Source: Candidatus Eiseniibacteriota bacterium (GTDB taxonomy: Bacteria; Eisenbacteria; RBG-16-71-46; CAZAMP01). Taken from it: a stretch of 64,000 bases of DNA. The notes below the pieces were generated by a model that saw nothing but the letters and a program-made list of their open reading frames with translations, was not told the DNA's origin and searched no databases. This document shows positions 1 to 64,000 of the stretch, one piece after another. The stretch lies in assembly GCA_965224245.1 (NCBI GenBank), contig OZ245046.1:3904001-3968000 (forward strand), given 5' to 3'. Numbering within the stretch: the first letter of the stretch is position 1; each line of letters starts with the position of its first letter. The translations under genes were made by a program, and so were the position numbers.

Positions 1-199
1 TGACGGTCGTCGCGACCTCGTCCGCCACGACGGCGTGTGCGTCGACGTCTCCCAGCCGGGCGGGGCGGTCCTCGAACGTGACCGCGCCATACGCCCAGAG
101 CGCGCGGAGGCGCGTGCCGAGAAGGTCGTTCAACCCGTCGCGCAGCGCGACGAGTGTCCGTCGCGGGCGCTCGGGCAGGGACTCCAGCGAGACGGCCAT
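1..199 (-). CDS. Nucleotidyltransferase-domain protein (Pol-beta superfamily, aminoglycoside adenylyltransferase-like), 5' part; runs off the window edge
   Basis: Not in the ORF track. Hand translation from ATG 199 gives MAVSLESLPERPRRTLVALRDGLNDLLGTRLRALWAYGAVTFEDRPARLGDVDAHAVV. LWAYGA...GDVD resembles the hG[GS]x9-13DhD NTase signature. Confidence 0.6.
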   Translation of the reverse strand, partial: MAVSLESLPERPRRTLVALRDGLNDLLGTRLRALWAYGAVTFEDRPARLGDVDAHAVVADEVATTV

Positions 200-265
200 G
201 CGCAGGCTCCCATCGAGGATGGCCGCATCACGCGCCTCGCGACGCGACCCGATCGATACGTGACA

Positions 266-1570
266 TCAGTCGTCCGGCACCGTCACGACGAGATCCCCCG
301 CGCGCGAGCCCGGGCGGACCGTCCACCCATCGACGAGCCGGATCGTCCAGCCGTCTCCCGAGAGCAACGTGTCCGCGACGGTCGCCGGCCCGGGCACCGT
401 CAGCGTGTTGCCGTCCAGGGACACGAGCACCTCGTCGGCCTCGAGGCGTCCCCAGTGGGCGGTCACGCGATAGCTCGGGTAGACCGTTCCGGCGTCGGGG
501 ATCGGTGTCACGCCGCTGGTGACGAACGACGCGCGACGGCCCCGCGGCATCGAGAGCACGGGGCCTTCCACGAACCGGCGCCGCAGCTCGGCCACGTGGC
601 GTTCGTGGGCCTCGGCGCGCGCGATCTCGGCCGCGCGGAGCGCGCCCACGTCGTAGCGATCCGCGGCCGCGTCGACGTCGGCCGACGGCGGGATGTCCGC
701 GGCGGTTCGAACCATCCGGCCGAGATCTCCGTCCACGGTCATCCGCCGTGTCCACCCCGGTGACCAGGCGTCGAGCAGGAGTCCGTACGCAGCCCCGGAC
801 GGGTACGCGAACGTCCGGACGACGCTCTCCTTCTCGGGCGCGCGTCGCAGCTGCTCGACCGCGTCGGCGATCGCGAGCTCGTGCGTGTCGGCCGCAGTCA
901 CGGTGCCCGTGTACTGCGCCAGTCCCTCGTTGATCTCGCTCGCCCGCTCGATCTCCGCCGATCCCGGAAACGCCCGGTGACGCGCGCTCCGGAACGCGAG
1001 CGCGTCAGCGACCGCCTCACGCCGGTCGTCTCCGTGCGACGCGAGAGCGCGGGTCAGCGCGCGCCACTCGAGCTGTATCCACACCCGACCGTCGAGGGTG
1101 TCGAGGTGGTCACACTCCCCTCTCGTCTTCGACACGTACAGTCCCAGCTCGGGCTGGACGCGATGGAAGAGCTCGTGCATGAACAGACGCCGGCGGGCCT
1201 GAGCGTCGTCGTGCGGGAGCATCGGCCACACGAACGTCGACCAGCGTACGCCACCCCACTCCATCGCGGCGTTGGCGTAGCCCAGCGACGGCGGCCGCGG
1301 CGCGTCGGGGACCGGCTCGCTGGTCGCGATGGTGGACGTGACGGGATCGGCCACGACCATCGGCCCGGCCAGGGAGATGCCCCACAGCCGGCCGCCCTCG
1401 CGCTCGCAGAGCGCGGCCACCTCGTCGAAGTAGGTTCCGGCCAGATCGGCGTCCACCTGCCCGGGTGCCGGCATCGCGCCCAGCATCGTCAGCAGCGCCG
1501 CACCGAGGATCATCGACGCCCGGTGGCGATCGCCGCGCGTCCTCTCGAGCCCACGATGGAGCGTGTGCAC
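266..1570 (-). CDS. Secreted gluzincin-like zinc metallopeptidase-motif protein
   Basis: GTG start with GGAGG RBS; signal peptide (ILGAALLTMLGAMPAPG); HELFH (HExxH) with downstream NEGLAQY as third ligand motif. Confidence 0.65.
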   Translation of the reverse strand: MHTLHRGLERTRGDRHRASMILGAALLTMLGAMPAPGQVDADLAGTYFDEVAALCEREGGRLWGISLAGPMVVADPVTSTIATSEPVPDAPRPPSLGYANAAMEWGGVRWSTFVWPMLPHDDAQARRRLFMHELFHRVQPELGLYVSKTRGECDHLDTLDGRVWIQLEWRALTRALASHGDDRREAVADALAFRSARHRAFPGSAEIERASEINEGLAQYTGTVTAADTHELAIADAVEQLRRAPEKESVVRTFAYPSGAAYGLLLDAWSPGWTRRMTVDGDLGRMVRTAADIPPSADVDAAADRYDVGALRAAEIARAEAHERHVAELRRRFVEGPVLSMPRGRRASFVTSGVTPIPDAGTVYPSYRVTAHWGRLEADEVLVSLDGNTLTVPGPATVADTLLSGDGWTIRLVDGWTVRPGSRAGDLVVTVPDD

Positions 1571-1574
1571 CGCG

Positions 1575-1661
1575 CTACCTCCGCGGTCGCGATGGTGGCG
1601 CGCCCAGCGCGGCGATCTCGTCGTGGTCCATCAGATTGAGCTTCCCGAACACGGCTGACAC
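1575..1661 (-). pseudogene. 28-codon ORF with strong RBS, probable truncated gene remnant
   Basis: GGAGG-N5-GTG start, MSAVFGKLNLMDHDEIAALGAPPSRPRR*. Resembles the 'lfkKLnlK...i.vlnAP' N-terminus of DUF3052-like proteins, then stops. Confidence 0.4.
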
Positions 1662-1670
1662 GATGGCCTC

Positions 1671-2132
1671 CTACGGGCTACGACGTGCCGCGAGAATGTC
1701 CTCGATGATCCGCACGTGATGGCGGTTGTGAATGCCCACGAACCGAAGCGCGCCGTCCCGATCCAGCGTGCCGAACACCGGATGCCGGAACCACGCCTGC
1801 TGGTCCAGGCGGACGGCGTCGGCCAGCTTCCGCTCGCAGTCGTCCAGGAGCGCCCCGAGCTCGACCGGCGTCACGTCCTCGCGGGGCAGGATCGACGCCG
1901 AGGCCTTGCCCTTTCCGCGCGGAATCCGTCCCGCGCGCAGGATCATCGACGGAACGAGCCCGATCTTCGACGGCGGCGGGGGTGGTTTCGACGCCCCGAG
2001 TGCGTCGCAGATCTGCGACATCGCACGGCCGCAGTGGTGAACGTGCATACCCACCGACCAGGCCGAGACGTCCGTCGCGACCACGTCCGCGTTTGCGACG
2101 GCGGCCCGGAGATCGGCGACGTGGACGTTCAC
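1671..2132 (-). CDS. DinB/DUF1569-like four-helix metalloprotein
   Basis: WSVGMHVHH near the N-terminus, HPVFG, and HNRHH near the C-terminus. GTG start overlaps the upstream stop (GTGA). Confidence 0.75.
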   Translation of the reverse strand: MNVHVADLRAAVANADVVATDVSAWSVGMHVHHCGRAMSQICDALGASKPPPPPSKIGLVPSMILRAGRIPRGKGKASASILPREDVTPVELGALLDDCERKLADAVRLDQQAWFRHPVFGTLDRDGALRFVGIHNRHHVRIIEDILAARRSP

Positions 2133-2566
2133 GACGTCAGCTCCTTGCCCATGCTGACGTGGTTCTCGATCGCGTATCCGAGCGCCCGGTAGAACCCGAC
2201 GACGTCCTGGTTGGTCGCGCGCACCTGCAGATTGAGCTTGGGGCACCCGAGCGCCCTCAGACGTGTCTCGATCTCGTCCATCAGGCGGCGGCCAATGCCG
2301 AGGCGACGGCGATCGGGGTGCACGGCCAGGTGATAGACCCAGCCGCGGAAGCCGTCGTAGCCACCGAGGGCGGTCGCGGCCACGCGGCCTCGTACGACGC
2401 CGACCAGAAACAGCTCGCGCTGGGTGCCGAGCTTCCGTCGAATCACCGCGGTCGGCTCGTTGCGCGGCGGGTCGTTCGGGAAGCACAGCCGCCACAGCGC
2501 GACCACCGCGTCGGCGTCGGCTTCTCGGAACGGGCGGATGTCGAGATCGTCTGCGTCCACGCGCAC
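2129..2566 (-). CDS. GNAT family acetyltransferase (YpeA-like)
   Basis: GYDGFRGWVYHLAVHPDRRRLGIG (motif A), GCPKLNLQVR, N...FYRALGY. Confidence 0.9.
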   Translation of the reverse strand: MRVDADDLDIRPFREADADAVVALWRLCFPNDPPRNEPTAVIRRKLGTQRELFLVGVVRGRVAATALGGYDGFRGWVYHLAVHPDRRRLGIGRRLMDEIETRLRALGCPKLNLQVRATNQDVVGFYRALGYAIENHVSMGKELTS

Positions 2567-2640
2567 CCCCGGATTCGCCGTCCCCGAGCCGGATCGACCG
2601 GATCGAGCGCGGCGAGATCATATCGCCACAACTCACGAAG

Positions 2641-2653
2641 AATCAATGTATTA
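2641..2653 (+). promoter_or_regulatory. IHF consensus site
   Basis: AATCAAtgtaTTA matches WATCAANNNNTTR exactly, in an AT-rich patch upstream of the GNAT operon. Confidence 0.4.
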
Positions 2654-2660
2654 GCAGCTC

Positions 2661-5600
2661 TCACGGACCGTCGTCGCGGAGCAGCACATCCCGAACACCT
2701 CGCACCGCCGACGCGAGCGCCGACGCGGGCATCACCCCGAGGCTCTCGGCCAGGACCTCGGCCTCGGCCAGCGCCTCGTGCGCGGCGCCGATCTCGCCAC
2801 GTGCCCGGCGCACCTCGGCGAGCTCACAGAGCGCCAGCCCCAGCCGATGTGTGTCGCCCTCGCTCCGCCGCATGATCTCGATGCCCGTCTCGACGCTGGC
2901 GTGTGCCTCGTCGAGCCGGCCCTCCAGACGATCGACTCCCCCGAGTCCGACCCGGATCGGTCCCTCTCCCATGCGCCAGTCGGTCTCCCGGCAGATCGCG
3001 AGGGCGTCGTCGAACGCGGATCTGGCATCCGCGAGGCGTCCCTGATCACGATGAACGCCGCCGAGCGCGGTGAGCGCGTACGCCTCCTGACTGCGAGGGC
3101 CCACGTCTCGATGGATGGCCAGCGACTTCTCGTACCGCCTCCGCGCGGCGTCGGTGTTGCCTCGACCCTGCTCGACGTGCCCGAGGTAGCTCTGCACCAG
3201 CCCCTCGCCCGAGCGGTTCTCGATCTCCCGGACGAGCTGCAGCGCGGCGTCGAGATGACGCTCCGCCTCGTCGAAGCGGCCCTGATTCGCGTGCAGGAGC
3301 CCGAGCGCCGTGAGGGCGTGTCCTTCTCCGCTCCTCGAGCCGACCTCCCTCGCGATCACCCGCGCGCGCTCCAGTCCATCCCGGGCGCGCTCCATCGCTC
3401 CACTCTGGAGGTACAGCGCCCCCAGCGAGCAGAGCATCGTTCCTTCGCGGGCGCGATCGCCCGCCTCGCGGAACAGCTCGATCGCCGCCTCGTAGTGTCG
3501 TCTGGCCTGCGCGTAGCGCCCGGCGTTGTAGTGCACCGCACCGAGACCGAAGTGCGCGAAGCCCTGCATGCGCCGGTTGCCGGTCTCGCGAAGCACCCCG
3601 AGCGCGGCCTCGAAGTGCTCGAGCGACTCGTCGCCCCGGCCCAGTCGCCAGTAGACGAAGCCGAGCCCCGAGAGCGAGTAGCCTTCGCCGTCCCGATCCC
3701 CGACCTCGCGATAGGCGTCGAGCGCGGCGCCGTGGAGCTCGAGCGCCCGCGGCTCGTCCCCGTTCACCGACGTCACGTCGCCGAGATCGTTCAGGACCTT
3801 CGCCTCGTCGTGCCGCTCGCCCAGCGCGCGATAGGCCTCGAGGGCGATCTCGCCCTGCCGTTGCGCCTCGGCCCAGCGACCGGCCGCCGCCGCCGCGACC
3901 CCGAGGTAGCGCTGCACTCGCGCACGATCGCGTGCGAACTCGCGGCCGGCGAGATCCGGGGCCGCGAGCATCTCGTGCGCGAGATCGATGGCGAGGTCGA
4001 CGGGACCGGTGCGCCTCAGCACGGCCATCGCGACCGCGAACGCGCGGGTCGCGGTTCCGACGTCTCCCCGGGCCATCGAGCGGCGGCAGGCCGCGATCAG
4101 GTTGCCGAGCTCGCGGCTGAGCCGGTCGATGCCGCCGGCTCGATTGAGGTCGCGCATCACGTCGGCCGTGTCCATGGTCGCGAAGTGGCGTGCGTGCCGC
4201 GCTTCGACCTCGACGACCGGAGGCACGCCATCGGCCCGAGCGGTGTCCAGCGCTCGTCGCGCGTAGGCATGCACCGTCGTATAGGTGTCGAACCGCGGAG
4301 CGCCGGCGACGACGCGCGCCCTGAGCCAGCTCTTGTCCACCAGCGACTGGAGCACGTCGATGACGGGAGCAGTGCGTTCGGGAACGTCGACGACGGCCTC
4401 GGCGGCCTCGAGCCGGAAGCCCCCCTCGAACACCGACGTCTGCGAGACGACCGACCGCTCGGTCGGGGTCAGGAGGTCCCACGACCAGTCGAGCGCCGCC
4501 ATCAGCGTCTCGTGCCGTCCGCGCCGGCCGCCGACGAGAACCCGCAGGCGATCCTGAATGCGATCGTGAAGCTGCTCCAGGCTCAGCATCCGGAGCCGCG
4601 CCGCCGCCAGCTCGATCGCCAGCGGCAGCCCCTCCAGCGTGGCCACGATCTCCTCGATGAGCGGTCGCGCGGCCGCGTCCACCCGGAAGAGCGGCCGTCC
4701 GGCCCGAGCGCGGGCCACGAACAGCTCGACCGCCTCGGTGCCCGGATCCAGCGGCTCGACCTCCAGCGGGGTCTCGGCCGGGATGCGAAGTCGCTCCTGG
4801 CTCGTCACCAGAACGCGCACCTCGGGCGCCGTCGCGAGCCACGCATCGAGAACCGGGTGCAGGTGCGAGACGACCTGCTCGACGCTGTCGAGAACGAGGA
4901 GACACCGCCCGCGTCCCGCGATCGCGTGACCGAGTCGCATCGCGGGGTCGGCCCCGCCGATCGCGACGCCGAGCGACCGGGCCGCGATCGCCAGGATGTC
5001 GGCCGGGTCACGGGCCTCTGTCAGATCGCACCACCAGGCGCCACCGGGCCAGCGCTCGAGGTGGCGCCGGGCGTAGTGGGTGGCCAGACGCGTCTTGCCG
5101 ACGCCGGCGGGCCCGACCAGCGTGACGAGCACCGACGAGGCCGAGTCGCGTTCCAGCTGCTCGGTCAGGCGCTCGATCATGACGGCACGCCCCACGAACG
5201 CGTCGTGCTCGGCCGGGAGCGCGTGACGCGGGGTCACGACCGGCTCGGCGCCGGCGCGTCCCTCGAGCGCCCGGAACGCCGCTCGGGCGGTCGCGTAGCG
5301 ATCGGCCGGCTCCCGTTCCAGGAGACGGAGGATCACCGGATCCCAGCCCGGATCCAGCCTCGCGAGCCGGCTCGGCACAGGCGGTGTCTCATGCAGACGC
5401 GCACGCGCGACCTCGAGCGGGGTGTCGCCGTCGAACGGACGGCGTCCGGTGAGCGCCTCGTACAGAACGACGCCAAGCGAGTAGAGATCGCTGGCCGGGC
5501 CGAGCGCATGTCCCAGCACCTGCTCGGGCGACATGTAGGCCGGCGTCCCCGCGGTGGGCTCGGCGCTCGGCCGGGGCGCGGCATCGGACGCCCCCGCCAC

Positions 5601-6335
5601 CCGACGCGGTAGCGCGAGTCCGAAGTCGGTGATCACCGGCCGCACGCCACCCGGAGACGGCACCAGCATGACGTTTGCGCTCTTCACGTCCCGGTGCACG
5701 ATGCCCGCCGCGTGCGCGGAGTCGAGCGCGTCGGCCAGCTGAGCGAACAGCGTCCGGGCGTCCTCGGGCGTCAGCGGGCCCTCGGCACGGAGCCGGGCCT
5801 CGAGCGTCTCGCCCGGCAGCAGCTCCATCGTCAGGAACGACAGCTCGCGCTCGGTGTCGCGTCCGAAGTCGAAGATGCGGCAGACGTTCGGATGCGTGAC
5901 CGACCGGGCCGAGAGCACCTCCTGCTTCAGACGCTGGAGGGATGCCGGCGCCGCCGCGAAGTCGCGCCGGATCACCTTCAGCGCCACCGGCGCGTCCAGA
6001 TCCTGATCGGTCGCGCGGTACACCTCCCCCATGCCCCCGCGATCGATGAACGCTTCGATGCGATACCGGTCGCCGAGACGCTCACCCGGGGACAGCGACG
6101 GCGCGGCGTCGTCCTCCCGGCCGAGTGCGGCCTCGATCCCCGCGGCGAGCGAGAGGCCCGCCCCGGAGTCGGCCGTGGACTCGCCTGCGTCGAACGCGAG
6201 CCACGCCTCGACCTCGGCCCGGAGCTCGGCGTCGTCGCTCGCGTGCTCGAGGAGGTAGCCGCCGCGGGCCCGCGATTCCAGGTCGGCCACCGCGAGATAG
6301 AGGGCCTTGGCCCTGGCGAAGCGCTGTCGGTCCAT
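2661..6335 (-). CDS. Ser/Thr protein kinase - STAND (NB-ARC/AP-type) ATPase - TPR protein
   Basis: Kinase motifs GGMGEVY, VALK, HRDVKSAN, DFG, YMSPE. Walker A GPAGVGKT, Walker B LLVLD, GLPLAIELAA. About 10 C-terminal TPRs; no TM segment. ATG overlaps the ECF stop (TGATG). Confidence 0.9.
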   Translation of the reverse strand: MDRQRFARAKALYLAVADLESRARGGYLLEHASDDAELRAEVEAWLAFDAGESTADSGAGLSLAAGIEAALGREDDAAPSLSPGERLGDRYRIEAFIDRGGMGEVYRATDQDLDAPVALKVIRRDFAAAPASLQRLKQEVLSARSVTHPNVCRIFDFGRDTERELSFLTMELLPGETLEARLRAEGPLTPEDARTLFAQLADALDSAHAAGIVHRDVKSANVMLVPSPGGVRPVITDFGLALPRRVAGASDAAPRPSAEPTAGTPAYMSPEQVLGHALGPASDLYSLGVVLYEALTGRRPFDGDTPLEVARARLHETPPVPSRLARLDPGWDPVILRLLEREPADRYATARAAFRALEGRAGAEPVVTPRHALPAEHDAFVGRAVMIERLTEQLERDSASSVLVTLVGPAGVGKTRLATHYARRHLERWPGGAWWCDLTEARDPADILAIAARSLGVAIGGADPAMRLGHAIAGRGRCLLVLDSVEQVVSHLHPVLDAWLATAPEVRVLVTSQERLRIPAETPLEVEPLDPGTEAVELFVARARAGRPLFRVDAAARPLIEEIVATLEGLPLAIELAAARLRMLSLEQLHDRIQDRLRVLVGGRRGRHETLMAALDWSWDLLTPTERSVVSQTSVFEGGFRLEAAEAVVDVPERTAPVIDVLQSLVDKSWLRARVVAGAPRFDTYTTVHAYARRALDTARADGVPPVVEVEARHARHFATMDTADVMRDLNRAGGIDRLSRELGNLIAACRRSMARGDVGTATRAFAVAMAVLRRTGPVDLAIDLAHEMLAAPDLAGREFARDRARVQRYLGVAAAAAGRWAEAQRQGEIALEAYRALGERHDEAKVLNDLGDVTSVNGDEPRALELHGAALDAYREVGDRDGEGYSLSGLGFVYWRLGRGDESLEHFEAALGVLRETGNRRMQGFAHFGLGAVHYNAGRYAQARRHYEAAIELFREAGDRAREGTMLCSLGALYLQSGAMERARDGLERARVIAREVGSRSGEGHALTALGLLHANQGRFDEAERHLDAALQLVREIENRSGEGLVQSYLGHVEQGRGNTDAARRRYEKSLAIHRDVGPRSQEAYALTALGGVHRDQGRLADARSAFDDALAICRETDWRMGEGPIRVGLGGVDRLEGRLDEAHASVETGIEIMRRSEGDTHRLGLALCELAEVRRARGEIGAAHEALAEAEVLAESLGVMPASALASAVRGVRDVLLRDDGP

Positions 6336-6928
6336 CAGCTCGCGTCGCTCGTGAGGCGCCGGAGGAGCCACGAGCGGGCCACGCGCCAGTCGCGCTGCAC
6401 CGTGCGGCGGGTCACGCCGAGCTCGGTGGCGATCTCGTCCATCGACAGCCCGCCGAAGAAGCGCAGCTCGACCACCCGCGCCATCCGGGGATCGAGCGAC
6501 TCCAGCTCCCCGAGCGCCCGCTCCAGATCCACGAGCTCGACGTCCACGTCGCCGCTGTCGGCCGCGAGGCCCGAGAGCGTGACCTGCCGCCGATCTCCGC
6601 CACGCTTTCGCGCCCCCTTCGCGCGGACGTGATCGATCAGGACCTGGCGCATCGCGTTCGACGCGATGGCGAGGAACACGCTACGGCTCCTGGCCGGAGG
6701 CGAGGCCGCCCCCATCATCTTCAGGTAGGTCTCGTGCACGAGATCGGTGGCGCTCCAGGACGCGTGGACGTTCCCGCGCATCCGACGTGCCGCGCGGACC
6801 TGGAGCTCGGCGTGGACCGCGGCGAACACGCGCTCGGCGGCCGCACGATCGTCCGGCGCGGCGGTGACGCGCGCCAGCAGCTCGGGCACGTCCGGGGTCT
6901 CGGGGCCGGGGGGCGGCAGATCGGGCAC
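6335..6928 (-). CDS. ECF sigma factor, kinase-associated (TIGR02999-like) type
   Basis: SATDLVHETYLKM, AMRQVLIDHVRAKGARKRGG, VVELRFFGGLS, TVQRDWRVARSWL. GTG start with GGAG RBS. Confidence 0.9.
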   Translation of the reverse strand: MPDLPPPGPETPDVPELLARVTAAPDDRAAAERVFAAVHAELQVRAARRMRGNVHASWSATDLVHETYLKMMGAASPPARSRSVFLAIASNAMRQVLIDHVRAKGARKRGGDRRQVTLSGLAADSGDVDVELVDLERALGELESLDPRMARVVELRFFGGLSMDEIATELGVTRRTVQRDWRVARSWLLRRLTSDAS

Positions 6929-7041
6929 AGTCCTAACTCCTTGCCATGAAACGATATCATAGTCCGATTGGCCCTCCCGGGCAACGGACCTCGCCCCTGG
7001 CGGGGGCATCACCGCTCCGATGTCGGACCTGAGCCGCCGCA

Positions 7042-7068
7042 TGTCACAGCGCGTGGACGGATTTCGTA
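7042..7068 (+). promoter_or_regulatory. Putative ECF-type promoter for the downstream metalloprotease gene
   Basis: TGTCACA-N16-CGTA, about 120 bp upstream of the 7191 start, in the divergent gap next to an ECF gene. Confidence 0.5.
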
Positions 7069-7190
7069 CTCCAGTGTAGCCCGCCCGATCGGCCCGCGAG
7101 ACGCGGGTCGGCACTTCGAACGACAACCAATTGTGTCGGCCCCGGCCGGGTCCGATCCGGGACCGACGCGGACCCTGGGAGATGCTCACG

Positions 7191-10100
7191 ATGAACGACC
7201 GATGCCACCGAGCCCACCCGATGCCCCGCGCCCTGCGCGTGGGGGGCATGCTCCTCGTCTGCACCCTGGCGGCGCTCGCCACACCGTCGATCGCGTCCGC
7301 CTTTCCTCGCGTCGTCCCGTCCCCGCGGATCGTGGCGGCCGGTGACGACGTCGAGCTCACGCTGATCGGCTTCGGCGCCGGCGTCGACGTCACGATCACG
7401 CTGGACGACCAGAACCCGGTCGTGTACTCGATCCCGGGCGGGGGACCGGCCACGATGACGTACTCGGTCCCGGAGACCTTCGACTACGGGACGTTCGAGC
7501 TCGGCGTGTGCGAGACGTGCACGCTCGGCTTCGAGGAGCAGTCGGCCCGGGCGCGCCTGACCGTGATCAGCGGCGAGCTCACGTCGAGTGCATTCGACGT
7601 GCAGGTGCGCGGGATCGAGGTCACCCAGGGCGTCCGGCAGGACATCCCCACCCGATCACTCCGGGGAGGCAGCTTCATCCTGATTCCCGAGACGACCGTG
7701 CACGTCGCGAACCGGCGCACCGTCGTCCGCGTGTACCCGGACTTCGACATGGGACCGTCCGGACCGAGTGACGTCGTGCTCGACGCGATGCTCACGGTGT
7801 CCGACGGTACGACGGTGCTGGGCACCCTGTCCCAGACCCGGACGATCTCGGTCCGGCGCACGCTGACCGACCGGCGATCGTCGCCCCAGCACGCGTTTCA
7901 GTTCACGCTCCCCCGGGAGTGGGTCGATCTTCCGAGCGGAACGCCGGGTCACGTGCTCTCCCTCGACGCATCGTTCTCGTCGGCCGCCGAGGCCCCCGGC
8001 TTCGACACCAACAACGGCGCGTCACTGCCCGGCGTCGACTTCGCGCACGTCGAGGGTCTGCCCGGCGGATCGTACGGGTCGGCGTTTCGCGTCCGGCCGC
8101 ACTTCATCACGCGCATCACCGACGACGGCACCTACTTCGCCAACCCGTTCGAGATGCTGCCCGACGCGCTCGGGAACATGCTCGAGCACATGCCGCTGGC
8201 CGAGGGACGTCAGGGCATTCGGCTCTGGGGGATGCGCTTCGGAACGTTCTACGGGGACACGGATCTGGATGGCGTCGATCTGTTCAACGGCTGGGCGGTC
8301 CCGCGCTATCTGCCGGGCGGCTCGATGTGGGGACATCCCGACAACACCTACTTCGGGATGCTGTTCACGCCGGCCATCTGCGCCGGAAAGGCGTGGGTGA
8401 ACTCGGCCTACTTTCAAGCGTACGCGTGCGAGAGCCCTTTTGTCGTCGTGGCGCATGAGATCACGCATGCGATCGGCAGTGAGCACGCTGGCAACGGGCA
8501 CGGCGAGCTCGAGGGCGGCGGGTTCGACCCGAGCTACCCGGGCGTGCACGGACAGGTCGAGGCGGACGCGTTCGGCTACAACGTCTATCGTGGACTCGCC
8601 TATCCGCCCACGACGGGGAACGCTCCGGAGTACGTCAGACACGATTACATGTCCTACGGTCCAGACGCGTTCATCTCCGCGTACACGTGGAACCGCGTGG
8701 CGGCCAATCTCGAGAGCGGCAGCGTCGGCGTGAGCCGCGAGTGGGCCTCGCCGGAGGATCGAGGTCTCGAGGACTGGCGCGTCTTCGCGGGCCATCTCAA
8801 CACGAGCACGTTCGAGCTCACGATCGGTCCTCTGTACCAGACCGTCCCGCCGTCGGGGTTCGATCCGCAGGACGGAGACTACGTCGTCCGCTTCTACGAT
8901 GCGTTCGACGACCTCGTCGGTGAGGCGCCGGTCCTCGGCGGCGAGGTGCAGGACGATCTCGACGGAGGTGACTGGATCTTCATCGCGACGCCGATCCGGG
9001 TGCCGGCCGGCTGGTCGACGATGACGTTCGGCCCCGCCGGCGAGGAGGTGTGGGAGGCCCTCGCCCGCTCCAACACCCCGCCCACGGTCGAGATGCTGAG
9101 CCCCATGAACGGCTTCGCGTGGCCCCAATCCGGCGAGGTGATGGTCTCCTGGAGCGGCTTCGACGCCGACGGCGACGATCTCTTCTATCGCGTGCTCGGC
9201 ATCCGCGAGGACTCCGACGGGATCGCCGGAGACCCGCTCGTGCTCGCCAGCGACGAGATGGGCAACGACGTCATGCTCGATCTCGACGAGCTGCCCGGCG
9301 GCGGCAACTGGACGATCTACGTCGAGGTCAGCGACGGGTTCGACTCGGGCCTCTCGGAGCCCGCTTCGGGCCAGGCGGTCGACAAGCCACCGCTCGTCGT
9401 GGTCGTGAGCCCGCGCGACGGCTCGGCGTATCCGAGCGATCGACCGCTCGCGGCCACCGCCGCGTTCGGGGATCTCCAGATGTCGGATCAGGATCTCGAA
9501 GAGACCCTGGTCGAGTGGTCGCTCGACGGTGGCTTCGTGGGCGAGGGCGACACGATCGAGCTCGACCTGGCGCCGGGGCTCTACCTGCTCGAGGCGACGG
9601 TGACGAACGTCTCGGGACTGACCGGATCCCATGCGGTCACGTTCGACGTCATCGACGAGCTGCCGATCCCCGAGCTCGTGAGCCCGGCCGACGGCGCGAC
9701 CGGCGTTCCGACCCCGACGCTCCTGGAGTGGAACGAGGTACCGGGCGGGTTCGCCTATCGAGTAGAGGTGGCGTCCGAGCCGACGTTCGACGATCCCCTG
9801 GTGATCGCCGGACCGCTCTTCGACACGAGCGACGCCTTCGACTCCGAGCCGGGTCAGACCTACTACTGGCGGGTCGCGACCGAGGGACAGAACGACGCGT
9901 CGGCGTGGTCGGACGTGTGGTCGTTCACGACGTCGGAGCCGCTGGCGGCGAACGAGGCTCCGGGTGTACGCGAGCTCGGGCTGGCCCTGTATCCGAACCC
10001 GTTCAATCCGACGACCCGGGTCGTGTTCAGCGTGCCGGCGTCGGCGCAGGTGACGGTGGAGGTCTTCGACGCGCGGGGCACGCGGGTGCGCACCCTGGCC

Positions 10101-10244
10101 GACGCATACCTCCAACACGGAGCGCACGTCATCCCGTGGAACGGGCTCGACGATCGCGGGATGCCGGTGGCGACCGGGGTGTACCACGTGCGGGTGCGCG
10201 GCGCCGGATTCTCGGAGGAGGCGAGGGCCGTGCTGTTGAAGTGA
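7191..10244 (+). CDS. Large secreted metzincin metalloprotease with Ig/FN3-like domains and FlgD-Ig (T9SS-like) C-terminal domain
   Basis: Signal peptide; HEITHAIGSEH (HExxHxxGxxH); Met-turn DYMSY; FN3-like 'YYWRV..WSDVWSFTT'; C-terminal YPNPFNPTT..WNGLDDRG..ATGVYHVR. Confidence 0.85.
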   Translation: MNDRCHRAHPMPRALRVGGMLLVCTLAALATPSIASAFPRVVPSPRIVAAGDDVELTLIGFGAGVDVTITLDDQNPVVYSIPGGGPATMTYSVPETFDYGTFELGVCETCTLGFEEQSARARLTVISGELTSSAFDVQVRGIEVTQGVRQDIPTRSLRGGSFILIPETTVHVANRRTVVRVYPDFDMGPSGPSDVVLDAMLTVSDGTTVLGTLSQTRTISVRRTLTDRRSSPQHAFQFTLPREWVDLPSGTPGHVLSLDASFSSAAEAPGFDTNNGASLPGVDFAHVEGLPGGSYGSAFRVRPHFITRITDDGTYFANPFEMLPDALGNMLEHMPLAEGRQGIRLWGMRFGTFYGDTDLDGVDLFNGWAVPRYLPGGSMWGHPDNTYFGMLFTPAICAGKAWVNSAYFQAYACESPFVVVAHEITHAIGSEHAGNGHGELEGGGFDPSYPGVHGQVEADAFGYNVYRGLAYPPTTGNAPEYVRHDYMSYGPDAFISAYTWNRVAANLESGSVGVSREWASPEDRGLEDWRVFAGHLNTSTFELTIGPLYQTVPPSGFDPQDGDYVVRFYDAFDDLVGEAPVLGGEVQDDLDGGDWIFIATPIRVPAGWSTMTFGPAGEEVWEALARSNTPPTVEMLSPMNGFAWPQSGEVMVSWSGFDADGDDLFYRVLGIREDSDGIAGDPLVLASDEMGNDVMLDLDELPGGGNWTIYVEVSDGFDSGLSEPASGQAVDKPPLVVVVSPRDGSAYPSDRPLAATAAFGDLQMSDQDLEETLVEWSLDGGFVGEGDTIELDLAPGLYLLEATVTNVSGLTGSHAVTFDVIDELPIPELVSPADGATGVPTPTLLEWNEVPGGFAYRVEVASEPTFDDPLVIAGPLFDTSDAFDSEPGQTYYWRVATEGQNDASAWSDVWSFTTSEPLAANEAPGVRELGLALYPNPFNPTTRVVFSVPASAQVTVEVFDARGTRVRTLADAYLQHGAHVIPWNGLDDRGMPVATGVYHVRVRGAGFSEEARAVLLK

Positions 10245-10507
10245 CGTCGGAGCCGGCCTCACCCCGACATGATGCGCCCCGCGTCCCCACGGCGCGGGGC
10301 GACCGCCGGCGAGGCTGTCCTCTGCCTGAACACGACCCACGATCGGACACCGGCCTCGGCGGCGTGGGCCGATCGTGGGCGGGGTCGGACCCGCGCGATC
10401 ACGCGGAGGGGGTGATCACGTTCGAGCCCGTCCGGGGGCTCGACAGCGGTCACGCTCGTACCTATCATCGTCGCGCCGTATCGGGTCACCGCCTCGTGGA
10501 GGACCGC

Positions 10508-10732
10508 TTGCGCATCCGACGCCCGTCTCCGCTCGGTCTGGCCGCCGCCCTCGGCGCCCTGCTCACCGGCTGCGCCACCGTTCAGCCGTGGGAGCGGGAC
10601 GTCCTCTCAGACCCCATCATGATCTTCGACGAGAACCCGATCGAGAAAGGGCACCTCGAGCACCATCACGTGTATCGCGAGGGATCGATCGGCGGCACCG
10701 GCACCCAGGGCGGAGGCTGCGGGTGCGGATGA
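10508..10732 (+). CDS. DUF4266 family small lipoprotein
   Basis: TTG start with GGAGG; lipobox LTGC; VQPWERDVL..PIM..YREGS.GG..GGGCGCG. Confidence 0.85.
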   Translation: MRIRRPSPLGLAAALGALLTGCATVQPWERDVLSDPIMIFDENPIEKGHLEHHHVYREGSIGGTGTQGGGCGCG

Positions 10733-11961
10733 GCTCGCTGGCCCGGCGCCTCACGACCGCTTGGGTCGCGCTCGGGTCGACAGCGCCCATCGGGGGCCTC
10801 GCACTTCCCCGGGTATCGCCGATCCTCGGAGTGCCGGCACTCGCCGCCGGGGCGGCACGCGCCCAGGTCCTCCCCGAGGACGAGCTCCAGATCGCGCTGA
10901 ACGGCTACGTCGACAGCTTCGACGTGAGCGTCATCTATCCGTCGGTCTCGGTGACACGACGCGTGGCGCCGTCGACGTCGGTGTCCGGACGTTACCTCGT
11001 GGACGCGATCACGTCGGCCTCGATGAAGAGCCGGATCCCGGTGGATGGCATCACGTCGGCCACCCGGCGCGCGAGCGGTGGGAAGGACGGCGCCTTCGAC
11101 GAGCTCCGCCACGAGCTCGGCGTCGGGGCATCGCAGGTCGTGGGCGAGAGCACCCTGTCCACGACCGTCCTCTACGGCACCGAGCACGACTACACGTCGC
11201 TGACGCTGGCGACGTCGGGGGTGCTCTCCCTCGCGCGGCGCAACACCGACATCCAGCTCTCGGTCGTCCGCAGCTGGGACGACGTCTTCCCCGAGACGCG
11301 TTCCTGGCACCGCGACAAGGACGTGTTGACCTTGAACGCCGGGGTCACCCAGACGCTGGGCACACGCGCCATCGCGCAGGTGGAGTTCTCCCACGCGACG
11401 ATGGAGGGGTTCCTGTCGGACGCCTACCAGGTGGTCACGATCGTCGACCCCGCGTCGCTCGCGGCCGTGCGGTACGAGCCGCGCCATCCCGAGCTACGCA
11501 TCCGCCGCGCGATCGGAGTCCGGACCAACGTCATGGTCACCGGCGGCTCGTCGGTCAGCGCCGGATACCGATACTACTGGGATACCTGGGGCGTGGAGTC
11601 GAGCACCGTCCACGGGCTCTACCAGCGCCACTTCCAGGATCGGCTCTTGACCGCCGGCGTCGGGCTCCGGGTCTACACGCAGACGCGCGCGAGCTTCTTC
11701 CGGCCCGCGTACACCCGGCCCGAGCGCTACATGAGCGTGGACAGCAACCTCGACGAGAGCGACTCGATCGAGTACCAGCTCCGTCTGCGGGTCGACGGAT
11801 CGCGGATTCGGTGGGTCCCGGGGCTGGACCGCGACGGCGTCGAGCTGGAGGCGCGCGCGAGCTACTACCATCGCCGGACGGCCGCGCCGAACTGGTTCAG
11901 TCGACGGGCGACGCTCGACGCGCTGGTGACGAGCCTGGGGGTGCGAATACGTTTCTCGTAG
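10729..11961 (+). CDS. DUF3570 family outer-membrane beta-barrel protein
   Basis: ATGA overlap with DUF4266; VDAITSAS, EHDYTS, GFLSDAY, E.HP..R.R, YRYYWDTWGVES; amphipathic beta strands. Confidence 0.85.
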   Translation: MSSLARRLTTAWVALGSTAPIGGLALPRVSPILGVPALAAGAARAQVLPEDELQIALNGYVDSFDVSVIYPSVSVTRRVAPSTSVSGRYLVDAITSASMKSRIPVDGITSATRRASGGKDGAFDELRHELGVGASQVVGESTLSTTVLYGTEHDYTSLTLATSGVLSLARRNTDIQLSVVRSWDDVFPETRSWHRDKDVLTLNAGVTQTLGTRAIAQVEFSHATMEGFLSDAYQVVTIVDPASLAAVRYEPRHPELRIRRAIGVRTNVMVTGGSSVSAGYRYYWDTWGVESSTVHGLYQRHFQDRLLTAGVGLRVYTQTRASFFRPAYTRPERYMSVDSNLDESDSIEYQLRLRVDGSRIRWVPGLDRDGVELEARASYYHRRTAAPNWFSRRATLDALVTSLGVRIRFS

Positions 11962-11992
11962 ATCGATCGCGGCGCCATTCGCCGCGCCCGGA

Positions 11993-12577
11993 TCACTCCC
12001 GTCGGGTGCCCCGCGGCCGGCGGGGGGACGGCTCGTCGTAGAGGCCCTTGACGCCGCCCCACGTCGTGCCGACGGTGACGCGCGACGTGTCGGCAACCGT
12101 GATCGCGACCGAAACCCACTGCTCCTGGTGGGTCACGTCCTGGATGTTGAAGACACCGTAGTACGCGGCGCGCCAGGTGTACGTGCCGGGCTCCAGCGGC
12201 GCGGTCGCGGTGAGAACGGCCGGTACGACGATCGAGTCCGCCACCGCGGGGCCGGTGCCGTCGTCGCCGGTGCCCGTGGGACCGGTGACCCGATCGAGCT
12301 CGGTGCCGGCGTCGTCGTACAGGACCGCGCGGATCCAGCCCGGGAGGAGCGCGCCCGACAGCGCCACCGAGATCGGCTCCCCCGGACGATGTACCAGTGC
12401 GTCCGGGGTCGCGACGAGCTCGAGATGGTGGTTGTGACAGCCGGCGCAGGTCGGCGTGTCGTCGACGTGGCACGACGCGCAGGCCGATTCGTACAGCTCG
12501 GGCACGCCCCGCGCGACACCCGGGACGAGAGCCGGGCCGATGAGGATCGACGAGACGATGAACGACGCGAGCCGCAT
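11993..12577 (-). CDS. Secreted diheme c-type cytochrome with Ig/reeler-like domain and TWGxxKxLY tail
   Basis: Signal peptide; CASCH and CAGCH; C-terminal TTWGGVKGLY. Confidence 0.75.
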   Translation of the reverse strand: MRLASFIVSSILIGPALVPGVARGVPELYESACASCHVDDTPTCAGCHNHHLELVATPDALVHRPGEPISVALSGALLPGWIRAVLYDDAGTELDRVTGPTGTGDDGTGPAVADSIVVPAVLTATAPLEPGTYTWRAAYYGVFNIQDVTHQEQWVSVAITVADTSRVTVGTTWGGVKGLYDEPSPRRPRGTRRE

Positions 12578-13496
12578 GACACGTCCGGGTTCGAGGGACG
12601 ACGGGTCCAGTCTACCAGCGGTCCGCCGTCCGCGTCTCGGGTGGCTCGTCCTCGGCGTGCTCGCCGGCGGATGGGGCTGCGGGCTCGTGGCCCCGGACGG
12701 CAAGGAGTCGGTCCCCCCCGATCACGACGACCGGAAAGGAGGCGCCTACCACAAGGCGGGCGCCGAGGAACCCTATCGCTCACCGGGGAACTGCGCGACG
12801 TTCGGATGTCATCACGTGAACCTGCGCGGCGGCTGGGCCCGCTACGACGAGACCGGATCCCCCGACACCCCCCAGGCGCGTTCACCCTCGTGCTACCAGT
12901 GCCACGGCGTGGAGTGGACGATCCGGTACCCCGCCTCGATCCAGGTCCAGTATCCGACGTCCGACGTGGTGTGGCGGCACGGCGGCTCGCGCCCGATCGA
13001 GTGGTGGGGACCCCGGACCGACACCGCCGCCGTCTACCTCTACGACGGCGACACGCTGGTCGACACGCTTCAGACGATGCACGCGACCGAGGGCGTGGCC
13101 CGCATCGATTCGGTGAGGACCGCATGGGGGACGGGCGACGCGTTCCGCATCCGGATCGAGCAGGGCTCGGGCGACGCCGGCTTCGGACAGTCGTTCCAGA
13201 TCTGCGGGGCCGACGAGGGCGTGCAGGTGACCGTGCCCGCCGCGGGGGCCGTCGTCATGCAGGGTGAGGAGCTGCGCGTGGAGTGGCACTGTGCGGCCGG
13301 CGTGGCGGTGGACATCTTCGTGTACGACGGCGACGTGCGGATCGACACGTTCCGGCGCGGCGCCGGCAACGGCGGGTTCGCCACGCGGACGTTTCCGGTG
13401 TCGTGGGGCACGGGGACCGACTATCGCATCCAGATCGTGGACGCCGAGGGCACGATCGGGTTCAGCGAGCCGTTCGAGATTCGCACTGCACCGTAG
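12576..13496 (+). CDS. Putative lipoprotein c-type cytochrome with two Ig-like domains
   Basis: Hydrophobic stretch ending in WGC; CATFGCH and CYQCH; two repeats ending WGTGD.FRIRI / WGTGTDYRIQI...FEI. Confidence 0.7.
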   Translation: MTRPGSRDDGSSLPAVRRPRLGWLVLGVLAGGWGCGLVAPDGKESVPPDHDDRKGGAYHKAGAEEPYRSPGNCATFGCHHVNLRGGWARYDETGSPDTPQARSPSCYQCHGVEWTIRYPASIQVQYPTSDVVWRHGGSRPIEWWGPRTDTAAVYLYDGDTLVDTLQTMHATEGVARIDSVRTAWGTGDAFRIRIEQGSGDAGFGQSFQICGADEGVQVTVPAAGAVVMQGEELRVEWHCAAGVAVDIFVYDGDVRIDTFRRGAGNGGFATRTFPVSWGTGTDYRIQIVDAEGTIGFSEPFEIRTAP

Positions 13497-13567
13497 CCCG
13501 ACCGTTTCATGCTCGTCCTCCGCGTCCGAACATGCGTCGTCTCCCCTGCCGTGAGATCCACCGCGAT

Positions 13568-13771
13568 CTAGTCGTGATGGTCGGCCGGTCTCAGTCGCTC
13601 GGCGCCCTCCAGCCTGCCGACGAGTTGCGACGGATCGTGGATCAGGACCGGCAGGTGCTGTGGGCAGATCCAGAGCGATCGGCCGAGGTACTCGAGCGTC
13701 ACCAGCGGCGTCTCCTCGGAGTCGCGATCACAGGCCAGGCATCGGGGCTTGGAAATCTTCTCGGGCGTCAC
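13568..13771 (-). CDS. Small putative Zn-binding protein (CxxC...CxxH)
   Basis: GTG start with GGAGAG RBS; CLAC and CPQH; C-terminal HHD. Confidence 0.65.
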   Translation of the reverse strand: MTPEKISKPRCLACDRDSEETPLVTLEYLGRSLWICPQHLPVLIHDPSQLVGRLEGAERLRPADHHD

Positions 13772-13944
13772 GTTTGGCTCTCCTTCCATCGGGTGCGTCC
13801 AGCGAACGAGTGTCCCGGCGAAACCTGAGGGGCGGACGGAGGCGGCACCCCCGTCCGGAGCCCGGCCGTGAACGCGACGCTCACGACCCGCGGCCGGCCC
13901 GGGCGCGCCGACGTCGCGCGGGGGCCGTGAGGGGCGCCGATGCC

Positions 13945-14358
13945 TCAGCGTCGGCTCTGCGCCAGCTTGATCCGGTTGACCGCCCGCTTGAGCGCGGCAT
14001 CGGCCCTTGCCGCGTCGATCGACGCGTCGGAGACCTTTCCCAGCCGCTCGCGCGCACGCCGCTCGGCCGACTGCGCGCGTCCCAGATCGATCTCGTCGAG
14101 GCTCTCCATCGCGTCGGCGAGAATCACCGCGTCGTTGTTGGACACCTCGAGGAACCCGCCGGAAATCGCGTACGCCTTGTCCATGTTGTGGAGGTCACGC
14201 AGCACGAGCTTTCCCGGAACGAGCGCGGTGATCAGCGGGGCGTGGTGGGCGAGCACGCCGAGATAGCCGTCCATGCCGGGCGCCTCGAGATACGTGACGT
14301 CGGCATCGAAGATCTGCTTCTCGGGGGTCAAGACACTCAGATGAAACGGGGAAGCCAT
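13945..14358 (-). CDS. atpC: ATP synthase F1 epsilon
   Basis: LSVLTPE, GYLGVLAHHAPLIT, ISGGFLEV, C-terminal helical hairpin; last gene of the operon. Confidence 0.97.
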   Translation of the reverse strand: MASPFHLSVLTPEKQIFDADVTYLEAPGMDGYLGVLAHHAPLITALVPGKLVLRDLHNMDKAYAISGGFLEVSNNDAVILADAMESLDEIDLGRAQSAERRARERLGKVSDASIDAARADAALKRAVNRIKLAQSRR

Positions 14359-14439
14359 CGACTGCTACTCCATCCGGCCCGCCCGGGCGGGCCGTCGTGC
14401 GGCGACCGCGCGCCCGTGCGCGCGTTCCCGCGACCGGCG

Positions 14440-16744
<2,305 letters not shown>

Positions 16745-16747
16745 GTC

Positions 16748-18280
16748 CTAGCCCTTCTTCGTGAGGAACTCGGCCTTTAAGGCCTCGACGGCCTTGGTGA
16801 GCTCGGCCTTGGTCTCGTCGGAGATCTTCTGCTCGTCACGGAGCTTCTGCACGACGTCCGGATACTTCTCACGGACGTACGGGATGAACTCGCCCTCGAA
16901 CCTCGCGACGTTCTCCACCGGCACGTCGTCGAGGAAGCCTTCGACGCCGGCGAAGATCGCGATGACCTGATCCTCGACGGTCATGGGAATGTACTGGCCC
17001 TGCTTCAGGAGCTCGACCATGCGTTCGCCACGGGTGAGCTGGGCCTGGGTCGCCGCGTCGAGGTCGCTGCCGAACTGCGCGAACGCCGCGAGCTCCCGAT
17101 ACTGCGCGAGATCGAGACGGAGCTGTCCCGCCACCTGCTTCATCGCCTTGACCTGGGCCGCGCTCCCCACGCGCGACACCGAGATTCCCACGTTGATGGC
17201 CGGTCGCACGCCCGCGTAGAAGAGATCGGGCTCCAGGAAGATCTGGCCGTCGGTGATCGAGATCACGTTCGTGGGGATGTACGCGGACACATCGCCGGCC
17301 TGCGTCTCGATGATGGGAAGCGCGGTGAGCGAGCCCGCGCCCTTCTCGTCGGAGAGCTTGGCCGCGCGCTCCAGAAGGCGGCTGTGCAGGTAGAAGACGT
17401 CGCCCGGGTACGCCTCGCGGCCCGGGGGACGGCGGAGCAACAGCGAGAGCTGACGGTACGCGACGGCGTGCTTGGAGAGATCGTCGTACACGCACAGCGC
17501 GTGGTCGCCGCGGTCCCGGAAGAACTCGCCGATGGCGCAGCCCGCGTACGGCGCGAGGAAGAGCATCGGCGCCAGATCGGACGCCGACGCCACGACGACG
17601 GTCGTGTACTCCATCGCGCCGTGCTTCTCCAGCTGGTCGATCACGCGCGCGACCGTGGACTCCTTCTGTCCGACGGCCACGTACACGCAGTACACGCGGT
17701 CGCCCGCCGGGTTGTTCTTCTGGTTGATGATGGCATCGATCGCGATGGCCGTCTTCCCGGTCTGACGGTCGCCGATGATGAGCTCGCGCTGGCCGCGCCC
17801 GATCGGGATCATGCCGTCGACCGACTTGAGGCCGGTCTGGAGCGGCTCGTGTACGGGCTTGCGCTCCACGACGTTGGGAGCATGTCCCTCGACCAGGCCG
17901 AACTCGGACGTCTCGATCGGCCCCTTGCCGTCGACCGGCTGGCCGAGCGCGTTGACCACGCGGCCGACCATCGCCTCCCCGACGGGAATGGACAGGATGC
18001 GCTCGGTGCGGTGAACGGGGTCGCCTTCACGAATCTGATCGTCGGCACCGAACAGCGCCACGCCGATGTTGTCCTCTTCGAGGTTCAGCGCCACGCCGTA
18101 CACGTCGCCGGGGAACTTCAGGAGCTCGCCGGCCATGGCGTCGTCGAGACCCCAGACGCGGGCGATTCCGTCGCCGACCTGGAGGACCGAACCCACCGAC
18201 TTCGTGTCGATGTCCTTCTCGTACTTCTCCAGCTCCCGTGAGATGACGGAGCTGACTTCTTCGGGACGGATGGTCGCCAT
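16748..18280 (-). CDS. atpA: ATP synthase F1 alpha
   Basis: [38 protein letters not shown]. Confidence 0.99.
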
Positions 18281-18282
18281 CG

Positions 18283-18849
18283 TCACACCTCTTGCGGGGT
18301 CATGGGAACCGGGATACTACGGAGACTGTCGCGGAGCTCGTCCAGATGATGCCGGACGGTGTCGTCGGTGATCTGCCCCAGCACGACGACCGACGCCCCG
18401 CCGATCACGCGCGGGTCGACGACCTCGTTCAGCTCGACCTCCTGTCCGGTCCGAGTCTGAAGAACGGATCGCAGGCGAGTGCGCTCGGGGTCGGTGAGGG
18501 GAACCGCCGTGGTCACCGTCGCCGACGTCCGCTTGTAGCGCTCGTCGAGGATCTTCTTGTACTCGCCGCGAACCTCGTCGATGAGGCCGAAACGCCCCTT
18601 GCGGCGGAGCAGGATCACGAACTCCTCGAGCGCCTTGTGGACGAGTCCGTCCAGCACGGATCTGAGGAACCGCTCCTTCTCGCTGGCCGCAATGCGCGGA
18701 GACGCCAGAAAATCGCGGAATCGCCGGTTCTCCTCCAGGAGCTCGACGAACCGCACGAGCTGCCGGTCGATCTCGTCGGCGACGGCATGCTCCTCGGCGA
18801 CGGTGAACAGCGCGTGCGCGTAGCGTCTCGCCAGGCGGGGGTCGTTCAT
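18283..18849 (-). CDS. atpH: ATP synthase F1 delta
   Basis: [17 protein letters not shown]; lies between atpF and atpA. Confidence 0.95.
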
Positions 18850-18853
18850 CTGC

Positions 18854-19345
18854 CTAGGCCCTGCCCATCTCGTCGATGGATCTCGCGATCAGCTCGCGAT
18901 GCTTGGCCGCATCCACCTGCTCGCCGAGCAGCACCTCGGCGACCCGCACGCTCATGTCGGCGATGTTGTTGCGCAGCTCCGCCCGCGCCTTCGCCAGCTC
19001 CCGCTCGGCGTCGGCCTGTGCGCGGTCACGGATGTCCTGGGCGTCGCGTCGGGCCTCTCCCTTGATGGAGTCGGCCAGGCGCTGGGCCTCGGCCGCGCCC
19101 TCCTGGATCCGGCCACGCTTGAGCGCGTCGATCTCGTTGAGCTTCTCGGCGAACTCTTCCCGCAGCTTGTCGACCTCGGACTTCTGACGATCGATCGTGG
19201 AGAGCTCGTCGGCGATGTGGCGCCGGCGATCCTCCATGAATCCGATCAGCGGTCCCCACGCGTACTTGCGCAGGATGCCGAGCACGATCAGGAATCCGAT
19301 GATGTTGGTGACGATGACGGCAATGTCTTGCCTGGTCACTTCCAT
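18854..19345 (-). CDS. atpF: ATP synthase Fo subunit b
   Basis: N-terminal TM, KYAWGPL..EDRR, long coiled coil. Confidence 0.95.
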   Translation of the reverse strand: MEVTRQDIAVIVTNIIGFLIVLGILRKYAWGPLIGFMEDRRRHIADELSTIDRQKSEVDKLREEFAEKLNEIDALKRGRIQEGAAEAQRLADSIKGEARRDAQDIRDRAQADAERELAKARAELRNNIADMSVRVAEVLLGEQVDAAKHRELIARSIDEMGRA

Positions 19346-19376
19346 CGAGCGTCACTCCCGCCCCGTATCCGGAGCG

Positions 19377-19392
19377 CGCCCCTCGAGGGGCG
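19377..19392. other. Perfect 16-bp palindrome between atpE and atpF
   Basis: CGCCCCTCGAGGGGCG. Confidence 0.6.
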
Positions 19393-19404
19393 GTTGTTTG
19401 CGGG

Positions 19405-19635
19405 CTACAGCTTGCCCTGGAGAATGAAGACGACCAGAAGCGCGTAGATCGTGAGGGCCTCGATGAACGCGGCGCCGATGACCATCGCGGTCTGAATGCG
19501 CGGAATGGCCTCGGGCTGACGGCCCATCGCCTGCATGGCGCCACCCACGGCCGTTCCGAGTCCGATGCCCGAACCGAGCGCGGCGAAGCCGACGCCGAGC
19601 GGAAGGCCAAGTCCGAGCCAGCTTGCAGTCTCCAA
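19405..19635 (-). CDS. atpE: ATP synthase Fo subunit c (H+-type)
   Basis: GSGIGLG, RQPE loop, FIEALT; TTG start with AGGAG RBS; lacks the Q...ES/T Na+ signature. Confidence 0.97.
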   Translation of the reverse strand: METASWLGLGLPLGVGFAALGSGIGLGTAVGGAMQAMGRQPEAIPRIQTAMVIGAAFIEALTIYALLVVFILQGKL

Positions 19636-19683
19636 CGTCTTCCTCCTTGTGGGGCACGGGGAGCCGCGCCCACCTGTTTCGAG

Positions 19684-20763
19684 CTAGTGGTCCTCGTGCC
19701 CGTGGGGCAGGACCAGTGCAAAGTAGATCGTGCTCAGGATCATGAACACACCGGCCTGGATCGTGCCCATCAGGAGCGACAGGAACACGAACGGCAGGTG
19801 GATCGGAATGCCGAGCGGAATGGGCAGGAACGCCAGAATGGCGGCTCCGAGGCCGACGAACACGGCGATCAGCGTCTCCTCGCCGAAGATGTTCCCGAAG
19901 AGACGCACCGAGAGCGAGAACGGCTTGGCGATCTCGCCGATGATGTGCAGCGGGAACATCAGCACCGACATGCCCCACCCCAGCGCGTCGCGCGGCTCGC
20001 CGGCCAGATGGTAGACGTATCCGCCGATGCCCTGCATGCGAACCGCGGAGAACTGAAGATACAGAAAGACGCAGATGGCCAGCGCGACCGTCATGTGGAT
20101 GCGCGAGGTGGCCGCGAACATGAACGGGACCAGGCCCAGCATGTTCATGAACCAGATGTAGACGAAGAGCGTGCCCAGGAACGGGATGAACCGCTTGCCC
20201 TCGGGACCGAGGATCCCGAGGAGGAAGTCGTACAGTCCGCCGACGACGATCTCGACCCCGTTCTGGAGACGCCCCGGTACGAGCGTCATGTTGCGGGTGG
20301 CGGCCTGGACGATGAGCGCGATCAGGATCGCGCAGATGATCCCGAAGATGGCGGGGGCGAAGAGGTTGAGCATCGACCCGATGCGACCGTGGGAGCCGCC
20401 GGGCAATCCCCCGATGACGAAGTCCAGGAACGACGGAAGGTGCGCGCCGTGGTGCTCTCCGTCACCGTGCTCCCCATCGCCGTGCCCGGCCTCGCCGTGT
20501 GCGCCGGCGTCACCGTGATCGGCGCCCGGCGCCCCGACCTCGTGGGGGTCGGTCGCGTGGGGGTCGGACTCGTGGGCGTCGGACTCGTGGGCGTCCGCGG
20601 AGTCGGCGGCTCCATGGTCGCTCTCGGCGGACGTGGCAGAGGACAGATCGACCGTGTACAGGTCGGACCCGTCGCGTCCGGTGCGCGACCCGACGTTGAC
20701 GGCGAGCACGATCCAGGCCGCGAGGAGAACCAGCAGCACGCGTCCGCTAAAGAACCGTTGCAC
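19684..20763 (-). CDS. atpB: ATP synthase Fo subunit a with His/acid-rich N-terminal extension
   Basis: PGRLQN, N.LGLVP, SLSVRLFGN (essential Arg), IQAGVF. Confidence 0.95.
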   Translation of the reverse strand: MQRFFSGRVLLVLLAAWIVLAVNVGSRTGRDGSDLYTVDLSSATSAESDHGAADSADAHESDAHESDPHATDPHEVGAPGADHGDAGAHGEAGHGDGEHGDGEHHGAHLPSFLDFVIGGLPGGSHGRIGSMLNLFAPAIFGIICAILIALIVQAATRNMTLVPGRLQNGVEIVVGGLYDFLLGILGPEGKRFIPFLGTLFVYIWFMNMLGLVPFMFAATSRIHMTVALAICVFLYLQFSAVRMQGIGGYVYHLAGEPRDALGWGMSVLMFPLHIIGEIAKPFSLSVRLFGNIFGEETLIAVFVGLGAAILAFLPIPLGIPIHLPFVFLSLLMGTIQAGVFMILSTIYFALVLPHGHEDH

Positions 20764-21256
20764 GAGACTCTCCCTCGGTCGGATGCGCCCCCGCCCCGGG
20801 CTGACCGGGATCTCGGCGGACGAGACCGCCCGTCAAGAGGAGCCCCACCGCGCGCAGCAGCATGACCAGCAGCACCAGTCCGAAGCCGGCGCCGGCGGCG
20901 AGAATCTCCTCGCGCGAGCGAGATCTGAGGAGCACGAACGCGATCGCGTACATCGCGGGCCCCTTGAGGAGGACGCCCACGAGGAGTGACCCGGTCCGGG
21001 TCGGTCGGTCGGGCCGGATGTGATCGGTGAGCTGGAGAATCAGCGACACGTTGACCACGCCCCACACCACACCGCCCAGGAGCGGCCAGACCCACAGCGT
21101 GCGGCCGAGCGCCCACAGCACGCACGCCGCCACGACGCCCAGCAAGAGCGAGCCGATCTGCGTTCGAGCAATGGGGCTCACCGTCCGGCCGGACGTCGCG
21201 TCGGCGACGGGGGTCGCGTCGGTTGCGCGCGTGCTCGCGCGGGCAGCATTGGTCAC
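20747..21256 (-). CDS. atpI: ATP synthase protein I (4-TM)
   Basis: Four hydrophobic helices; immediately upstream of atpB. Confidence 0.7.
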   Translation of the reverse strand: MTNAARASTRATDATPVADATSGRTVSPIARTQIGSLLLGVVAACVLWALGRTLWVWPLLGGVVWGVVNVSLILQLTDHIRPDRPTRTGSLLVGVLLKGPAMYAIAFVLLRSRSREEILAAGAGFGLVLLVMLLRAVGLLLTGGLVRRDPGQPGAGAHPTEGESRATVL

Positions 21257-21259
21257 CGG

Positions 21260-21490
21260 CTAGTTTTCCTCGGAGGCCCGCTTGACGATGCGGACGGTTT
21301 CTCGAATGCCGGCGGCGAAGCCGAGAAGCGCCATGACCACCTTCAGCCAGTCCCCGGCCCCCAGCCAGCGGGCCAGAAGGACACCGAGAAAGTAGGCGAC
21401 GGTGGGCGTCACCAAGAGCACGGTCGGGATGAGCGAGTACATCCCGACCTGTCTCAGGTTCGCGCGCTTGTCGGGTTCGTTCGCCGTCAC
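21260..21490 (-). CDS. AtpZ/AtpI family (ATPase gene 1) 2-TM protein
   Basis: G..LARWLG..W..V..LLGFAAGIRE pattern; first gene of the atp operon. Confidence 0.75.
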   Translation of the reverse strand: MTANEPDKRANLRQVGMYSLIPTVLLVTPTVAYFLGVLLARWLGAGDWLKVVMALLGFAAGIRETVRIVKRASEEN

Positions 21491-21617
21491 GTTGTGTCCG
21501 GAAACGCGGAAATCGCCGGAGCATGCCATTTGCAGCTGGCGATTTCGTGTCCCCAGTCTCCCTCGGGACGGCCCCGAGTCCGGGCTCAGAAAAGCTGGTC
21601 TGTTCGAACAGCGCAGT

Positions 21618-21647
21618 AGGGTATGGAACCGGGTGCGGCGGCGTCAA
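21618..21647 (-). promoter_or_regulatory. Putative sigma-70 promoter of the atp operon
   Basis: TTGACG-N18-TACCCT on the minus strand. Confidence 0.5.
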
Positions 21648-21834
21648 CCCAGAAAACATCACTGGGCGATTGCCGGGATCGTCAGCCTAAGATTAAAGTC
21701 AAACGTGACTTACGCCTCCGATTGCGGAGGCGAGCCGACCGGATCGGCCGCCGTTCCGGGGTCGTGGGTGCCCGGTGTGGACGATCCGTTGCAGCGGCGG
21801 ATCGGTCGCCACCCCAACCGACGAGCGAACCGAC

Positions 21835-22413
21835 ATGTCAGAGTCCGACGACATCACCGTCATCCTCCAGGACGCGAGCCTGGGGCGCCGCGAGGCGCTG
21901 GACCAGCTGATGCCGCGTGTATACGACGAGCTGAGGCGGCTCGCCCAGCACATGCTCGACGACGAGCGCCCCGACCACACCCTTCAGGCCACCGCGCTCG
22001 TCCACGAGGCCTACACGAAGCTCGTGGATCAGAACCGCGTGACGTGGCAGAACCGAGCACACTTCTTCGCGGTGGCCGCGCAGTCCATTCGCCGGATCCT
22101 GATCGACCACGCCCGCGCCCGAAACCGTGCCAAGCGCGGGAGCGGACACGCGTCGGTGGAGCTGGACGCCGCGATGAACGTGCCGGACTCCCCGACGTTC
22201 GTGGATCTGATCGGGCTGGACGACGCCCTCTCGCGCCTCGCCGTCGATCACCCGGGCCCGGCCCGCGTGGTCGAGATGCGCTACTTCGCGGGCCTCAGCC
22301 ACGCCGAGACCGGCGAGGTCCTGGGCGTCGGACAGCGTACCGCCGAGCGGTACTGGCAGTTCGCCAGGGCCTGGCTCTATCGGGAGCTCGGAGCGAGCGA
22401 TCGGTCGCCGTAG
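21835..22413 (+). CDS. ECF sigma factor, TIGR02999-like type
   Basis: VYDELRRLA, HTLQATALVHEAY, WQNRAHFFAVAA, VVEMRYFAGLS, ARAWLYREL. Confidence 0.95.
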   Translation: MSESDDITVILQDASLGRREALDQLMPRVYDELRRLAQHMLDDERPDHTLQATALVHEAYTKLVDQNRVTWQNRAHFFAVAAQSIRRILIDHARARNRAKRGSGHASVELDAAMNVPDSPTFVDLIGLDDALSRLAVDHPGPARVVEMRYFAGLSHAETGEVLGVGQRTAERYWQFARAWLYRELGASDRSP

Positions 22414-22445
22414 CCCTCACCGGCGCGCCGGCGTCCCGGTGAGGG

Positions 22446-22751
22446 TCAGCCTTCGGGCATCGCGCGGAGGTGATCGAAGCTGTAGATCCCGGTCGAGTGC
22501 CCGTCGCTCCAGACGATCTGAATGGCGTAGAGTCCGACCCGGCGGATCTCCACGGGATGGATGTCGTCGGACACCGACGCCGGATCCAGGAGCGGCCGCC
22601 GCGTCATCTCCTCGACGCAGCTCGCGCAGCGGCAGTCGCGTCGGAGCGCCACGTACGAGTGTACGCGGGTCGAGCCGTCCGACCATTCGATGGTCAGGTC
22701 GCGATCCCCGGCCTCGATCGCGACCGCCCGAGCCGTGTCGTCGAGTCCCAT
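22446..22751 (-). CDS. DUF971 / gamma-butyrobetaine hydroxylase N-terminal-like protein
   Basis: IEWSDG, LRRDCRCASC, VGLYAIQIVWSDGHSTGIYSF. Confidence 0.9.
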   Translation of the reverse strand: MGLDDTARAVAIEAGDRDLTIEWSDGSTRVHSYVALRRDCRCASCVEEMTRRPLLDPASVSDDIHPVEIRRVGLYAIQIVWSDGHSTGIYSFDHLRAMPEG

Positions 22752-22827
22752 CCTCACCTCGTGTACCGGACGCCGGCGACCGTGCACCGGCTCCATCGCG
22801 GGACGGGGGCGCCGGCCCGCGGCGGTG

Positions 22828-23379
22828 CTATCGGAGCGGCGTCCTCGAGTCGAGCGACGTGGCCGTGATCGTTCCCGCCTCGTCGACCTTCAGCTGATAC
22901 GGAAAGCGGCGGACGTCGTACTCGCTCAGGAAACGCCGCGCGACGTCGGAGACCACCTCGAACGTGAACCCGTTCTCGTCACGATGCTCGCGCGCCGTCT
23001 CCGGCCCGGCGTACGTGACGCCGAGAAGCGTCCCGGCCGACACCTCGCCGCCGTCGATGAGCGCCTGCCACGCCGCGCCCAGCTCGGTACACGGCCCGCA
23101 CTCGGGATCCAGGAACACCACCGTTCCCGAGTGGCCGGCCAGGCGATCGCGGACGCTCGACGATTCGCCGTCGGCGTCCGAGACGAGCACATCGGGCAGC
23201 CGATCTCCCACCTCGAAGACGGCCGGCGCGGGAGCGGCCCCGACGGCTTGCGGTCCGATCGCGCTCGATCGGACCGCGCGCAGGCGCGTCCCCACGAAGA
23301 CACCGGCCAGACCGACGACGAAGACGGTCAGGCCGAACACTATGTGGCGACCGATGGCCGATCGCATCGTCGAGGTCAT
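22828..23379 (-). CDS. Membrane-anchored thioredoxin-fold redoxin (TlpA/AhpC-TSA-like)
   Basis: N-terminal TM; VGDRLPD; CGPC active site; cis-Pro motif RRFP. Confidence 0.85.
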   Translation of the reverse strand: MTSTMRSAIGRHIVFGLTVFVVGLAGVFVGTRLRAVRSSAIGPQAVGAAPAPAVFEVGDRLPDVLVSDADGESSSVRDRLAGHSGTVVFLDPECGPCTELGAAWQALIDGGEVSAGTLLGVTYAGPETAREHRDENGFTFEVVSDVARRFLSEYDVRRFPYQLKVDEAGTITATSLDSRTPLR

Positions 23380-23484
23380 GATGGCGACCTCCGCCGGCAC
23401 GGGGCGGTCCGCCGCCCCGCGCCCTCATGTGGACCGCATCCGTCGGATGCGGTCACGGTTGGAAATGGAAGTGACCGTCAGGAG

Positions 23485-23706
23485 CTAGCAATCGTACTGC
23501 TGCGTGCATGCGAACTCGTCGCTGACGAAGCACCAGGTCCCCCACGGCGTCGAGCAGCACTCGAGCGGGGTGCCCTCGCACGTGCACATGTAGAAGCAGT
23601 TGCCCCCACCACCGCCCCCGGCGGCGGTGACGGGCGTCGTGTCGTATCCGGCGACGACACCCACCGAGAACACGAGCCCCAGCACGAAACCCATGGTCTT
23701 CCGCAT
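23485..23706 (-). CDS. Secreted 73-aa cysteine-rich mini-protein (8 Cys)
   Basis: GGAGG RBS; signal peptide MRKTMGFVLGLVFSVGVVAG; Gly6 linker; CFYMCTCEGTPLECCSTPWGTWCFVSDEFACTQQYDC. Confidence 0.75.
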   Translation of the reverse strand: MRKTMGFVLGLVFSVGVVAGYDTTPVTAAGGGGGGNCFYMCTCEGTPLECCSTPWGTWCFVSDEFACTQQYDC

Positions 23707-23755
23707 GTCCACCTCCATGTGTTGCGGATCGCGCGCGGACGCGCGCTTGTGGAAG

Positions 23756-23785
23756 AGGGTAGGCACCGCGCCGCCCGGCGCGCAA
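23756..23785 (-). promoter_or_regulatory. Putative sigma-70 promoter of the Cys-rich peptide gene
   Basis: TTGCGC-N18-TACCCT; same -10 and spacing as the atp promoter. Confidence 0.4.
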
Positions 23786-23824
23786 GAGCCGGCGGGGCAC
23801 GGTGCCCGGGGAGCGATCCAGGAC

Positions 23825-24145
23825 CTACGGCTTCTCGTGGGGGCCGCTGATCGGCTCCTCGATGACGATGACGGGATCCAGCATCACGCTCGGATCCGCC
23901 TCGGCGTACACCGTGTACTTGAAGGACCCCACGGTGCTCGGCAGTGGCTGCTGCGGCGTCGTGGCCGTCTCGTAGTCGAGCTCGGACTCGGTGAACGGAC
24001 TGCCCTCGGGCGCCTCGAACGCGATCGTGAAGCGAGCACTGCTGCCGGAGGCCCACACGACCTCCTCCTCGTTCGTGATCGTCAGCACCATGGGCGCCAC
24101 CTGGATGCTCTCCTGTCCGACGGTCACCGTGATCGTGTTCGCCAT
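23825..24145 (-). CDS. Small acidic beta-sandwich protein (cupredoxin-like/DP-EP-like)
   Basis: GGAG RBS; V.W....FTI.F...SPF....FKYTV.....LDPVIVIEEP; no Cu ligands, no signal peptide. Confidence 0.6.
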   Translation of the reverse strand: MANTITVTVGQESIQVAPMVLTITNEEEVVWASGSSARFTIAFEAPEGSPFTESELDYETATTPQQPLPSTVGSFKYTVYAEADPSVMLDPVIVIEEPISGPHEKP

Positions 24146-24229
24146 GTCGTCTCCTTCGTCACCGCCCGTCTCAGACGGTCGTGACGGGCGTCGTTCCGGC
24201 TCCGGCCGCGGAGTCGGCGATCCGTGGGC

Positions 24230-26866
24230 TCAGCCGCCGGCGAGCGGCGCATCACCGGCCGGCTCTCCGGAAGCCCCGTGCACCAGCGCGTCGAACCGGG
24301 GCTCTCCGCGCCAGTCGTCGAAGACCACCGAGTCCCTGAGCCACGAGGCCGGGTATCCGCCGCCGACGGCCCGTTCGATCCAGTCGAGCGCGACCCGGCG
24401 CTCTCCCAGTTGCCAGAACGTCAGCGCGGCACCGAACTGAACGCTCGGATTCTCGGCACCGCGGACGAGCGCTCGCGAGATGCACGCTCGTGCACTGTCG
24501 GGAAGACCCACCTTCGGATACAGCACGGCCAGGTTCGACAGCACGTCCAGATGGTACGGGCGGCGGGTGAGCTCGTCGCGGCCCAGCCGCACGGCTTGCT
24601 CGTAGGCCTCCCGGGCCAGGGAGCGCTTGTCCGGATGCCAGAAGTAGGCGTCACCCAGGTTGAGCCAGAACTCGTACTCGGCGAACCCGGTCTGGATGGC
24701 GGTCTGGTAGGTGTCGATCGCCGCATCGAAGTCTCGCAGCGCGAAGTGCGCGGTCGCGAGGTTCGAGAACGCGGTCTCGGTGGGATGGAGCGCGATCGAT
24801 CGCGCAAGGGCGGCCGTCGCGTCACGGTAGTGGCCCTCCAGGACGTCGATCGCCCCCAGATTGCTGAACGAGAGGTAGTAGTCGGGCGCACACTCGGCCA
24901 TCGACGCGAACGCCGCGCGAGCATCGGTGAAGCGTCCCTGCCGGTACAGAAACGAGCCGAGCCACCAGTAGGGTCGCCAGTAGTGGGGTCGGTCGGAGAT
25001 GGCGCGGAGATACGTCGCCTCCTCCCCGGCGGCATCACCGGCCCGACCGTGGAGGCGCGCCAGCTCGTGAACGGCGTCGTCATCGGTGGGATCCAGCGCG
25101 GCGGCTCGGGTCAACGACGCCGTGGCCCGGGCACGATCGCCACGCGTCTCGTACACGAAGGCCGCGGTCCGGAACGCCGCGGCCCGGGTCGAGTCGAGCG
25201 AGATCGCACGGTCGCACGCCTCGAGGGCCCGGTCGAGCAGGGACTCGGCCGGCTCGGCGCCGTACAGCTTGAAGTAGGCGCGCGCCGCCGCCGCGTGGGG
25301 CGAGGCCAGGCTCGGATCGGTTCGCATCGCGAGGTCGAACTCCTCGAGCGCCGCGCGCCACGCCGTGGCGTCGGGCTGATGCAGTCGGCCGAGACCGCGC
25401 AGGTAGAATCGGAGCGTCCCCGCTCCCCAGTCCGACACACCGAACGTCTCGACGCCGCGGCCGGCCGCCGAGAGCCCCAGCACACCGTCCGACGCGGCGA
25501 CGATCGCGTCCAGGAGCCCGGCGGGACTCGAGATCGGCACCCGGAACGCCGCGCGCCGGTGCGGCTCGTCGGTCCCGGCCGCCTCCAGCGTCACCGATCC
25601 GACGTATTCCCGCTCATCGACCGCCAGGTCGGTCTCGAGGATCAGGTTCACGCCGAGCACCTCGTGTCCCGACTCGATTCCATCAACGTGATCGTCGAGC
25701 ACGTCGGAGAGATCGGCCACCTGCAGAACGTTCGACGACGTCCGACGCGCGAGCACGGTGGTCAGCGCGTCGGTGAGGCCCATCGCAAACGCCTCGCCGT
25801 CGGCATCGACGTCCGTGGTCCGGATCGGGAGCACGGCGACGTGGGCGTGCTCGGGCAGAGTCCCACCGGACGCCCCCAGTCGTGGTGATCGGAGCCGTGC
25901 GAGCCACACCGCGGCGATCAGGACGAGCGTGACCGACACCACGACGGCGCCCTTGCGGCGCGGCCCGCGCCGTGGCGATCGCGGGCGTGATCCACCACGC
26001 TCGCCGATGGCGGCGGCCGACTCCAACCGCGGGGCGACGTCCTGCGCGTGCTCGGGTCGATCCTGCACGTCCTTGGCCAGCATGTCGCCCACCAGCTCGG
26101 CCAGCTCTGCGGGGAGGTCGGGCCGCAGGCGGCCAAGCGGCTCCGCGTCGACGTGAAGCACGTTGGCGAGGGTCGTGCCGATGGTCTCCCCGCGAAACGG
26201 ATGGGCGCCGGCCAGCCACTCGTAGAACACCACGCCCAGCGAGAAGATGTCCGCGCGCGCGCTCGGCTCGTGTCCGCGGATGGTCTCGGGGGCCATGTAG
26301 GCGGGTGTGCCGAGCAGTGCGTCGCCGGCCGCGGTCTCGAGCGTCGCCGTGGCGTCACCCGAGGTCGTCATGCGCCGGGCGATCCCGAAGTCGAGGATCT
26401 TCACCTGCCCCGCGCGGGTGATCATCACGTTCTCGGGCTTGATGTCGCGATGGATGACTCCCTCGCGGTGAGCGACCGCGAGTGCATCCACGCACTGCAT
26501 CGCCACCGGCAGGAACTCCGCGAGCGCGGGCGGCGTCGCCATCCGGTCGCGGAGCGTCGTGCCGTCCACGTACTCCATCACGATCACGAACTCGCCGTCG
26601 TGCTCGAAGACGTCGAAGATGGATGCGATGCGCGGGTCCTGGAGCGCTCCTGCGCGACGGGCCTCGCGGAGCAGCCGCCGGCGAGACGACGCATCGGACA
26701 TGCGCTCCGGGGCGACGCGCTTCAGCGCGACCTTGCGATCGAGCAGAGTGTCGGTGGCGGCGTAGACGACGCCCATTCCCCCGGTGCCGATTCGCTCCAG
26801 GAGCCGGAAACGATCGGCGAGCACCTCCTGGGTCTCGGCTGGATCGGTGGGGCCGGTACCGTCCAT
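24230..26866 (-). CDS. Ser/Thr kinase with TM, TolB-N-like domain and TPRs
   Basis: GTGGMG, VALK, HRDIKPEN, DFG, YMAPE; TM AVVVSVTLVLIAAVWL; VAVLP..FAMGLTD; multiple TPRs. Confidence 0.92.
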   Translation of the reverse strand: MDGTGPTDPAETQEVLADRFRLLERIGTGGMGVVYAATDTLLDRKVALKRVAPERMSDASSRRRLLREARRAGALQDPRIASIFDVFEHDGEFVIVMEYVDGTTLRDRMATPPALAEFLPVAMQCVDALAVAHREGVIHRDIKPENVMITRAGQVKILDFGIARRMTTSGDATATLETAAGDALLGTPAYMAPETIRGHEPSARADIFSLGVVFYEWLAGAHPFRGETIGTTLANVLHVDAEPLGRLRPDLPAELAELVGDMLAKDVQDRPEHAQDVAPRLESAAAIGERGGSRPRSPRRGPRRKGAVVVSVTLVLIAAVWLARLRSPRLGASGGTLPEHAHVAVLPIRTTDVDADGEAFAMGLTDALTTVLARRTSSNVLQVADLSDVLDDHVDGIESGHEVLGVNLILETDLAVDEREYVGSVTLEAAGTDEPHRRAAFRVPISSPAGLLDAIVAASDGVLGLSAAGRGVETFGVSDWGAGTLRFYLRGLGRLHQPDATAWRAALEEFDLAMRTDPSLASPHAAAARAYFKLYGAEPAESLLDRALEACDRAISLDSTRAAAFRTAAFVYETRGDRARATASLTRAAALDPTDDDAVHELARLHGRAGDAAGEEATYLRAISDRPHYWRPYWWLGSFLYRQGRFTDARAAFASMAECAPDYYLSFSNLGAIDVLEGHYRDATAALARSIALHPTETAFSNLATAHFALRDFDAAIDTYQTAIQTGFAEYEFWLNLGDAYFWHPDKRSLAREAYEQAVRLGRDELTRRPYHLDVLSNLAVLYPKVGLPDSARACISRALVRGAENPSVQFGAALTFWQLGERRVALDWIERAVGGGYPASWLRDSVVFDDWRGEPRFDALVHGASGEPAGDAPLAGG

Positions 26867-27073
26867 GTTCCCTCGCCGCTCGCCGTTGCGGGCGTCGTCG
26901 AGTATCGCTCCCCGCGAGTCCCGCCGAGCGGACGACGGGACCGGCGCTGCGTGTACTCGCTCGGCGTCGAGGAGCGACGGGGACCCGGGGCGGGCACGCA
27001 GTCGCGACGACATGATAGCATGCACCTCTCGCGACGATCGGAAGATCGACGCCGCGACACGAGGAGCGCGCGC

Positions 27074-28609
27074 ATGCTCTCGTCAGCCGACGGACGACGC
27101 ATCCTGAATCCGCGCCCCCCCGAGCCCCCGGGGCTCCCGCCGGATCTCCTCCTCCGCGCCCGCCAGCGCATTCGCCTGACCGCCCTCCTCGCCGCCGGCG
27201 CGTTCGCGCTGTCGCTCGCCGTCGATCTCGTGTCACGGACACGGGCCCTGTCGGGCGCGCCGGCGTCGTCCGGCTCCGGCGCGGCCGCATCGGTGATCGT
27301 CGACGCGGGCGGCGTCGCGGTCGCGCTGGCCCTGTTCATGATCGGGCGGCACCCGCGCGTGGGCTTCACCGCCGTGCTGCGCTCGGCGCTCATCACCGAG
27401 GTACTCGTGTGCGCGGCGATCGCGGCCGAGACGGCCTTCGTCCCCGTTCAGGGCGGCCTCGGCGCCCCGACCGTGAGCTGGGTCACGCCGATCATCATCG
27501 CGCTGCCCCTGATCGTCCCGGCTCCGCCGCGCGCCGCGCTCGTCTCCTCGGTTGCGGCGGCGCTCACCGTTCCGATCGCGGTGCTCGCGGCGGGGGGACC
27601 CTTGGTGGAGGCGCTGCGCGCGTCGGTCAGTCCCGTCATCGCCGTCGGCATCGCGTTCGTCGGCGCACGCGTCGTGTACCGCATCGGGCTCGACGTCGCC
27701 CGCGCCAGCCACGTCGGAAGCTACCGGCTCGACGAGCCGCTCGGACGAGGGGGCATGGGTGAGGTGTGGTCCGGAACGCACCGACTCCTGGCCAGGCCCG
27801 CGGCCATCAAGCTGATCCGACCCGAGGCGCTGGCGCCGAGCTACGGGGAGAGTGCCGAGCGCGTCGTCGCGCGCTTCGAGCGCGAGGCTCGTGCGACGGC
27901 CCGGCTCCGGTCGCCTCACACGGTCCAGCTGTACGACTTCGGGGTGACCGACGATGGATGCTTCTATCTCGTGATGGAGCTTCTCGACGGCATCGACCTT
28001 CAGACGCTCGTGCGCACCTCGGGTCCTCTCGCGCCGGCGCGCGTGGCGCACATCGTGTCGCAGACGTGCGATTCCCTCGGTGAAGCTCATGCGCTGGGGC
28101 TCGTTCACCGGGACGTGAAGCCCGCGAACGTTCTTCTGTGTCGACAGGCAAACCGCTACGACGTGGTGAAGGTGCTCGACTTCGGCCTCGTGCTCGACGC
28201 ACGAGAGGGAGATCGATCGGCGTCGTTCCGCACCGCGGAGAACGTCGTGTGCGGCACTCCGGCCTACATGTCGCCCGAGCAGATCGGCGGCGATCGTCGT
28301 GTCGACGGCCGGTCCGATCTGTACGCGCTCGGCTGCGTCGCGTACTGGCTGCTCACCGGTCATGTCGTGTTCGAGGCCGCTCCCGCCGCGCGGGCCATGA
28401 TGCATCACGTGGAGAGCGTGCCGGCGCCGCCATCCTCACGGACGACCACGCCGATCCCGCCCTCGCTGGAATCGCTGGTGATGGACTGCCTGGCCAAGGA
28501 TCCGGATCGGCGTCCCCCGGACGCCGCGTCGATCCGACGCCGGCTCTCCGAGGCGCGCGACATCCCCTCCTGGTTGCCGTCGGATGCGGAGAGCTGCTGG
28601 TCGGTGTGA
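27074..28609 (+). CDS. Ser/Thr kinase with N-terminal multi-pass membrane domain
   Basis: GAGGAG RBS; about 6 TM helices, then GRGGMG, AAIK, HRDVKPAN, DFG, YMSPE. Confidence 0.92.
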   Translation: MLSSADGRRILNPRPPEPPGLPPDLLLRARQRIRLTALLAAGAFALSLAVDLVSRTRALSGAPASSGSGAAASVIVDAGGVAVALALFMIGRHPRVGFTAVLRSALITEVLVCAAIAAETAFVPVQGGLGAPTVSWVTPIIIALPLIVPAPPRAALVSSVAAALTVPIAVLAAGGPLVEALRASVSPVIAVGIAFVGARVVYRIGLDVARASHVGSYRLDEPLGRGGMGEVWSGTHRLLARPAAIKLIRPEALAPSYGESAERVVARFEREARATARLRSPHTVQLYDFGVTDDGCFYLVMELLDGIDLQTLVRTSGPLAPARVAHIVSQTCDSLGEAHALGLVHRDVKPANVLLCRQANRYDVVKVLDFGLVLDAREGDRSASFRTAENVVCGTPAYMSPEQIGGDRRVDGRSDLYALGCVAYWLLTGHVVFEAAPAARAMMHHVESVPAPPSSRTTTPIPPSLESLVMDCLAKDPDRRPPDAASIRRRLSEARDIPSWLPSDAESCWSV

Positions 28610-28721
28610 CGGTCGCCCACCCGCGCGACGCGGTTCGTCCTCCTGGCGCCACGCGCCCACCCCTTTCGTCGTTCGCTCGGGCCACCGCGGTCGTTCTGAG
28701 ATCGGCCACGAGGAGGATCTC

Positions 28722-29576
28722 ATGACGACTCTCAGATGGATGGTCACGTCCGCGGCGATCGCGGCGGTGGTGACTGGGTGCGCGACGACGTCCTCGGTGT
28801 CCCGCCCGAAGCGACCGTCCCTGACCGAGGCCACCGAGGAGGCGAAGAAGCCGGCGGGGCGACAGAAGCCCATCGTCGTGAACGAGGATGAGGAGGACGA
28901 GGATGAGCCGGACGTCGTCGTCGTCCACGTGCACGAGGGGCACGACCCCGGGAACTCGATGGACTCCCCGGACGGCGATGGCGACACGCGAGCGGCCTCG
29001 GGCGGCGCCGCGATCCAGTCCGAGGAGTCCACGTCACTCGGCTACGCGTCGGCGACGCTCGGCTTCGACACGCAGGGCGGTCCCCAGCTCCACGGGGTGC
29101 TCCTCGGTGGAGCCGAGGCCGGAATCCGGGGCCGGCGCTACCGGGCCGGGCTCGGCGTTCGGATCGGCCGTCCGGACGTCGTGCCCGGGAGCGCCATCGC
29201 CCGCGCCACGACCCGCGTCGGAGAGCTTCTGCTGGACGGGTGCGTGCGGGGCTATCTGACCCACGATCACACGTTCATGGGCGTCTACGGCCTGGCGGGT
29301 GCTCGGGTCGGCCTCGTGACCTGGACCTACGCCAACCCGGTCACGGTGATCGAGGGCGACGAGAGGACCACGGTCACCACGGACGCGCTTCTGACCGTCC
29401 AGCCTTACGTCGGACTGGGCCTCTCGATCGCCCAGGTGTCCGGCGTCCACATCGGGGGAAACGTGTCGACCGGGGTCAAGCTCTACTCTGACGAGACGAT
29501 CGAACGCTTCCAGAACGACCTCTTCTCCCCCGTCGGGTTCGTCAGCACCGGCCTCGAGATCTCCTACCTCTTCTGA
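28722..29576 (+). CDS. Lipoprotein with acidic linker and C-terminal beta-barrel
   Basis: AGGAGG RBS; lipobox VTGC; EDEEDEDEPD tract; amphipathic strands ending LEISYLF. Confidence 0.7.
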   Translation: MTTLRWMVTSAAIAAVVTGCATTSSVSRPKRPSLTEATEEAKKPAGRQKPIVVNEDEEDEDEPDVVVVHVHEGHDPGNSMDSPDGDGDTRAASGGAAIQSEESTSLGYASATLGFDTQGGPQLHGVLLGGAEAGIRGRRYRAGLGVRIGRPDVVPGSAIARATTRVGELLLDGCVRGYLTHDHTFMGVYGLAGARVGLVTWTYANPVTVIEGDERTTVTTDALLTVQPYVGLGLSIAQVSGVHIGGNVSTGVKLYSDETIERFQNDLFSPVGFVSTGLEISYLF

Positions 29577-29753
29577 GCGCCCGAGCCGATGCCCGGTCCT
29601 GCGCGCGCGTGACCCCGCGCCTGGCCGGGCGTCCTGTCGCCGGGGTCTCCCACGAGAGACTCCGTTCGCCGGGCGGGGCTCCCGTCGTTCTGAGATCGAT
29701 CCGCGACGGGACTCCCCCGGCGCGCGAGGTCCACGTTCAACGAGGAGTCGAAC

Positions 29754-30437
29754 ATGTCCAGGACACGACGGACTTCGATCGCATCGACGCTCGCCGTCGC
29801 GCTCGTGGCCGCGCTGGCCGGCGTGGCGCACACCGAGGTCGGCCCGGCCGCGGTCAAGCACGAGGTCGGGCTCGGCGGTGCCACGCTGCACGGGTTCGAG
29901 AAGGACGTATTCAACGTACCCGACGACGACGGCATCCCGGGCGGCAACGCGTTCTTCCTCACGTACTACCAGAACCTCGACGACCAGCTCGCCGTGGGAG
30001 CTCACGTGATCGGGAACGAGGCCACGCTGGACGACTACGTCATGTTCGACGGTATGTCCAGCCAGCCGGTCGAGCTCGACTTCACCAGCACCACGGTCGG
30101 AGCACGCGTGCGCTACTCCCTGATGCCGGGTGCGACGATCCGTCCCTACGGGATCCTCGGTGCGAGCCTCGAGACCGGCAACATGGAGAACGACGCCCTC
30201 GGGAGCCTGTCGTACACCGGACTCAGCGGGTCCGGTGGGATCGGCGCGCTTCTGCGTCTCGGCCGTCAGCTCGCGATCGGAGCCGAGGCACTGGGGACGC
30301 TGGGCTTCGCGAGCTGGAGCGAGAAGCCGGCGACGAACTCGCGGGACTCGGGGTTCGACCCGTCCAGCATCGGCGGTTACTTCTACCTGTCGTTCGGATG
30401 GGGTAGCCCGTCCGGCGGCGAGGACGAGCCGAGCTGA
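29754..30437 (+). CDS. Outer-membrane beta-barrel protein (8-strand OMP-like)
   Basis: GAGGAG RBS; signal peptide; IRPYGILGA; GGYFYLSFGW. Confidence 0.75.
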   Translation: MSRTRRTSIASTLAVALVAALAGVAHTEVGPAAVKHEVGLGGATLHGFEKDVFNVPDDDGIPGGNAFFLTYYQNLDDQLAVGAHVIGNEATLDDYVMFDGMSSQPVELDFTSTTVGARVRYSLMPGATIRPYGILGASLETGNMENDALGSLSYTGLSGSGGIGALLRLGRQLAIGAEALGTLGFASWSEKPATNSRDSGFDPSSIGGYFYLSFGWGSPSGGEDEPS

Positions 30438-30541
30438 ACCTCCGGGCTCAGGGGAACGATCCGTTGAATCGAACGAGCGTGGTAGCATCAGCCGTCGAAC
30501 CGACGCGCGCCTCCGTGCGCGCGTCCACCCGGAGCGCGCAC

Positions 30542-31144
30542 ATGATGGGATCCCCATCGGGTCCGTCGGATCGGGCCGCCGCCAGCGACACGACGATGCT
30601 CCTCCGCCGCGCACAGGCGGGCGACGATCACGCGCTCGAGCACCTGATCCGACATCTGGGTCCGCGCCTCTCGCGCTGGGCGAGCGGACGGCTTCCCGAT
30701 CACGCGCGCGACCTGGTGGAGACGAGCGACCTGGTCCAGGAGGCGCTGGTCAACAGCGTCCGGCGAATCCCGACGTTCGCGCCGGCCAGAAGCCGGGCGT
30801 TCTTCGGGTACCTCCGCCAGGCCGTGCTCAATCGCATGCGAGACGAGCTACGGCGCGTCGGCCGACAGGGCGATCGGGATCCGATGCCGGACGACGTGAT
30901 GACCGCCGGCCCATCTCCACTCGAGGACTTGCTGGGGCGCGAGGTCCTCGACCGCTACGACAGCGCACTGGCCCGGCTGCGCGTCGAGGAGCGAGAGGCG
31001 ATCGTCGCACGCGTCGAGCTCGGGCTGGAGTTCGCCGACGTCGCCGGCATGCTGGGGAAGGCGTCACCCGATGCGGCGCGGATGGTCGTGAACCGAGCGA
31101 TGATCAAGCTGGCGAAGGAGATGTCACGCGATGCCGACCGATGA
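30542..31144 (+). CDS. ECF sigma factor
   Basis: LLRRAQAGD..AL..L, ETSDLVQEAL, YLRQAVLNRMRD, REAIVARVELG, AARM.VNRA..KLA. Confidence 0.9.
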   Translation: MMGSPSGPSDRAAASDTTMLLRRAQAGDDHALEHLIRHLGPRLSRWASGRLPDHARDLVETSDLVQEALVNSVRRIPTFAPARSRAFFGYLRQAVLNRMRDELRRVGRQGDRDPMPDDVMTAGPSPLEDLLGREVLDRYDSALARLRVEEREAIVARVELGLEFADVAGMLGKASPDAARMVVNRAMIKLAKEMSRDADR

Positions 31145-31940
31145 TCATCTGCTGCGCCTGGCGAACGACGTCTCGCTGGGGCGCACGCCTGACTGGGACG
31201 CCGAGCGAGATCGGACCCGGGATGCCCCCGAACGCCGGGTGGTGGACGCCCTGGCCACCATCGCCCGGATCGCGGGCGCGGCCCGGAGCACGACACGGGC
31301 CGACACGATCGCGTTCGACGGACACCTCCTCCCGGAGATGTCGTACTGGGGCTCTTACCTCGTGGTGAGCCGGGTACGGCGCGATCCGCTCGGTGACGTC
31401 TATCTCGCCGTCGACCGCGCGCGGCGCCGGGACGTCGCGCTCCGGCTCGTGGATCGGAGCCATCCGGACGTCGCCGCCATCCGGGCTCGGGCCGAGACCT
31501 GGCTCGGGGCGGGACACGAAAACGTGGTGGGCGTGATCGCGGTCGAGTCTCACGACGATCGCATCGGGATCGTCACCGAGTACCTGTCGGGTCGGACGCT
31601 CGCCTCGATGCTCGACCGGTCCGTGCGAGAGAGCCTCCCGGCCGCGTCCGCGGATGACGTGCAGCACGCGCTCCGGAGCGCCATCGCCTTTGCCCGCGAG
31701 ACCGGGCGGGAGATCGGAGTCCCCGGCACCGATGACGTGTGGATCGAGCCGGACGGACGCGTCGTCGTCACGTGCGTGCTGGGTGCGCCGGCCGACGGCG
31801 TGACCGGGTCGCGGGTCGTCGATGACGCCGTGCGGCGGCTGACGTCCCGGGTTGGAGGGGGTACACCGGTGACCGGGCGCGGTCACGGCGCGCTCGCGCG
31901 CGTGCGTCGATGGATCGGACGGCGCCCTGGGCGGGCGTGA
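31131..31940 (+). CDS. Ser/Thr pseudokinase (degenerate kinase domain)
   Basis: Kinase-like GDVYLAVD..RRDVALR, HENVV, IVTEYLSGRTL. The Gly loop, catalytic Lys, HRD and DFG are all absent. Overlaps the ECF stop. Confidence 0.7.
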   Translation: MPTDDHLLRLANDVSLGRTPDWDAERDRTRDAPERRVVDALATIARIAGAARSTTRADTIAFDGHLLPEMSYWGSYLVVSRVRRDPLGDVYLAVDRARRRDVALRLVDRSHPDVAAIRARAETWLGAGHENVVGVIAVESHDDRIGIVTEYLSGRTLASMLDRSVRESLPAASADDVQHALRSAIAFARETGREIGVPGTDDVWIEPDGRVVVTCVLGAPADGVTGSRVVDDAVRRLTSRVGGGTPVTGRGHGALARVRRWIGRRPGRA

Positions 31941-31944
31941 CGGG

Positions 31945-33516
31945 TCACGCCACCGCGACGGTCCCCGTCTCGATCATCTCCACGAATGCCCGGACGAGGG
32001 ACGGATCGAAGACCCGGCCGGCGTCGTCCGAGAGGATCGTCAGCGCGGTGTCCACCTCGTACGCCGGGCGATGGGGACGCTCGTGGGTGAGCGCGTCGAA
32101 CGCGTTCGCGAGCGCGACGATTCGCGCCCCGATGGGGATCGACTCCTCGCCGAAACCGAGCGGATAGCCCGTCCCGTCCCAGTGCTCGTGGTGACACCGC
32201 ACGATCTCGGCCACCGCGTTCAGGGGGCCGGTGTCCGACAGCGTCGCCGCCGCGCGCAGGGGCGCCTCGGCGAGATGCTCGCGCTCGACGTCGCCGATCT
32301 CCCGGGGCTCGTCCAGCATCTCGTAGATCTCGATCAGGCCGAGGTCGTGGAGCTGCCCCCCGAGCCGGATCGCATCGACCTGGCTCGTGTCGAGACCGAT
32401 GCGCTGGGCGAGCGCGACCGCGAGCCGCGAGACCCGATCCGAGTGACCGGCCATGCCGGTGTGCCGGCTCTCGAGCCTCCGGATCAGCGACGACGACGTC
32501 TCGAGCAACGAGCGCTGCATGTCGGCGATGGCGTAATGCTTCGACATCGCGACCGAGACCGAGCGCGCGATCCCGGCGATCAGGTCCAGGTTCTGATCCG
32601 AGGGTGACTCGGGGGGCCCGTGCGCGATCGCGCCCACGAGCTCGCCGTCGACGTGGACCGGAAACAGATACGCGATGCCCGCGGCCTCCAGCGGCGCCAC
32701 CTCGGCCCGCGTCTCGCGGCGCGCCGACAGCGGCGCGAGGCTGAGCAGGCGGTCGTTCTGCCCGACGAGCTCGGCGAGCACGCCGTCGGGCGCGAACGCG
32801 AGCCCCTCCGCCGGCTCGCGCGTCCACCCGCGGCCGGCCCGGAGCGAGATCCGTCCATCCTCGTCGCGGAGGAACAGCGCGGTGACACCCAGATTGAGGT
32901 ATCCCACCGCCACCGTCACGAACTTCGTCACCAGCTCGTCGGGAGCGTCCGACTGTCCCAGCTCCTGGAGCACGCGGACGATCGAGCCCATGCGGAAGAG
33001 CCGGCTCCGCATCTCGGTACGCGACTCCTCGAGGGCACGTTCACCCTGCGAGAGCTTCCGCTCGAGCGCGCTCACGCGGCGGGTCAGGTTCTCGCTCTCG
33101 TGAACCCGGTCCAGGATCCGGCGGATGCGCAGGATCAGCTCGCGGGGCGAGAAGGGCTTGGCGATGTAGTCGTCCGCGCCGTTGCGGAGCCCCTTGAGCT
33201 TGGCCTCCGACGACGCGTTGGAGGAGATCAGGATCACCGGCAGGTGCTCGAACGCGGGGCTTCCCCGGAGACTCTCCAGCACCTCGAGACCGCTCCGCCG
33301 GGGCAGCTCGTCGTCGAGCACGACGAGGTCTGGATTCGAGCCGCTGACCCGCCGGACGGCCTCGTCGCCGTTGTTCGCGGTGACGACGTCGAACCCGCGG
33401 CCCGACAGCGTGATCTGCAGGAGGTCCAGCACGCGGGAGTCGTCGTCGACGACGAGGATCTTCTCGCCTTCACGGGCGGCCAGGCGGCCGGAGGCGCCCT
33501 TCCCTCTCTTGGACAT
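31945..33516 (-). CDS. Response regulator with REC-GAF-HD-GYP domains (c-di-GMP phosphodiesterase)
   Basis: ILVVDDD, LVVLD, AKPF; GHSDRV, LHDLG, HHEHWDGTGYP, ARIVALANAFDA. Confidence 0.9.
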   Translation of the reverse strand: MSKRGKGASGRLAAREGEKILVVDDDSRVLDLLQITLSGRGFDVVTANNGDEAVRRVSGSNPDLVVLDDELPRRSGLEVLESLRGSPAFEHLPVILISSNASSEAKLKGLRNGADDYIAKPFSPRELILRIRRILDRVHESENLTRRVSALERKLSQGERALEESRTEMRSRLFRMGSIVRVLQELGQSDAPDELVTKFVTVAVGYLNLGVTALFLRDEDGRISLRAGRGWTREPAEGLAFAPDGVLAELVGQNDRLLSLAPLSARRETRAEVAPLEAAGIAYLFPVHVDGELVGAIAHGPPESPSDQNLDLIAGIARSVSVAMSKHYAIADMQRSLLETSSSLIRRLESRHTGMAGHSDRVSRLAVALAQRIGLDTSQVDAIRLGGQLHDLGLIEIYEMLDEPREIGDVEREHLAEAPLRAAATLSDTGPLNAVAEIVRCHHEHWDGTGYPLGFGEESIPIGARIVALANAFDALTHERPHRPAYEVDTALTILSDDAGRVFDPSLVRAFVEMIETGTVAVA

Positions 33517-33637
33517 GGATGCTCCTTGCAAGCGACGCGGTGGGCCGTTGGCTGACGTATCGGCTGGCAGACGCCGCGCCTTGCGCGGTCGCGGGAACGC
33601 GTGGCTGGACCGGCGCAGAGCGCCGGCTGAGAGGAGC

Positions 33638-34720
33638 CTATTCCTGGACGAAGCTCGGCGGCATGACCCGGAGCATCGTGCCGTCTCGAAGATCGCCGTA
33701 CGTCGCGACGACCCAGAGATAGCCGATTCCCTCGTCGACCGCCGTCGGCAATCCCACCGTGTTCGGCGTGACGACCCCGGAGACGGGGTCGATCGTGGCC
33801 ACCGGCACGCCGAAGAGGTCGCGGCTGATCGGATAGACGACGTCGTTGAAGTTGCGGTCCTCGACGACGTAGGTCGTGCGCGGTCCCACCAGGCCCCACA
33901 GGCCCTCGAGCAGCCACTGCCCGGTGCCGGACTCGAAGTCGTCGATGAACACGACCTCACCGTCGGCGAGAAGCAGCACGTCGTCGATCGTCCAGCCCTC
34001 GGCCTCGTAGGCCGGGCTCGACGTGGTCACGAATCGCAGCTCGATCGTCTGCCCGGCGTAAGCGGACAGATCGACCTCGCCGGGCCAGAACGACCCGACG
34101 AAGCCGGCCACGAACGTGTACGTCTCGAGCACCTCCCAGTCGCCCGTCGTGCGCACCTCGACGGTGCCGGTGTCCGAGAACGCGTTGAAGCGGAAGTTCC
34201 AGTGGTGCCAGAACCGGAGGACCACCGACTCGGCGGCCGGGATCGCCAGCGGCGTGGCGACCGTGGCCGCGAAGCTGTCGAACTCGGGATACATGCCCTC
34301 GGGGCTGTCGCAGAGCGCGAATTGCCCCGAGTGCGCGTCGGACGCCGTATCCGAGATGGCCCAGGAGGCCGCGACCGGACCGATCTCGATGTCGTCGCCG
34401 AGCCCCCACTCGGTCACGCCGTTGGGCCCCCGCGAGTAGCCGATGGCGTCGAGGTCCTGGGACTTGCGAACGTCGAGCCCCCCGATGCCGAGCGGACCCC
34501 GGATCGCGAGACAGCCTCCGCCGGCGAGCACCCAGGTGCCCCCGACCGTGGCCGGCGGGCGCTCGCCGGGATGCGACTCGTCCTGCTCGGCGATCATGAT
34601 GTAGTCGACGGTGCTGGCGATCTCTGCGCGGACGTCGTGGTCGCCGCCGCTCAGGGCGGCCAGCACGATCGCGGCGCTCGGGATGAGACGAGCGGCGCTC
34701 GGGATGAGACGAGATGTCAC
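33638..34720 (-). CDS. Secreted protein: QHNDH alpha-subunit domain IV-like Ig domain with inserted jelly-roll (immune-inhibitor-A/cleaved-adhesin-like) domain
   Basis: Signal peptide; DAIGYSRGPNG..DDIEIGPVAASW and IDPVSGVVTP..GYLWVVAT flank LRFWHHW..D.G.VEV..VDLSAYAGQTIELRF..GWTIDDV. Confidence 0.55.
   Translation of the reverse strand: MTSRLIPSAARLIPSAAIVLAALSGGDHDVRAEIASTVDYIMIAEQDESHPGERPPATVGGTWVLAGGGCLAIRGPLGIGGLDVRKSQDLDAIGYSRGPNGVTEWGLGDDIEIGPVAASWAISDTASDAHSGQFALCDSPEGMYPEFDSFAATVATPLAIPAAESVVLRFWHHWNFRFNAFSDTGTVEVRTTGDWEVLETYTFVAGFVGSFWPGEVDLSAYAGQTIELRFVTTSSPAYEAEGWTIDDVLLLADGEVVFIDDFESGTGQWLLEGLWGLVGPRTTYVVEDRNFNDVVYPISRDLFGVPVATIDPVSGVVTPNTVGLPTAVDEGIGYLWVVATYGDLRDGTMLRVMPPSFVQE
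34671..34712. repeat. Perfect 21-bp tandem duplication in the signal-peptide coding region
   Basis: GCGGCGCTCGGGATGAGACGA x2, encoding RLIPSAA twice. Confidence 0.9.
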
Positions 34721-35742
34721 GTGGATGCCTCGTGCGGTTCTGGCCGTGTCTCCGAGTATAGCGGCGGATCACCGGTGCCGGGAACAGGCGTCGGCGAATC
34801 CGGCGGTGTCGTTTCGGGCGTCGGCCACCGGGCGACGTCGGCCGCGCCGTCCGCGGCCAGGGACGCAACCGATCGGCTGCGCGAGACGATCCGCCGCCCG
34901 TCGGTGGCCTGCGCCTCCAGGCCCGAGCTGACGCTCGCGATCGTGTCCAGGAGATCGTCCAGTCGTCCGCCGAGGCGCTCGACGATGCCGCGCACGCGCC
35001 GTCCGGCGGGCTGGGTCGGGTCGGCGCGATCGATCTCTCCCAGGATCGCGGTGACCGACCCGCGAAGCTCCTTCACCGCGACCGCCACCTCGAGGAGTGT
35101 CAGGAACGCCTGTTCGCGAGCGGATGCCGTTGTCCCGGCGTCGGTTCCAATCGATTCCGCATCGGCGAGAATCGACTCCAGCACACGCCCCACGCGGTGC
35201 TCGTGGCGCGCGAGCCGCTCCACGAGCGCGCGAAACGCCGCCCCCACGGGCGCCAGCGCGCCGGTGCACTCGGCCGCGTCGCCCGCCGACTCGGACGTAC
35301 CGATGCGGTCCAGGCACCGGACGATGGTCTGGACGTCGGCCTCGGTGACGGTGTTGTCCTCGTCGGCGAGCGCAGCGCTGGCCTGAAGCGCCATCACCTC
35401 GGTGTAGAGCCGCCGAACCTCCCAGTCGGCGCGCCGGTGGAGCGAGGCTCCCGGGCGAAGCGGTCGACCCGCGGCCAGCGCCTCGGACATCTCGTCGATC
35501 GGCGTTCGAATCACGCCCGCGACGTGACGGGCCCACGCCACGGTCCACACGCCGGTGAGTCCCAGAACGAGCGTGCACGTCACCCAGAGGACCGTTTGCG
35601 TGGGATCGGCAAAAACGACGAAGCAAGTCAGCGCCAGCGTGGTTGAACAGACAGGAACGGTGGCGAGGGCCACGAGGCGCGCCGTCAGCATCCCCCCGCG
35701 CGCGAGATCCGGCGACGACCGGTCTCGGCTCGTCTCGTTCAT
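34717..35742 (-). CDS. 2-TM membrane protein with HAMP-like and coiled-coil region (degenerate chemoreceptor-like)
   Basis: Two TMs; IRTPIDEMSEAL..RRADWEVRRL (HAMP-like); helical C-terminus; no MCP hairpin-tip or kinase motif. Confidence 0.55.
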   Translation of the reverse strand: MNETSRDRSSPDLARGGMLTARLVALATVPVCSTTLALTCFVVFADPTQTVLWVTCTLVLGLTGVWTVAWARHVAGVIRTPIDEMSEALAAGRPLRPGASLHRRADWEVRRLYTEVMALQASAALADEDNTVTEADVQTIVRCLDRIGTSESAGDAAECTGALAPVGAAFRALVERLARHEHRVGRVLESILADAESIGTDAGTTASAREQAFLTLLEVAVAVKELRGSVTAILGEIDRADPTQPAGRRVRGIVERLGGRLDDLLDTIASVSSGLEAQATDGRRIVSRSRSVASLAADGAADVARWPTPETTPPDSPTPVPGTGDPPLYSETRPEPHEAST

Positions 35743-35781
35743 CGATCCCCCGTGCAGTTTGCAAGGGTCGACAGGTGATCG

Positions 35782-35818
35782 GCGCAATGCGCACGCGTCG
35801 GCGCCGGTCGCATTGCGC
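35782..35818. promoter_or_regulatory. 10-bp inverted repeat, candidate enhancer-binding-protein site
   Basis: GCGCAATGCG-N17-CGCATTGCGC, 120-155 bp upstream of the sigma-54 site. Confidence 0.45.
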
Positions 35819-35937
35819 GGTTCGGTGAGCCGGAGCATCCGCGATCCCCCGGGCGCGTGCAAGCCGGTCGGTGCAACCCACGCCGGGGCAGGCATCAACG
35901 TCGAGCGTGGCCCGAGGCACATCTCGGCCCGATCGCG

Positions 35938-35953
35938 TGGCACACCACTTGCT
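35938..35953 (+). promoter_or_regulatory. Sigma-54 (-24/-12) promoter
   Basis: TGGCACaccacTTGCT matches TGGCAC-N5-TTGCW exactly; intergenic, upstream of the 36080 gene. Confidence 0.75.
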
Positions 35954-36079
35954 CAAACCGGTTGCGATCGTACGCACGGACCGAACGACACGCTCCGCTC
36001 GATGCGCTCGACGCGACGCCGCCCGCGGCGGTGGTCACCGGTGGCACGATGCGGAGGACCTCGGGAAGGAAGGCACAAG

Positions 36080-36868
36080 ATGGAGGGCAGCCGGCGAGAA
36101 CCGCTGGCCTACTCGCTCGAGGATCGCGAGGCGGCTCCGACGTTTCAGTTCATGCTGAAGTGTCTGCTCTATTCGCGCCTGCAAACCGGGCTCGTCTCCA
36201 ACCGGGACTACTACGACGAGGACGTGAACGTCTACGTCGCGCACCTGCTTCAGGCGTTCATCAACCCCGACTACATCGAGCGCGTTCGCCCGTACCTCTC
36301 TCAGTACGATTCCGACGTCTTCGCCAAGCTCGCCGACTCGAGCGACGCGCGGCTGAAGTACACGATCTACAAGACCAACGCCGACTTTCTCCTGATCTCG
36401 ATGGGGCTGTTCGACGACGCCACCGCGATGGCGCCCGACCGGCGCCGCGGCGGGGAGAAGTCATGGCGGCATCCGTCCGAAGAGGCCTACGCGGGACGCG
36501 GGCGCACGTACTACCGCTTCGCGTACACGTACAGCCAGCGCCTGCCCCGCAAGAACTCCGGCATCAGCGACGTGCTGGAGAAGCTGGCCGTCGGCTTCGA
36601 CCGCTACACGACGATCCTCGCCCACATGCGCGGGGAGTACTTCGATCTGATGAACCGACTCTCGGAAGGAGAGGTCTTTCACCTCCAGCGCGCGGTCAAC
36701 GACGACGCCCGAAAGGAAGAGGTGAAGCTCAAGCAGGACGCGCTGCTCGATCTCTACAACGCGTGGCGCGAGCGACCCGACCGGGAGACGCTGGCGCAGC
36801 TCGAGGAGCTGGTGGCCGAGCTCAAGACGCTCGACCCGGGTTTCGACTTCAAGCTGCCGGAGGCCTGA
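36080..36868 (+). CDS. Conserved-looking cytoplasmic helical hypothetical protein
   Basis: GAAGG RBS; strong GC3 codon bias; DVNVYVAHLL, YKTNADFLL..GLF, YAGRGRTYY. Confidence 0.75.
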   Translation: MEGSRREPLAYSLEDREAAPTFQFMLKCLLYSRLQTGLVSNRDYYDEDVNVYVAHLLQAFINPDYIERVRPYLSQYDSDVFAKLADSSDARLKYTIYKTNADFLLISMGLFDDATAMAPDRRRGGEKSWRHPSEEAYAGRGRTYYRFAYTYSQRLPRKNSGISDVLEKLAVGFDRYTTILAHMRGEYFDLMNRLSEGEVFHLQRAVNDDARKEEVKLKQDALLDLYNAWRERPDRETLAQLEELVAELKTLDPGFDFKLPEA

Positions 36869-37026
36869 GCACGCACGACGGTTCGGATTGGGCGCCTCCA
36901 TCTCTTGCTGAACACCGTGCGTCGCGCCCGCTCGGGGCTCTCTCCCTTCACCTCGGTTGACACCCTGCGGGAGAGAGCCCGTTTTCGTCTCGCCGGGATG
37001 CTATGATCGCGCGCGGAGGTTCCCAC

Positions 37027-38292
37027 ATGAACGCGCGCTCTCTCGTTCGCTCGAGCCGTCGTCACGGCGACCGCCTCGTCGTCCTCGCCTCGCTGACGGT
37101 GCTCCTCGCAACCGGACCGCCCCTCGCGCGCGCCGACGACGTCGTCGTGCGCGTCGAGGTCGGCAACGACCTGGCCCGCATCCTGGACGAGGCGGCCGCG
37201 GGGACACGTGTCGAGCTGGCGCCCGGCACGCATCGGCTACGGCCGCATCCGTTCACCGAGTCCACCTGCGGGAACTGCGAGGACCCCGACACGCCGGTGA
37301 CGGTCACTGTGGGCGCGATCGTGTCCGCGGACGCGATCCGCGTGGTGGGCGACGAGGCGGGCTCCACCATCGAGACCAACGCCGGGTACGGTCTCCTGTT
37401 CGACGGATGCGACGGCGGCGCGATCGAGAACGTGACCATCACCGGCGGGAGACGTGACCCCGATGGCAACGCCACGTCGGCCGCGATCGTCGTGAAGCAC
37501 GGCAGCATCGAGGTGATCGGCTGCCGGATCGAGGACAACGTCGGCGACCCCGAGATCGTGCGCGAGATCGTCGTCGGCATCATCGGCATCGCGGTCCGTG
37601 AGGGCGGCGAGCTCTGGGCTCACGGCAACGTGATCCGACGGAACTCGTGGGATGGCATCGCCCTCTACCGGGGCGCGCTGGCCGAGATCACCGACAACGT
37701 CGTCGACGGCGTCGACGCCGCCCGGGGCGGCGACGTGGGTGGCGGGCGCGGCGTGGGCATCGGGGTCACGTGGGACGCGCATGCCGTGATCAGGGGCAAC
37801 CTCGTCCGGAACTACTGGAAGGGCATCGGCCTCTTCGTCGACGCGTACGGCGAGGTCAGCGAGAACATCGTCGAGGACGTGCTCACCTGGGGCATCTCGC
37901 TGTGGGATGCGGGCAAGGGAACGCCCCAGGGATGGATCCGGCGGAACGCGGTCTACCGGACCGGCGCATGCGGCATCTCCATCGTGCGCGCGAGCGACGA
38001 GGCCCCGTCCGGAGCGCTCGAGGGCAACATCGTGATCGAGACCGGTCGCGACCCACGCTACGACTCGGGCGAGCCGTACTGCGAGCAGACCGCGATCGCA
38101 CGACACGCGGTGCCCGAGCACTTCGAGATCACCGAGAACGTCCTGTGGCGAAACCGCGAGCCGAACGACGCGCCGGGCCGTGACGACGCGGGGGGCGAGG
38201 ATCTCCCCGAGAGCGCCGGGCCCACCCTGTCGCGACTGGGGCAGCACGAATCGCTCTGGCGGTCGGCGTTCCTGGTCCGGTTCGGCAGCTGA
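37027..38292 (+). CDS. Secreted right-handed beta-helix (pectin-lyase-like) protein
   Basis: GGAGG RBS; signal peptide; repeated GI.l/N.i motifs (GNVIRRNSWDGIAL, GNLVRNYWKGIGL); CGNC motif. Confidence 0.85.
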   Translation: MNARSLVRSSRRHGDRLVVLASLTVLLATGPPLARADDVVVRVEVGNDLARILDEAAAGTRVELAPGTHRLRPHPFTESTCGNCEDPDTPVTVTVGAIVSADAIRVVGDEAGSTIETNAGYGLLFDGCDGGAIENVTITGGRRDPDGNATSAAIVVKHGSIEVIGCRIEDNVGDPEIVREIVVGIIGIAVREGGELWAHGNVIRRNSWDGIALYRGALAEITDNVVDGVDAARGGDVGGGRGVGIGVTWDAHAVIRGNLVRNYWKGIGLFVDAYGEVSENIVEDVLTWGISLWDAGKGTPQGWIRRNAVYRTGACGISIVRASDEAPSGALEGNIVIETGRDPRYDSGEPYCEQTAIARHAVPEHFEITENVLWRNREPNDAPGRDDAGGEDLPESAGPTLSRLGQHESLWRSAFLVRFGS

Positions 38293-38423
38293 GCGATCGA
38301 ACGCGTCCCGGCTGTGCTACCCTGTTCCGGCTCGACGCGGGCACGGGAGCGATCGCGGCTCCGAATCCCGCAAGTCGTTTCTTGTTTTACGCTTAGCAGA
38401 TCTGCGAAAGGGTGACCCGAGCC

Positions 38424-39611
38424 ATGGCGAAGCACACCATCGTGTCGATGCCCGGAGACGGCATCGGCAAGGTCGTTCTCCCCGAGGCCGTTCGCGTCCT
38501 CGACGCCGCCGGCTTCGACGCCGAGTACGTCCACGGCGACATCGGCTGGGAGTTCTGGATCACCGAGGGCAACGCGCTGCCGGCGCGCACGATCGATCTG
38601 ATCGCCGAGCACCGGGTGGCGCTCTTCGGCGCCATCACGTCCAAGCCGAAGGACGCGGCCGCGCGCGAGCTGAGCCCGTCGCTCGCGGACCAGGGATACG
38701 TCTACTTCAGCCCGATCGTCGGTCTGCGCCAGCACTTCGACCTCGACGTCAGCGTTCGACCATGCCTGTCGTTCCCCGGCAACCCCCTGAACTTCGTCCG
38801 GCGCGCCGCGGACGGCGGCCTCGACGAGCCGCGCGTGAACGCGGTCATCTTCCGCCAGAACACCGAGGGGCTCTACGGCGGCGTCGAGTGGACGGATCCG
38901 CCCCCCCGGGTCCGCGACGCGCTGAACACGCACCCCAAGATGAAGGCCTTCGCCGACGTTCCGGGCGAGGACCTCGCGGTGTCCACGCGAATCTTCACCC
39001 GTAACGCATGCCGGCGCATCTGTCGGGCTGCGTTCGAGCACGCGAAGACGTACGGCTACCCGAGCGTGACGGTGTGCGAGAAGCCGAACGTGATCCGTGA
39101 GACCAGCGGCATGATGCTGGCCGAGGCGCGGGCGATGCAGAAGGCCGACTACCCCGACATCCAGCTCTGGGACACCAACATCGACGCGATGATGATGTGG
39201 CTGACCAAGAACCCCGAGGACTACGGCCCCATCGTCGCGGGAAACATGTTCGGGGACATCATCTCCGACGGGTTCGCCGGCCTCGTGGGCGGTCTCGGCT
39301 TCGCGTGCAGCGCCAACGTCGGTGACGACGTGGCCGTGTTCGAGCCGACCCACGGCTCGGCGCCGAAGTACGAGGCGCTCGATCCCTCCATCGTGAACCC
39401 GATCGCGATGATCCTGTCGGCGTGCATGATGCTGGACCACGTGGGCGAGGTCGACCGCGCCCGCCGGATCCGCACCGCGATCGGGGACGTCGTGGCCGAG
39501 GGCGAGGTCCGCACGTACGACATGCTGAAGCTCCGGGGCGGGCCCGACGTCGTCTCGAAAGGGGCGGCGACGACGCGCCAGATGACCGACGCCGTCATCG
39601 CGAAGCTGTAG
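38424..39611 (+). CDS. Isocitrate/isopropylmalate (beta-decarboxylating) dehydrogenase family
   Basis: PGDGIG, RQNTEGLY, NMFGDIISD, FEPTHGSAPKY, NPIAMILS. Substrate not assignable by eye. Confidence 0.93.
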   Translation: MAKHTIVSMPGDGIGKVVLPEAVRVLDAAGFDAEYVHGDIGWEFWITEGNALPARTIDLIAEHRVALFGAITSKPKDAAARELSPSLADQGYVYFSPIVGLRQHFDLDVSVRPCLSFPGNPLNFVRRAADGGLDEPRVNAVIFRQNTEGLYGGVEWTDPPPRVRDALNTHPKMKAFADVPGEDLAVSTRIFTRNACRRICRAAFEHAKTYGYPSVTVCEKPNVIRETSGMMLAEARAMQKADYPDIQLWDTNIDAMMMWLTKNPEDYGPIVAGNMFGDIISDGFAGLVGGLGFACSANVGDDVAVFEPTHGSAPKYEALDPSIVNPIAMILSACMMLDHVGEVDRARRIRTAIGDVVAEGEVRTYDMLKLRGGPDVVSKGAATTRQMTDAVIAKL

Positions 39612-39649
39612 CGGAGTCGACGGGGGCCTGGCGCGGCGCTCGCGACCCG

Positions 39650-42600
39650 TCAGCGCCAGTCGCCCGCCGCGACGCAGCCCGCCCAGCGGTGGGGATGCGT
39701 GGAGTAGCCGGCCTCTCGCAATGCCGCGAGCCTCACGAGGCACGCGGCGCGACACGCCTCGGCCGTGCTCAGGCCGTCGCGAAAGCGCGCGGCATACAGC
39801 GCCGACATCCAGTCTCGGGTGGCCTCGTCGCTGACCGGCCACAGGCTCATGATGAGCGTGCGGGCGCCCGCGATCTCGACCGCCCGGCGGAGACCAAACA
39901 CGCCCTCCGAGCTCGATACCCGCCCGACCCCCGTGTTGCAGGCGGAGAGCACGACCCAGCCCACACCCTCGAGATCCAGGCCCACGATTTCCTCGGCGGT
40001 GAGAACGCCGTCGTACTGTGAACTTCTCTCCTCCGCGCGGCGGTTCGCGCCCGCGAGCGCGAGCCCGGACAGGCGAAGCGCGCTGGCATCGACGGTGACC
40101 GAGCGTTTGGCTCCGTCCATCCGGGTCGACTCGCCCGAGGCGGCGAGAGCCCAGCCACACGTGGGGTCGACGAAGAAGCCGTGCGTGGCGACGTGGACGA
40201 CCTCTCGAGCCGGCGCCAGCGAACGCAGCGCCGCCTCGGTGGCCTCTGACCCGAGCAGGACGCGTGTCCGGCCGTCATCGCCCTCCGTCGCCGCGCGGTC
40301 GGCGGGTGATGCACCCCCATGGCGGCGGCCGTGACGGAACACCGTCGCGACCTCGGTGACCTCCTCGGCCGTGAGCGGCAGCGGCTCGAACACGAGCTCC
40401 CCGAAGTCCAGGCAATCGGCCGTGAATCCTCTGTAGTCGACGACCTCGGGGGGGAGCCGGCCGGCCACGAGCGGCTCGTCACCGCTCGCCGGCGACGCGT
40501 CGAATGCGACCCCACCCAGCGCGAGCAGGCCCCGGCCGTGCCGATCTCCTTGGGATGCCGCGACGAGCCGCTCGCTCGACAGCACGTGGAGCGTCGGCGC
40601 CGCCTCGACGAGGTAGGAATCGGCTCCCGACGGGAGCGACGCGAACGACACGAGATTGAGCGCACCCGCCGGCACGATGAGCGCGAGCGAGCGATCGTCC
40701 ACCACCGACGCGACGGGGTCCCAGATGCGTGAGCGGAGCGCGTCTCCGGCCCGGCGATAGCGGTCGAGCACGTCGGGGTCGACGCGATCACGCCGAATCC
40801 CCCGTGTCCGATCGCCGGTCGACGCGATGCCGGTCACCTCGCGCCGCCACGACGCGACCAGCGAATCGATCTTGGCGGCACTCCCGAGCGGAACCACCGG
40901 CACGTCGACACGATCGTCGCGCAGGACGAAGGCGAGGTAGCGGCCATCGCCCGAGCGCGATGCGAACGGATCCGGTCTGGGCGACTGCTGGTGCCAGTAG
41001 CGCGCGTAGGCCACGATCGCGCTCCGGTCCGGCAGCGCCGCACGCACCTCCGCGATGCCGGCATCGACTCCTCGCGATGCGACGCGTCTGGTCGCCTCAC
41101 CCTGGGCAAACTCCGCTCGCTCGAGGCGCGCTCGTGCCCGCTCGAGGCGGGCGCGATACGCCTCGGGCTCGCCGGCCGGTCCGAGCACGAGGAGCTCGGC
41201 GAGGGTGTCCCGAGCCGCCCCCAGCTCCGCCGCGAGCTCCAGAACGACGGGGTCGGAGCTCGTGACGCCGAGACGACGACGCCGGCCCATCTCGTCCAGC
41301 ACGAGGGCTCGCGAGCGGATCAGCTCGTCCAGGGCCCGCGACACGAGCTCCTTCTCCTCGCCGTGATCCACCGCCACCGACAGAAGCCAATCGAGACTCA
41401 TGCGCAGTCGCGCCGCGGACTCCAGCGCCTGACGCTCGCTCAGAACGGACATCGTCTCGCGGAGCTGGCGCCGGTTGATCCCGTTCGCACGGGCGGCGCT
41501 GGTCATCGCGAGACCGGGATCGCCCAGGTCCGCGAGCACCATGGCCCGCATCACCAGGCTCGACGCGAGATCGGGATGGTCGCTCCCGAGCACCTCTTCA
41601 CGACCCTCGACCGCGGCCTCGATGAGCGCGAGGGCCTCGGTGGGGCGCCCCCCCCACCTCAGCTCGGATGCGAGGTTGTGACGCGAGGTGAGGACATCCG
41701 GATGCCGGGCGTCCAGGTGCGCCTCGCGTAGCGAGAGGACGTCACGGTGGATCGACTCCGCCGCGGCGGGACGACCGCGCTCGGCTTCCACGATCGCCAG
41801 ATTGTTCAACGTGGACGCGACCGACAGCTCGCCCAGCGATGCGTTCGCGCGGTAGATCGAGAGCGCTCGTTGGAGGTATCGCTCCGCGTCGTCGTACCGA
41901 CCGAGGTGGATGCACGCCGCGCCGAGCGCGTCGGCGACCGCCGCCACGTAGGCGTGGTCGGCGCCGAGCACCCGCTCGCGGATCGTGAGCGCCTCCTCGA
42001 GGTAGTCGATCGCGCCCTGGTGATCTCCCGTCGCCGCGAGAACGTCTCCGAGGACCTTGAGGTTCTGAGCCAGCGTCGGGTGGTCGGGAGCCAGTCGCGC
42101 GCGGCGGACCACCAGCGCGCGCTCCAGGAAAACGCGTGCCTCCGCGTGATAGCCGAGACGCTGCTGGATCACGGCCAGGTTGTGCATCGCCGACACCGTG
42201 GTCAGGTGCTCCGGTCCCCGTGTCTTCTCCTGAATCGCCAACGATCGCGCGAGCGCGTCCCGCGCCTCGACGTATCGCCCCGCGAAGACGAGCGTGGACC
42301 CGATCTGATTGAGAGCCGATGCGACCTTCGTATGCTCGGGGCCGAGCACACGCCGGCGGATGTCGAGCACGCGCTCGGCGACGGCCAGCGCGCGTGCCGT
42401 CTGTCCGCTGTCGCGCAGTACGTAGTTCAGGAACGAGAGGGCCTTCGCGGTCTCCAGGGCGTCGGGTCCGAGCTCGCGCTCTCGCAACGCCACCGCGCGC
42501 TCGGCGAGATCGATGGCGCGATCGTACTCCGCCGCCACGCGGTGGAGCGTCGCGCGATTGACGAGGCTGTGAGCCAGCGCCACCGGCTGGTCCGCCTCGT

Positions 42601-43045
42601 GGGCTTCCCGGATCACGACCGCCCGATCGGCGAGGGGCTCGAGCGTCTCGGCGGTCGGGTTGCGCGTACGGATGTGGGCGAGGACGAGGAGATCGATCAC
42701 GCTGGCGGTGGCGGGAGAGTCGTCTCCGGTCGCCGCTTCGATGCGTGGCAGTAGCGCGTCCAGGCCGTCGATCGCCTCGTCCAGCTCGAAGCGCTCGACC
42801 GCGGCTTCGAGCGCCCGATACTCCGTCTCGAGCGCCTCGGGTACGTCGGCCCACGCGGTGGAATCGGCGTGCGCGCGCGATCCTGACGCGGGCGAGGCGC
42901 TCGTTTGGCTCGGCACGTCCGGCGAGGCCGGGGCGCTCGATGCGGGCGCGACGGGTACGCTCGCCGCACCCGCCAGCGCCACGCAGAGCGTGCCCACGAG
43001 GCGTTGTCGTGTCGATCGTGTCATGCGCGCGCGTCGTTTCATCAT
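39650..43045 (-). CDS. TPR-CHAT (caspase-like) protease with N-terminal signal/TM segment
   Basis: About 9-10 kinesin-light-chain-type TPRs (LGPEH..VA); CHAT catalytic His VHVATHGF and Cys VLSACNTG; SLWPVSD; WAG.VAAGDW. Confidence 0.92.
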   Translation of the reverse strand: MMKRRARMTRSTRQRLVGTLCVALAGAASVPVAPASSAPASPDVPSQTSASPASGSRAHADSTAWADVPEALETEYRALEAAVERFELDEAIDGLDALLPRIEAATGDDSPATASVIDLLVLAHIRTRNPTAETLEPLADRAVVIREAHEADQPVALAHSLVNRATLHRVAAEYDRAIDLAERAVALRERELGPDALETAKALSFLNYVLRDSGQTARALAVAERVLDIRRRVLGPEHTKVASALNQIGSTLVFAGRYVEARDALARSLAIQEKTRGPEHLTTVSAMHNLAVIQQRLGYHAEARVFLERALVVRRARLAPDHPTLAQNLKVLGDVLAATGDHQGAIDYLEEALTIRERVLGADHAYVAAVADALGAACIHLGRYDDAERYLQRALSIYRANASLGELSVASTLNNLAIVEAERGRPAAAESIHRDVLSLREAHLDARHPDVLTSRHNLASELRWGGRPTEALALIEAAVEGREEVLGSDHPDLASSLVMRAMVLADLGDPGLAMTSAARANGINRRQLRETMSVLSERQALESAARLRMSLDWLLSVAVDHGEEKELVSRALDELIRSRALVLDEMGRRRRLGVTSSDPVVLELAAELGAARDTLAELLVLGPAGEPEAYRARLERARARLERAEFAQGEATRRVASRGVDAGIAEVRAALPDRSAIVAYARYWHQQSPRPDPFASRSGDGRYLAFVLRDDRVDVPVVPLGSAAKIDSLVASWRREVTGIASTGDRTRGIRRDRVDPDVLDRYRRAGDALRSRIWDPVASVVDDRSLALIVPAGALNLVSFASLPSGADSYLVEAAPTLHVLSSERLVAASQGDRHGRGLLALGGVAFDASPASGDEPLVAGRLPPEVVDYRGFTADCLDFGELVFEPLPLTAEEVTEVATVFRHGRRHGGASPADRAATEGDDGRTRVLLGSEATEAALRSLAPAREVVHVATHGFFVDPTCGWALAASGESTRMDGAKRSVTVDASALRLSGLALAGANRRAEERSSQYDGVLTAEEIVGLDLEGVGWVVLSACNTGVGRVSSSEGVFGLRRAVEIAGARTLIMSLWPVSDEATRDWMSALYAARFRDGLSTAEACRAACLVRLAALREAGYSTHPHRWAGCVAAGDWR

Positions 43046-43140
43046 CGGGTCACACGTCGAGCCTCAATGGTATCAGCGACGGCACCTCCCGGCCACGCAC
43101 GCCGCGCCGATCGCACCGGGATCGAGGCGATCGGGGGCGC

Positions 43141-46100
43141 TCATCTCGTCACCAGGACCTTTCGCGAGCGTACGCCCTCGCCGGTCACCAGGCGAACGAG
43201 GTAGACGCCGCTCGGCACCGGGTGACCGCGCGCGTCGCGACCATCCCACCTGATCGTGTGTCGTGGGGACCGCAGGTCACGGTCGTGCAGCGAGGTCACG
43301 TATCGTCCGGCCACGTCGTGGACGGTGACCTCGACTCGCCCGGGGCGATCGAGCACGACCTCCAGCCGCGTGTGCGATCGCGTGGGGTTGGGGAACGCGC
43401 TCGACACGATCGGCGGCAGCCCGGCCGGCGCCTCCCCGTCGGCGAGCGCCAGAATCGTGCCTCCGGTCCGGATGTCCTTCTCGGTCGTGGCGTTGCCAGG
43501 GAGGGAGAACCACGGCGAGTGAGGAAACAGCGGTGACCGCGTGACGACCCGGGCTCGCCAGTGGTACGAGGTCGCCTCTTCGAGACCGGTCACGAAGCCC
43601 ATGAAGAGCAGCTGGCTGCCTGCGCCGGACACCGGAGTGCCGGTGTCGAGGAACGCCGGGCTCCGTCCGAGGCCCGCGCCATCGAAGGGGACGCCCAGTG
43701 GCTTCACCTCCCACTCCAGGCGGACGTCGCCGCGGCCGGCCGGCGTGCGCCCCGCCACCGAGATCCGGAAGGCGGTGTCGTCGTCGGAGACGCCGAGGAG
43801 GCTCACGGGCGTCGTCGACGCGATTCGCCTCTGCTGCACGGGGCGGTCCATGCCGTCTCCACCGTTGCCCAGGAACCCCAGGGTGCGGCCGCCGTGAATC
43901 GTCGCATCCGACCAGCCGGGTGCACCGACCAGCACGTCGGCATAGCCATCCCCGTTCACGTCGCCGGCCCCACAGACGGACCAGCCGAGACGTGCGGACG
44001 CGAGGCCGCCGGTCGTCGCCCACCCGGCGCGACGACTCGGCCCGGACACGCTGCCGGTGTAGACGAGGGCCGCCCCCTCCGAGGGAGCGCCGGCGGACCA
44101 CGCGTAGCTGCCGACGATGACGTCGGAGTAGCCGTCCCCGTTCACGTCACCGGCGCCGGCCACGTCATGTCCGTAGGCCACCGACGAGAGTCCGGAGCCG
44201 GCCGCCCAGTCGGCGTTGCCCGGCTCACCGGGCGCTCCGAGGCCCGAGGCGCCACCCAGCCACACGAAGGCGCGCCCCTCGTCGACCTGATCGGCGTCGT
44301 ACAGATAGGCGCCGACGATCACGTCGGAGTAGCCGTCCCCGTTCACGTCGCCCGCGCTGGCCGCCGACCACCCGAACGCCGCCGCGCCCTGGTTGCTCTC
44401 CGCGTGCCAGTCGGCGGTCGTCTCGTCGCCCGAGGCGCCGAGACCGCCGGGGCTCCCGTGCCACACGAACACGGTTCCCTCCCCCGCTTCCGCGCCACCG
44501 ACGTCCGAGTATGCGGGCGCTCCGACGATGACGTCCGAGAACCCATCGGCGTTCACGTCTCCGGCCGTGGCGACACGGCCGCCGAACGTCGCGTTCGGCA
44601 GCGTGCCCGAGGTGGTCCACGCGGCGACCGCACCCGGACCGCTCTCGCCTCCGTGATGCAGATACACGCGACCGCGCTCCCCGTCGTACCCGCTGGCCCC
44701 GATCAGCACGTCGGCGAAGCCATCCCCGTCGACGTCTCCGGCCGAGGCAACCGAGGTGCCGAACAGGTCGCCGACCGCCTCCCCGAACTCCCGCCAGTCC
44801 ACGTTGGTGGGGACCCCGAACGCCCCGAGACCCGTCGGGCTCCCGAACCACGCAAACGCGGCCCCCGCGACACCGCCCTGGTCGTAGTACGGCGCGCCGA
44901 CGATGACGTCGTCATATCCGTCGCCGTCGACGTCGCCCGCCATCGCCACCGAAGCCCCGAGCCGGGCGCCTGCCTGATTGCTCTCCGCACGCCACACGCC
45001 GGTGAGATCCAGACCATCGCGCGAGCCGAAGTAGACGAACGCGGCGCCTTCGTCGACCTCACCGCTGTCGTAGAGAGGACTTCCGATGATGACGTCCGAG
45101 TAGCCGTCCCCGTTCACGTCACCGGCGCCGGCGACGGACGATCCCCAGAGTGCGGCGTTCTGTGTCGTCCCGGCGCCGAATGCCGCGGACGTGTCGAGCC
45201 CTTCGGGAACGCCGCGATAGCAGGCGGCGAATCCGTCGCCGGACGTCGGCGAGCCGACGAGCACGTCGCCGAAGCCGTCGCCGTCCACGTCACCCGCCGC
45301 GGCAACCGCCATCCCGAAGTTCCCGAGCGAAACGGTGCCGTAGAGCGACTCGCTCGCCGTTCCCGACAGCCCGGCCGCACCTCCCTCGAACAGGAACGCA
45401 CCGCCGACGTTCGCCACCGTCGGACCGTCCACGCCGGGTGCCCCCACCACGACGTCGGCGTAGCCGTCGCCGTTCACATCCCCCGCGCTCGCCACCACCG
45501 TACCGGCGTAGCCGTCTTCCTGGGCCGGCCCGAACGACCACACGGGAAGCAGCGTGGGACCGCTGGCGGTCCCGAGGTACGCGAAGGCGGCCCCCTCGGC
45601 GGGTGCGGTGGAGGACCACAGAGGCGATCCGACGAGCACGTCGGCATAGCCGTCACCGTTCACGTCGCCGGCGCTCGACACGGAGATGCCGTAGTTCGTG
45701 TCGTCGATTCCGTCGGTCGCGCTCCACATCGCGCTCGCGGGAGTGGCGCCGGCCGGCAGTCCGGAGGCGCCGCCGCCCCACACGAAGGCCGCCCCCCACG
45801 GCGCGCCGGCCCATTCGTACCCGGTCGCCCCGGCGATGACGTCGTCGTATCCGTCACCGTTCACGTCCCCCGCCGTCGACACCGAGGCGCCGAGACGAGC
45901 ACCGGCGGCGCCCCCGGTCACGACCCACGAGCCCGCGAAGCCCAGCCCCGCGGCCGATCCGTAGAAGACGGTCAGTCGCCCCTCGTCGGCCACCGCGCCA
46001 TCCCAGCGCCAGGTCCCGAACGCGACGTCGGCGAACCCATCGCCGTTCACGTCGCCCGCGCAGGCGACCGAGTTCCCCAGCTCCGCGAACGCCTGGTTGC

Positions 46101-47286
46101 TCTCGAAGAGCCAGTCGATCCCGGTGAGCGCACCCGAGGGGCCCAGCCCCCCCGCACCGCCGTACCAGACGAAGCACGCGCCCTCGTCCGTCTGTCCGTT
46201 GGAGTAGAGACGAGCCCCGACGATCACGTCGTCATAGCCGTCGCCGTTCACGTCGCCCGCGCTGGACACCGACGAGCCGAGGTACGTGTTCGCCAATCCC
46301 CCCACGTTCGTCCAGTCCGGGGTCGGAGACGGACCCGACGGTGATCCGAGATGCAGGTAGACCTTGCCCTGATCGGTCGTCCCGGAGTCGTAATCGGGGG
46401 CACCGACGATCACGTCGGAATAGCCGTCTCCGTTCACGTCACCGGCGGTCGCGACCGCGGCCGCGAAGAGGCTTCCGCCCTGCTCGCTCTCGAAGATCCA
46501 GTCCGGCGTCACGATCAGGGGATCGACCACCACGGGATACGTCGCGTCGCGGTCGTCGACCACGATGCGGACGTGGTCACCGCCGAGCTCGAGCCGGGAC
46601 GGGAGCTCGCGACCGCACGCGTCCACCACCACGAGATCTCGGTACCGGAGAACGTGCGCGCCGTCGTGAGAGAAGTCGATCCACCGTCCCGAAGGGTCGA
46701 GGTCCGCGAGGAGCCTCCTCGGCTCGTTCGTGCACTCGGTCAGGGATCCCTCGATGCAGAGCGCGCCGGCGCCGGGCGGAGAGCGATGCAGCGTGAATCC
46801 CTGCTCCACCCCGCGGGGCGTGTTCTCGTACCACTCGACGATCCCCGCTCTGGCATAGACGACGCGCCGGTCGTCGGCGACGGGCGAGACGGCCTCGGCA
46901 GGTCGCATGAGATCGGTGCGACCCCAGCGCGTCGTCGTCCACCCGAGCTCCCAGTCGGAACGCGGATCGGTCCGGCTGACCACCCGGATGCCGTCGGGAT
47001 CGAAGAACGTCCTGAGACCGTGCTCGCGGTTCGGCGCCTGGAGGACGCCTCCCGGGCCCGGTGTCACCGCGTACTCGGCGGCAATCATGGCGGCGCGAGC
47101 CGCTGACCACCAGTCGCCGTCGATGCCGGTGGACGAGAGGCTCGTCGCGTCCGATCCTCCGGCCGCGGCCGGGCTCGGCGCGGACGCCGGCGGCGAGACG
47201 CCGTGGCCCGGCAGCGGTGCGGTCGCGAGGGCAACCACCGTGATCAGCAACGCGGCGAGAGCGCGTCTGGGATTTCGAGCGGACAT
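43141..47286 (-). CDS. Secreted FG-GAP (integrin-alpha-like) repeat protein with FlgD-Ig C-terminal domain
   Basis: GGAGG RBS; signal peptide; 14 AGDV[ND][GA]DG[YF]xD repeats; FPNPTR..WDGRD..PSGVYLVRL. Confidence 0.93.
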   Translation of the reverse strand: MSARNPRRALAALLITVVALATAPLPGHGVSPPASAPSPAAAGGSDATSLSSTGIDGDWWSAARAAMIAAEYAVTPGPGGVLQAPNREHGLRTFFDPDGIRVVSRTDPRSDWELGWTTTRWGRTDLMRPAEAVSPVADDRRVVYARAGIVEWYENTPRGVEQGFTLHRSPPGAGALCIEGSLTECTNEPRRLLADLDPSGRWIDFSHDGAHVLRYRDLVVVDACGRELPSRLELGGDHVRIVVDDRDATYPVVVDPLIVTPDWIFESEQGGSLFAAAVATAGDVNGDGYSDVIVGAPDYDSGTTDQGKVYLHLGSPSGPSPTPDWTNVGGLANTYLGSSVSSAGDVNGDGYDDVIVGARLYSNGQTDEGACFVWYGGAGGLGPSGALTGIDWLFESNQAFAELGNSVACAGDVNGDGFADVAFGTWRWDGAVADEGRLTVFYGSAAGLGFAGSWVVTGGAAGARLGASVSTAGDVNGDGYDDVIAGATGYEWAGAPWGAAFVWGGGASGLPAGATPASAMWSATDGIDDTNYGISVSSAGDVNGDGYADVLVGSPLWSSTAPAEGAAFAYLGTASGPTLLPVWSFGPAQEDGYAGTVVASAGDVNGDGYADVVVGAPGVDGPTVANVGGAFLFEGGAAGLSGTASESLYGTVSLGNFGMAVAAAGDVDGDGFGDVLVGSPTSGDGFAACYRGVPEGLDTSAAFGAGTTQNAALWGSSVAGAGDVNGDGYSDVIIGSPLYDSGEVDEGAAFVYFGSRDGLDLTGVWRAESNQAGARLGASVAMAGDVDGDGYDDVIVGAPYYDQGGVAGAAFAWFGSPTGLGAFGVPTNVDWREFGEAVGDLFGTSVASAGDVDGDGFADVLIGASGYDGERGRVYLHHGGESGPGAVAAWTTSGTLPNATFGGRVATAGDVNADGFSDVIVGAPAYSDVGGAEAGEGTVFVWHGSPGGLGASGDETTADWHAESNQGAAAFGWSAASAGDVNGDGYSDVIVGAYLYDADQVDEGRAFVWLGGASGLGAPGEPGNADWAAGSGLSSVAYGHDVAGAGDVNGDGYSDVIVGSYAWSAGAPSEGAALVYTGSVSGPSRRAGWATTGGLASARLGWSVCGAGDVNGDGYADVLVGAPGWSDATIHGGRTLGFLGNGGDGMDRPVQQRRIASTTPVSLLGVSDDDTAFRISVAGRTPAGRGDVRLEWEVKPLGVPFDGAGLGRSPAFLDTGTPVSGAGSQLLFMGFVTGLEEATSYHWRARVVTRSPLFPHSPWFSLPGNATTEKDIRTGGTILALADGEAPAGLPPIVSSAFPNPTRSHTRLEVVLDRPGRVEVTVHDVAGRYVTSLHDRDLRSPRHTIRWDGRDARGHPVPSGVYLVRLVTGEGVRSRKVLVTR

Positions 47287-47320
47287 GGCGACCTCCTGTT
47301 CCGTGTGTCTGACCAGTGCG

Positions 47321-47351
47321 AACACGGATCATCGGAGGCTCGAAGTTGCAG
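47321..47351 (-). promoter_or_regulatory. Putative ECF promoter (copy 2) upstream of the FG-GAP gene
   Basis: CTGCAACTTCG-N10-GATCCGTGTT; shares the motif at 48283-48313. Confidence 0.6.
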
Positions 47352-47393
47352 CAGGATCGGTCGCGAACGGGGGGCGATGGGCTCCGGGCGCGG

Positions 47394-48263
47394 TCACGGC
47401 CGGTGGAGCACGTCCACGACGCGAACCGTTCCGCTCGCCGCCTCGAGGATGGCCCGCGTGGCCGACGTCGCCGACGACAGCGTCAGCTCGGGCGCCACCG
47501 AGTCCAGCCGGCGGTCCAGCGACTCGAGGTCCGGCGCTGAAGAGAACGCCGCCACGAGGATGCGTTCGGAGCCGGCCTCGCCGGACAGCGACCATCGATG
47601 CTCGCTCGCGGACGGCGGGACGACGTGGGTCCGACCGGCGGGCCACGGCGCCTGCGCGCCGGCCGGGGTGTCCGGCCACAGGAGCGCGACCTGTCCATCG
47701 GAGTCGACGTGAACGGCGACGACGAACGCCGGCTCGGTGAGCTCGAACGCCACCACGAACCGATCGCCGGTTCGGAGCTCCTCCACCGGCGACGCTCCGC
47801 CGGTGCCGCGCACCCCGATCGGTCGGGTCACGAAGACGCTCTCCCACGGTCCGGCCTCGTTCGAGGGACGCAGCAGGACGATTGTGGCGGCGGCCGCCGC
47901 GACGACGGGCATGAAGACTCGCCACGAGACGACCCGGGCCCACGCCTGCCGCCATCCGGCACCGCCGGCCGCTTCGCCTGCAGCGCCCGTCTCGCGAAGG
48001 CCCAGCTGCCGGCGGAGCGCCGCGAGGCTGGCCTCCTCGGCTCGACGCTCTGCGGGCGACATCGGGTCGGTCTCGGCCGGCCCGGGGCGAAGATCCAGGT
48101 CCCCGTCGGGATCGGGTGCCCGCTCGACGGCCCGGAGTCGCTCCAGCGTTTCGCGGTACCGCGGATGGCCGTCCAGAAACGCGTCCACACGGCGACGCTC
48201 GGCGTCATCGAGGTCGTCGTAGGCGAGAATGAGCTCGCGCATGGTCCGGGCCTCGTCGGTCAT
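47394..48263 (-). CDS. Anti-sigma factor with TM and extracytoplasmic DUF4384-like domain
   Basis: ASD-like N-terminus (LDDAERRRVDAFL..), TM VFMPVVAAAAATIVLL, LRTGDRFVVAFEL..FVVAVHVDSDGQVALLWP, GSERILV. Confidence 0.75.
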   Translation of the reverse strand: MTDEARTMRELILAYDDLDDAERRRVDAFLDGHPRYRETLERLRAVERAPDPDGDLDLRPGPAETDPMSPAERRAEEASLAALRRQLGLRETGAAGEAAGGAGWRQAWARVVSWRVFMPVVAAAAATIVLLRPSNEAGPWESVFVTRPIGVRGTGGASPVEELRTGDRFVVAFELTEPAFVVAVHVDSDGQVALLWPDTPAGAQAPWPAGRTHVVPPSASEHRWSLSGEAGSERILVAAFSSAPDLESLDRRLDSVAPELTLSSATSATRAILEAASGTVRVVDVLHRP

Positions 48264-48282
48264 GGCTTCCACCTCAGCTCGA

Positions 48283-48313
48283 AAGACTGCTCGCGACCCC
48301 ACCGAAGTTGCAG
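48283..48313 (-). promoter_or_regulatory. Putative ECF promoter (copy 1) between sigma and anti-sigma genes
   Basis: CTGCAACTTCG-N10-GAGCAGTCTT. Confidence 0.6.
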
Positions 48314-48360
48314 TCCGCCATGCGCGGACCGATCACGTGGCGTGATCACGGGCGCTCCCC

Positions 48361-48975
48361 TCACCTCGAGTCCTCCTCCGGAAGCGCGAGATCGAGCCGC
48401 TCCACCAGGCACCGCCTGAGCGCCAGTCGGCCTCGCCGGATCCACGCTCTGACGGTGTTCAGGGGCGCCGCCATGTGGCGCGCGATCTCATCGTAGGACA
48501 TCTCGTGATCGAGCAGATGAACGATGGCCTGCCGGTGCCGGTCGTTCGTCAACGTCGAGAGGCAGGCGTCGAACGCGGCCCGGATCTCGACGTCCGCGAG
48601 GCGGTCGTCGGCGCTCCGGCTCGCCGACACCGGCGCACGCGGGTCGAGAGCGTCGCCGTGTGCGTGCTCGCGATCGGACCGGATGCGCTCGCGACGCAGG
48701 CAGTCGAGGAGGCGATAGTTGGCCCGCTTGCGAAACCAGGCCCAGAAGCAGCCGGGTCGCGTGTATACGAAGCGACCCGATCGGAGGTCGGACAGAACAC
48801 CGAGAAGCGTATCGTGTGTCCAGTCCTGGCGTAGCCCGTCGTCGCGCGTGAGACGGCACGCCATGCGATAGACCGGACGGTGCGTACGGGTGAGGAAATC
48901 GTCCACCGCGGGATCGGACCCACGGAGGAGTCCCTCGACCAGCGAGTGCTCGTCATCGTCTCGTCGGGCGTCCAT
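48361..48975 (-). CDS. ECF sigma factor
   Basis: VYRMACRL, FWAWFRKRANY, region 4.2 MSYDEIARHMAAPLNTVRAWIRRGRLALRRCL. Confidence 0.9.
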   Translation of the reverse strand: MDARRDDDEHSLVEGLLRGSDPAVDDFLTRTHRPVYRMACRLTRDDGLRQDWTHDTLLGVLSDLRSGRFVYTRPGCFWAWFRKRANYRLLDCLRRERIRSDREHAHGDALDPRAPVSASRSADDRLADVEIRAAFDACLSTLTNDRHRQAIVHLLDHEMSYDEIARHMAAPLNTVRAWIRRGRLALRRCLVERLDLALPEEDSR

Positions 48976-49088
48976 GCCTGGAGCATACGCACGCACGAGC
49001 GGATTCTGCGAGACCGATCCCCACGCGGACCCCGGGGGCGTCGGGTCCCACCGCCGGCGCACGTGCCGACGGTGGGCGACGGATCGAC

Positions 49089-49841
49089 CTAGAAGCTCAC
49101 CCTGGCCTGAAGCCCGAACGTGACGTGGTCCTCGTCCACGCTCGCAGCCGAGAGGGCATCACCGATCGTCGAGTTCAGGACGGCCGTGTACGACAGCGAC
49201 GGCGACACCTGGATCCCGTTCGGGAACGAGACGTCGACCGCGGCGCGAAGACCGGCATCGCTCAGCGAGCCCTCGTCGACGGCGAAGGTCTGGGCGTGAT
49301 AGCTCCCGGTCGCGGCCGCGACGTGCGCGGTCAGGTTCAGCGCCGCGATCGGGGCCACCGGCATGCCGTAGCCGGCGCCGAGCCGGGCGTACGCGCCGTC
49401 GGTATCCCCGACGCCCAGGTACACCGCGGCCGATGCCTCGACCGGCAGGCGCGTGGTCGACGCCGATGCGAACAGCTCGTGCGAGTCCACGTCGGTCACC
49501 GGATAGCGACGCAGGAGATAGCCGCCGTTCAGCTCGACCGCACCGACCTCGCGACGCAGGCCGGCTTCCACGTCGATCTCGGTGAACTCGCCCGAGTGCG
49601 ACTGGCGATCGGTGAGATCGGAGAAACCGGCCGCGCGAAACGCGAAGACACCGGACGACATGCCGATGCCCGTCTCGACCACGGGCTCGTCGTTCATGAC
49701 CATCCCTCGCGTGACGTGCGCGGAGTAGACACCGAGGTCGGCGGACACCTCGACTCCCCCGGGGGCTGCGAGTGCCGGTGACGCGATCAGCGTGACCGTG
49801 GCGGCGAGTCCGGCCGCCAGCGAGCGGTTTCGTCGTTCCAT
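49089..49841 (-). CDS. Outer-membrane beta-barrel, TorF/TIGR02001-like putative porin
   Basis: Signal peptide; S.HVTRGM..NDEPV; EIDVEAG; C-terminal ARVSF. Confidence 0.75.
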   Translation of the reverse strand: MERRNRSLAAGLAATVTLIASPALAAPGGVEVSADLGVYSAHVTRGMVMNDEPVVETGIGMSSGVFAFRAAGFSDLTDRQSHSGEFTEIDVEAGLRREVGAVELNGGYLLRRYPVTDVDSHELFASASTTRLPVEASAAVYLGVGDTDGAYARLGAGYGMPVAPIAALNLTAHVAAATGSYHAQTFAVDEGSLSDAGLRAAVDVSFPNGIQVSPSLSYTAVLNSTIGDALSAASVDEDHVTFGLQARVSF

Positions 49842-49896
49842 CGTTCTGGCCTTCCCTTCGCGGCTGAGTCGTCGGGGCTCGGCGTGGATCGCCGAG

Positions 49897-49942
49897 GGGC
49901 GTTGGCCCATCGAGTTCGGTATCGACCGAACCGCGAGCGCGG
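49897..49942 (-). ncRNA. Candidate DUF1646-type (Na+-sensing) riboswitch aptamer
   Basis: CGGTT-cggtcgataccg-AACTCGATGGGCC in the 5' UTR of the porin gene. It resembles my recollection of the DUF1646 consensus; the outer stem is weak. Confidence 0.4.
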
Positions 49943-50246
49943 GGAATGGCGGCTTCGACGAAAACGATCGGGAGGGTTCCCGACTGGTTCGGGGCGTGCG
50001 GGGCGCGGCTCGTTTGGACCGCACCGGCGTGCGATCGGTCCCGGCGTCCGAACGCCGAGACGGACGGAGCGGCTGGCGTCGCGCGGTCGTGCGGCGCCGG
50101 GAGCGCCGGGCGTGCCCGGGACGGAACGGGCGGCGGAGGGCGCGCGGTCGCGCCCGGCGCGGCGCGCCCGGCGCGGAACGGGCCGCGAGACGGGAGCTCG
50201 AGGAGGCGAGTCGCGGACCGCGCTCGCCCCCCGGACGCGTGGCCGG

Positions 50247-51467
50247 CTAGGCGAGCACCTCGCGAATGTGTCCGAGCGCCCAGTCGATGTCGTCCTTGCC
50301 GATGACGAGCGGCGGCGCGAACCGGATCACGTTGTCGTGCGTCTCCTTGCACAGGATGCCGCGATCCTTCAGCCGCTCGCAGTACGGGCGCGCCGGGCTC
50401 GCCGCATCGGTCAGCTCGACGCCGATCAGGAGGCCACGCCCGCGCACCTCCTTCACGTGCGGCGAGGCGATCGCGCGCAGCTCGGACATGAAGTACTCGC
50501 CGAGCGTCGCCGCGTTCTCGACGAGCTTCTCGTCGACGAGGATCCGGAGCGCCTCGCGGGCGACCGCGCAGGCCAGCGGATTGCCGCCGAACGTCGAGCC
50601 GTGGTCTCCGGGCTGGAAGACACCCATGACGTCGCGCCGACCGACGACAGCGGACACGGGATAGAAGCCCCCGCTGAGCGCCTTTCCGAGGATGTAGAGA
50701 TCCCCGCGCACACCCTCGTGATCGGCCGCGAAGAGCTTCCCGGTGCGCCCGAGACCGGTCTGGATCTCGTCGTCGATCAGGAGCACGAGGTTGGCATCGC
50801 AGAGGTCCCGCACGCGTCGCAGATAGCCGTCGGGGGGCACGATGACACCGCCCTCACCCTGCATCGGCTCGAGCAGGATCGCCACCGTGTTCGGCGTGAT
50901 CGCACCGGCGAGCGCGTCGGAGTCGCCGTACGGAACGCACACGAACCCGGGCGTGAACGGCCCGAAGCCATCCTTGTACTGCTCCTCGGACGAGAAGCCG
51001 ACGATCGTCGTCGTGCGCCCGTGGAAGTTGTTCTCGAAGACGATGATCTCGGCCGCACCGTCCGGCACGCCCTTGACGGTGTATCCCCACTTGCGCGCGG
51101 CCTTGATCGCGGTCTCGACGGCCTCGGCGCCGGAATTCATCGGCAGCACCGTGTCCATGCCGGTCAGCTCGCAGAGCTCCTTGCAGAACGGTCCCAGCTG
51201 AGCGTTGTGAAAGGCACGCGACGTGAGCGTGACCCGCTGGGCCTGCTCGGTCAGGGCCGCGACGAGGCGCGGATGGCAGTGTCCTTGATTGAGTGCGCTG
51301 TACGCCGAGAGACAATCCAGGTACCGATTCCCGTCGACGTCCCAGACCCACACGCCCTCGGCGCGCTCGATCACGACCGGGAGCGGATGATAGTTGTGTG
51401 CGCCATAGGCGTCGGCCATCGTGATGTGGTCTCGGGTCCGGCTACCGGCCGTGGTCGTGTTGGCCAT
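50247..51467 (-). CDS. rocD: Ornithine--oxo-acid aminotransferase
   Basis: [47 protein letters not shown] (PLP Lys), HGSTFGGNP. Confidence 0.95.
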
Positions 51468-51627
51468 CGGTCGATCCTCCAGGTTCGGCGGTCTCATTGG
51501 CACCGGGTTGCCCGCCTCGGCGGGTCCGGATGATCGTCGAAATCGAACGAGTCTATCACGGGCCGTGTTGCGCGAAACAACCCGAGATCGGAGCTAAATC
51601 TGTACGGGTACAGACGTTGAGCGCACC

Positions 51628-52416
51628 TCAGCCGGTCGGTCCGGACGGCGTGATCGGCTCGGCCTCCTCGGGAGCCCGAAAGGCCGAGGGGGCGATCGCG
51701 GACCGATCGACTCCGACCAGCTCCACGGTCCGCCCGATCGATCGGTCCTCGTCGAGAGTCTCCACCCGTACGATCAGTCCCGGCGGCGTGCCGGGCGGCG
51801 GATCACGACGGAGGTCGCGCATGACGTCGACACCCCACGCGAGCGGGGGATGTCCCGCCCAGAATCGGCGGTAGTGCGAGAAGACCGCGACGTCCTCGCC
51901 GAGAACGCCGGCGCTGTCGGGGTCCACCGTCCACACCCGCGCCTCGAGCACCTCTCCGTCGAGGATGTCGTAGCCGGTGGCGCCGAGGGACCTCCACGTG
52001 CGATCGCGGCCGTTGGGGCGTGCGCTGCGCTCGTCCCCCGGAACCGGCGCGATCGGGGGGAGCTGCGCGCGAACGGCATCCCGCTCGGCGGCCGGAAGTC
52101 GGGCGAGGGCCTCGTCGACCGCCGCGCTCGACGCCTCGGCCCGCCGGATCATCCCCAGCGCCGTCTCTTCGGTGACGATCCGCGCCACGTCCCGCGCGCG
52201 ATCGATCAGCCAGGTGGTGGCCTCGGACGCACGAAACAGGACGACGTGGTCGCCCGACTCCAGCGAGAACGCATCGGGGCTCACCCGGCAGACCACGGTG
52301 GCCGGCTCGTCCCCGGTGGTGACCCGGTAGTCGAAGGTGACGTCGGCGCCGGCGACCGCCGCGGACGACGCCGCCGTGATCAACACCCCGGCCACCCGTC
52401 GAAACCCGATGCACAT
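51628..52416 (-). CDS. Secreted DUF4412-like protein
   Basis: Signal peptide; VLFRA..TWLID; EALARLPAAERD; IAPSAFRAPE. Confidence 0.6.
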   Translation of the reverse strand: MCIGFRRVAGVLITAASSAAVAGADVTFDYRVTTGDEPATVVCRVSPDAFSLESGDHVVLFRASEATTWLIDRARDVARIVTEETALGMIRRAEASSAAVDEALARLPAAERDAVRAQLPPIAPVPGDERSARPNGRDRTWRSLGATGYDILDGEVLEARVWTVDPDSAGVLGEDVAVFSHYRRFWAGHPPLAWGVDVMRDLRRDPPPGTPPGLIVRVETLDEDRSIGRTVELVGVDRSAIAPSAFRAPEEAEPITPSGPTG

Positions 52417-52521
52417 GTGTTCGGTACCTCTCCTGGCCGGCCCGTCCGCGAGCCTCGCGGGCCGCCACCGGGTCCAGCGGACGTTTGACCCCGCCACGAC
52501 GACGCCTATACGATGCCCGCC

Positions 52522-53478
52522 ATGACACACGTTCTCGAGGTCGCCGACGTCGTCAAGACGTTCGGCAAGCACCGCGCCGTCGACGGCGTCAGCTTCCAGG
52601 TGCGCGCCGGCCGTATCTTCGGCCTGCTCGGCCCCAACGGCGCCGGCAAGAGTACGACGATTCGCATGATCATGAACATCATCGTGCCCGATTCGGGCTC
52701 GATTCGCGTGTTCGGCGAGCGTCAGGACGGTAACCAGAACGACCGGATCGGGTTCCTTCCCGAGGAGCGCGGCCTCTACCGGAAGATGACCGTCCGAGAC
52801 CATCTTCTCTTTCTCGGCGAGATCCGGGGCGTTCGCAAGGAGAAGGCGGGGCCACGGATCGACGAGTGGCTGGAGCGGATGGGCCTCGTCGAGTGGGCCG
52901 GGAACAAGGTCGAAGAGCTGTCCAAGGGCATGCAGCAGAAGATCCAGTTCATCGGCACGATGCTGGCCGATCCCCCGATCCTCATCCTGGACGAGCCGTT
53001 CAGCGGGCTGGATCCGATCAACGTCATCCAGCTCAAGGAGACGCTGATCCACGCCCGCGAGGCCGGAAAGGCCATCATCTTCTCCACGCACGTGCTCGAG
53101 CAGGCCGAGAAGCTCTGCGACGACATCTGCCTGATCAAGGACGGCCGGATCATCCTGCACGGCGACCTGGACCGCGTGCGCGAGCAGTTCCGGCTGCCCC
53201 TGTACCGGGTACGCGGGACCGGACTCGAGAGGCTCGAGGGGCTGCCCGGCGTCAAGTCGATCACGCGGGAGCAGCGGGAAGACGAACCGGACGAGCTGTC
53301 GGACGCCACGATCGAGGCGACGCGTGAGGACACGCGACGGGTCGAGCTCGAGGACGACTCGGCGCGGGCCGCGTTCCTGACCGCCGCGCTGGCCGCGGCC
53401 GACCTGACCGAGTTCCGAGCGCTCGAGCCCGATCTGGAATCGATCTTCATCGAGGCGGTGAGTCATGCGGCTCGATAG
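52522..53478 (+). CDS. ABC-2 transporter ATP-binding protein (YhaQ/NatA-like)
   Basis: GPNGAGKS, LPEERGLY, LSKGM, LILDEPFSGLDP, FSTH. Confidence 0.95.
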   Translation: MTHVLEVADVVKTFGKHRAVDGVSFQVRAGRIFGLLGPNGAGKSTTIRMIMNIIVPDSGSIRVFGERQDGNQNDRIGFLPEERGLYRKMTVRDHLLFLGEIRGVRKEKAGPRIDEWLERMGLVEWAGNKVEELSKGMQQKIQFIGTMLADPPILILDEPFSGLDPINVIQLKETLIHAREAGKAIIFSTHVLEQAEKLCDDICLIKDGRIILHGDLDRVREQFRLPLYRVRGTGLERLEGLPGVKSITREQREDEPDELSDATIEATREDTRRVELEDDSARAAFLTAALAAADLTEFRALEPDLESIFIEAVSHAAR

Positions 53479-54718
53479 GTTCGCCGCCGTGGTCCGGCGC
53501 GAGTACATGACCCGCGTTCGCACGAAGGGCTTCTGGATCGCCACCGCGGCGTTTCCGCTCCTGTTCGGGGCGATGACCGTCGGCCCCTCGCTGATCGCCG
53601 AGAAGCAGCGCGAGCAGACCGTCCTCGGGTTCGTCGACGAGACCGGCCGCATCGAGGGAGGATTTCGTGCTCGCGTAGCCGAGCTCGCCGGGGCGGGCAA
53701 CTTCCCCGTGGAGATCGTCAGCTTCCCGCCGGGCACCGCCGCGGACTCGCTCGACGCCCGGGTGCTCCGGGACGACGTCGACGCGTACATCGTCGTGACC
53801 GAATCCTCGATCCAGGGCAGCGAGGTCTCGTACCACGCCAGGGTCACCACGAACTTCCAGATTCAGCAGATCATCCGCCAGGAGCTGGACCGGCTGTTCA
53901 CGAGGGACCGGCTCACCGCGGGCGGGTTCGACCCCGAGCGCATCGCCGAGCTCACGACGCGGCTCCGGCTCGATACGGTCGGCGTGGGCGCGGACGGAGA
54001 CGCCGGCGGTGGCGAGACGCGTTTCTTCTTCGCGTTCATCATCTTCATGATGCTGTACCTGATGATCGCCATTCACGGTCAGAACATCATGCGCAGCATC
54101 ATCGAGGAACGCTCGTCGAAGATCGTGGACGTGTTGATCACGGCGCTCAAGCCGACCGAGCTGCTCTTCGGCAAGATCGCCGGGGTCAGCGGGGCCACGC
54201 TCACGCAGCTCTTCGTGTGGGTCACGTCGGCGGCGCTCATCCGACGGCTCCTGGCCGACTCGCTGACCGACTCGATCGGGGCCCTGCCGTCGCTCCCGCC
54301 GTCGATGCTCGTGCACCTCGTGCTGTTCTTCGTCATGGGCTTTCTCCTGTACGCGAGCCTCTTCGCGATGGTGGGCGCCACACATACGAACGACCAGGAG
54401 GCGCAGCAGTACGTCTGGGTGGTATCGATGCCGCTGATGGCGTGTGCGTTCATCCTGATGGGTGTGGTCACGGCGCCGTCCTCGACGCTGAACGTGGTCC
54501 TGTCGGTGATCCCGTTCTTCGCGCCCCTCATCATGCTGACGCGCATGCTCGTCTCGTCCGTTCCCGCCTGGCAGGTGGCGGTGAGCTACGCTCTGCTGGC
54601 CGCGATGATCGCGTTGCTCCTGACCGGCGCCGCGCGCGTCTACCGGGTCGGGATCCTGATGACCGGCAAGCGTCCGACGCTCGGTGAGATCGTCCGCTGG
54701 ATCCGACAGGCGTCGTAG
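53465..54718 (+). CDS. ABC-2 transporter permease (YhaP/NatB-like)
   Basis: REYMTRVRTKGF, EERSSKIVDVL, GKIAG, multiple TMs, YRVGILMTGKRP. Confidence 0.92.
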   Translation: MRLDRFAAVVRREYMTRVRTKGFWIATAAFPLLFGAMTVGPSLIAEKQREQTVLGFVDETGRIEGGFRARVAELAGAGNFPVEIVSFPPGTAADSLDARVLRDDVDAYIVVTESSIQGSEVSYHARVTTNFQIQQIIRQELDRLFTRDRLTAGGFDPERIAELTTRLRLDTVGVGADGDAGGGETRFFFAFIIFMMLYLMIAIHGQNIMRSIIEERSSKIVDVLITALKPTELLFGKIAGVSGATLTQLFVWVTSAALIRRLLADSLTDSIGALPSLPPSMLVHLVLFFVMGFLLYASLFAMVGATHTNDQEAQQYVWVVSMPLMACAFILMGVVTAPSSTLNVVLSVIPFFAPLIMLTRMLVSSVPAWQVAVSYALLAAMIALLLTGAARVYRVGILMTGKRPTLGEIVRWIRQAS

Positions 54719-54723
54719 CCACG

Positions 54724-56517
54724 ATGCCGCCCCGGCGTCGACAGATCGCGTTCGTCCTGGCCGCCGCGGCGCTGCACCTCTGTGTACTCGCCTGGTTCTG
54801 GGCCACCGATCCGTTCGCGGCGAGCCCGATCGTGGACGCGTACCGCTACGACACCCTGGCGCGCGCGCTGGTCGCGAACGGCTTCTCGGTCGAAGGTCCA
54901 CATCATCAGGCGCCGTTCTATCCCTACTGGCTCGCGGCGCTCTACCGGATCTCGCCGTCCCTGCCGTTCGTGTTCATGGTGCAGGCCCTCGTGGCCGCGG
55001 CCGTGGTGCTCCTGGTCGTCCGCGTCGCCGGACGGTGGTTCGGCCGGCGGGCGGCCACGATCGCCGGCGTGCTCGCGCTCGCCTCCGGACCGCTCGCGTT
55101 GTTCGCACCGCGCCTCCTGCCGACGGTCCCCGCCCTGGCACTCCAGCTCCTGTGGCTGGATCGGATCCCCGGCGAGAACGTGCGCGCCCGCGCGTGGATC
55201 CTGCCGGGAGTCGTTCTGGGGGTCGCGTGCCTGGCGCGCCCCAACCTGCTCCTGATCGTCCCCTGGGGCGTGGCGCTGATCCTGACCGGACGCGCCCGCC
55301 CGCGCGCGGTGGGCACGATGCTCGTGGCGGCCGCGCTCGTGGTGGCCCCCGTCACGCTGCACAACCTCCGCCAGGGCGAGGGGCTGATTCTGATCTCGGC
55401 CAATGCGGGCGAGACGTTCTCACACGGCAACAACCCGTCCGCACGGGGCGGCTACGCACCGGTGGCCGGGCTCCGCGGGGCCGACATCCTCCGGCAGGCC
55501 GACGTGGCCCGCGAGCTGGCCGAAACGGAGGAGGGCCGTGCGCTCTCGACCGCCGACGTCCAGCGGTACTGGCTCCGGCGCGGGATGTCGTTCCTGACCG
55601 GGAATCCGTCACACGCCGGATGGCTCATCCTCCAGAAGGCGCGGCTGATGCTCGGCGCCGAGGAGACACCCGACATCTACTCCGCGCGTCTCGAGGGCGC
55701 GCGCTACACCGCCGCCTTCCGGCTGCTCGCGGTGTCGCTCCCCTGGACGATCCCGTTCGTCTTGCTCGGGGTCGTTCGCCGGCGGCGGGAGATCGATCCC
55801 TGGTACCTGGGGCTTCTCTGCACGCACGCGATCACGATGCTCGTGTTCTACGTCAGCAACCGGTACCGGGCGCCGCTGGACGTGCTGCTTCTCCCGCTCG
55901 CGGCGGCGGGCCTGTCGGCCGGTCGGACCGCGCTCGGAGATCGACGCTCGCTCGCCGCGATCGCCGCCGGCGTCGCGCTGATCGCCGTCCTCGTCCTGAC
56001 CGCCGAGGACACCGACCGGGACGACGCCGGGATCATCCTGACGAACCTGGGGACGACGCTCGCCCGCGCCGATCGGCTCGACGCCGCCGTCCCGGTCTTT
56101 CGCGAGGCGACCGAGGTCCGGCCCGGCTGGGCGCGGGGCCATCACTATCTCGGGCGCGCGCTCGCGCGCGGGGGCGACGTACCGGGCGCGCTGGAGTCGC
56201 TCCGGCGAGCGGTCGGGCTGGAGCCCGAGCTGGCCGAGGCGCGACTGGACCTCGTCCGTGCTTACCTCACGCTGGGTCAGCCCGACGCCGCGGCGTCCGA
56301 GCTGGCGGCGCTGGCCACCGCGCCGCGGCTCGAGTGGGACGTGATCGTGCCGGCGTCTCGCTTCGCCGAGCAGCTCGGACTCGACGACGTCGTCCGGCGA
56401 CTCGTCCTGGGGAGCGGCACGTGCGAGGCAGCCGCCGGCCGACTCCGGACGGCCGCCCTGTCTCCGGAGCACCGGGACGAGATCCGCGCCCGGCTGGGCC
56501 GGCTCTGCGGGTCCTGA
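54724..56517 (+). CDS. GT-C (PMT/GT39-like) glycosyltransferase with C-terminal TPRs
   Basis: DAYRYD, APFYPYWLA, LARPN, GNNP.A.G, RYR.P; TPRs after the TM domain. Confidence 0.8.
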   Translation: MPPRRRQIAFVLAAAALHLCVLAWFWATDPFAASPIVDAYRYDTLARALVANGFSVEGPHHQAPFYPYWLAALYRISPSLPFVFMVQALVAAAVVLLVVRVAGRWFGRRAATIAGVLALASGPLALFAPRLLPTVPALALQLLWLDRIPGENVRARAWILPGVVLGVACLARPNLLLIVPWGVALILTGRARPRAVGTMLVAAALVVAPVTLHNLRQGEGLILISANAGETFSHGNNPSARGGYAPVAGLRGADILRQADVARELAETEEGRALSTADVQRYWLRRGMSFLTGNPSHAGWLILQKARLMLGAEETPDIYSARLEGARYTAAFRLLAVSLPWTIPFVLLGVVRRRREIDPWYLGLLCTHAITMLVFYVSNRYRAPLDVLLLPLAAAGLSAGRTALGDRRSLAAIAAGVALIAVLVLTAEDTDRDDAGIILTNLGTTLARADRLDAAVPVFREATEVRPGWARGHHYLGRALARGGDVPGALESLRRAVGLEPELAEARLDLVRAYLTLGQPDAAASELAALATAPRLEWDVIVPASRFAEQLGLDDVVRRLVLGSGTCEAAAGRLRTAALSPEHRDEIRARLGRLCGS

Positions 56518-56614
56518 CCCCGATCGCTCTCACGCGGCTCTCATGCGCGGCGAGGCACAATGAGGCTCGCTCGGTCCTGCACGCTTCTGGACGGCGCCAC
56601 CGAGGAGGTCCTTC

Positions 56615-57484
56615 GTGGAGTCCATCGCCACCGGTCTCGCGTCGCTGGTCGTGCTCGTCACGACCGTCGCCGCCGCGCTCCCCGCCGGAGCCGTTCGCGG
56701 TCACCTGGAAACGCTCGATCTACCGGCACACCTGCGCGACCGCGGGGACGGAACTCCTCTGTCGATGTTCGGCACCTACGTGCAGCCGCGTCAGCTCCTC
56801 GTCTACCCGTTCTTCGAGTTCTACCGGGATCACGACCACGAGTACGCGCCGAACGACCTCGGCTATGGAGAGGACGTCGACTACCGCGGCGAGTACGAGG
56901 CCACCGAGGAGCTCATCTTCGTGGCGTACGGCATCACGAGGCGGCTCGCCGTCGAGGTCGAGGCGGCGATCATCCAGGCCGAGCTCGAGCGGAGCCCGGA
57001 GGACCGCTCGGGCGTGCCCGACGAGATCGAGGAGTCCGGGCTCGGCGACGTCGAGGGCCAGATCCGCTACCGCTGGATCGAGGAGGACGCGGGGGGACCG
57101 GGCCTCTTTTCGTACCTCGAGACGGTGATCCCCACACAGGACCCGGGCTCGCTGATCGGCACCACGGACTGGGAGTTCAAGCTCGGCACCTGCGTCGTCC
57201 GCGGGTTCGGGTTCGGCACCGTCACGCTGCGCGCGGCGGTCGAGTACGATCGCGCCGAGGACAAGGGCGAGCTCGGGGAGCTGGCGGTCGAGTACCTCCG
57301 CCGCGTCTCGGGATCCTGGCGGGTGTACCTGGGGGTGGAGGGCACGCAGGACGAGGTCGAGCTGATCCCCGAGCTCCAGTGGCACGCCAGCCCACGCGTC
57401 GTGGTCAAGCTGAGCAACGGGATCGGGCTCACGTCGAAGGCGACGGACTGGGCGCCGGAGCTCGGGGTGCTGCTGTCGCCGTGA
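56615..57484 (+). CDS. Outer-membrane beta-barrel (MetA-pathway/transporter-like)
   Basis: Signal peptide; YGIT..LAVE, SGLGDVE..IRYR, amphipathic strands. Confidence 0.7.
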   Translation: MESIATGLASLVVLVTTVAAALPAGAVRGHLETLDLPAHLRDRGDGTPLSMFGTYVQPRQLLVYPFFEFYRDHDHEYAPNDLGYGEDVDYRGEYEATEELIFVAYGITRRLAVEVEAAIIQAELERSPEDRSGVPDEIEESGLGDVEGQIRYRWIEEDAGGPGLFSYLETVIPTQDPGSLIGTTDWEFKLGTCVVRGFGFGTVTLRAAVEYDRAEDKGELGELAVEYLRRVSGSWRVYLGVEGTQDEVELIPELQWHASPRVVVKLSNGIGLTSKATDWAPELGVLLSP

Positions 57485-57497
57485 GTCCCGGAACGGG

Positions 57498-58553
57498 CTA
57501 GCCATCCTCGTCCATCGACCGGAGGATCCGCACGTAGTTTGCGTATCGCCATCCGGTGACGTCCCCGCGCTCGCACGCCCTGCGCACGGCGCAGTCAGGC
57601 TCGTGGTCGTGCGTGCACGCACTGAAGCGACAGTCCGCGATCCACGCCTCGAACTCGGGGTACGCCAGCCGGAGCTGGTGCGCGTCCAGCGGCTCCAGCC
57701 CGAACGCGCGCACCCCCGGCGTGTCGACGATGAAGCCCCCGCCGTCCAGCTCGAGCAACGACGAGCGCGTCGTCGTGTGCGTTCCCTTCTGGCTGTACTC
57801 CGAGACGTCGCCGGTGCGAAGCCGCAGCCCGGGCTGTATCGCGTTCAGGAGCGACGACTTTCCGGCGCCCGAGGGACCGACGACGACCGACGTCTTCCCC
57901 GCGAGCGCACCGACCAGTGCGTCGAGGCCCTCGCCGGTGTGCGCGCTGACGCGGTGGCACGCGAACCCGACCGAGCGGTAGACCGACGCGACGTCCGCCG
58001 AAGACGCATCCTCGGCGACGGTCGCATCGTCCGGGTCGGGGACGGCCGCGCCGTCAGGGACGGCAGCGCCGTCAGGGACGGCGGCGTCACCGGACGGCCC
58101 GTCCTCGAGGTCGATCTTGTTGATCACGATGATCGGCGTGATGTCGGCACTCGCAGACGCGGCCAGGCATCGATCGATGAACCCCGTCCGCAGCGCCGGG
58201 CGACGCGTGGACGTCACGATGACCGTCTGATCGAGATTGGCCGCGAACACGTGTCGCACGCCCCGGCGCTTGGTCGCCATGCGGGTCAACGCGTTCCGCC
58301 GGGGAAGGACCTCGTGCACGACCCACTCCCCGGCGGACGGCTCGTCCACCCGCACCCGATCCCCCACCACGAGCACGTTGGTCTCGCGCCGGGCACCGCG
58401 TCCCAGTCGCGCGCGATGCGCGCACTCCACCACGCGGCCGGACGGCTCGAGGCGCACCCGGCTCCGACGGGCATGCACCTCCACGACGGTCCCCACCTCT
58501 GGACTCAGGGCTCCTCCTCGCCGTTCGTGACGTCTCTCGGCTCCGGGCTCCAA
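57498..58553 (-). CDS. rsgA: Ribosome small subunit-dependent GTPase A (start uncertain)
   Basis: VGDRV, AANLD, NKID, GPSGAGKS, GTHTT, DTPG, CRFSACTHDHEPDC. Confidence 0.95.
   Translation of the reverse strand: MEPGAERRHERRGGALSPEVGTVVEVHARRSRVRLEPSGRVVECAHRARLGRGARRETNVLVVGDRVRVDEPSAGEWVVHEVLPRRNALTRMATKRRGVRHVFAANLDQTVIVTSTRRPALRTGFIDRCLAASASADITPIIVINKIDLEDGPSGDAAVPDGAAVPDGAAVPDPDDATVAEDASSADVASVYRSVGFACHRVSAHTGEGLDALVGALAGKTSVVVGPSGAGKSSLLNAIQPGLRLRTGDVSEYSQKGTHTTTRSSLLELDGGGFIVDTPGVRAFGLEPLDAHQLRLAYPEFEAWIADCRFSACTHDHEPDCAVRRACERGDVTGWRYANYVRILRSMDEDG
58039..58088. repeat. 18-bp tandem repeat (about 2.7 copies) inside rsgA
   Basis: GGGACGGCNGCGCCGTCA units encoding AAVPDG repeats. Confidence 0.85.
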
Positions 58554-58719
58554 CGGAAAGGATTGTAATCACGTCAATTATGCGGCCTCAAGCCGGAGGC
58601 CGACGCTTGCGGGGTGGCGACGCGGTTTGCTACCGTTTGCGCCTGCCGCGAGCGGGCGATCGAGAGCCGAGAGCCGCACCTGGAGCCGGCACACAATCAG
58701 GGGTGAGGAAGGGCTGAAG

Positions 58720-59349
58720 ATGAGGACCATCGGTACGTGGCTGGGTGCCGTCGCCATCTCGTTGATGTTCGCGACCTCCGACGCGTTCGCGCAGTTCACG
58801 ACCTTCGAGGAGCAGTCGAGCGAGACCAAGTGGGGCGCGTCGTTCTTCTCGGGAGGCGACGTGGACAGCCTGGGGAACGTGCTCCTCGGGTTTCGCGTGA
58901 ACTACAAGCTCCTCGAGGTCGATCCCCTGGCGCGACTGAGCCCCGAAGGGGGTCTCGAGGTGCGGAAGAACTACGTCCTTCTCAAGATCGGCGCCCGGGG
59001 CGACTCGCGGGAGTTCATGCGATTCTCGGCGTTCGGCGGTGCCGGCGTGCTCAGGATCCAGGACTTCACGAACAGCGGCGACAGCGACTTCGGCTCGGAC
59101 GAGAGCTGGTACGTGAACTTCGGCGCCAAGTTCCGCCTGCCGTCGCTCCAGGGCACGCCGGTGCTGGGCGGCATCCTCGGCGGCATTCCGCTCGAGAACG
59201 TGTCGCTGTTCGTGGCCGAGGAGCTCACGGGGCTCGAGAATCCCACCTCGGACGAGGGTGCGCCCGAGTTCGGCGTCAACGAGTGGTATCCGTACTCGAT
59301 ACAGATCGGCGTCATGGTGGGCTCGGCCAGCGGCTGGCACACGGAGTGA
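58720..59349 (+). CDS. Secreted, probable outer-membrane beta-barrel protein
   Basis: Signal peptide ending AFA; alternating strands (WYVNFGAKFRL, SIQIGVMVG). Confidence 0.65.
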   Translation: MRTIGTWLGAVAISLMFATSDAFAQFTTFEEQSSETKWGASFFSGGDVDSLGNVLLGFRVNYKLLEVDPLARLSPEGGLEVRKNYVLLKIGARGDSREFMRFSAFGGAGVLRIQDFTNSGDSDFGSDESWYVNFGAKFRLPSLQGTPVLGGILGGIPLENVSLFVAEELTGLENPTSDEGAPEFGVNEWYPYSIQIGVMVGSASGWHTE

Positions 59350-59458
59350 CCGTCACGGCCGGCGACCGGCCGTCCCCTCTCCCCTTGAACGCGAACGCGG
59401 CTCCGAGACCGAAGCCGCGTCCGAGTGACCGGTGTATCGAGGCCGATCCGCCGGCGAT

Positions 59459-60916
59459 CTACTGGACCAGAGCGGCCAGGTCGTCGCCGAGGAGGAGCCT
59501 GGGCGCGGTGCGCCCGCCGACCGGAATGGTCAGCGCCGCTCCCCACGTCCCGGCCGGAAGGCGATCTGTCACCGCGCCGTCGGCGGTGCTCACGCAGAAC
59601 CCGTCCTTGCCCTCGACGATCACTCCGACCGCGTCGAAGGCGTCGGCCGTCGGGAACGACACGTCGAGCTGATCCCGCTCCAGCAGCACGAGCCCGGCGT
59701 CCACGTCCACCGCTCGCAGCATGGCCGCGATCAGCACCGCCTGATCCAGCGCGGTGGCACACGATGCGCCCAGCGTCTCCTTCGGCCCCATCAGCATCCC
59801 GAGACTGATCGCCATCGGAAGCCGTACCTGCTCCTGGCGTCCGAGAACGGCGGCCGCGATGCGTTTGGCCTTGTCCCGCGCGTCGTGCGCGCCGGCGGTC
59901 ACCGATCGGGCCTCGCGCCCCACGCTCTTCTCGTCCTCGAGGGGCTCCTGGAAGGACTGCCGCATGAGCTGAGCCGCCACCGAGTCCCACGCGAGCCGCC
60001 CGTACGCGGCCTGGGTCGGCTTGGTCGACTGGTCCGCGCGCTCGCCCTGGATGCGGTCGGACATGAAGCGGCCGGTTAGCTCCTGCGCGCTGACGATGGG
60101 CCCGCCACCCCCGAAAGACTCTCCGGTGGCACGACCGTCGGTGTCGGCGAGTCCGCGGCGGATGGCCATCGGCTCGAAGAGCCACGTCGTCTGGACCACG
60201 CGCGGATGCTGCCCGTCCGAGAGCGCGGGGATGTTGGCCTCGCCCCAGCGGAAGCGCCAGCTCGTGGGCTTCTCCCAGTGCTCGTGCGGAACGCTCCCGT
60301 GAGAGGAGCCGGCCCACCAGTTGAACCCCGGCGACTGACGTCCACCCATGAGCTCGCTGGAGACCTCGATCACGATGTCCGACTGCAGCGACGGCAGCTC
60401 GCGGTCGAACGTGTGAGTGTAGTGCGGATTGACGCCCTCGATCTTCAGCTCGAGATGCATCGCCACGAAGTCGCCGGCCTCGAGGTCGTCGAGATCGGCC
60501 GTCCACAGCTCGTAGTCGTCGTAGCCGTCACACTCGTGCGAGGTCTTCGTGACCTTGAGCTTCTCGACCGCGTCGGGCCGGATCCGGGTGACCTCGAGCT
60601 TCTTGATCTCGTGTCCCGGGAACGACTCCTCGACCAGGCGAGAATGCTGACCGAGATCACCGGGATCGCGTACGAAGAGGATCCAGTCGCGACCGACCTC
60701 GGTCTCCACGCCGTCGCCGGTGGGACCGAGGCGGACGTGGTCGCGGTCCAGCACGACGACCGCGGACGCGTCGAACTGCGACATCAGTGAATCGCGCATG
60801 GCCGCATCCTGGTAGCGGCTCCACTTGTTCTTCTGCCGGCGGGCCTCGGCGTCGGTGGCGAACGATCCGACGATCACGGCGAGCGCCAGGATGAGCAGTG
60901 AGGTTCGACCAGACAT
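59459..60916 (-). CDS. DUF3857 plus transglutaminase-like secreted protein (catalytic residues lost)
   Basis: Signal peptide; ASAVVVLD, LEAGD, WGEANIPAL; ETLGASCATALDQAVLIAAMLRA; FDAV in place of FNH. Confidence 0.7.
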   Translation of the reverse strand: MSGRTSLLILALAVIVGSFATDAEARRQKNKWSRYQDAAMRDSLMSQFDASAVVVLDRDHVRLGPTGDGVETEVGRDWILFVRDPGDLGQHSRLVEESFPGHEIKKLEVTRIRPDAVEKLKVTKTSHECDGYDDYELWTADLDDLEAGDFVAMHLELKIEGVNPHYTHTFDRELPSLQSDIVIEVSSELMGGRQSPGFNWWAGSSHGSVPHEHWEKPTSWRFRWGEANIPALSDGQHPRVVQTTWLFEPMAIRRGLADTDGRATGESFGGGGPIVSAQELTGRFMSDRIQGERADQSTKPTQAAYGRLAWDSVAAQLMRQSFQEPLEDEKSVGREARSVTAGAHDARDKAKRIAAAVLGRQEQVRLPMAISLGMLMGPKETLGASCATALDQAVLIAAMLRAVDVDAGLVLLERDQLDVSFPTADAFDAVGVIVEGKDGFCVSTADGAVTDRLPAGTWGAALTIPVGGRTAPRLLLGDDLAALVQ

Positions 60917-61134
60917 GTCCTTCGCTCTCTTCTGAAAGTCTGACGCGGCTCGGCATCGGCGGGCACGGGCTCGCGGCGAAGCGCGGCGCGCGTTCATAGC
61001 CGGGGGGCTCCCCCGGTTGTACGCGCGACCGACCGGTCGAGTTGCCTCTTGGCGGATGAGCCGATGATGTGAATTCGCCTCGGTTCCGCGAGAGCGGCTC
61101 GGGGACGACCGGCGCCTGGAGGACGCCCCGCCTC

Positions 61135-63090
61135 TCAGGGCCGCCCGGCCGCATCCACGGCGTTCGGGTCGACCCCCATCGCCTCGAGTCGGCGGCGCGT
61201 CATCTGGTCCCCCGGATCCAGCCGCTGGGCCTCGCGATAGCAGCGGACGGCCTCGGGGGCATCTCCGCGGCGCCGGTGGATCTCGCCCAAGTGAAACCAT
61301 GACACGGCGTTATCGGGATGCTCGGCCAGCACGGCCTCGAACAGACGCCGGGCGTCGTCCGGGCGACCCGCGAGGCGGTAGACCACCCCCAGGTTGACCG
61401 TGATCGAGAGCTCCCCGGGGTTCGCGGCCAGCGTGGTCTCGCCGACCCGGATCGCATCCTCGTGCCGTCCGGCCGCCGAGTGGGCTCGCATGAGCCAGTA
61501 TCCCACCGTGAGGTGTCCATTGTCGTCCGCGAAGGCCGCCTCGAGATGCGGGAGCGCGGCGGTCAGATCACCCTCGCGGGCCAGCAGCCGGCCCAGGTTG
61601 CTGTGGGCCTGCGGGTTGTCGGGATCGACGGCGAGGGCGCGCGCGTAGGCCTCCCGGGCCTCGTCCTTCTCGCCACGACCCGAGTGGTACGACCCCAGGT
61701 TCACCCACGAGCGGGCCGAGGTCGAGGCCTCGCTGCCGTCCGCCGCGATGTAGCCCAGCGCGGTGAGTCGGCTCATGATCTCCGACTCGAACGCGCTCTC
61801 CGCCAGCGTGGTCTGTCGCTCGCGGAGCCACGCCGCGCTCTCGTAGGTCGGCACGCGGCTCGCCGGACGCCGGTCGGCGGGAACGACCTCGTCGATCACC
61901 CGTCCCGTCATGTCCTGGGACGGTGGAGCCCCGGCCAGCGCGAGCACGGTGGGGGCGACGTCCCGGATGCTCGCCTCGATCCGGGCGCCGGGAGTCACGC
62001 CCGGTCCGAGGGCCATGACCACCCCGTCCACGTGGTGCCATCGGGGAGCCTCGACGAACTCGCGACCGGCGGTCACGCGGGCCGGGCGGTCGGAACCGGT
62101 CAGGAACCCGTGATCGGAGACGATGAGGTACGTGGCCTCGCCGATCGACTTCATCAACCGTCCCAGGATCTCGTCCTGGTAGCGATAGAACGCCTCTACG
62201 GTCCGTCCGAATCGCGCCATCTCCTCCGGCGACGCGCTCGGATGGAGCGGCGGTGTGAATCGCATGTAGGTGTGCCCGGCGGTGTCGACGCCCTCGAAGT
62301 AGACGCTCAGCACGCGCGGATGCTCCTCGGCATACAACGTCTGGGCGAGCCGCTCCACGTTCTCCATGTTGGCGTAGATGTACCGGAAGTGGCGGACGGG
62401 ATCGTAGAAGTCCAGCGATCCGCCGGACTCGAACTCGGCCTCGGACACGTCGAGGAACGGCTCCGCCTCGGCGTAGGTGACCGTCTCGGGGGCACGGAGC
62501 ACCTCGAGCGCGGTCTCGGTCAGAGCAGGCGGGTAAACCAGCGAGCGGTCGGGTCGGTGCTCTCCGATGAACGCGTGGTAGCCGATGCGATCGGACACGA
62601 CGAAGCCGTGCTCGAGGATCTCCGCCGGCCAGCTGGCCCACCACCCGATGGTGCCCGTCGAGACGTTCGACTCGTCCAGGATGTTCCACCACGCCTTGCA
62701 CTGGCGGTGGAGCGACGTGATGACGATGGGCGACCCGCCGTCCGGATCCGGGGCCGTGAAGTCGAGCACCCGGTGCCGATCCGGGCTCAGCCCGGTCGCG
62801 ATCGTCGTCCAGATGATCGGCGACAGAAGAGGAGCCTCCGAGCGAAGCGTCCCGGACGCGCCCTCGTTCACGAAGCGGGCGAAGTTGGGCAGCTCGCCGC
62901 GCTCCATCATCGGGCGCAGCATGCTCCACTCCAGCCCGTCGAGCCCCAGGACGACGATCGGCGGCGGCCCCGAATCGCAGGACGGCCCGGCGATCGCCAG
63001 GATCGCGACGCACACGAGGGCGAGCGCGCCGGTGCCGTGGGGGCGGCGGCGAGTGAAGAGGGGCAGGATCGATCGGGGCGTGGTCGTCAC
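61135..63090 (-). CDS. Alkaline phosphatase superfamily (phosphodiesterase/NPP-like) protein with TPRs
   Basis: VLGLDG, SPIIWTTIATG, GVDTAGH, SDHGF, RLTALGYI, C-terminal TPRs. Confidence 0.88.
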   Translation of the reverse strand: MTTTPRSILPLFTRRRPHGTGALALVCVAILAIAGPSCDSGPPPIVVLGLDGLEWSMLRPMMERGELPNFARFVNEGASGTLRSEAPLLSPIIWTTIATGLSPDRHRVLDFTAPDPDGGSPIVITSLHRQCKAWWNILDESNVSTGTIGWWASWPAEILEHGFVVSDRIGYHAFIGEHRPDRSLVYPPALTETALEVLRAPETVTYAEAEPFLDVSEAEFESGGSLDFYDPVRHFRYIYANMENVERLAQTLYAEEHPRVLSVYFEGVDTAGHTYMRFTPPLHPSASPEEMARFGRTVEAFYRYQDEILGRLMKSIGEATYLIVSDHGFLTGSDRPARVTAGREFVEAPRWHHVDGVVMALGPGVTPGARIEASIRDVAPTVLALAGAPPSQDMTGRVIDEVVPADRRPASRVPTYESAAWLRERQTTLAESAFESEIMSRLTALGYIAADGSEASTSARSWVNLGSYHSGRGEKDEAREAYARALAVDPDNPQAHSNLGRLLAREGDLTAALPHLEAAFADDNGHLTVGYWLMRAHSAAGRHEDAIRVGETTLAANPGELSITVNLGVVYRLAGRPDDARRLFEAVLAEHPDNAVSWFHLGEIHRRRGDAPEAVRCYREAQRLDPGDQMTRRRLEAMGVDPNAVDAAGRP

Positions 63091-63340
63091 GGGAGATCCT
63101 CGGGGCCAGGGAACGTGCCGGCGCGGCGGCGCCGGCGGCGACGGGAAGCGCGACCTCCGGCGGCGGTTGCCGTCCATCGGCGCGACTCGCCAGCGTACCC
63201 TCGGGAGCGCCGTCCAGGCAACCGGCCCGGGGCCGCCCGACGGTGGCGTCGGGCCGGTGTTTTCGCTACGGTCCCCTCCGCCGCGCGCGCGGAGCCGTCC
63301 GTGCGCCCCCCGTTTCGCCGCTCACGAAAGGCCGTCACCC

Positions 63341-64000
63341 ATGACCGAGTCGGGCTCCGGCGCGACACCAGCCGTCATCTCGAAGCCCATCGTCGGCATG
63401 GCGCTGGCGCTCGTGGTCGTGCTCGCCGTGGTCAACGCGCTCGGGTTCTGCACGAGCAACCAGATCGAGGACGACGCGTTCATCTTCTTCCGCTACGTCG
63501 ACAACATGCTGGGTGGGCACGGGCTCACCTGGAACCCCGGCGGCGAGCGCGTCGAAGGCTACTCGAGCTTCCTCTACGTGATGGCGCTGGCCCCGCTTCG
63601 GGCGGCCGGCGCCGACCTGGCCACGGTCAGTCACCGGCTCAACGTGGCGCTGTTCGTGGCCACCGCACTTCTGGGGATGGTGCTCCTGCGAGGGGCTGCC
63701 GGTCGCTGGACCCCGGCGTCCATCCTGGCCGGCCTGCTCGTCGCGACGAGCTCCCAGCTCGCCGCGTACTCGCGCAACGGCATGGAGTCGATGCTGTTCG
63801 CGGCCCTGATCGTTCTGGCGTTGTGGCTCGTCGTGCGCGACGGCCGCCGTCCGGTCGACGCGATCGTGTCGGGGGCCGTGTTCGGCCTGGTCGCGCTGAC
63901 CCGCCCCGAGGGCATCCTCGTCTACCTGGGTGCGGTCGCCGTTCGCGCGCTCTCGCCACGCGATCACGGCGGCACGCGCCTGGACCGGATCGAGCTGATC
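63341..64000 (+). CDS. GT-C membrane glycosyltransferase (AftB-like), 5' part; runs off the window edge
   Basis: Not in the ORF track. Hand translation gives EDDAFIFFRYVDNMLGGHGLTWNPGGERVEGYSS, GMES.LF, LTRPEG. Confidence 0.8.
   Translation, partial: MTESGSGATPAVISKPIVGMALALVVVLAVVNALGFCTSNQIEDDAFIFFRYVDNMLGGHGLTWNPGGERVEGYSSFLYVMALAPLRAAGADLATVSHRLNVALFVATALLGMVLLRGAAGRWTPASILAGLLVATSSQLAAYSRNGMESMLFAALIVLALWLVVRDGRRPVDAIVSGAVFGLVALTRPEGILVYLGAVAVRALSPRDHGGTRLDRIELI

Follow-up and report, generated by a model that had tools for sequence, protein, structure and literature searches.

A conserved gene neighbourhood of an ECF sigma factor, a DUF4384 anti-sigma factor and a secreted TPR-CHAT protein in Candidatus Eiseniibacteriota

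A 64,000-nucleotide stretch of the Candidatus Eiseniibacteriota contig OZ245046.1 (positions 3,904,001 to 3,968,000; hereafter the window) encodes an ECF sigma factor, an anti-sigma factor bound to the membrane and having a periplasmic DUF4384 domain, and a secreted TPR-CHAT protein. Many related uncultured bacteria have retained the three genes as neighbours, suggesting that the protease cuts the inhibitor and so switches genes on. We interpret the set as a split version, acting in trans, of a system of the DdvA or craspase type. They may form a three-part envelope module resembling DdvS/DdvA, in which the protease is a separate protein acting in trans and CHAT is the site-1 protease. We put this forward tentatively, as a serious possibility that could well prove wrong.

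Together with a gene for an FG-GAP protein, the three genes lie on the minus strand in one direction (Table 1). The first-pass annotation of this DNA had described this arrangement, comprising an ECF gene, a transmembrane (TM) anti-sigma factor with an extracytoplasmic DUF4384-like domain, a 14-repeat FG-GAP protein, and a TPR-CHAT protein with an intact His/Cys dyad; all of these parts were found. If the longest ORFs are taken, the intergenic gaps are 58, 68 and 95 nt, and a consensus scan of these gaps revealed no terminator-like sites. The sigma factor belongs to the ECF group (group 4): it is small (~205 aa), contains only the sigma-2 and sigma-4 regions, and matches TIGR02937 with 63.5 bits (cut-off 42.9). 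Sigma70_r4_2 also scores above its cut-off (33.1 against 25.7 bits), and Sigma70_r2 below (20.6 against 24 bits). The motif ER.LVEGL...FL.RTHHPV is common to the orthologues.

Table 1. Features of the four-gene cluster (positions in the window).
Feature	Position	Strand	Remarks
ECF (group 4) sigma factor	48361..48975	-	ORF could begin as far up as 49062
Single-pass anti-sigma factor with periplasmic DUF4384	47394..48302	-	ATG at 48263 is the probable start
TM helix of anti-sigma factor	47877..47933	-	residues 124-142 of 302-aa ORF; hydropathy 1.84 over 19 residues
Arg152-Gly153, candidate protease site	47805..47810	-	289-aa numbering; starts a loop of variable length
DUF4384 domain	47547..47777	-	residues 176-252 of 302-aa ORF; extracytoplasmic by topology
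FG-GAP protein, secreted, 14 repeats	43141..47325	-	FG-GAP E 2e-102; signal-peptide-like N-terminus
FG-GAP protein, C-terminal sorting domain (T9SS type A)	43150..43395	-	TIGR04183 35 bits (cut-off 23); FlgD_ig 28.2 bits
TPR-CHAT protein, secreted, 1131 aa	39650..43045	-	CHAT E 1.8e-51; TPR_12 E 8e-73; signal-peptide-like N-terminus
CHAT domain	39659..40753	-	residues 765-1129, Pfam envelope
Catalytic His955 codon	40181-40183	-	within CHAT domain
Catalytic Cys1036 codon	39938-39940	-	within CHAT domain

The anti-sigma factor shows several features of class I (ZAS-type) proteins: its gene directly follows the ECF gene, its N-terminal domain is helical, and it has one TM helix. PF14326 (DUF4384) matches with 43.6 bits (cut-off 27, E 3.2e-11). 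An AlphaFold2 model of the 289-aa version (pLDDT 85.6) contains four N-terminal helices, a TM helix (residues 114-130) where the only hydrophobic segment lies, and a beta-rich DUF4384 domain with pLDDT >90, for which Foldseek returned generic Ig-like matches only. The family has 156 representative relatives at E<=1e-10, and the N-terminal part of its profile matches the anti-sigma factor RslA (PDB 3HUG_B) with E 7e-4. The HxxxCxxC zinc motif, present in loci L038 and L039 and in most of 90 aligned relatives, is missing from the window's protein, which has no Cys at the motif positions. Anti-sigma domains without the zinc motif exist, and its absence therefore does not exclude an anti-sigma function.

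By fold (PF12770, 175.7 bits) and catalytic dyad, the CHAT protein belongs to clan CD and is a candidate protease, its activity being predicted from sequence. His955 and Cys1036 are invariant in 22/22 local CHATs and in 84/84 aligned sequences, from which we conclude that CHAT catalysis is under selection. The TPRs are of the kinesin-light-chain type, and this part of the protein matches kinesin light chain structures.

A gene-neighbourhood survey, the check suggested in the first-pass annotation, showed strong conservation of the ECF, DUF4384 anti-sigma and TPR-CHAT combination. Among the 19 assessable loci, i.e. those with a full-length member of the window's anti-sigma family, 17 have a TPR-CHAT gene within 8 kb of the anti-sigma gene; these come from 15 genomes, 11 genera and 4 families of the window's phylum, plus the unplaced records L059 and L061. 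L065, another locus of the family, has no CHAT gene in 16 kb. The ECF gene is directly upstream of the anti-sigma gene in 16/17 loci (in L073 the contig ends first), and anti-sigma factor and TPR-CHAT are encoded by two separate genes in the window and in all 17 related loci. The CHAT gene is co-directional in five of the 17 loci and convergent in 12, and nine loci have it tail to tail with the anti-sigma gene, with 8-20 nt between the stop codons in eight and 98 nt in L063. Where convergent, the CHAT gene is outside the ECF operon, which corrects the co-oriented picture of the first-pass annotation. The adjacency survives the change of orientation and is not accounted for by operon hitch-hiking.

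The same loci bear on a second reading, in which the sigma factor controls the TPR-CHAT protein and not the reverse: CHAT would be a periplasmic protease that is induced with the adjacent T9SS cargo, or acts on it, and is nearby through co-regulation. ECF operons frequently hold their own target genes, the CHAT gene closes a co-directional series of closely spaced genes in the window, and big T9SS-sorted genes recur at these loci. The ECF54 classification, according to the supplement of PMC7826278, also leaves the role of CHAT undecided between regulation and response. However, CHAT lies outside the ECF operon in 12/17 loci, no shared ECF-type promoter motif (and no dyad above shuffles) was found, and the matching compartments of CHAT and sensor described below are not predicted. 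We consider it unlikely that CHAT is simply an output.

Nor are the T9SS genes telling. The genome contains 454 ORFs with a TIGR04183-type domain (own HMM), and 25% of random 4.3-kb intervals hold a T9SS-sorted ORF; such genes are so common that their presence at these loci says little. A T9SS-sorted gene follows the anti-sigma gene in only 6/19 loci (FG-GAP in three, DUF11 in three), with FG-GAP genes at this position in L065 and L069. Contrary to the first-pass annotation, the circuit does not have the FG-GAP gene at its core; it is a recurrent, optional operon passenger, and its product is possibly an output of the sigma factor. Its product has the signal peptide and C-terminal TIGR04183 domain of T9SS type A cargo, a sorting domain that is absent from the first-pass annotation. 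The 'twin propeller' shape ascribed to it would follow from 14 = 2 x 7 repeats.

The window's genome holds paralogous modules. Twelve of its 15 CHAT genes are within 9 kb of an ECF gene (random placement: mean 2.8, maximum 9; 12 reached in 0/5000 trials), and four of its five DUF4384 matches are within 9 kb of CHAT (random mean 0.21; 0/5000 trials). The compartments of CHAT and sensor agree in 11/11 pairs of these paralogues: membrane-spanning sensors (8/8) are paired with a CHAT protein that has a signal peptide or lipobox, and anti-sigma factors without a TM segment (3/3) with one that has no signal peptide. Some CHATs are paired with anti-sigma factors whose sensor domain is other than DUF4384, and ECF-linked Ser/Thr kinases with DUF4384 are also paired with CHAT (L001, L002, L004).

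Several of these observations count against cleavage of the anti-sigma factor: the non-DUF4384 partners, the loci without CHAT (L065 of the anti-sigma family and three ECF/kinase-DUF4384 loci, L016, L042 and L047), and the kinases, for which cleavage is no obvious activating step. The CHAT phylogeny has to be added to this list. The window's CHAT falls in a 99%-supported clade with six of the seven CHATs adjoining kinase-DUF4384 genes, and groups apart from the CHATs of L038 and L039; the tree does not mirror the anti-sigma family, and partners have therefore been exchanged. Conceivably, the TPR-CHAT protein acts as a co-sensor, docking onto an anti-sigma factor or kinase at its periplasmic domain and shifting signalling without cutting, the protease being aimed elsewhere or at itself. 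TPR arrays serve as protein-binding scaffolds, similar CHATs adjoin ECF-linked kinase-DUF4384 genes in L001, L002, L004, L040, L041, L055 and L056, and binding would be a simpler input to a kinase than cleavage. Such binding is conjecture, however, and the invariance of the dyad argues for selected catalysis; on balance, a co-sensor that does not cut seems improbable to us.

Tight pairing and matching compartments fit an inhibitor and its enzyme as well as an enzyme and its substrate. The direction might be reversed, with DUF4384 as a pseudo-substrate inhibitor of CHAT, and destruction of the anti-sigma factor by another route liberating an active protease along with the sigma factor. A precedent cited in PMC11506125 is securin, which holds separase, and separase is structurally related to TPR-CHAT. 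The inhibitory interaction is again conjecture, and CHAT also pairs with anti-sigma factors that have unrelated sensor domains. We regard this arrangement as very unlikely.

Returning to CHAT as the site-1 protease, we take as observed the components with their topology and intact dyad, the conservation of their adjacency, the matched compartments and the genome's four M50 site-2 protease candidates, and infer binding, signal, cleavage, cleavage site and regulon as follows. The N-terminal cytoplasmic domain of the anti-sigma factor would hold the ECF sigma factor at the inner membrane, with the DUF4384 beta domain facing the periplasm. The TPR-CHAT protein would be exported to the same compartment, where its TPR superhelix presumably reads the signal. 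CHAT would then cut the periplasmic part of the anti-sigma factor. A candidate site is after Arg152: this column is R in 72/90 family members and the next is G in 67/90, with gap-rich columns following, and R-G is thus proposed from the alignment. An M50-family protease would make the site-2 cut within the membrane, and the freed sigma factor would transcribe a regulon that probably includes the T9SS-sorted surface protein, where there is one (the FG-GAP protein here). The linker between TM helix and beta domain measures only ~9 residues in the AlphaFold2 model, which counts against cleavage. Of the protease-gated circuit as first sketched, the conserved gene combination, a topology that would let a periplasmic protease meet a periplasmic sensor, and the retained dyad stand; the FG-GAP protein as a core component does not.

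This scheme has parallels in known systems. In the RseA/DegS/RseP pathway, a single-pass anti-sigma factor receives a periplasmic site-1 cut and then an M50 site-2 cut. The window's anti-sigma factor is also single-pass and the genome has M50 candidates, but the site-1 cut would fall to a TPR-bearing cysteine protease of clan CD and not to a serine protease of the PDZ kind. Myxococcus xanthus DdvA is an anti-sigma factor fused to a periplasmic TPR-CHAT, and CHAT self-cleavage has been proposed as its site-1 step, preceding RseP (PMC11506125); the idea of a protease-gated ECF sigma factor is therefore not wholly new. DdvS/DdvA and our module share an ECF sigma factor, an N-terminal anti-sigma domain (zinc-type in DdvA), a single TM helix and a TPR-CHAT that lies in the periplasm and bears a His-Cys dyad (PMC11506125, PMC6061681). 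In contrast to DdvA, the TPR-CHAT protein described here is separate and secreted, and the anti-sigma factor carries DUF4384 instead. The published scheme would have DdvA cleaving itself in trans, between the two copies of a dimer, and the single polypeptide typical of DdvA-type anti-sigma factors is not found here. Our family profile reached only E 0.29 against the DdvA N-terminus. According to the DdvA authors, DdvA-like proteins are reported only from Myxococcota and one Comamonas (PMC11506125, PMC6061681), and DdvS drives a CBASS/CRISPR island, none of which is in the window. RseP dependence was demonstrated for truncated DdvA, but the same account has dyad mutants behaving like wild type and no autoproteolysis after phage infection (PMC11506125). 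The precedent is therefore a proposal and not a demonstration, and we count the dyad mutants against cleavage in our module, too.

In type III-E CRISPR, the TPR-CHAT protein Csx29 cleaves the sigma-binding Csx30, whose C-terminal domain in some cases belongs to DUF4384 (10.1101/2022.08.17.504292), so the analogy drawn in the first-pass annotation is apt. The craspase module (Csx29, Csx30, Csx31, RpoE; see also PMC10028731) likewise unites genes for a TPR-CHAT protein, for a sigma-binding protein that in some lineages bears a C-terminal DUF4384, and for a sigma factor of the ECF type (10.1101/2022.08.17.504292). It is described as cytoplasmic and as activated when Cas7-11 binds its target RNA, whereas here both partners are extracytoplasmic. 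The window agrees with the suggestion that the circuit is CRISPR-independent: no Cas domain was found among 38 of the 45 called ORFs (all but the smallest) and two other ORFs, and TRF detected no CRISPR array. The anti-sigma family profile matched no solved Csx30 chain in the PDB at E<=1, a comparison with PDB chains and not with Csx30 sequences of the DUF4384 type.

The actinobacterial group ECF54 (Huang et al. 2015, cited in PMC7826278 and PMC8999054) has a CHAT protein with TPRs in its conserved neighbourhood, and proteolytic control has been proposed. As these sources describe it, ECF54 has no recognisable anti-sigma factor, is restricted to Actinobacteria, and has subtilase and carboxypeptidase-regulatory-like neighbours. 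The window's phylum is different, its anti-sigma factor is clear, and neither characteristic neighbour was found among the scanned window proteins; we rejected ECF54 membership. ECF sigma factors are also paired with Ser/Thr kinases, for example EcfK (reviewed in PMC8999054). The paralogous modules L001, L002, L004 and L016 are similar in that an ECF gene is followed by a membrane kinase; the window's module, in contrast, uses an anti-sigma factor. The genome's kinase modules add DUF4384 and a neighbouring CHAT, and we found no description of this combination in the literature searched.

For DdvA, the key step, CHAT as the site-1 protease, remains a proposal. Here, enzyme and presumed substrate are two separate, small, expressible proteins, which reduces the gating of an ECF sigma factor by a caspase-like protease to a two-component cleavage assay. 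The module also offers a functional context for ~156 representative proteins named only 'DUF4384 domain-containing' or 'hypothetical' in their sources, and suggests a possible origin of the sigma-factor branch in type III-E CRISPR. More broadly, TPR-CHATs, whether secreted or cytoplasmic, might be general, exchangeable input devices that ECF/anti-sigma pairs as well as ECF-linked Ser/Thr kinases have recruited time and again. DUF4384 would be one preferred docking or cleavage domain, and Csx29-Csx30-RpoE would descend, as a cytoplasmic offshoot captured by Cas7-11, from an ECF/anti-sigma(DUF4384)/TPR-CHAT module of this kind; this generalisation is conceivable, if doubtful. There are a dozen ECF-CHAT modules in this one genome, and if the gating is true, protease-gated sigma control would be a major signalling mode of the phylum.

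The four co-oriented genes described by the first-pass annotation were confirmed by domain searches (Pfam, NCBIfam), which found minus-strand ORFs with the expected domains at 39650-49062 of the window (G000:C1:3904001-3968000; G+C content, 66-73%). The genome that holds the window, G000, comprises 6.9 Mb in 27 contigs. The N-termini of the CHAT and FG-GAP proteins are signal-peptide-like. His955 and Cys1036 of the window CHAT fall in typical CHAT motifs, and neither residue of this dyad, which had been judged intact, varies among 22 local CHATs or across an alignment of 84 sequences. A PDB sequence search with the window CHAT protein returned TPR proteins as the sole matches; TPR-CHAT relatives number at least 3940, some of them named from Acidobacteriota, Rokubacteria and others. 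The product of the gene upstream of the ECF gene shows a weak, sub-threshold match to Gcw_chp (E 3e-4), which together with its signal-peptide-like start suggests that it may be an outer-membrane beta-barrel.

Window features (window coordinates) and groups of numbered loci, in G000 or its relatives
Feature or group	Position or loci	Strand	Description
ECF sigma factor	48361-48975, ORF region up to 49062	-	TIGR02937, 63.5 bits
Anti-sigma factor	47394-48302	-	302 aa; DUF4384, 43.6 bits, at residues 176-252; single hydrophobic segment
FG-GAP protein	43141-47325	-	1394 aa; 14 FG-GAP stretches; C-terminal T9SS sorting domain TIGR04183
TPR-CHAT protein	39650-43045	-	1131 aa; kinesin-light-chain-type TPRs; C-terminal CHAT, 175.7 bits
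Gene upstream of ECF	49089-50024	-	Co-directional; end 26-113 nt upstream of ECF
Kinase/STAND protein	2661-6371	-	1236 aa; Ser/Thr kinase domain, NB-ARC/AAA_16 STAND NTPase, long TPR arrays
Two more ECF sigma genes and a kinase-TPR gene	21775-22413, 24230-27025, 30464-31144	+, -, +	
F-type ATP synthase operon	14440-20763		Adjoins the preceding three genes
TPR-CHAT within 8 kb of anti-sigma	window, L038, L039, L059, L061-L064, L066-L071, L073-L075		
Anti-sigma/CHAT ends 8-20 nt apart	L038 (18288-18295), L061, L062, L066, L067, L068, L071, L073		
TANNNT before ECF	L038, L062, L063, L064, L067, L068, L069, L071, L075		
ECF / anti-sigma / CHAT	window, L006, L007, L010-L013; L009		Order in L009, CHAT / ECF / anti-sigma
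ECF / membrane Ser/Thr kinase with periplasmic DUF4384 / CHAT	L001, L002, L004; in relatives, L040, L041, L055, L056		
CHAT without ECF	L003, L008, L014		
T9SS-sorted gene after anti-sigma	window, L065, L069 (FG-GAP); L064, L070, L075 (DUF11 protein)		
Second DUF4384 kind	L043-L046, L048, L050-L054, L057		420-590 aa; signal peptide; no kinase or ECF nearby

The three-gene module is real and strongly conserved, and the surface-protein gene is optional. For the gene-neighbourhood survey that the first-pass annotation had called for, we ran a profile of the anti-sigma family (orthologues of the window's DUF4384 anti-sigma factor) against 206 genomes from the phylum of the window, fetched up to 20 kb around each full-length match, and scanned these loci in six frames using HMMs built from G000's own ECF, CHAT, DUF4384, kinase and T9SS-tail sequences. 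Two loci were added from a profile scan of genome contigs and two from a metagenome scan. A clear family member is present in 21 loci, two of which (L060 and L079) end too early, leaving 19 that could be assessed. The combination of ECF, DUF4384 anti-sigma factor and CHAT picked out by the first-pass annotation is conserved, with a TPR-CHAT gene within 8 kb of the anti-sigma gene in 17 of these 19. L072, which is truncated on the downstream side, has its sole CHAT 4 kb upstream; no CHAT was seen in the 16 kb of L065. The ECF gene is directly upstream of the anti-sigma gene in 16 of the 17 CHAT-bearing loci, and the contig of the remaining one (L073) ends before that point. Fifteen of the loci, those from numbered genomes, represent 11 genera and 4 families; because related genomes are not independent, no cross-genome P value is attached to these counts. 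The record of one relative is labelled Candidatus Eisenbacteria. L059 is labelled uncultured Fibrobacteraceae, yet has 73% G+C and the ECF/anti-sigma/CHAT/T9SS set of Eisenbacteria-type genomes; its taxonomic label may be off.

Of the 17 CHAT genes, 12 are convergent and five (window, L039, L059, L069, L074) co-directional. In nine loci the anti-sigma and CHAT genes lie tail to tail, with stop codons 8-20 nt apart in eight and 98 nt apart in L063. Such a partner, which has left the operon yet remains adjacent, suggests that the genes are functionally linked by something other than co-transcription. Since 8-20 nt leave no space for two terminators, the convergent transcripts may overlap, or a single bidirectional terminator may serve both. 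The convergent orientation speaks against the alternative that CHAT is an output of the sigma factor, which we regard as unlikely. In a search for a common ECF-type promoter upstream of 16 ECF genes, the best -35/-10 dyads did not exceed their frequency in shuffled sequences. In 9 of 17 loci, an in-frame ATG of the ECF gene is preceded at a distance of 5-8 nt by a TANNNT hexamer, compared with a mean of 0.17 loci and a maximum of 2 across 500 shuffles; the hexamer was not seen before the window's own ECF gene. It looks like the housekeeping-type -10 box of a leaderless mRNA rather than an autoregulated ECF-type promoter.

G000 itself contains 16 CHAT, 6 DUF4384 and 93 ECF-type matches. With HMMs built from G000 sequences, 12 of 15 CHAT genes have an ECF within 9 kb, a number reached in none of 5000 random placements (mean, 2.8; maximum, 9), and 4 of 5 DUF4384 matches have a CHAT within 9 kb (random mean, 0.21). 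The signalling and secretion repertoire is very large for 6.9 Mb, with numerous T9SS-tail ORFs (see below), about 100 Ser/Thr kinase matches, 69-93 ECF matches, of which some 27 directly adjoin a kinase, and 15-16 TPR-CHAT genes. From the Pfam domains of the genes lying between the partners, we distinguished modules with an anti-sigma factor, modules with a DUF4384-bearing kinase, and CHATs without an ECF. The idea that all CHAT-linked anti-sigma factors of G000 contain a hidden DUF4384 was rejected, as hhalign matched the N-terminal part alone. Those other than the window's resemble the window family solely N-terminally, so DUF4384 is a frequent, not an obligatory, partner of CHAT. The second kind of DUF4384 protein was seen in relatives, and several of its loci encode, about 4 kb downstream, a protein of about 1100-1270 aa with a T9SS tail.

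Each of the eight sensors that contain a TM segment (window, L001, L002, L004, L006, L009, L012, L013) has a CHAT partner with a signal peptide or lipobox, and the CHAT partners of the three anti-sigma factors without a TM segment (L007, L010, L011) all lack a signal peptide. If these assignments hold, which were made by hydropathy and inspection on predicted start codons, the 11/11 match in compartment is the strongest hint that CHAT encounters the sensor domain encoded next to it. Phylogenetic trees show that the module is not rigidly inherited and that CHAT partners have been exchanged. CHAT-linked ECFs fall into at least five lineages among 69 G000 ECFs, and the CHAT-linked label requires 5 changes on the ECF tree versus a shuffled mean of 10.4 (0 of 500 shuffles as low); the window ECF forms a long isolated branch. 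The window CHAT belongs to a 99%-supported clade with six of seven CHATs adjoining kinase-DUF4384 genes, separate from the CHATs of L038 and L039, loci with orthologous anti-sigma factors. Co-divergence of ECF, anti-sigma factor and CHAT as a unit found no support in the CHAT tree.

A word-indexed homologue search with the window anti-sigma factor returned only itself; its relatives came from a full HMMER search of 1.84 billion cluster representatives with a profile of four orthologues, with 635, 156 and 76 matches at E<=1e-3, 1e-10 and 1e-30, respectively. Most of these proteins are 260-310 aa long and are matched along their entire length. Ten relatives that we looked up are named 'DUF4384 domain-containing protein [Candidatus Eisenbacteria bacterium]' or 'hypothetical protein' at source. 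The N-terminus of the family resembles the solved anti-sigma factor RslA (3HUG_B; E 7e-4), and an HxxxCxxC motif is present in most members and absent from the window copy. In the AlphaFold2 model of the window protein (pLDDT 85.6), four N-terminal helices precede a TM helix (114-130), from which some nine linker residues lead to a confident beta-rich domain (140-288), for which Foldseek returned generic Ig-like beta-sandwiches alone. Arg152 and Gly153 (numbering of the 289-aa version), conserved as R in 72 and as G in 67 of 90 aligned sequences, open a loop rich in gaps; from conservation and position, this is a candidate cleavage site.

The FG-GAP gene had been proposed as the induced product of the circuit. 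It remains a plausible output, but is not part of the core: 6 of 19 loci have a large T9SS-sorted gene after the anti-sigma gene. The gene after CHAT in L059 encodes a CARDB protein. G000 has 454 T9SS-tail ORFs, such that 25% of random 4.3-kb intervals contain one, and FG-GAP proteins are common there (145 repeat matches). The FG-GAP proteins of the window and L069 are similar at the repeat level alone (~30%). We read the FG-GAP gene as an optional operon passenger.

The reading that we tentatively favour, while rating it somewhat short of probable, is that the secreted TPR-CHAT would cut the periplasmic part of the anti-sigma factor (site-1 step), after which an M50 site-2 protease, for which G000 offers four candidate matches, would complete the cut and release the ECF. 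This site-1-protease model is consistent with the module's parts and topology, the dyad, the adjacency of the genes and the agreement in compartment. Complex prediction for CHAT residues 305-1131 and anti-sigma residues 128-289 with separate alignments gave ipSAE values of 0.03 and 0.01, which weigh neither for nor against the model. A securin-like reversal of the relationship between these two proteins seems to us quite improbable. The closest precedent is Myxococcus xanthus DdvA, a zinc-type anti-sigma factor fused to a periplasmic TPR-CHAT. In PMC11506125, CHAT self-cleavage is proposed as the site-1 step and RseP-dependent loss is shown for DdvA without TPR-CHAT; autoproteolysis was not observed and dyad mutants had no phenotype. 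The alternative that TPR-CHAT is a non-cleaving co-sensor, against which the invariant dyad speaks, we consider doubtful.

Csx29 of type III-E CRISPR cleaves Csx30, which binds RpoE, and two of seven C-terminal domain groups of Csx30 match known domains, one being DUF4384 (10.1101/2022.08.17.504292); ECF54 of Actinobacteria has CHAT/TPR neighbours and no anti-sigma factor (PMC8999054; supplement of PMC7826278); ECF25 anti-sigma factors may carry DUF4384 (supplement of PMC7826278); and DUF4384-bearing kinases and orthocaspases are known as domain architectures (10.1101/2025.01.12.632604; PMC7475262). The literature searched, which in the PMC7826278 supplement stopped short of the later ECF groups, contained no account of a split module made up of ECF, DUF4384 anti-sigma factor and secreted TPR-CHAT, nor of the version with a kinase. 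By its parts, the window module is related to the type III-E accessory module. In DdvA the TPR-CHAT is fused to the anti-sigma factor, whereas in the window module it is separate and would act in trans; by analogy, the module is best interpreted as a split version, acting in trans, of DdvA-type protease-gated sigma control.
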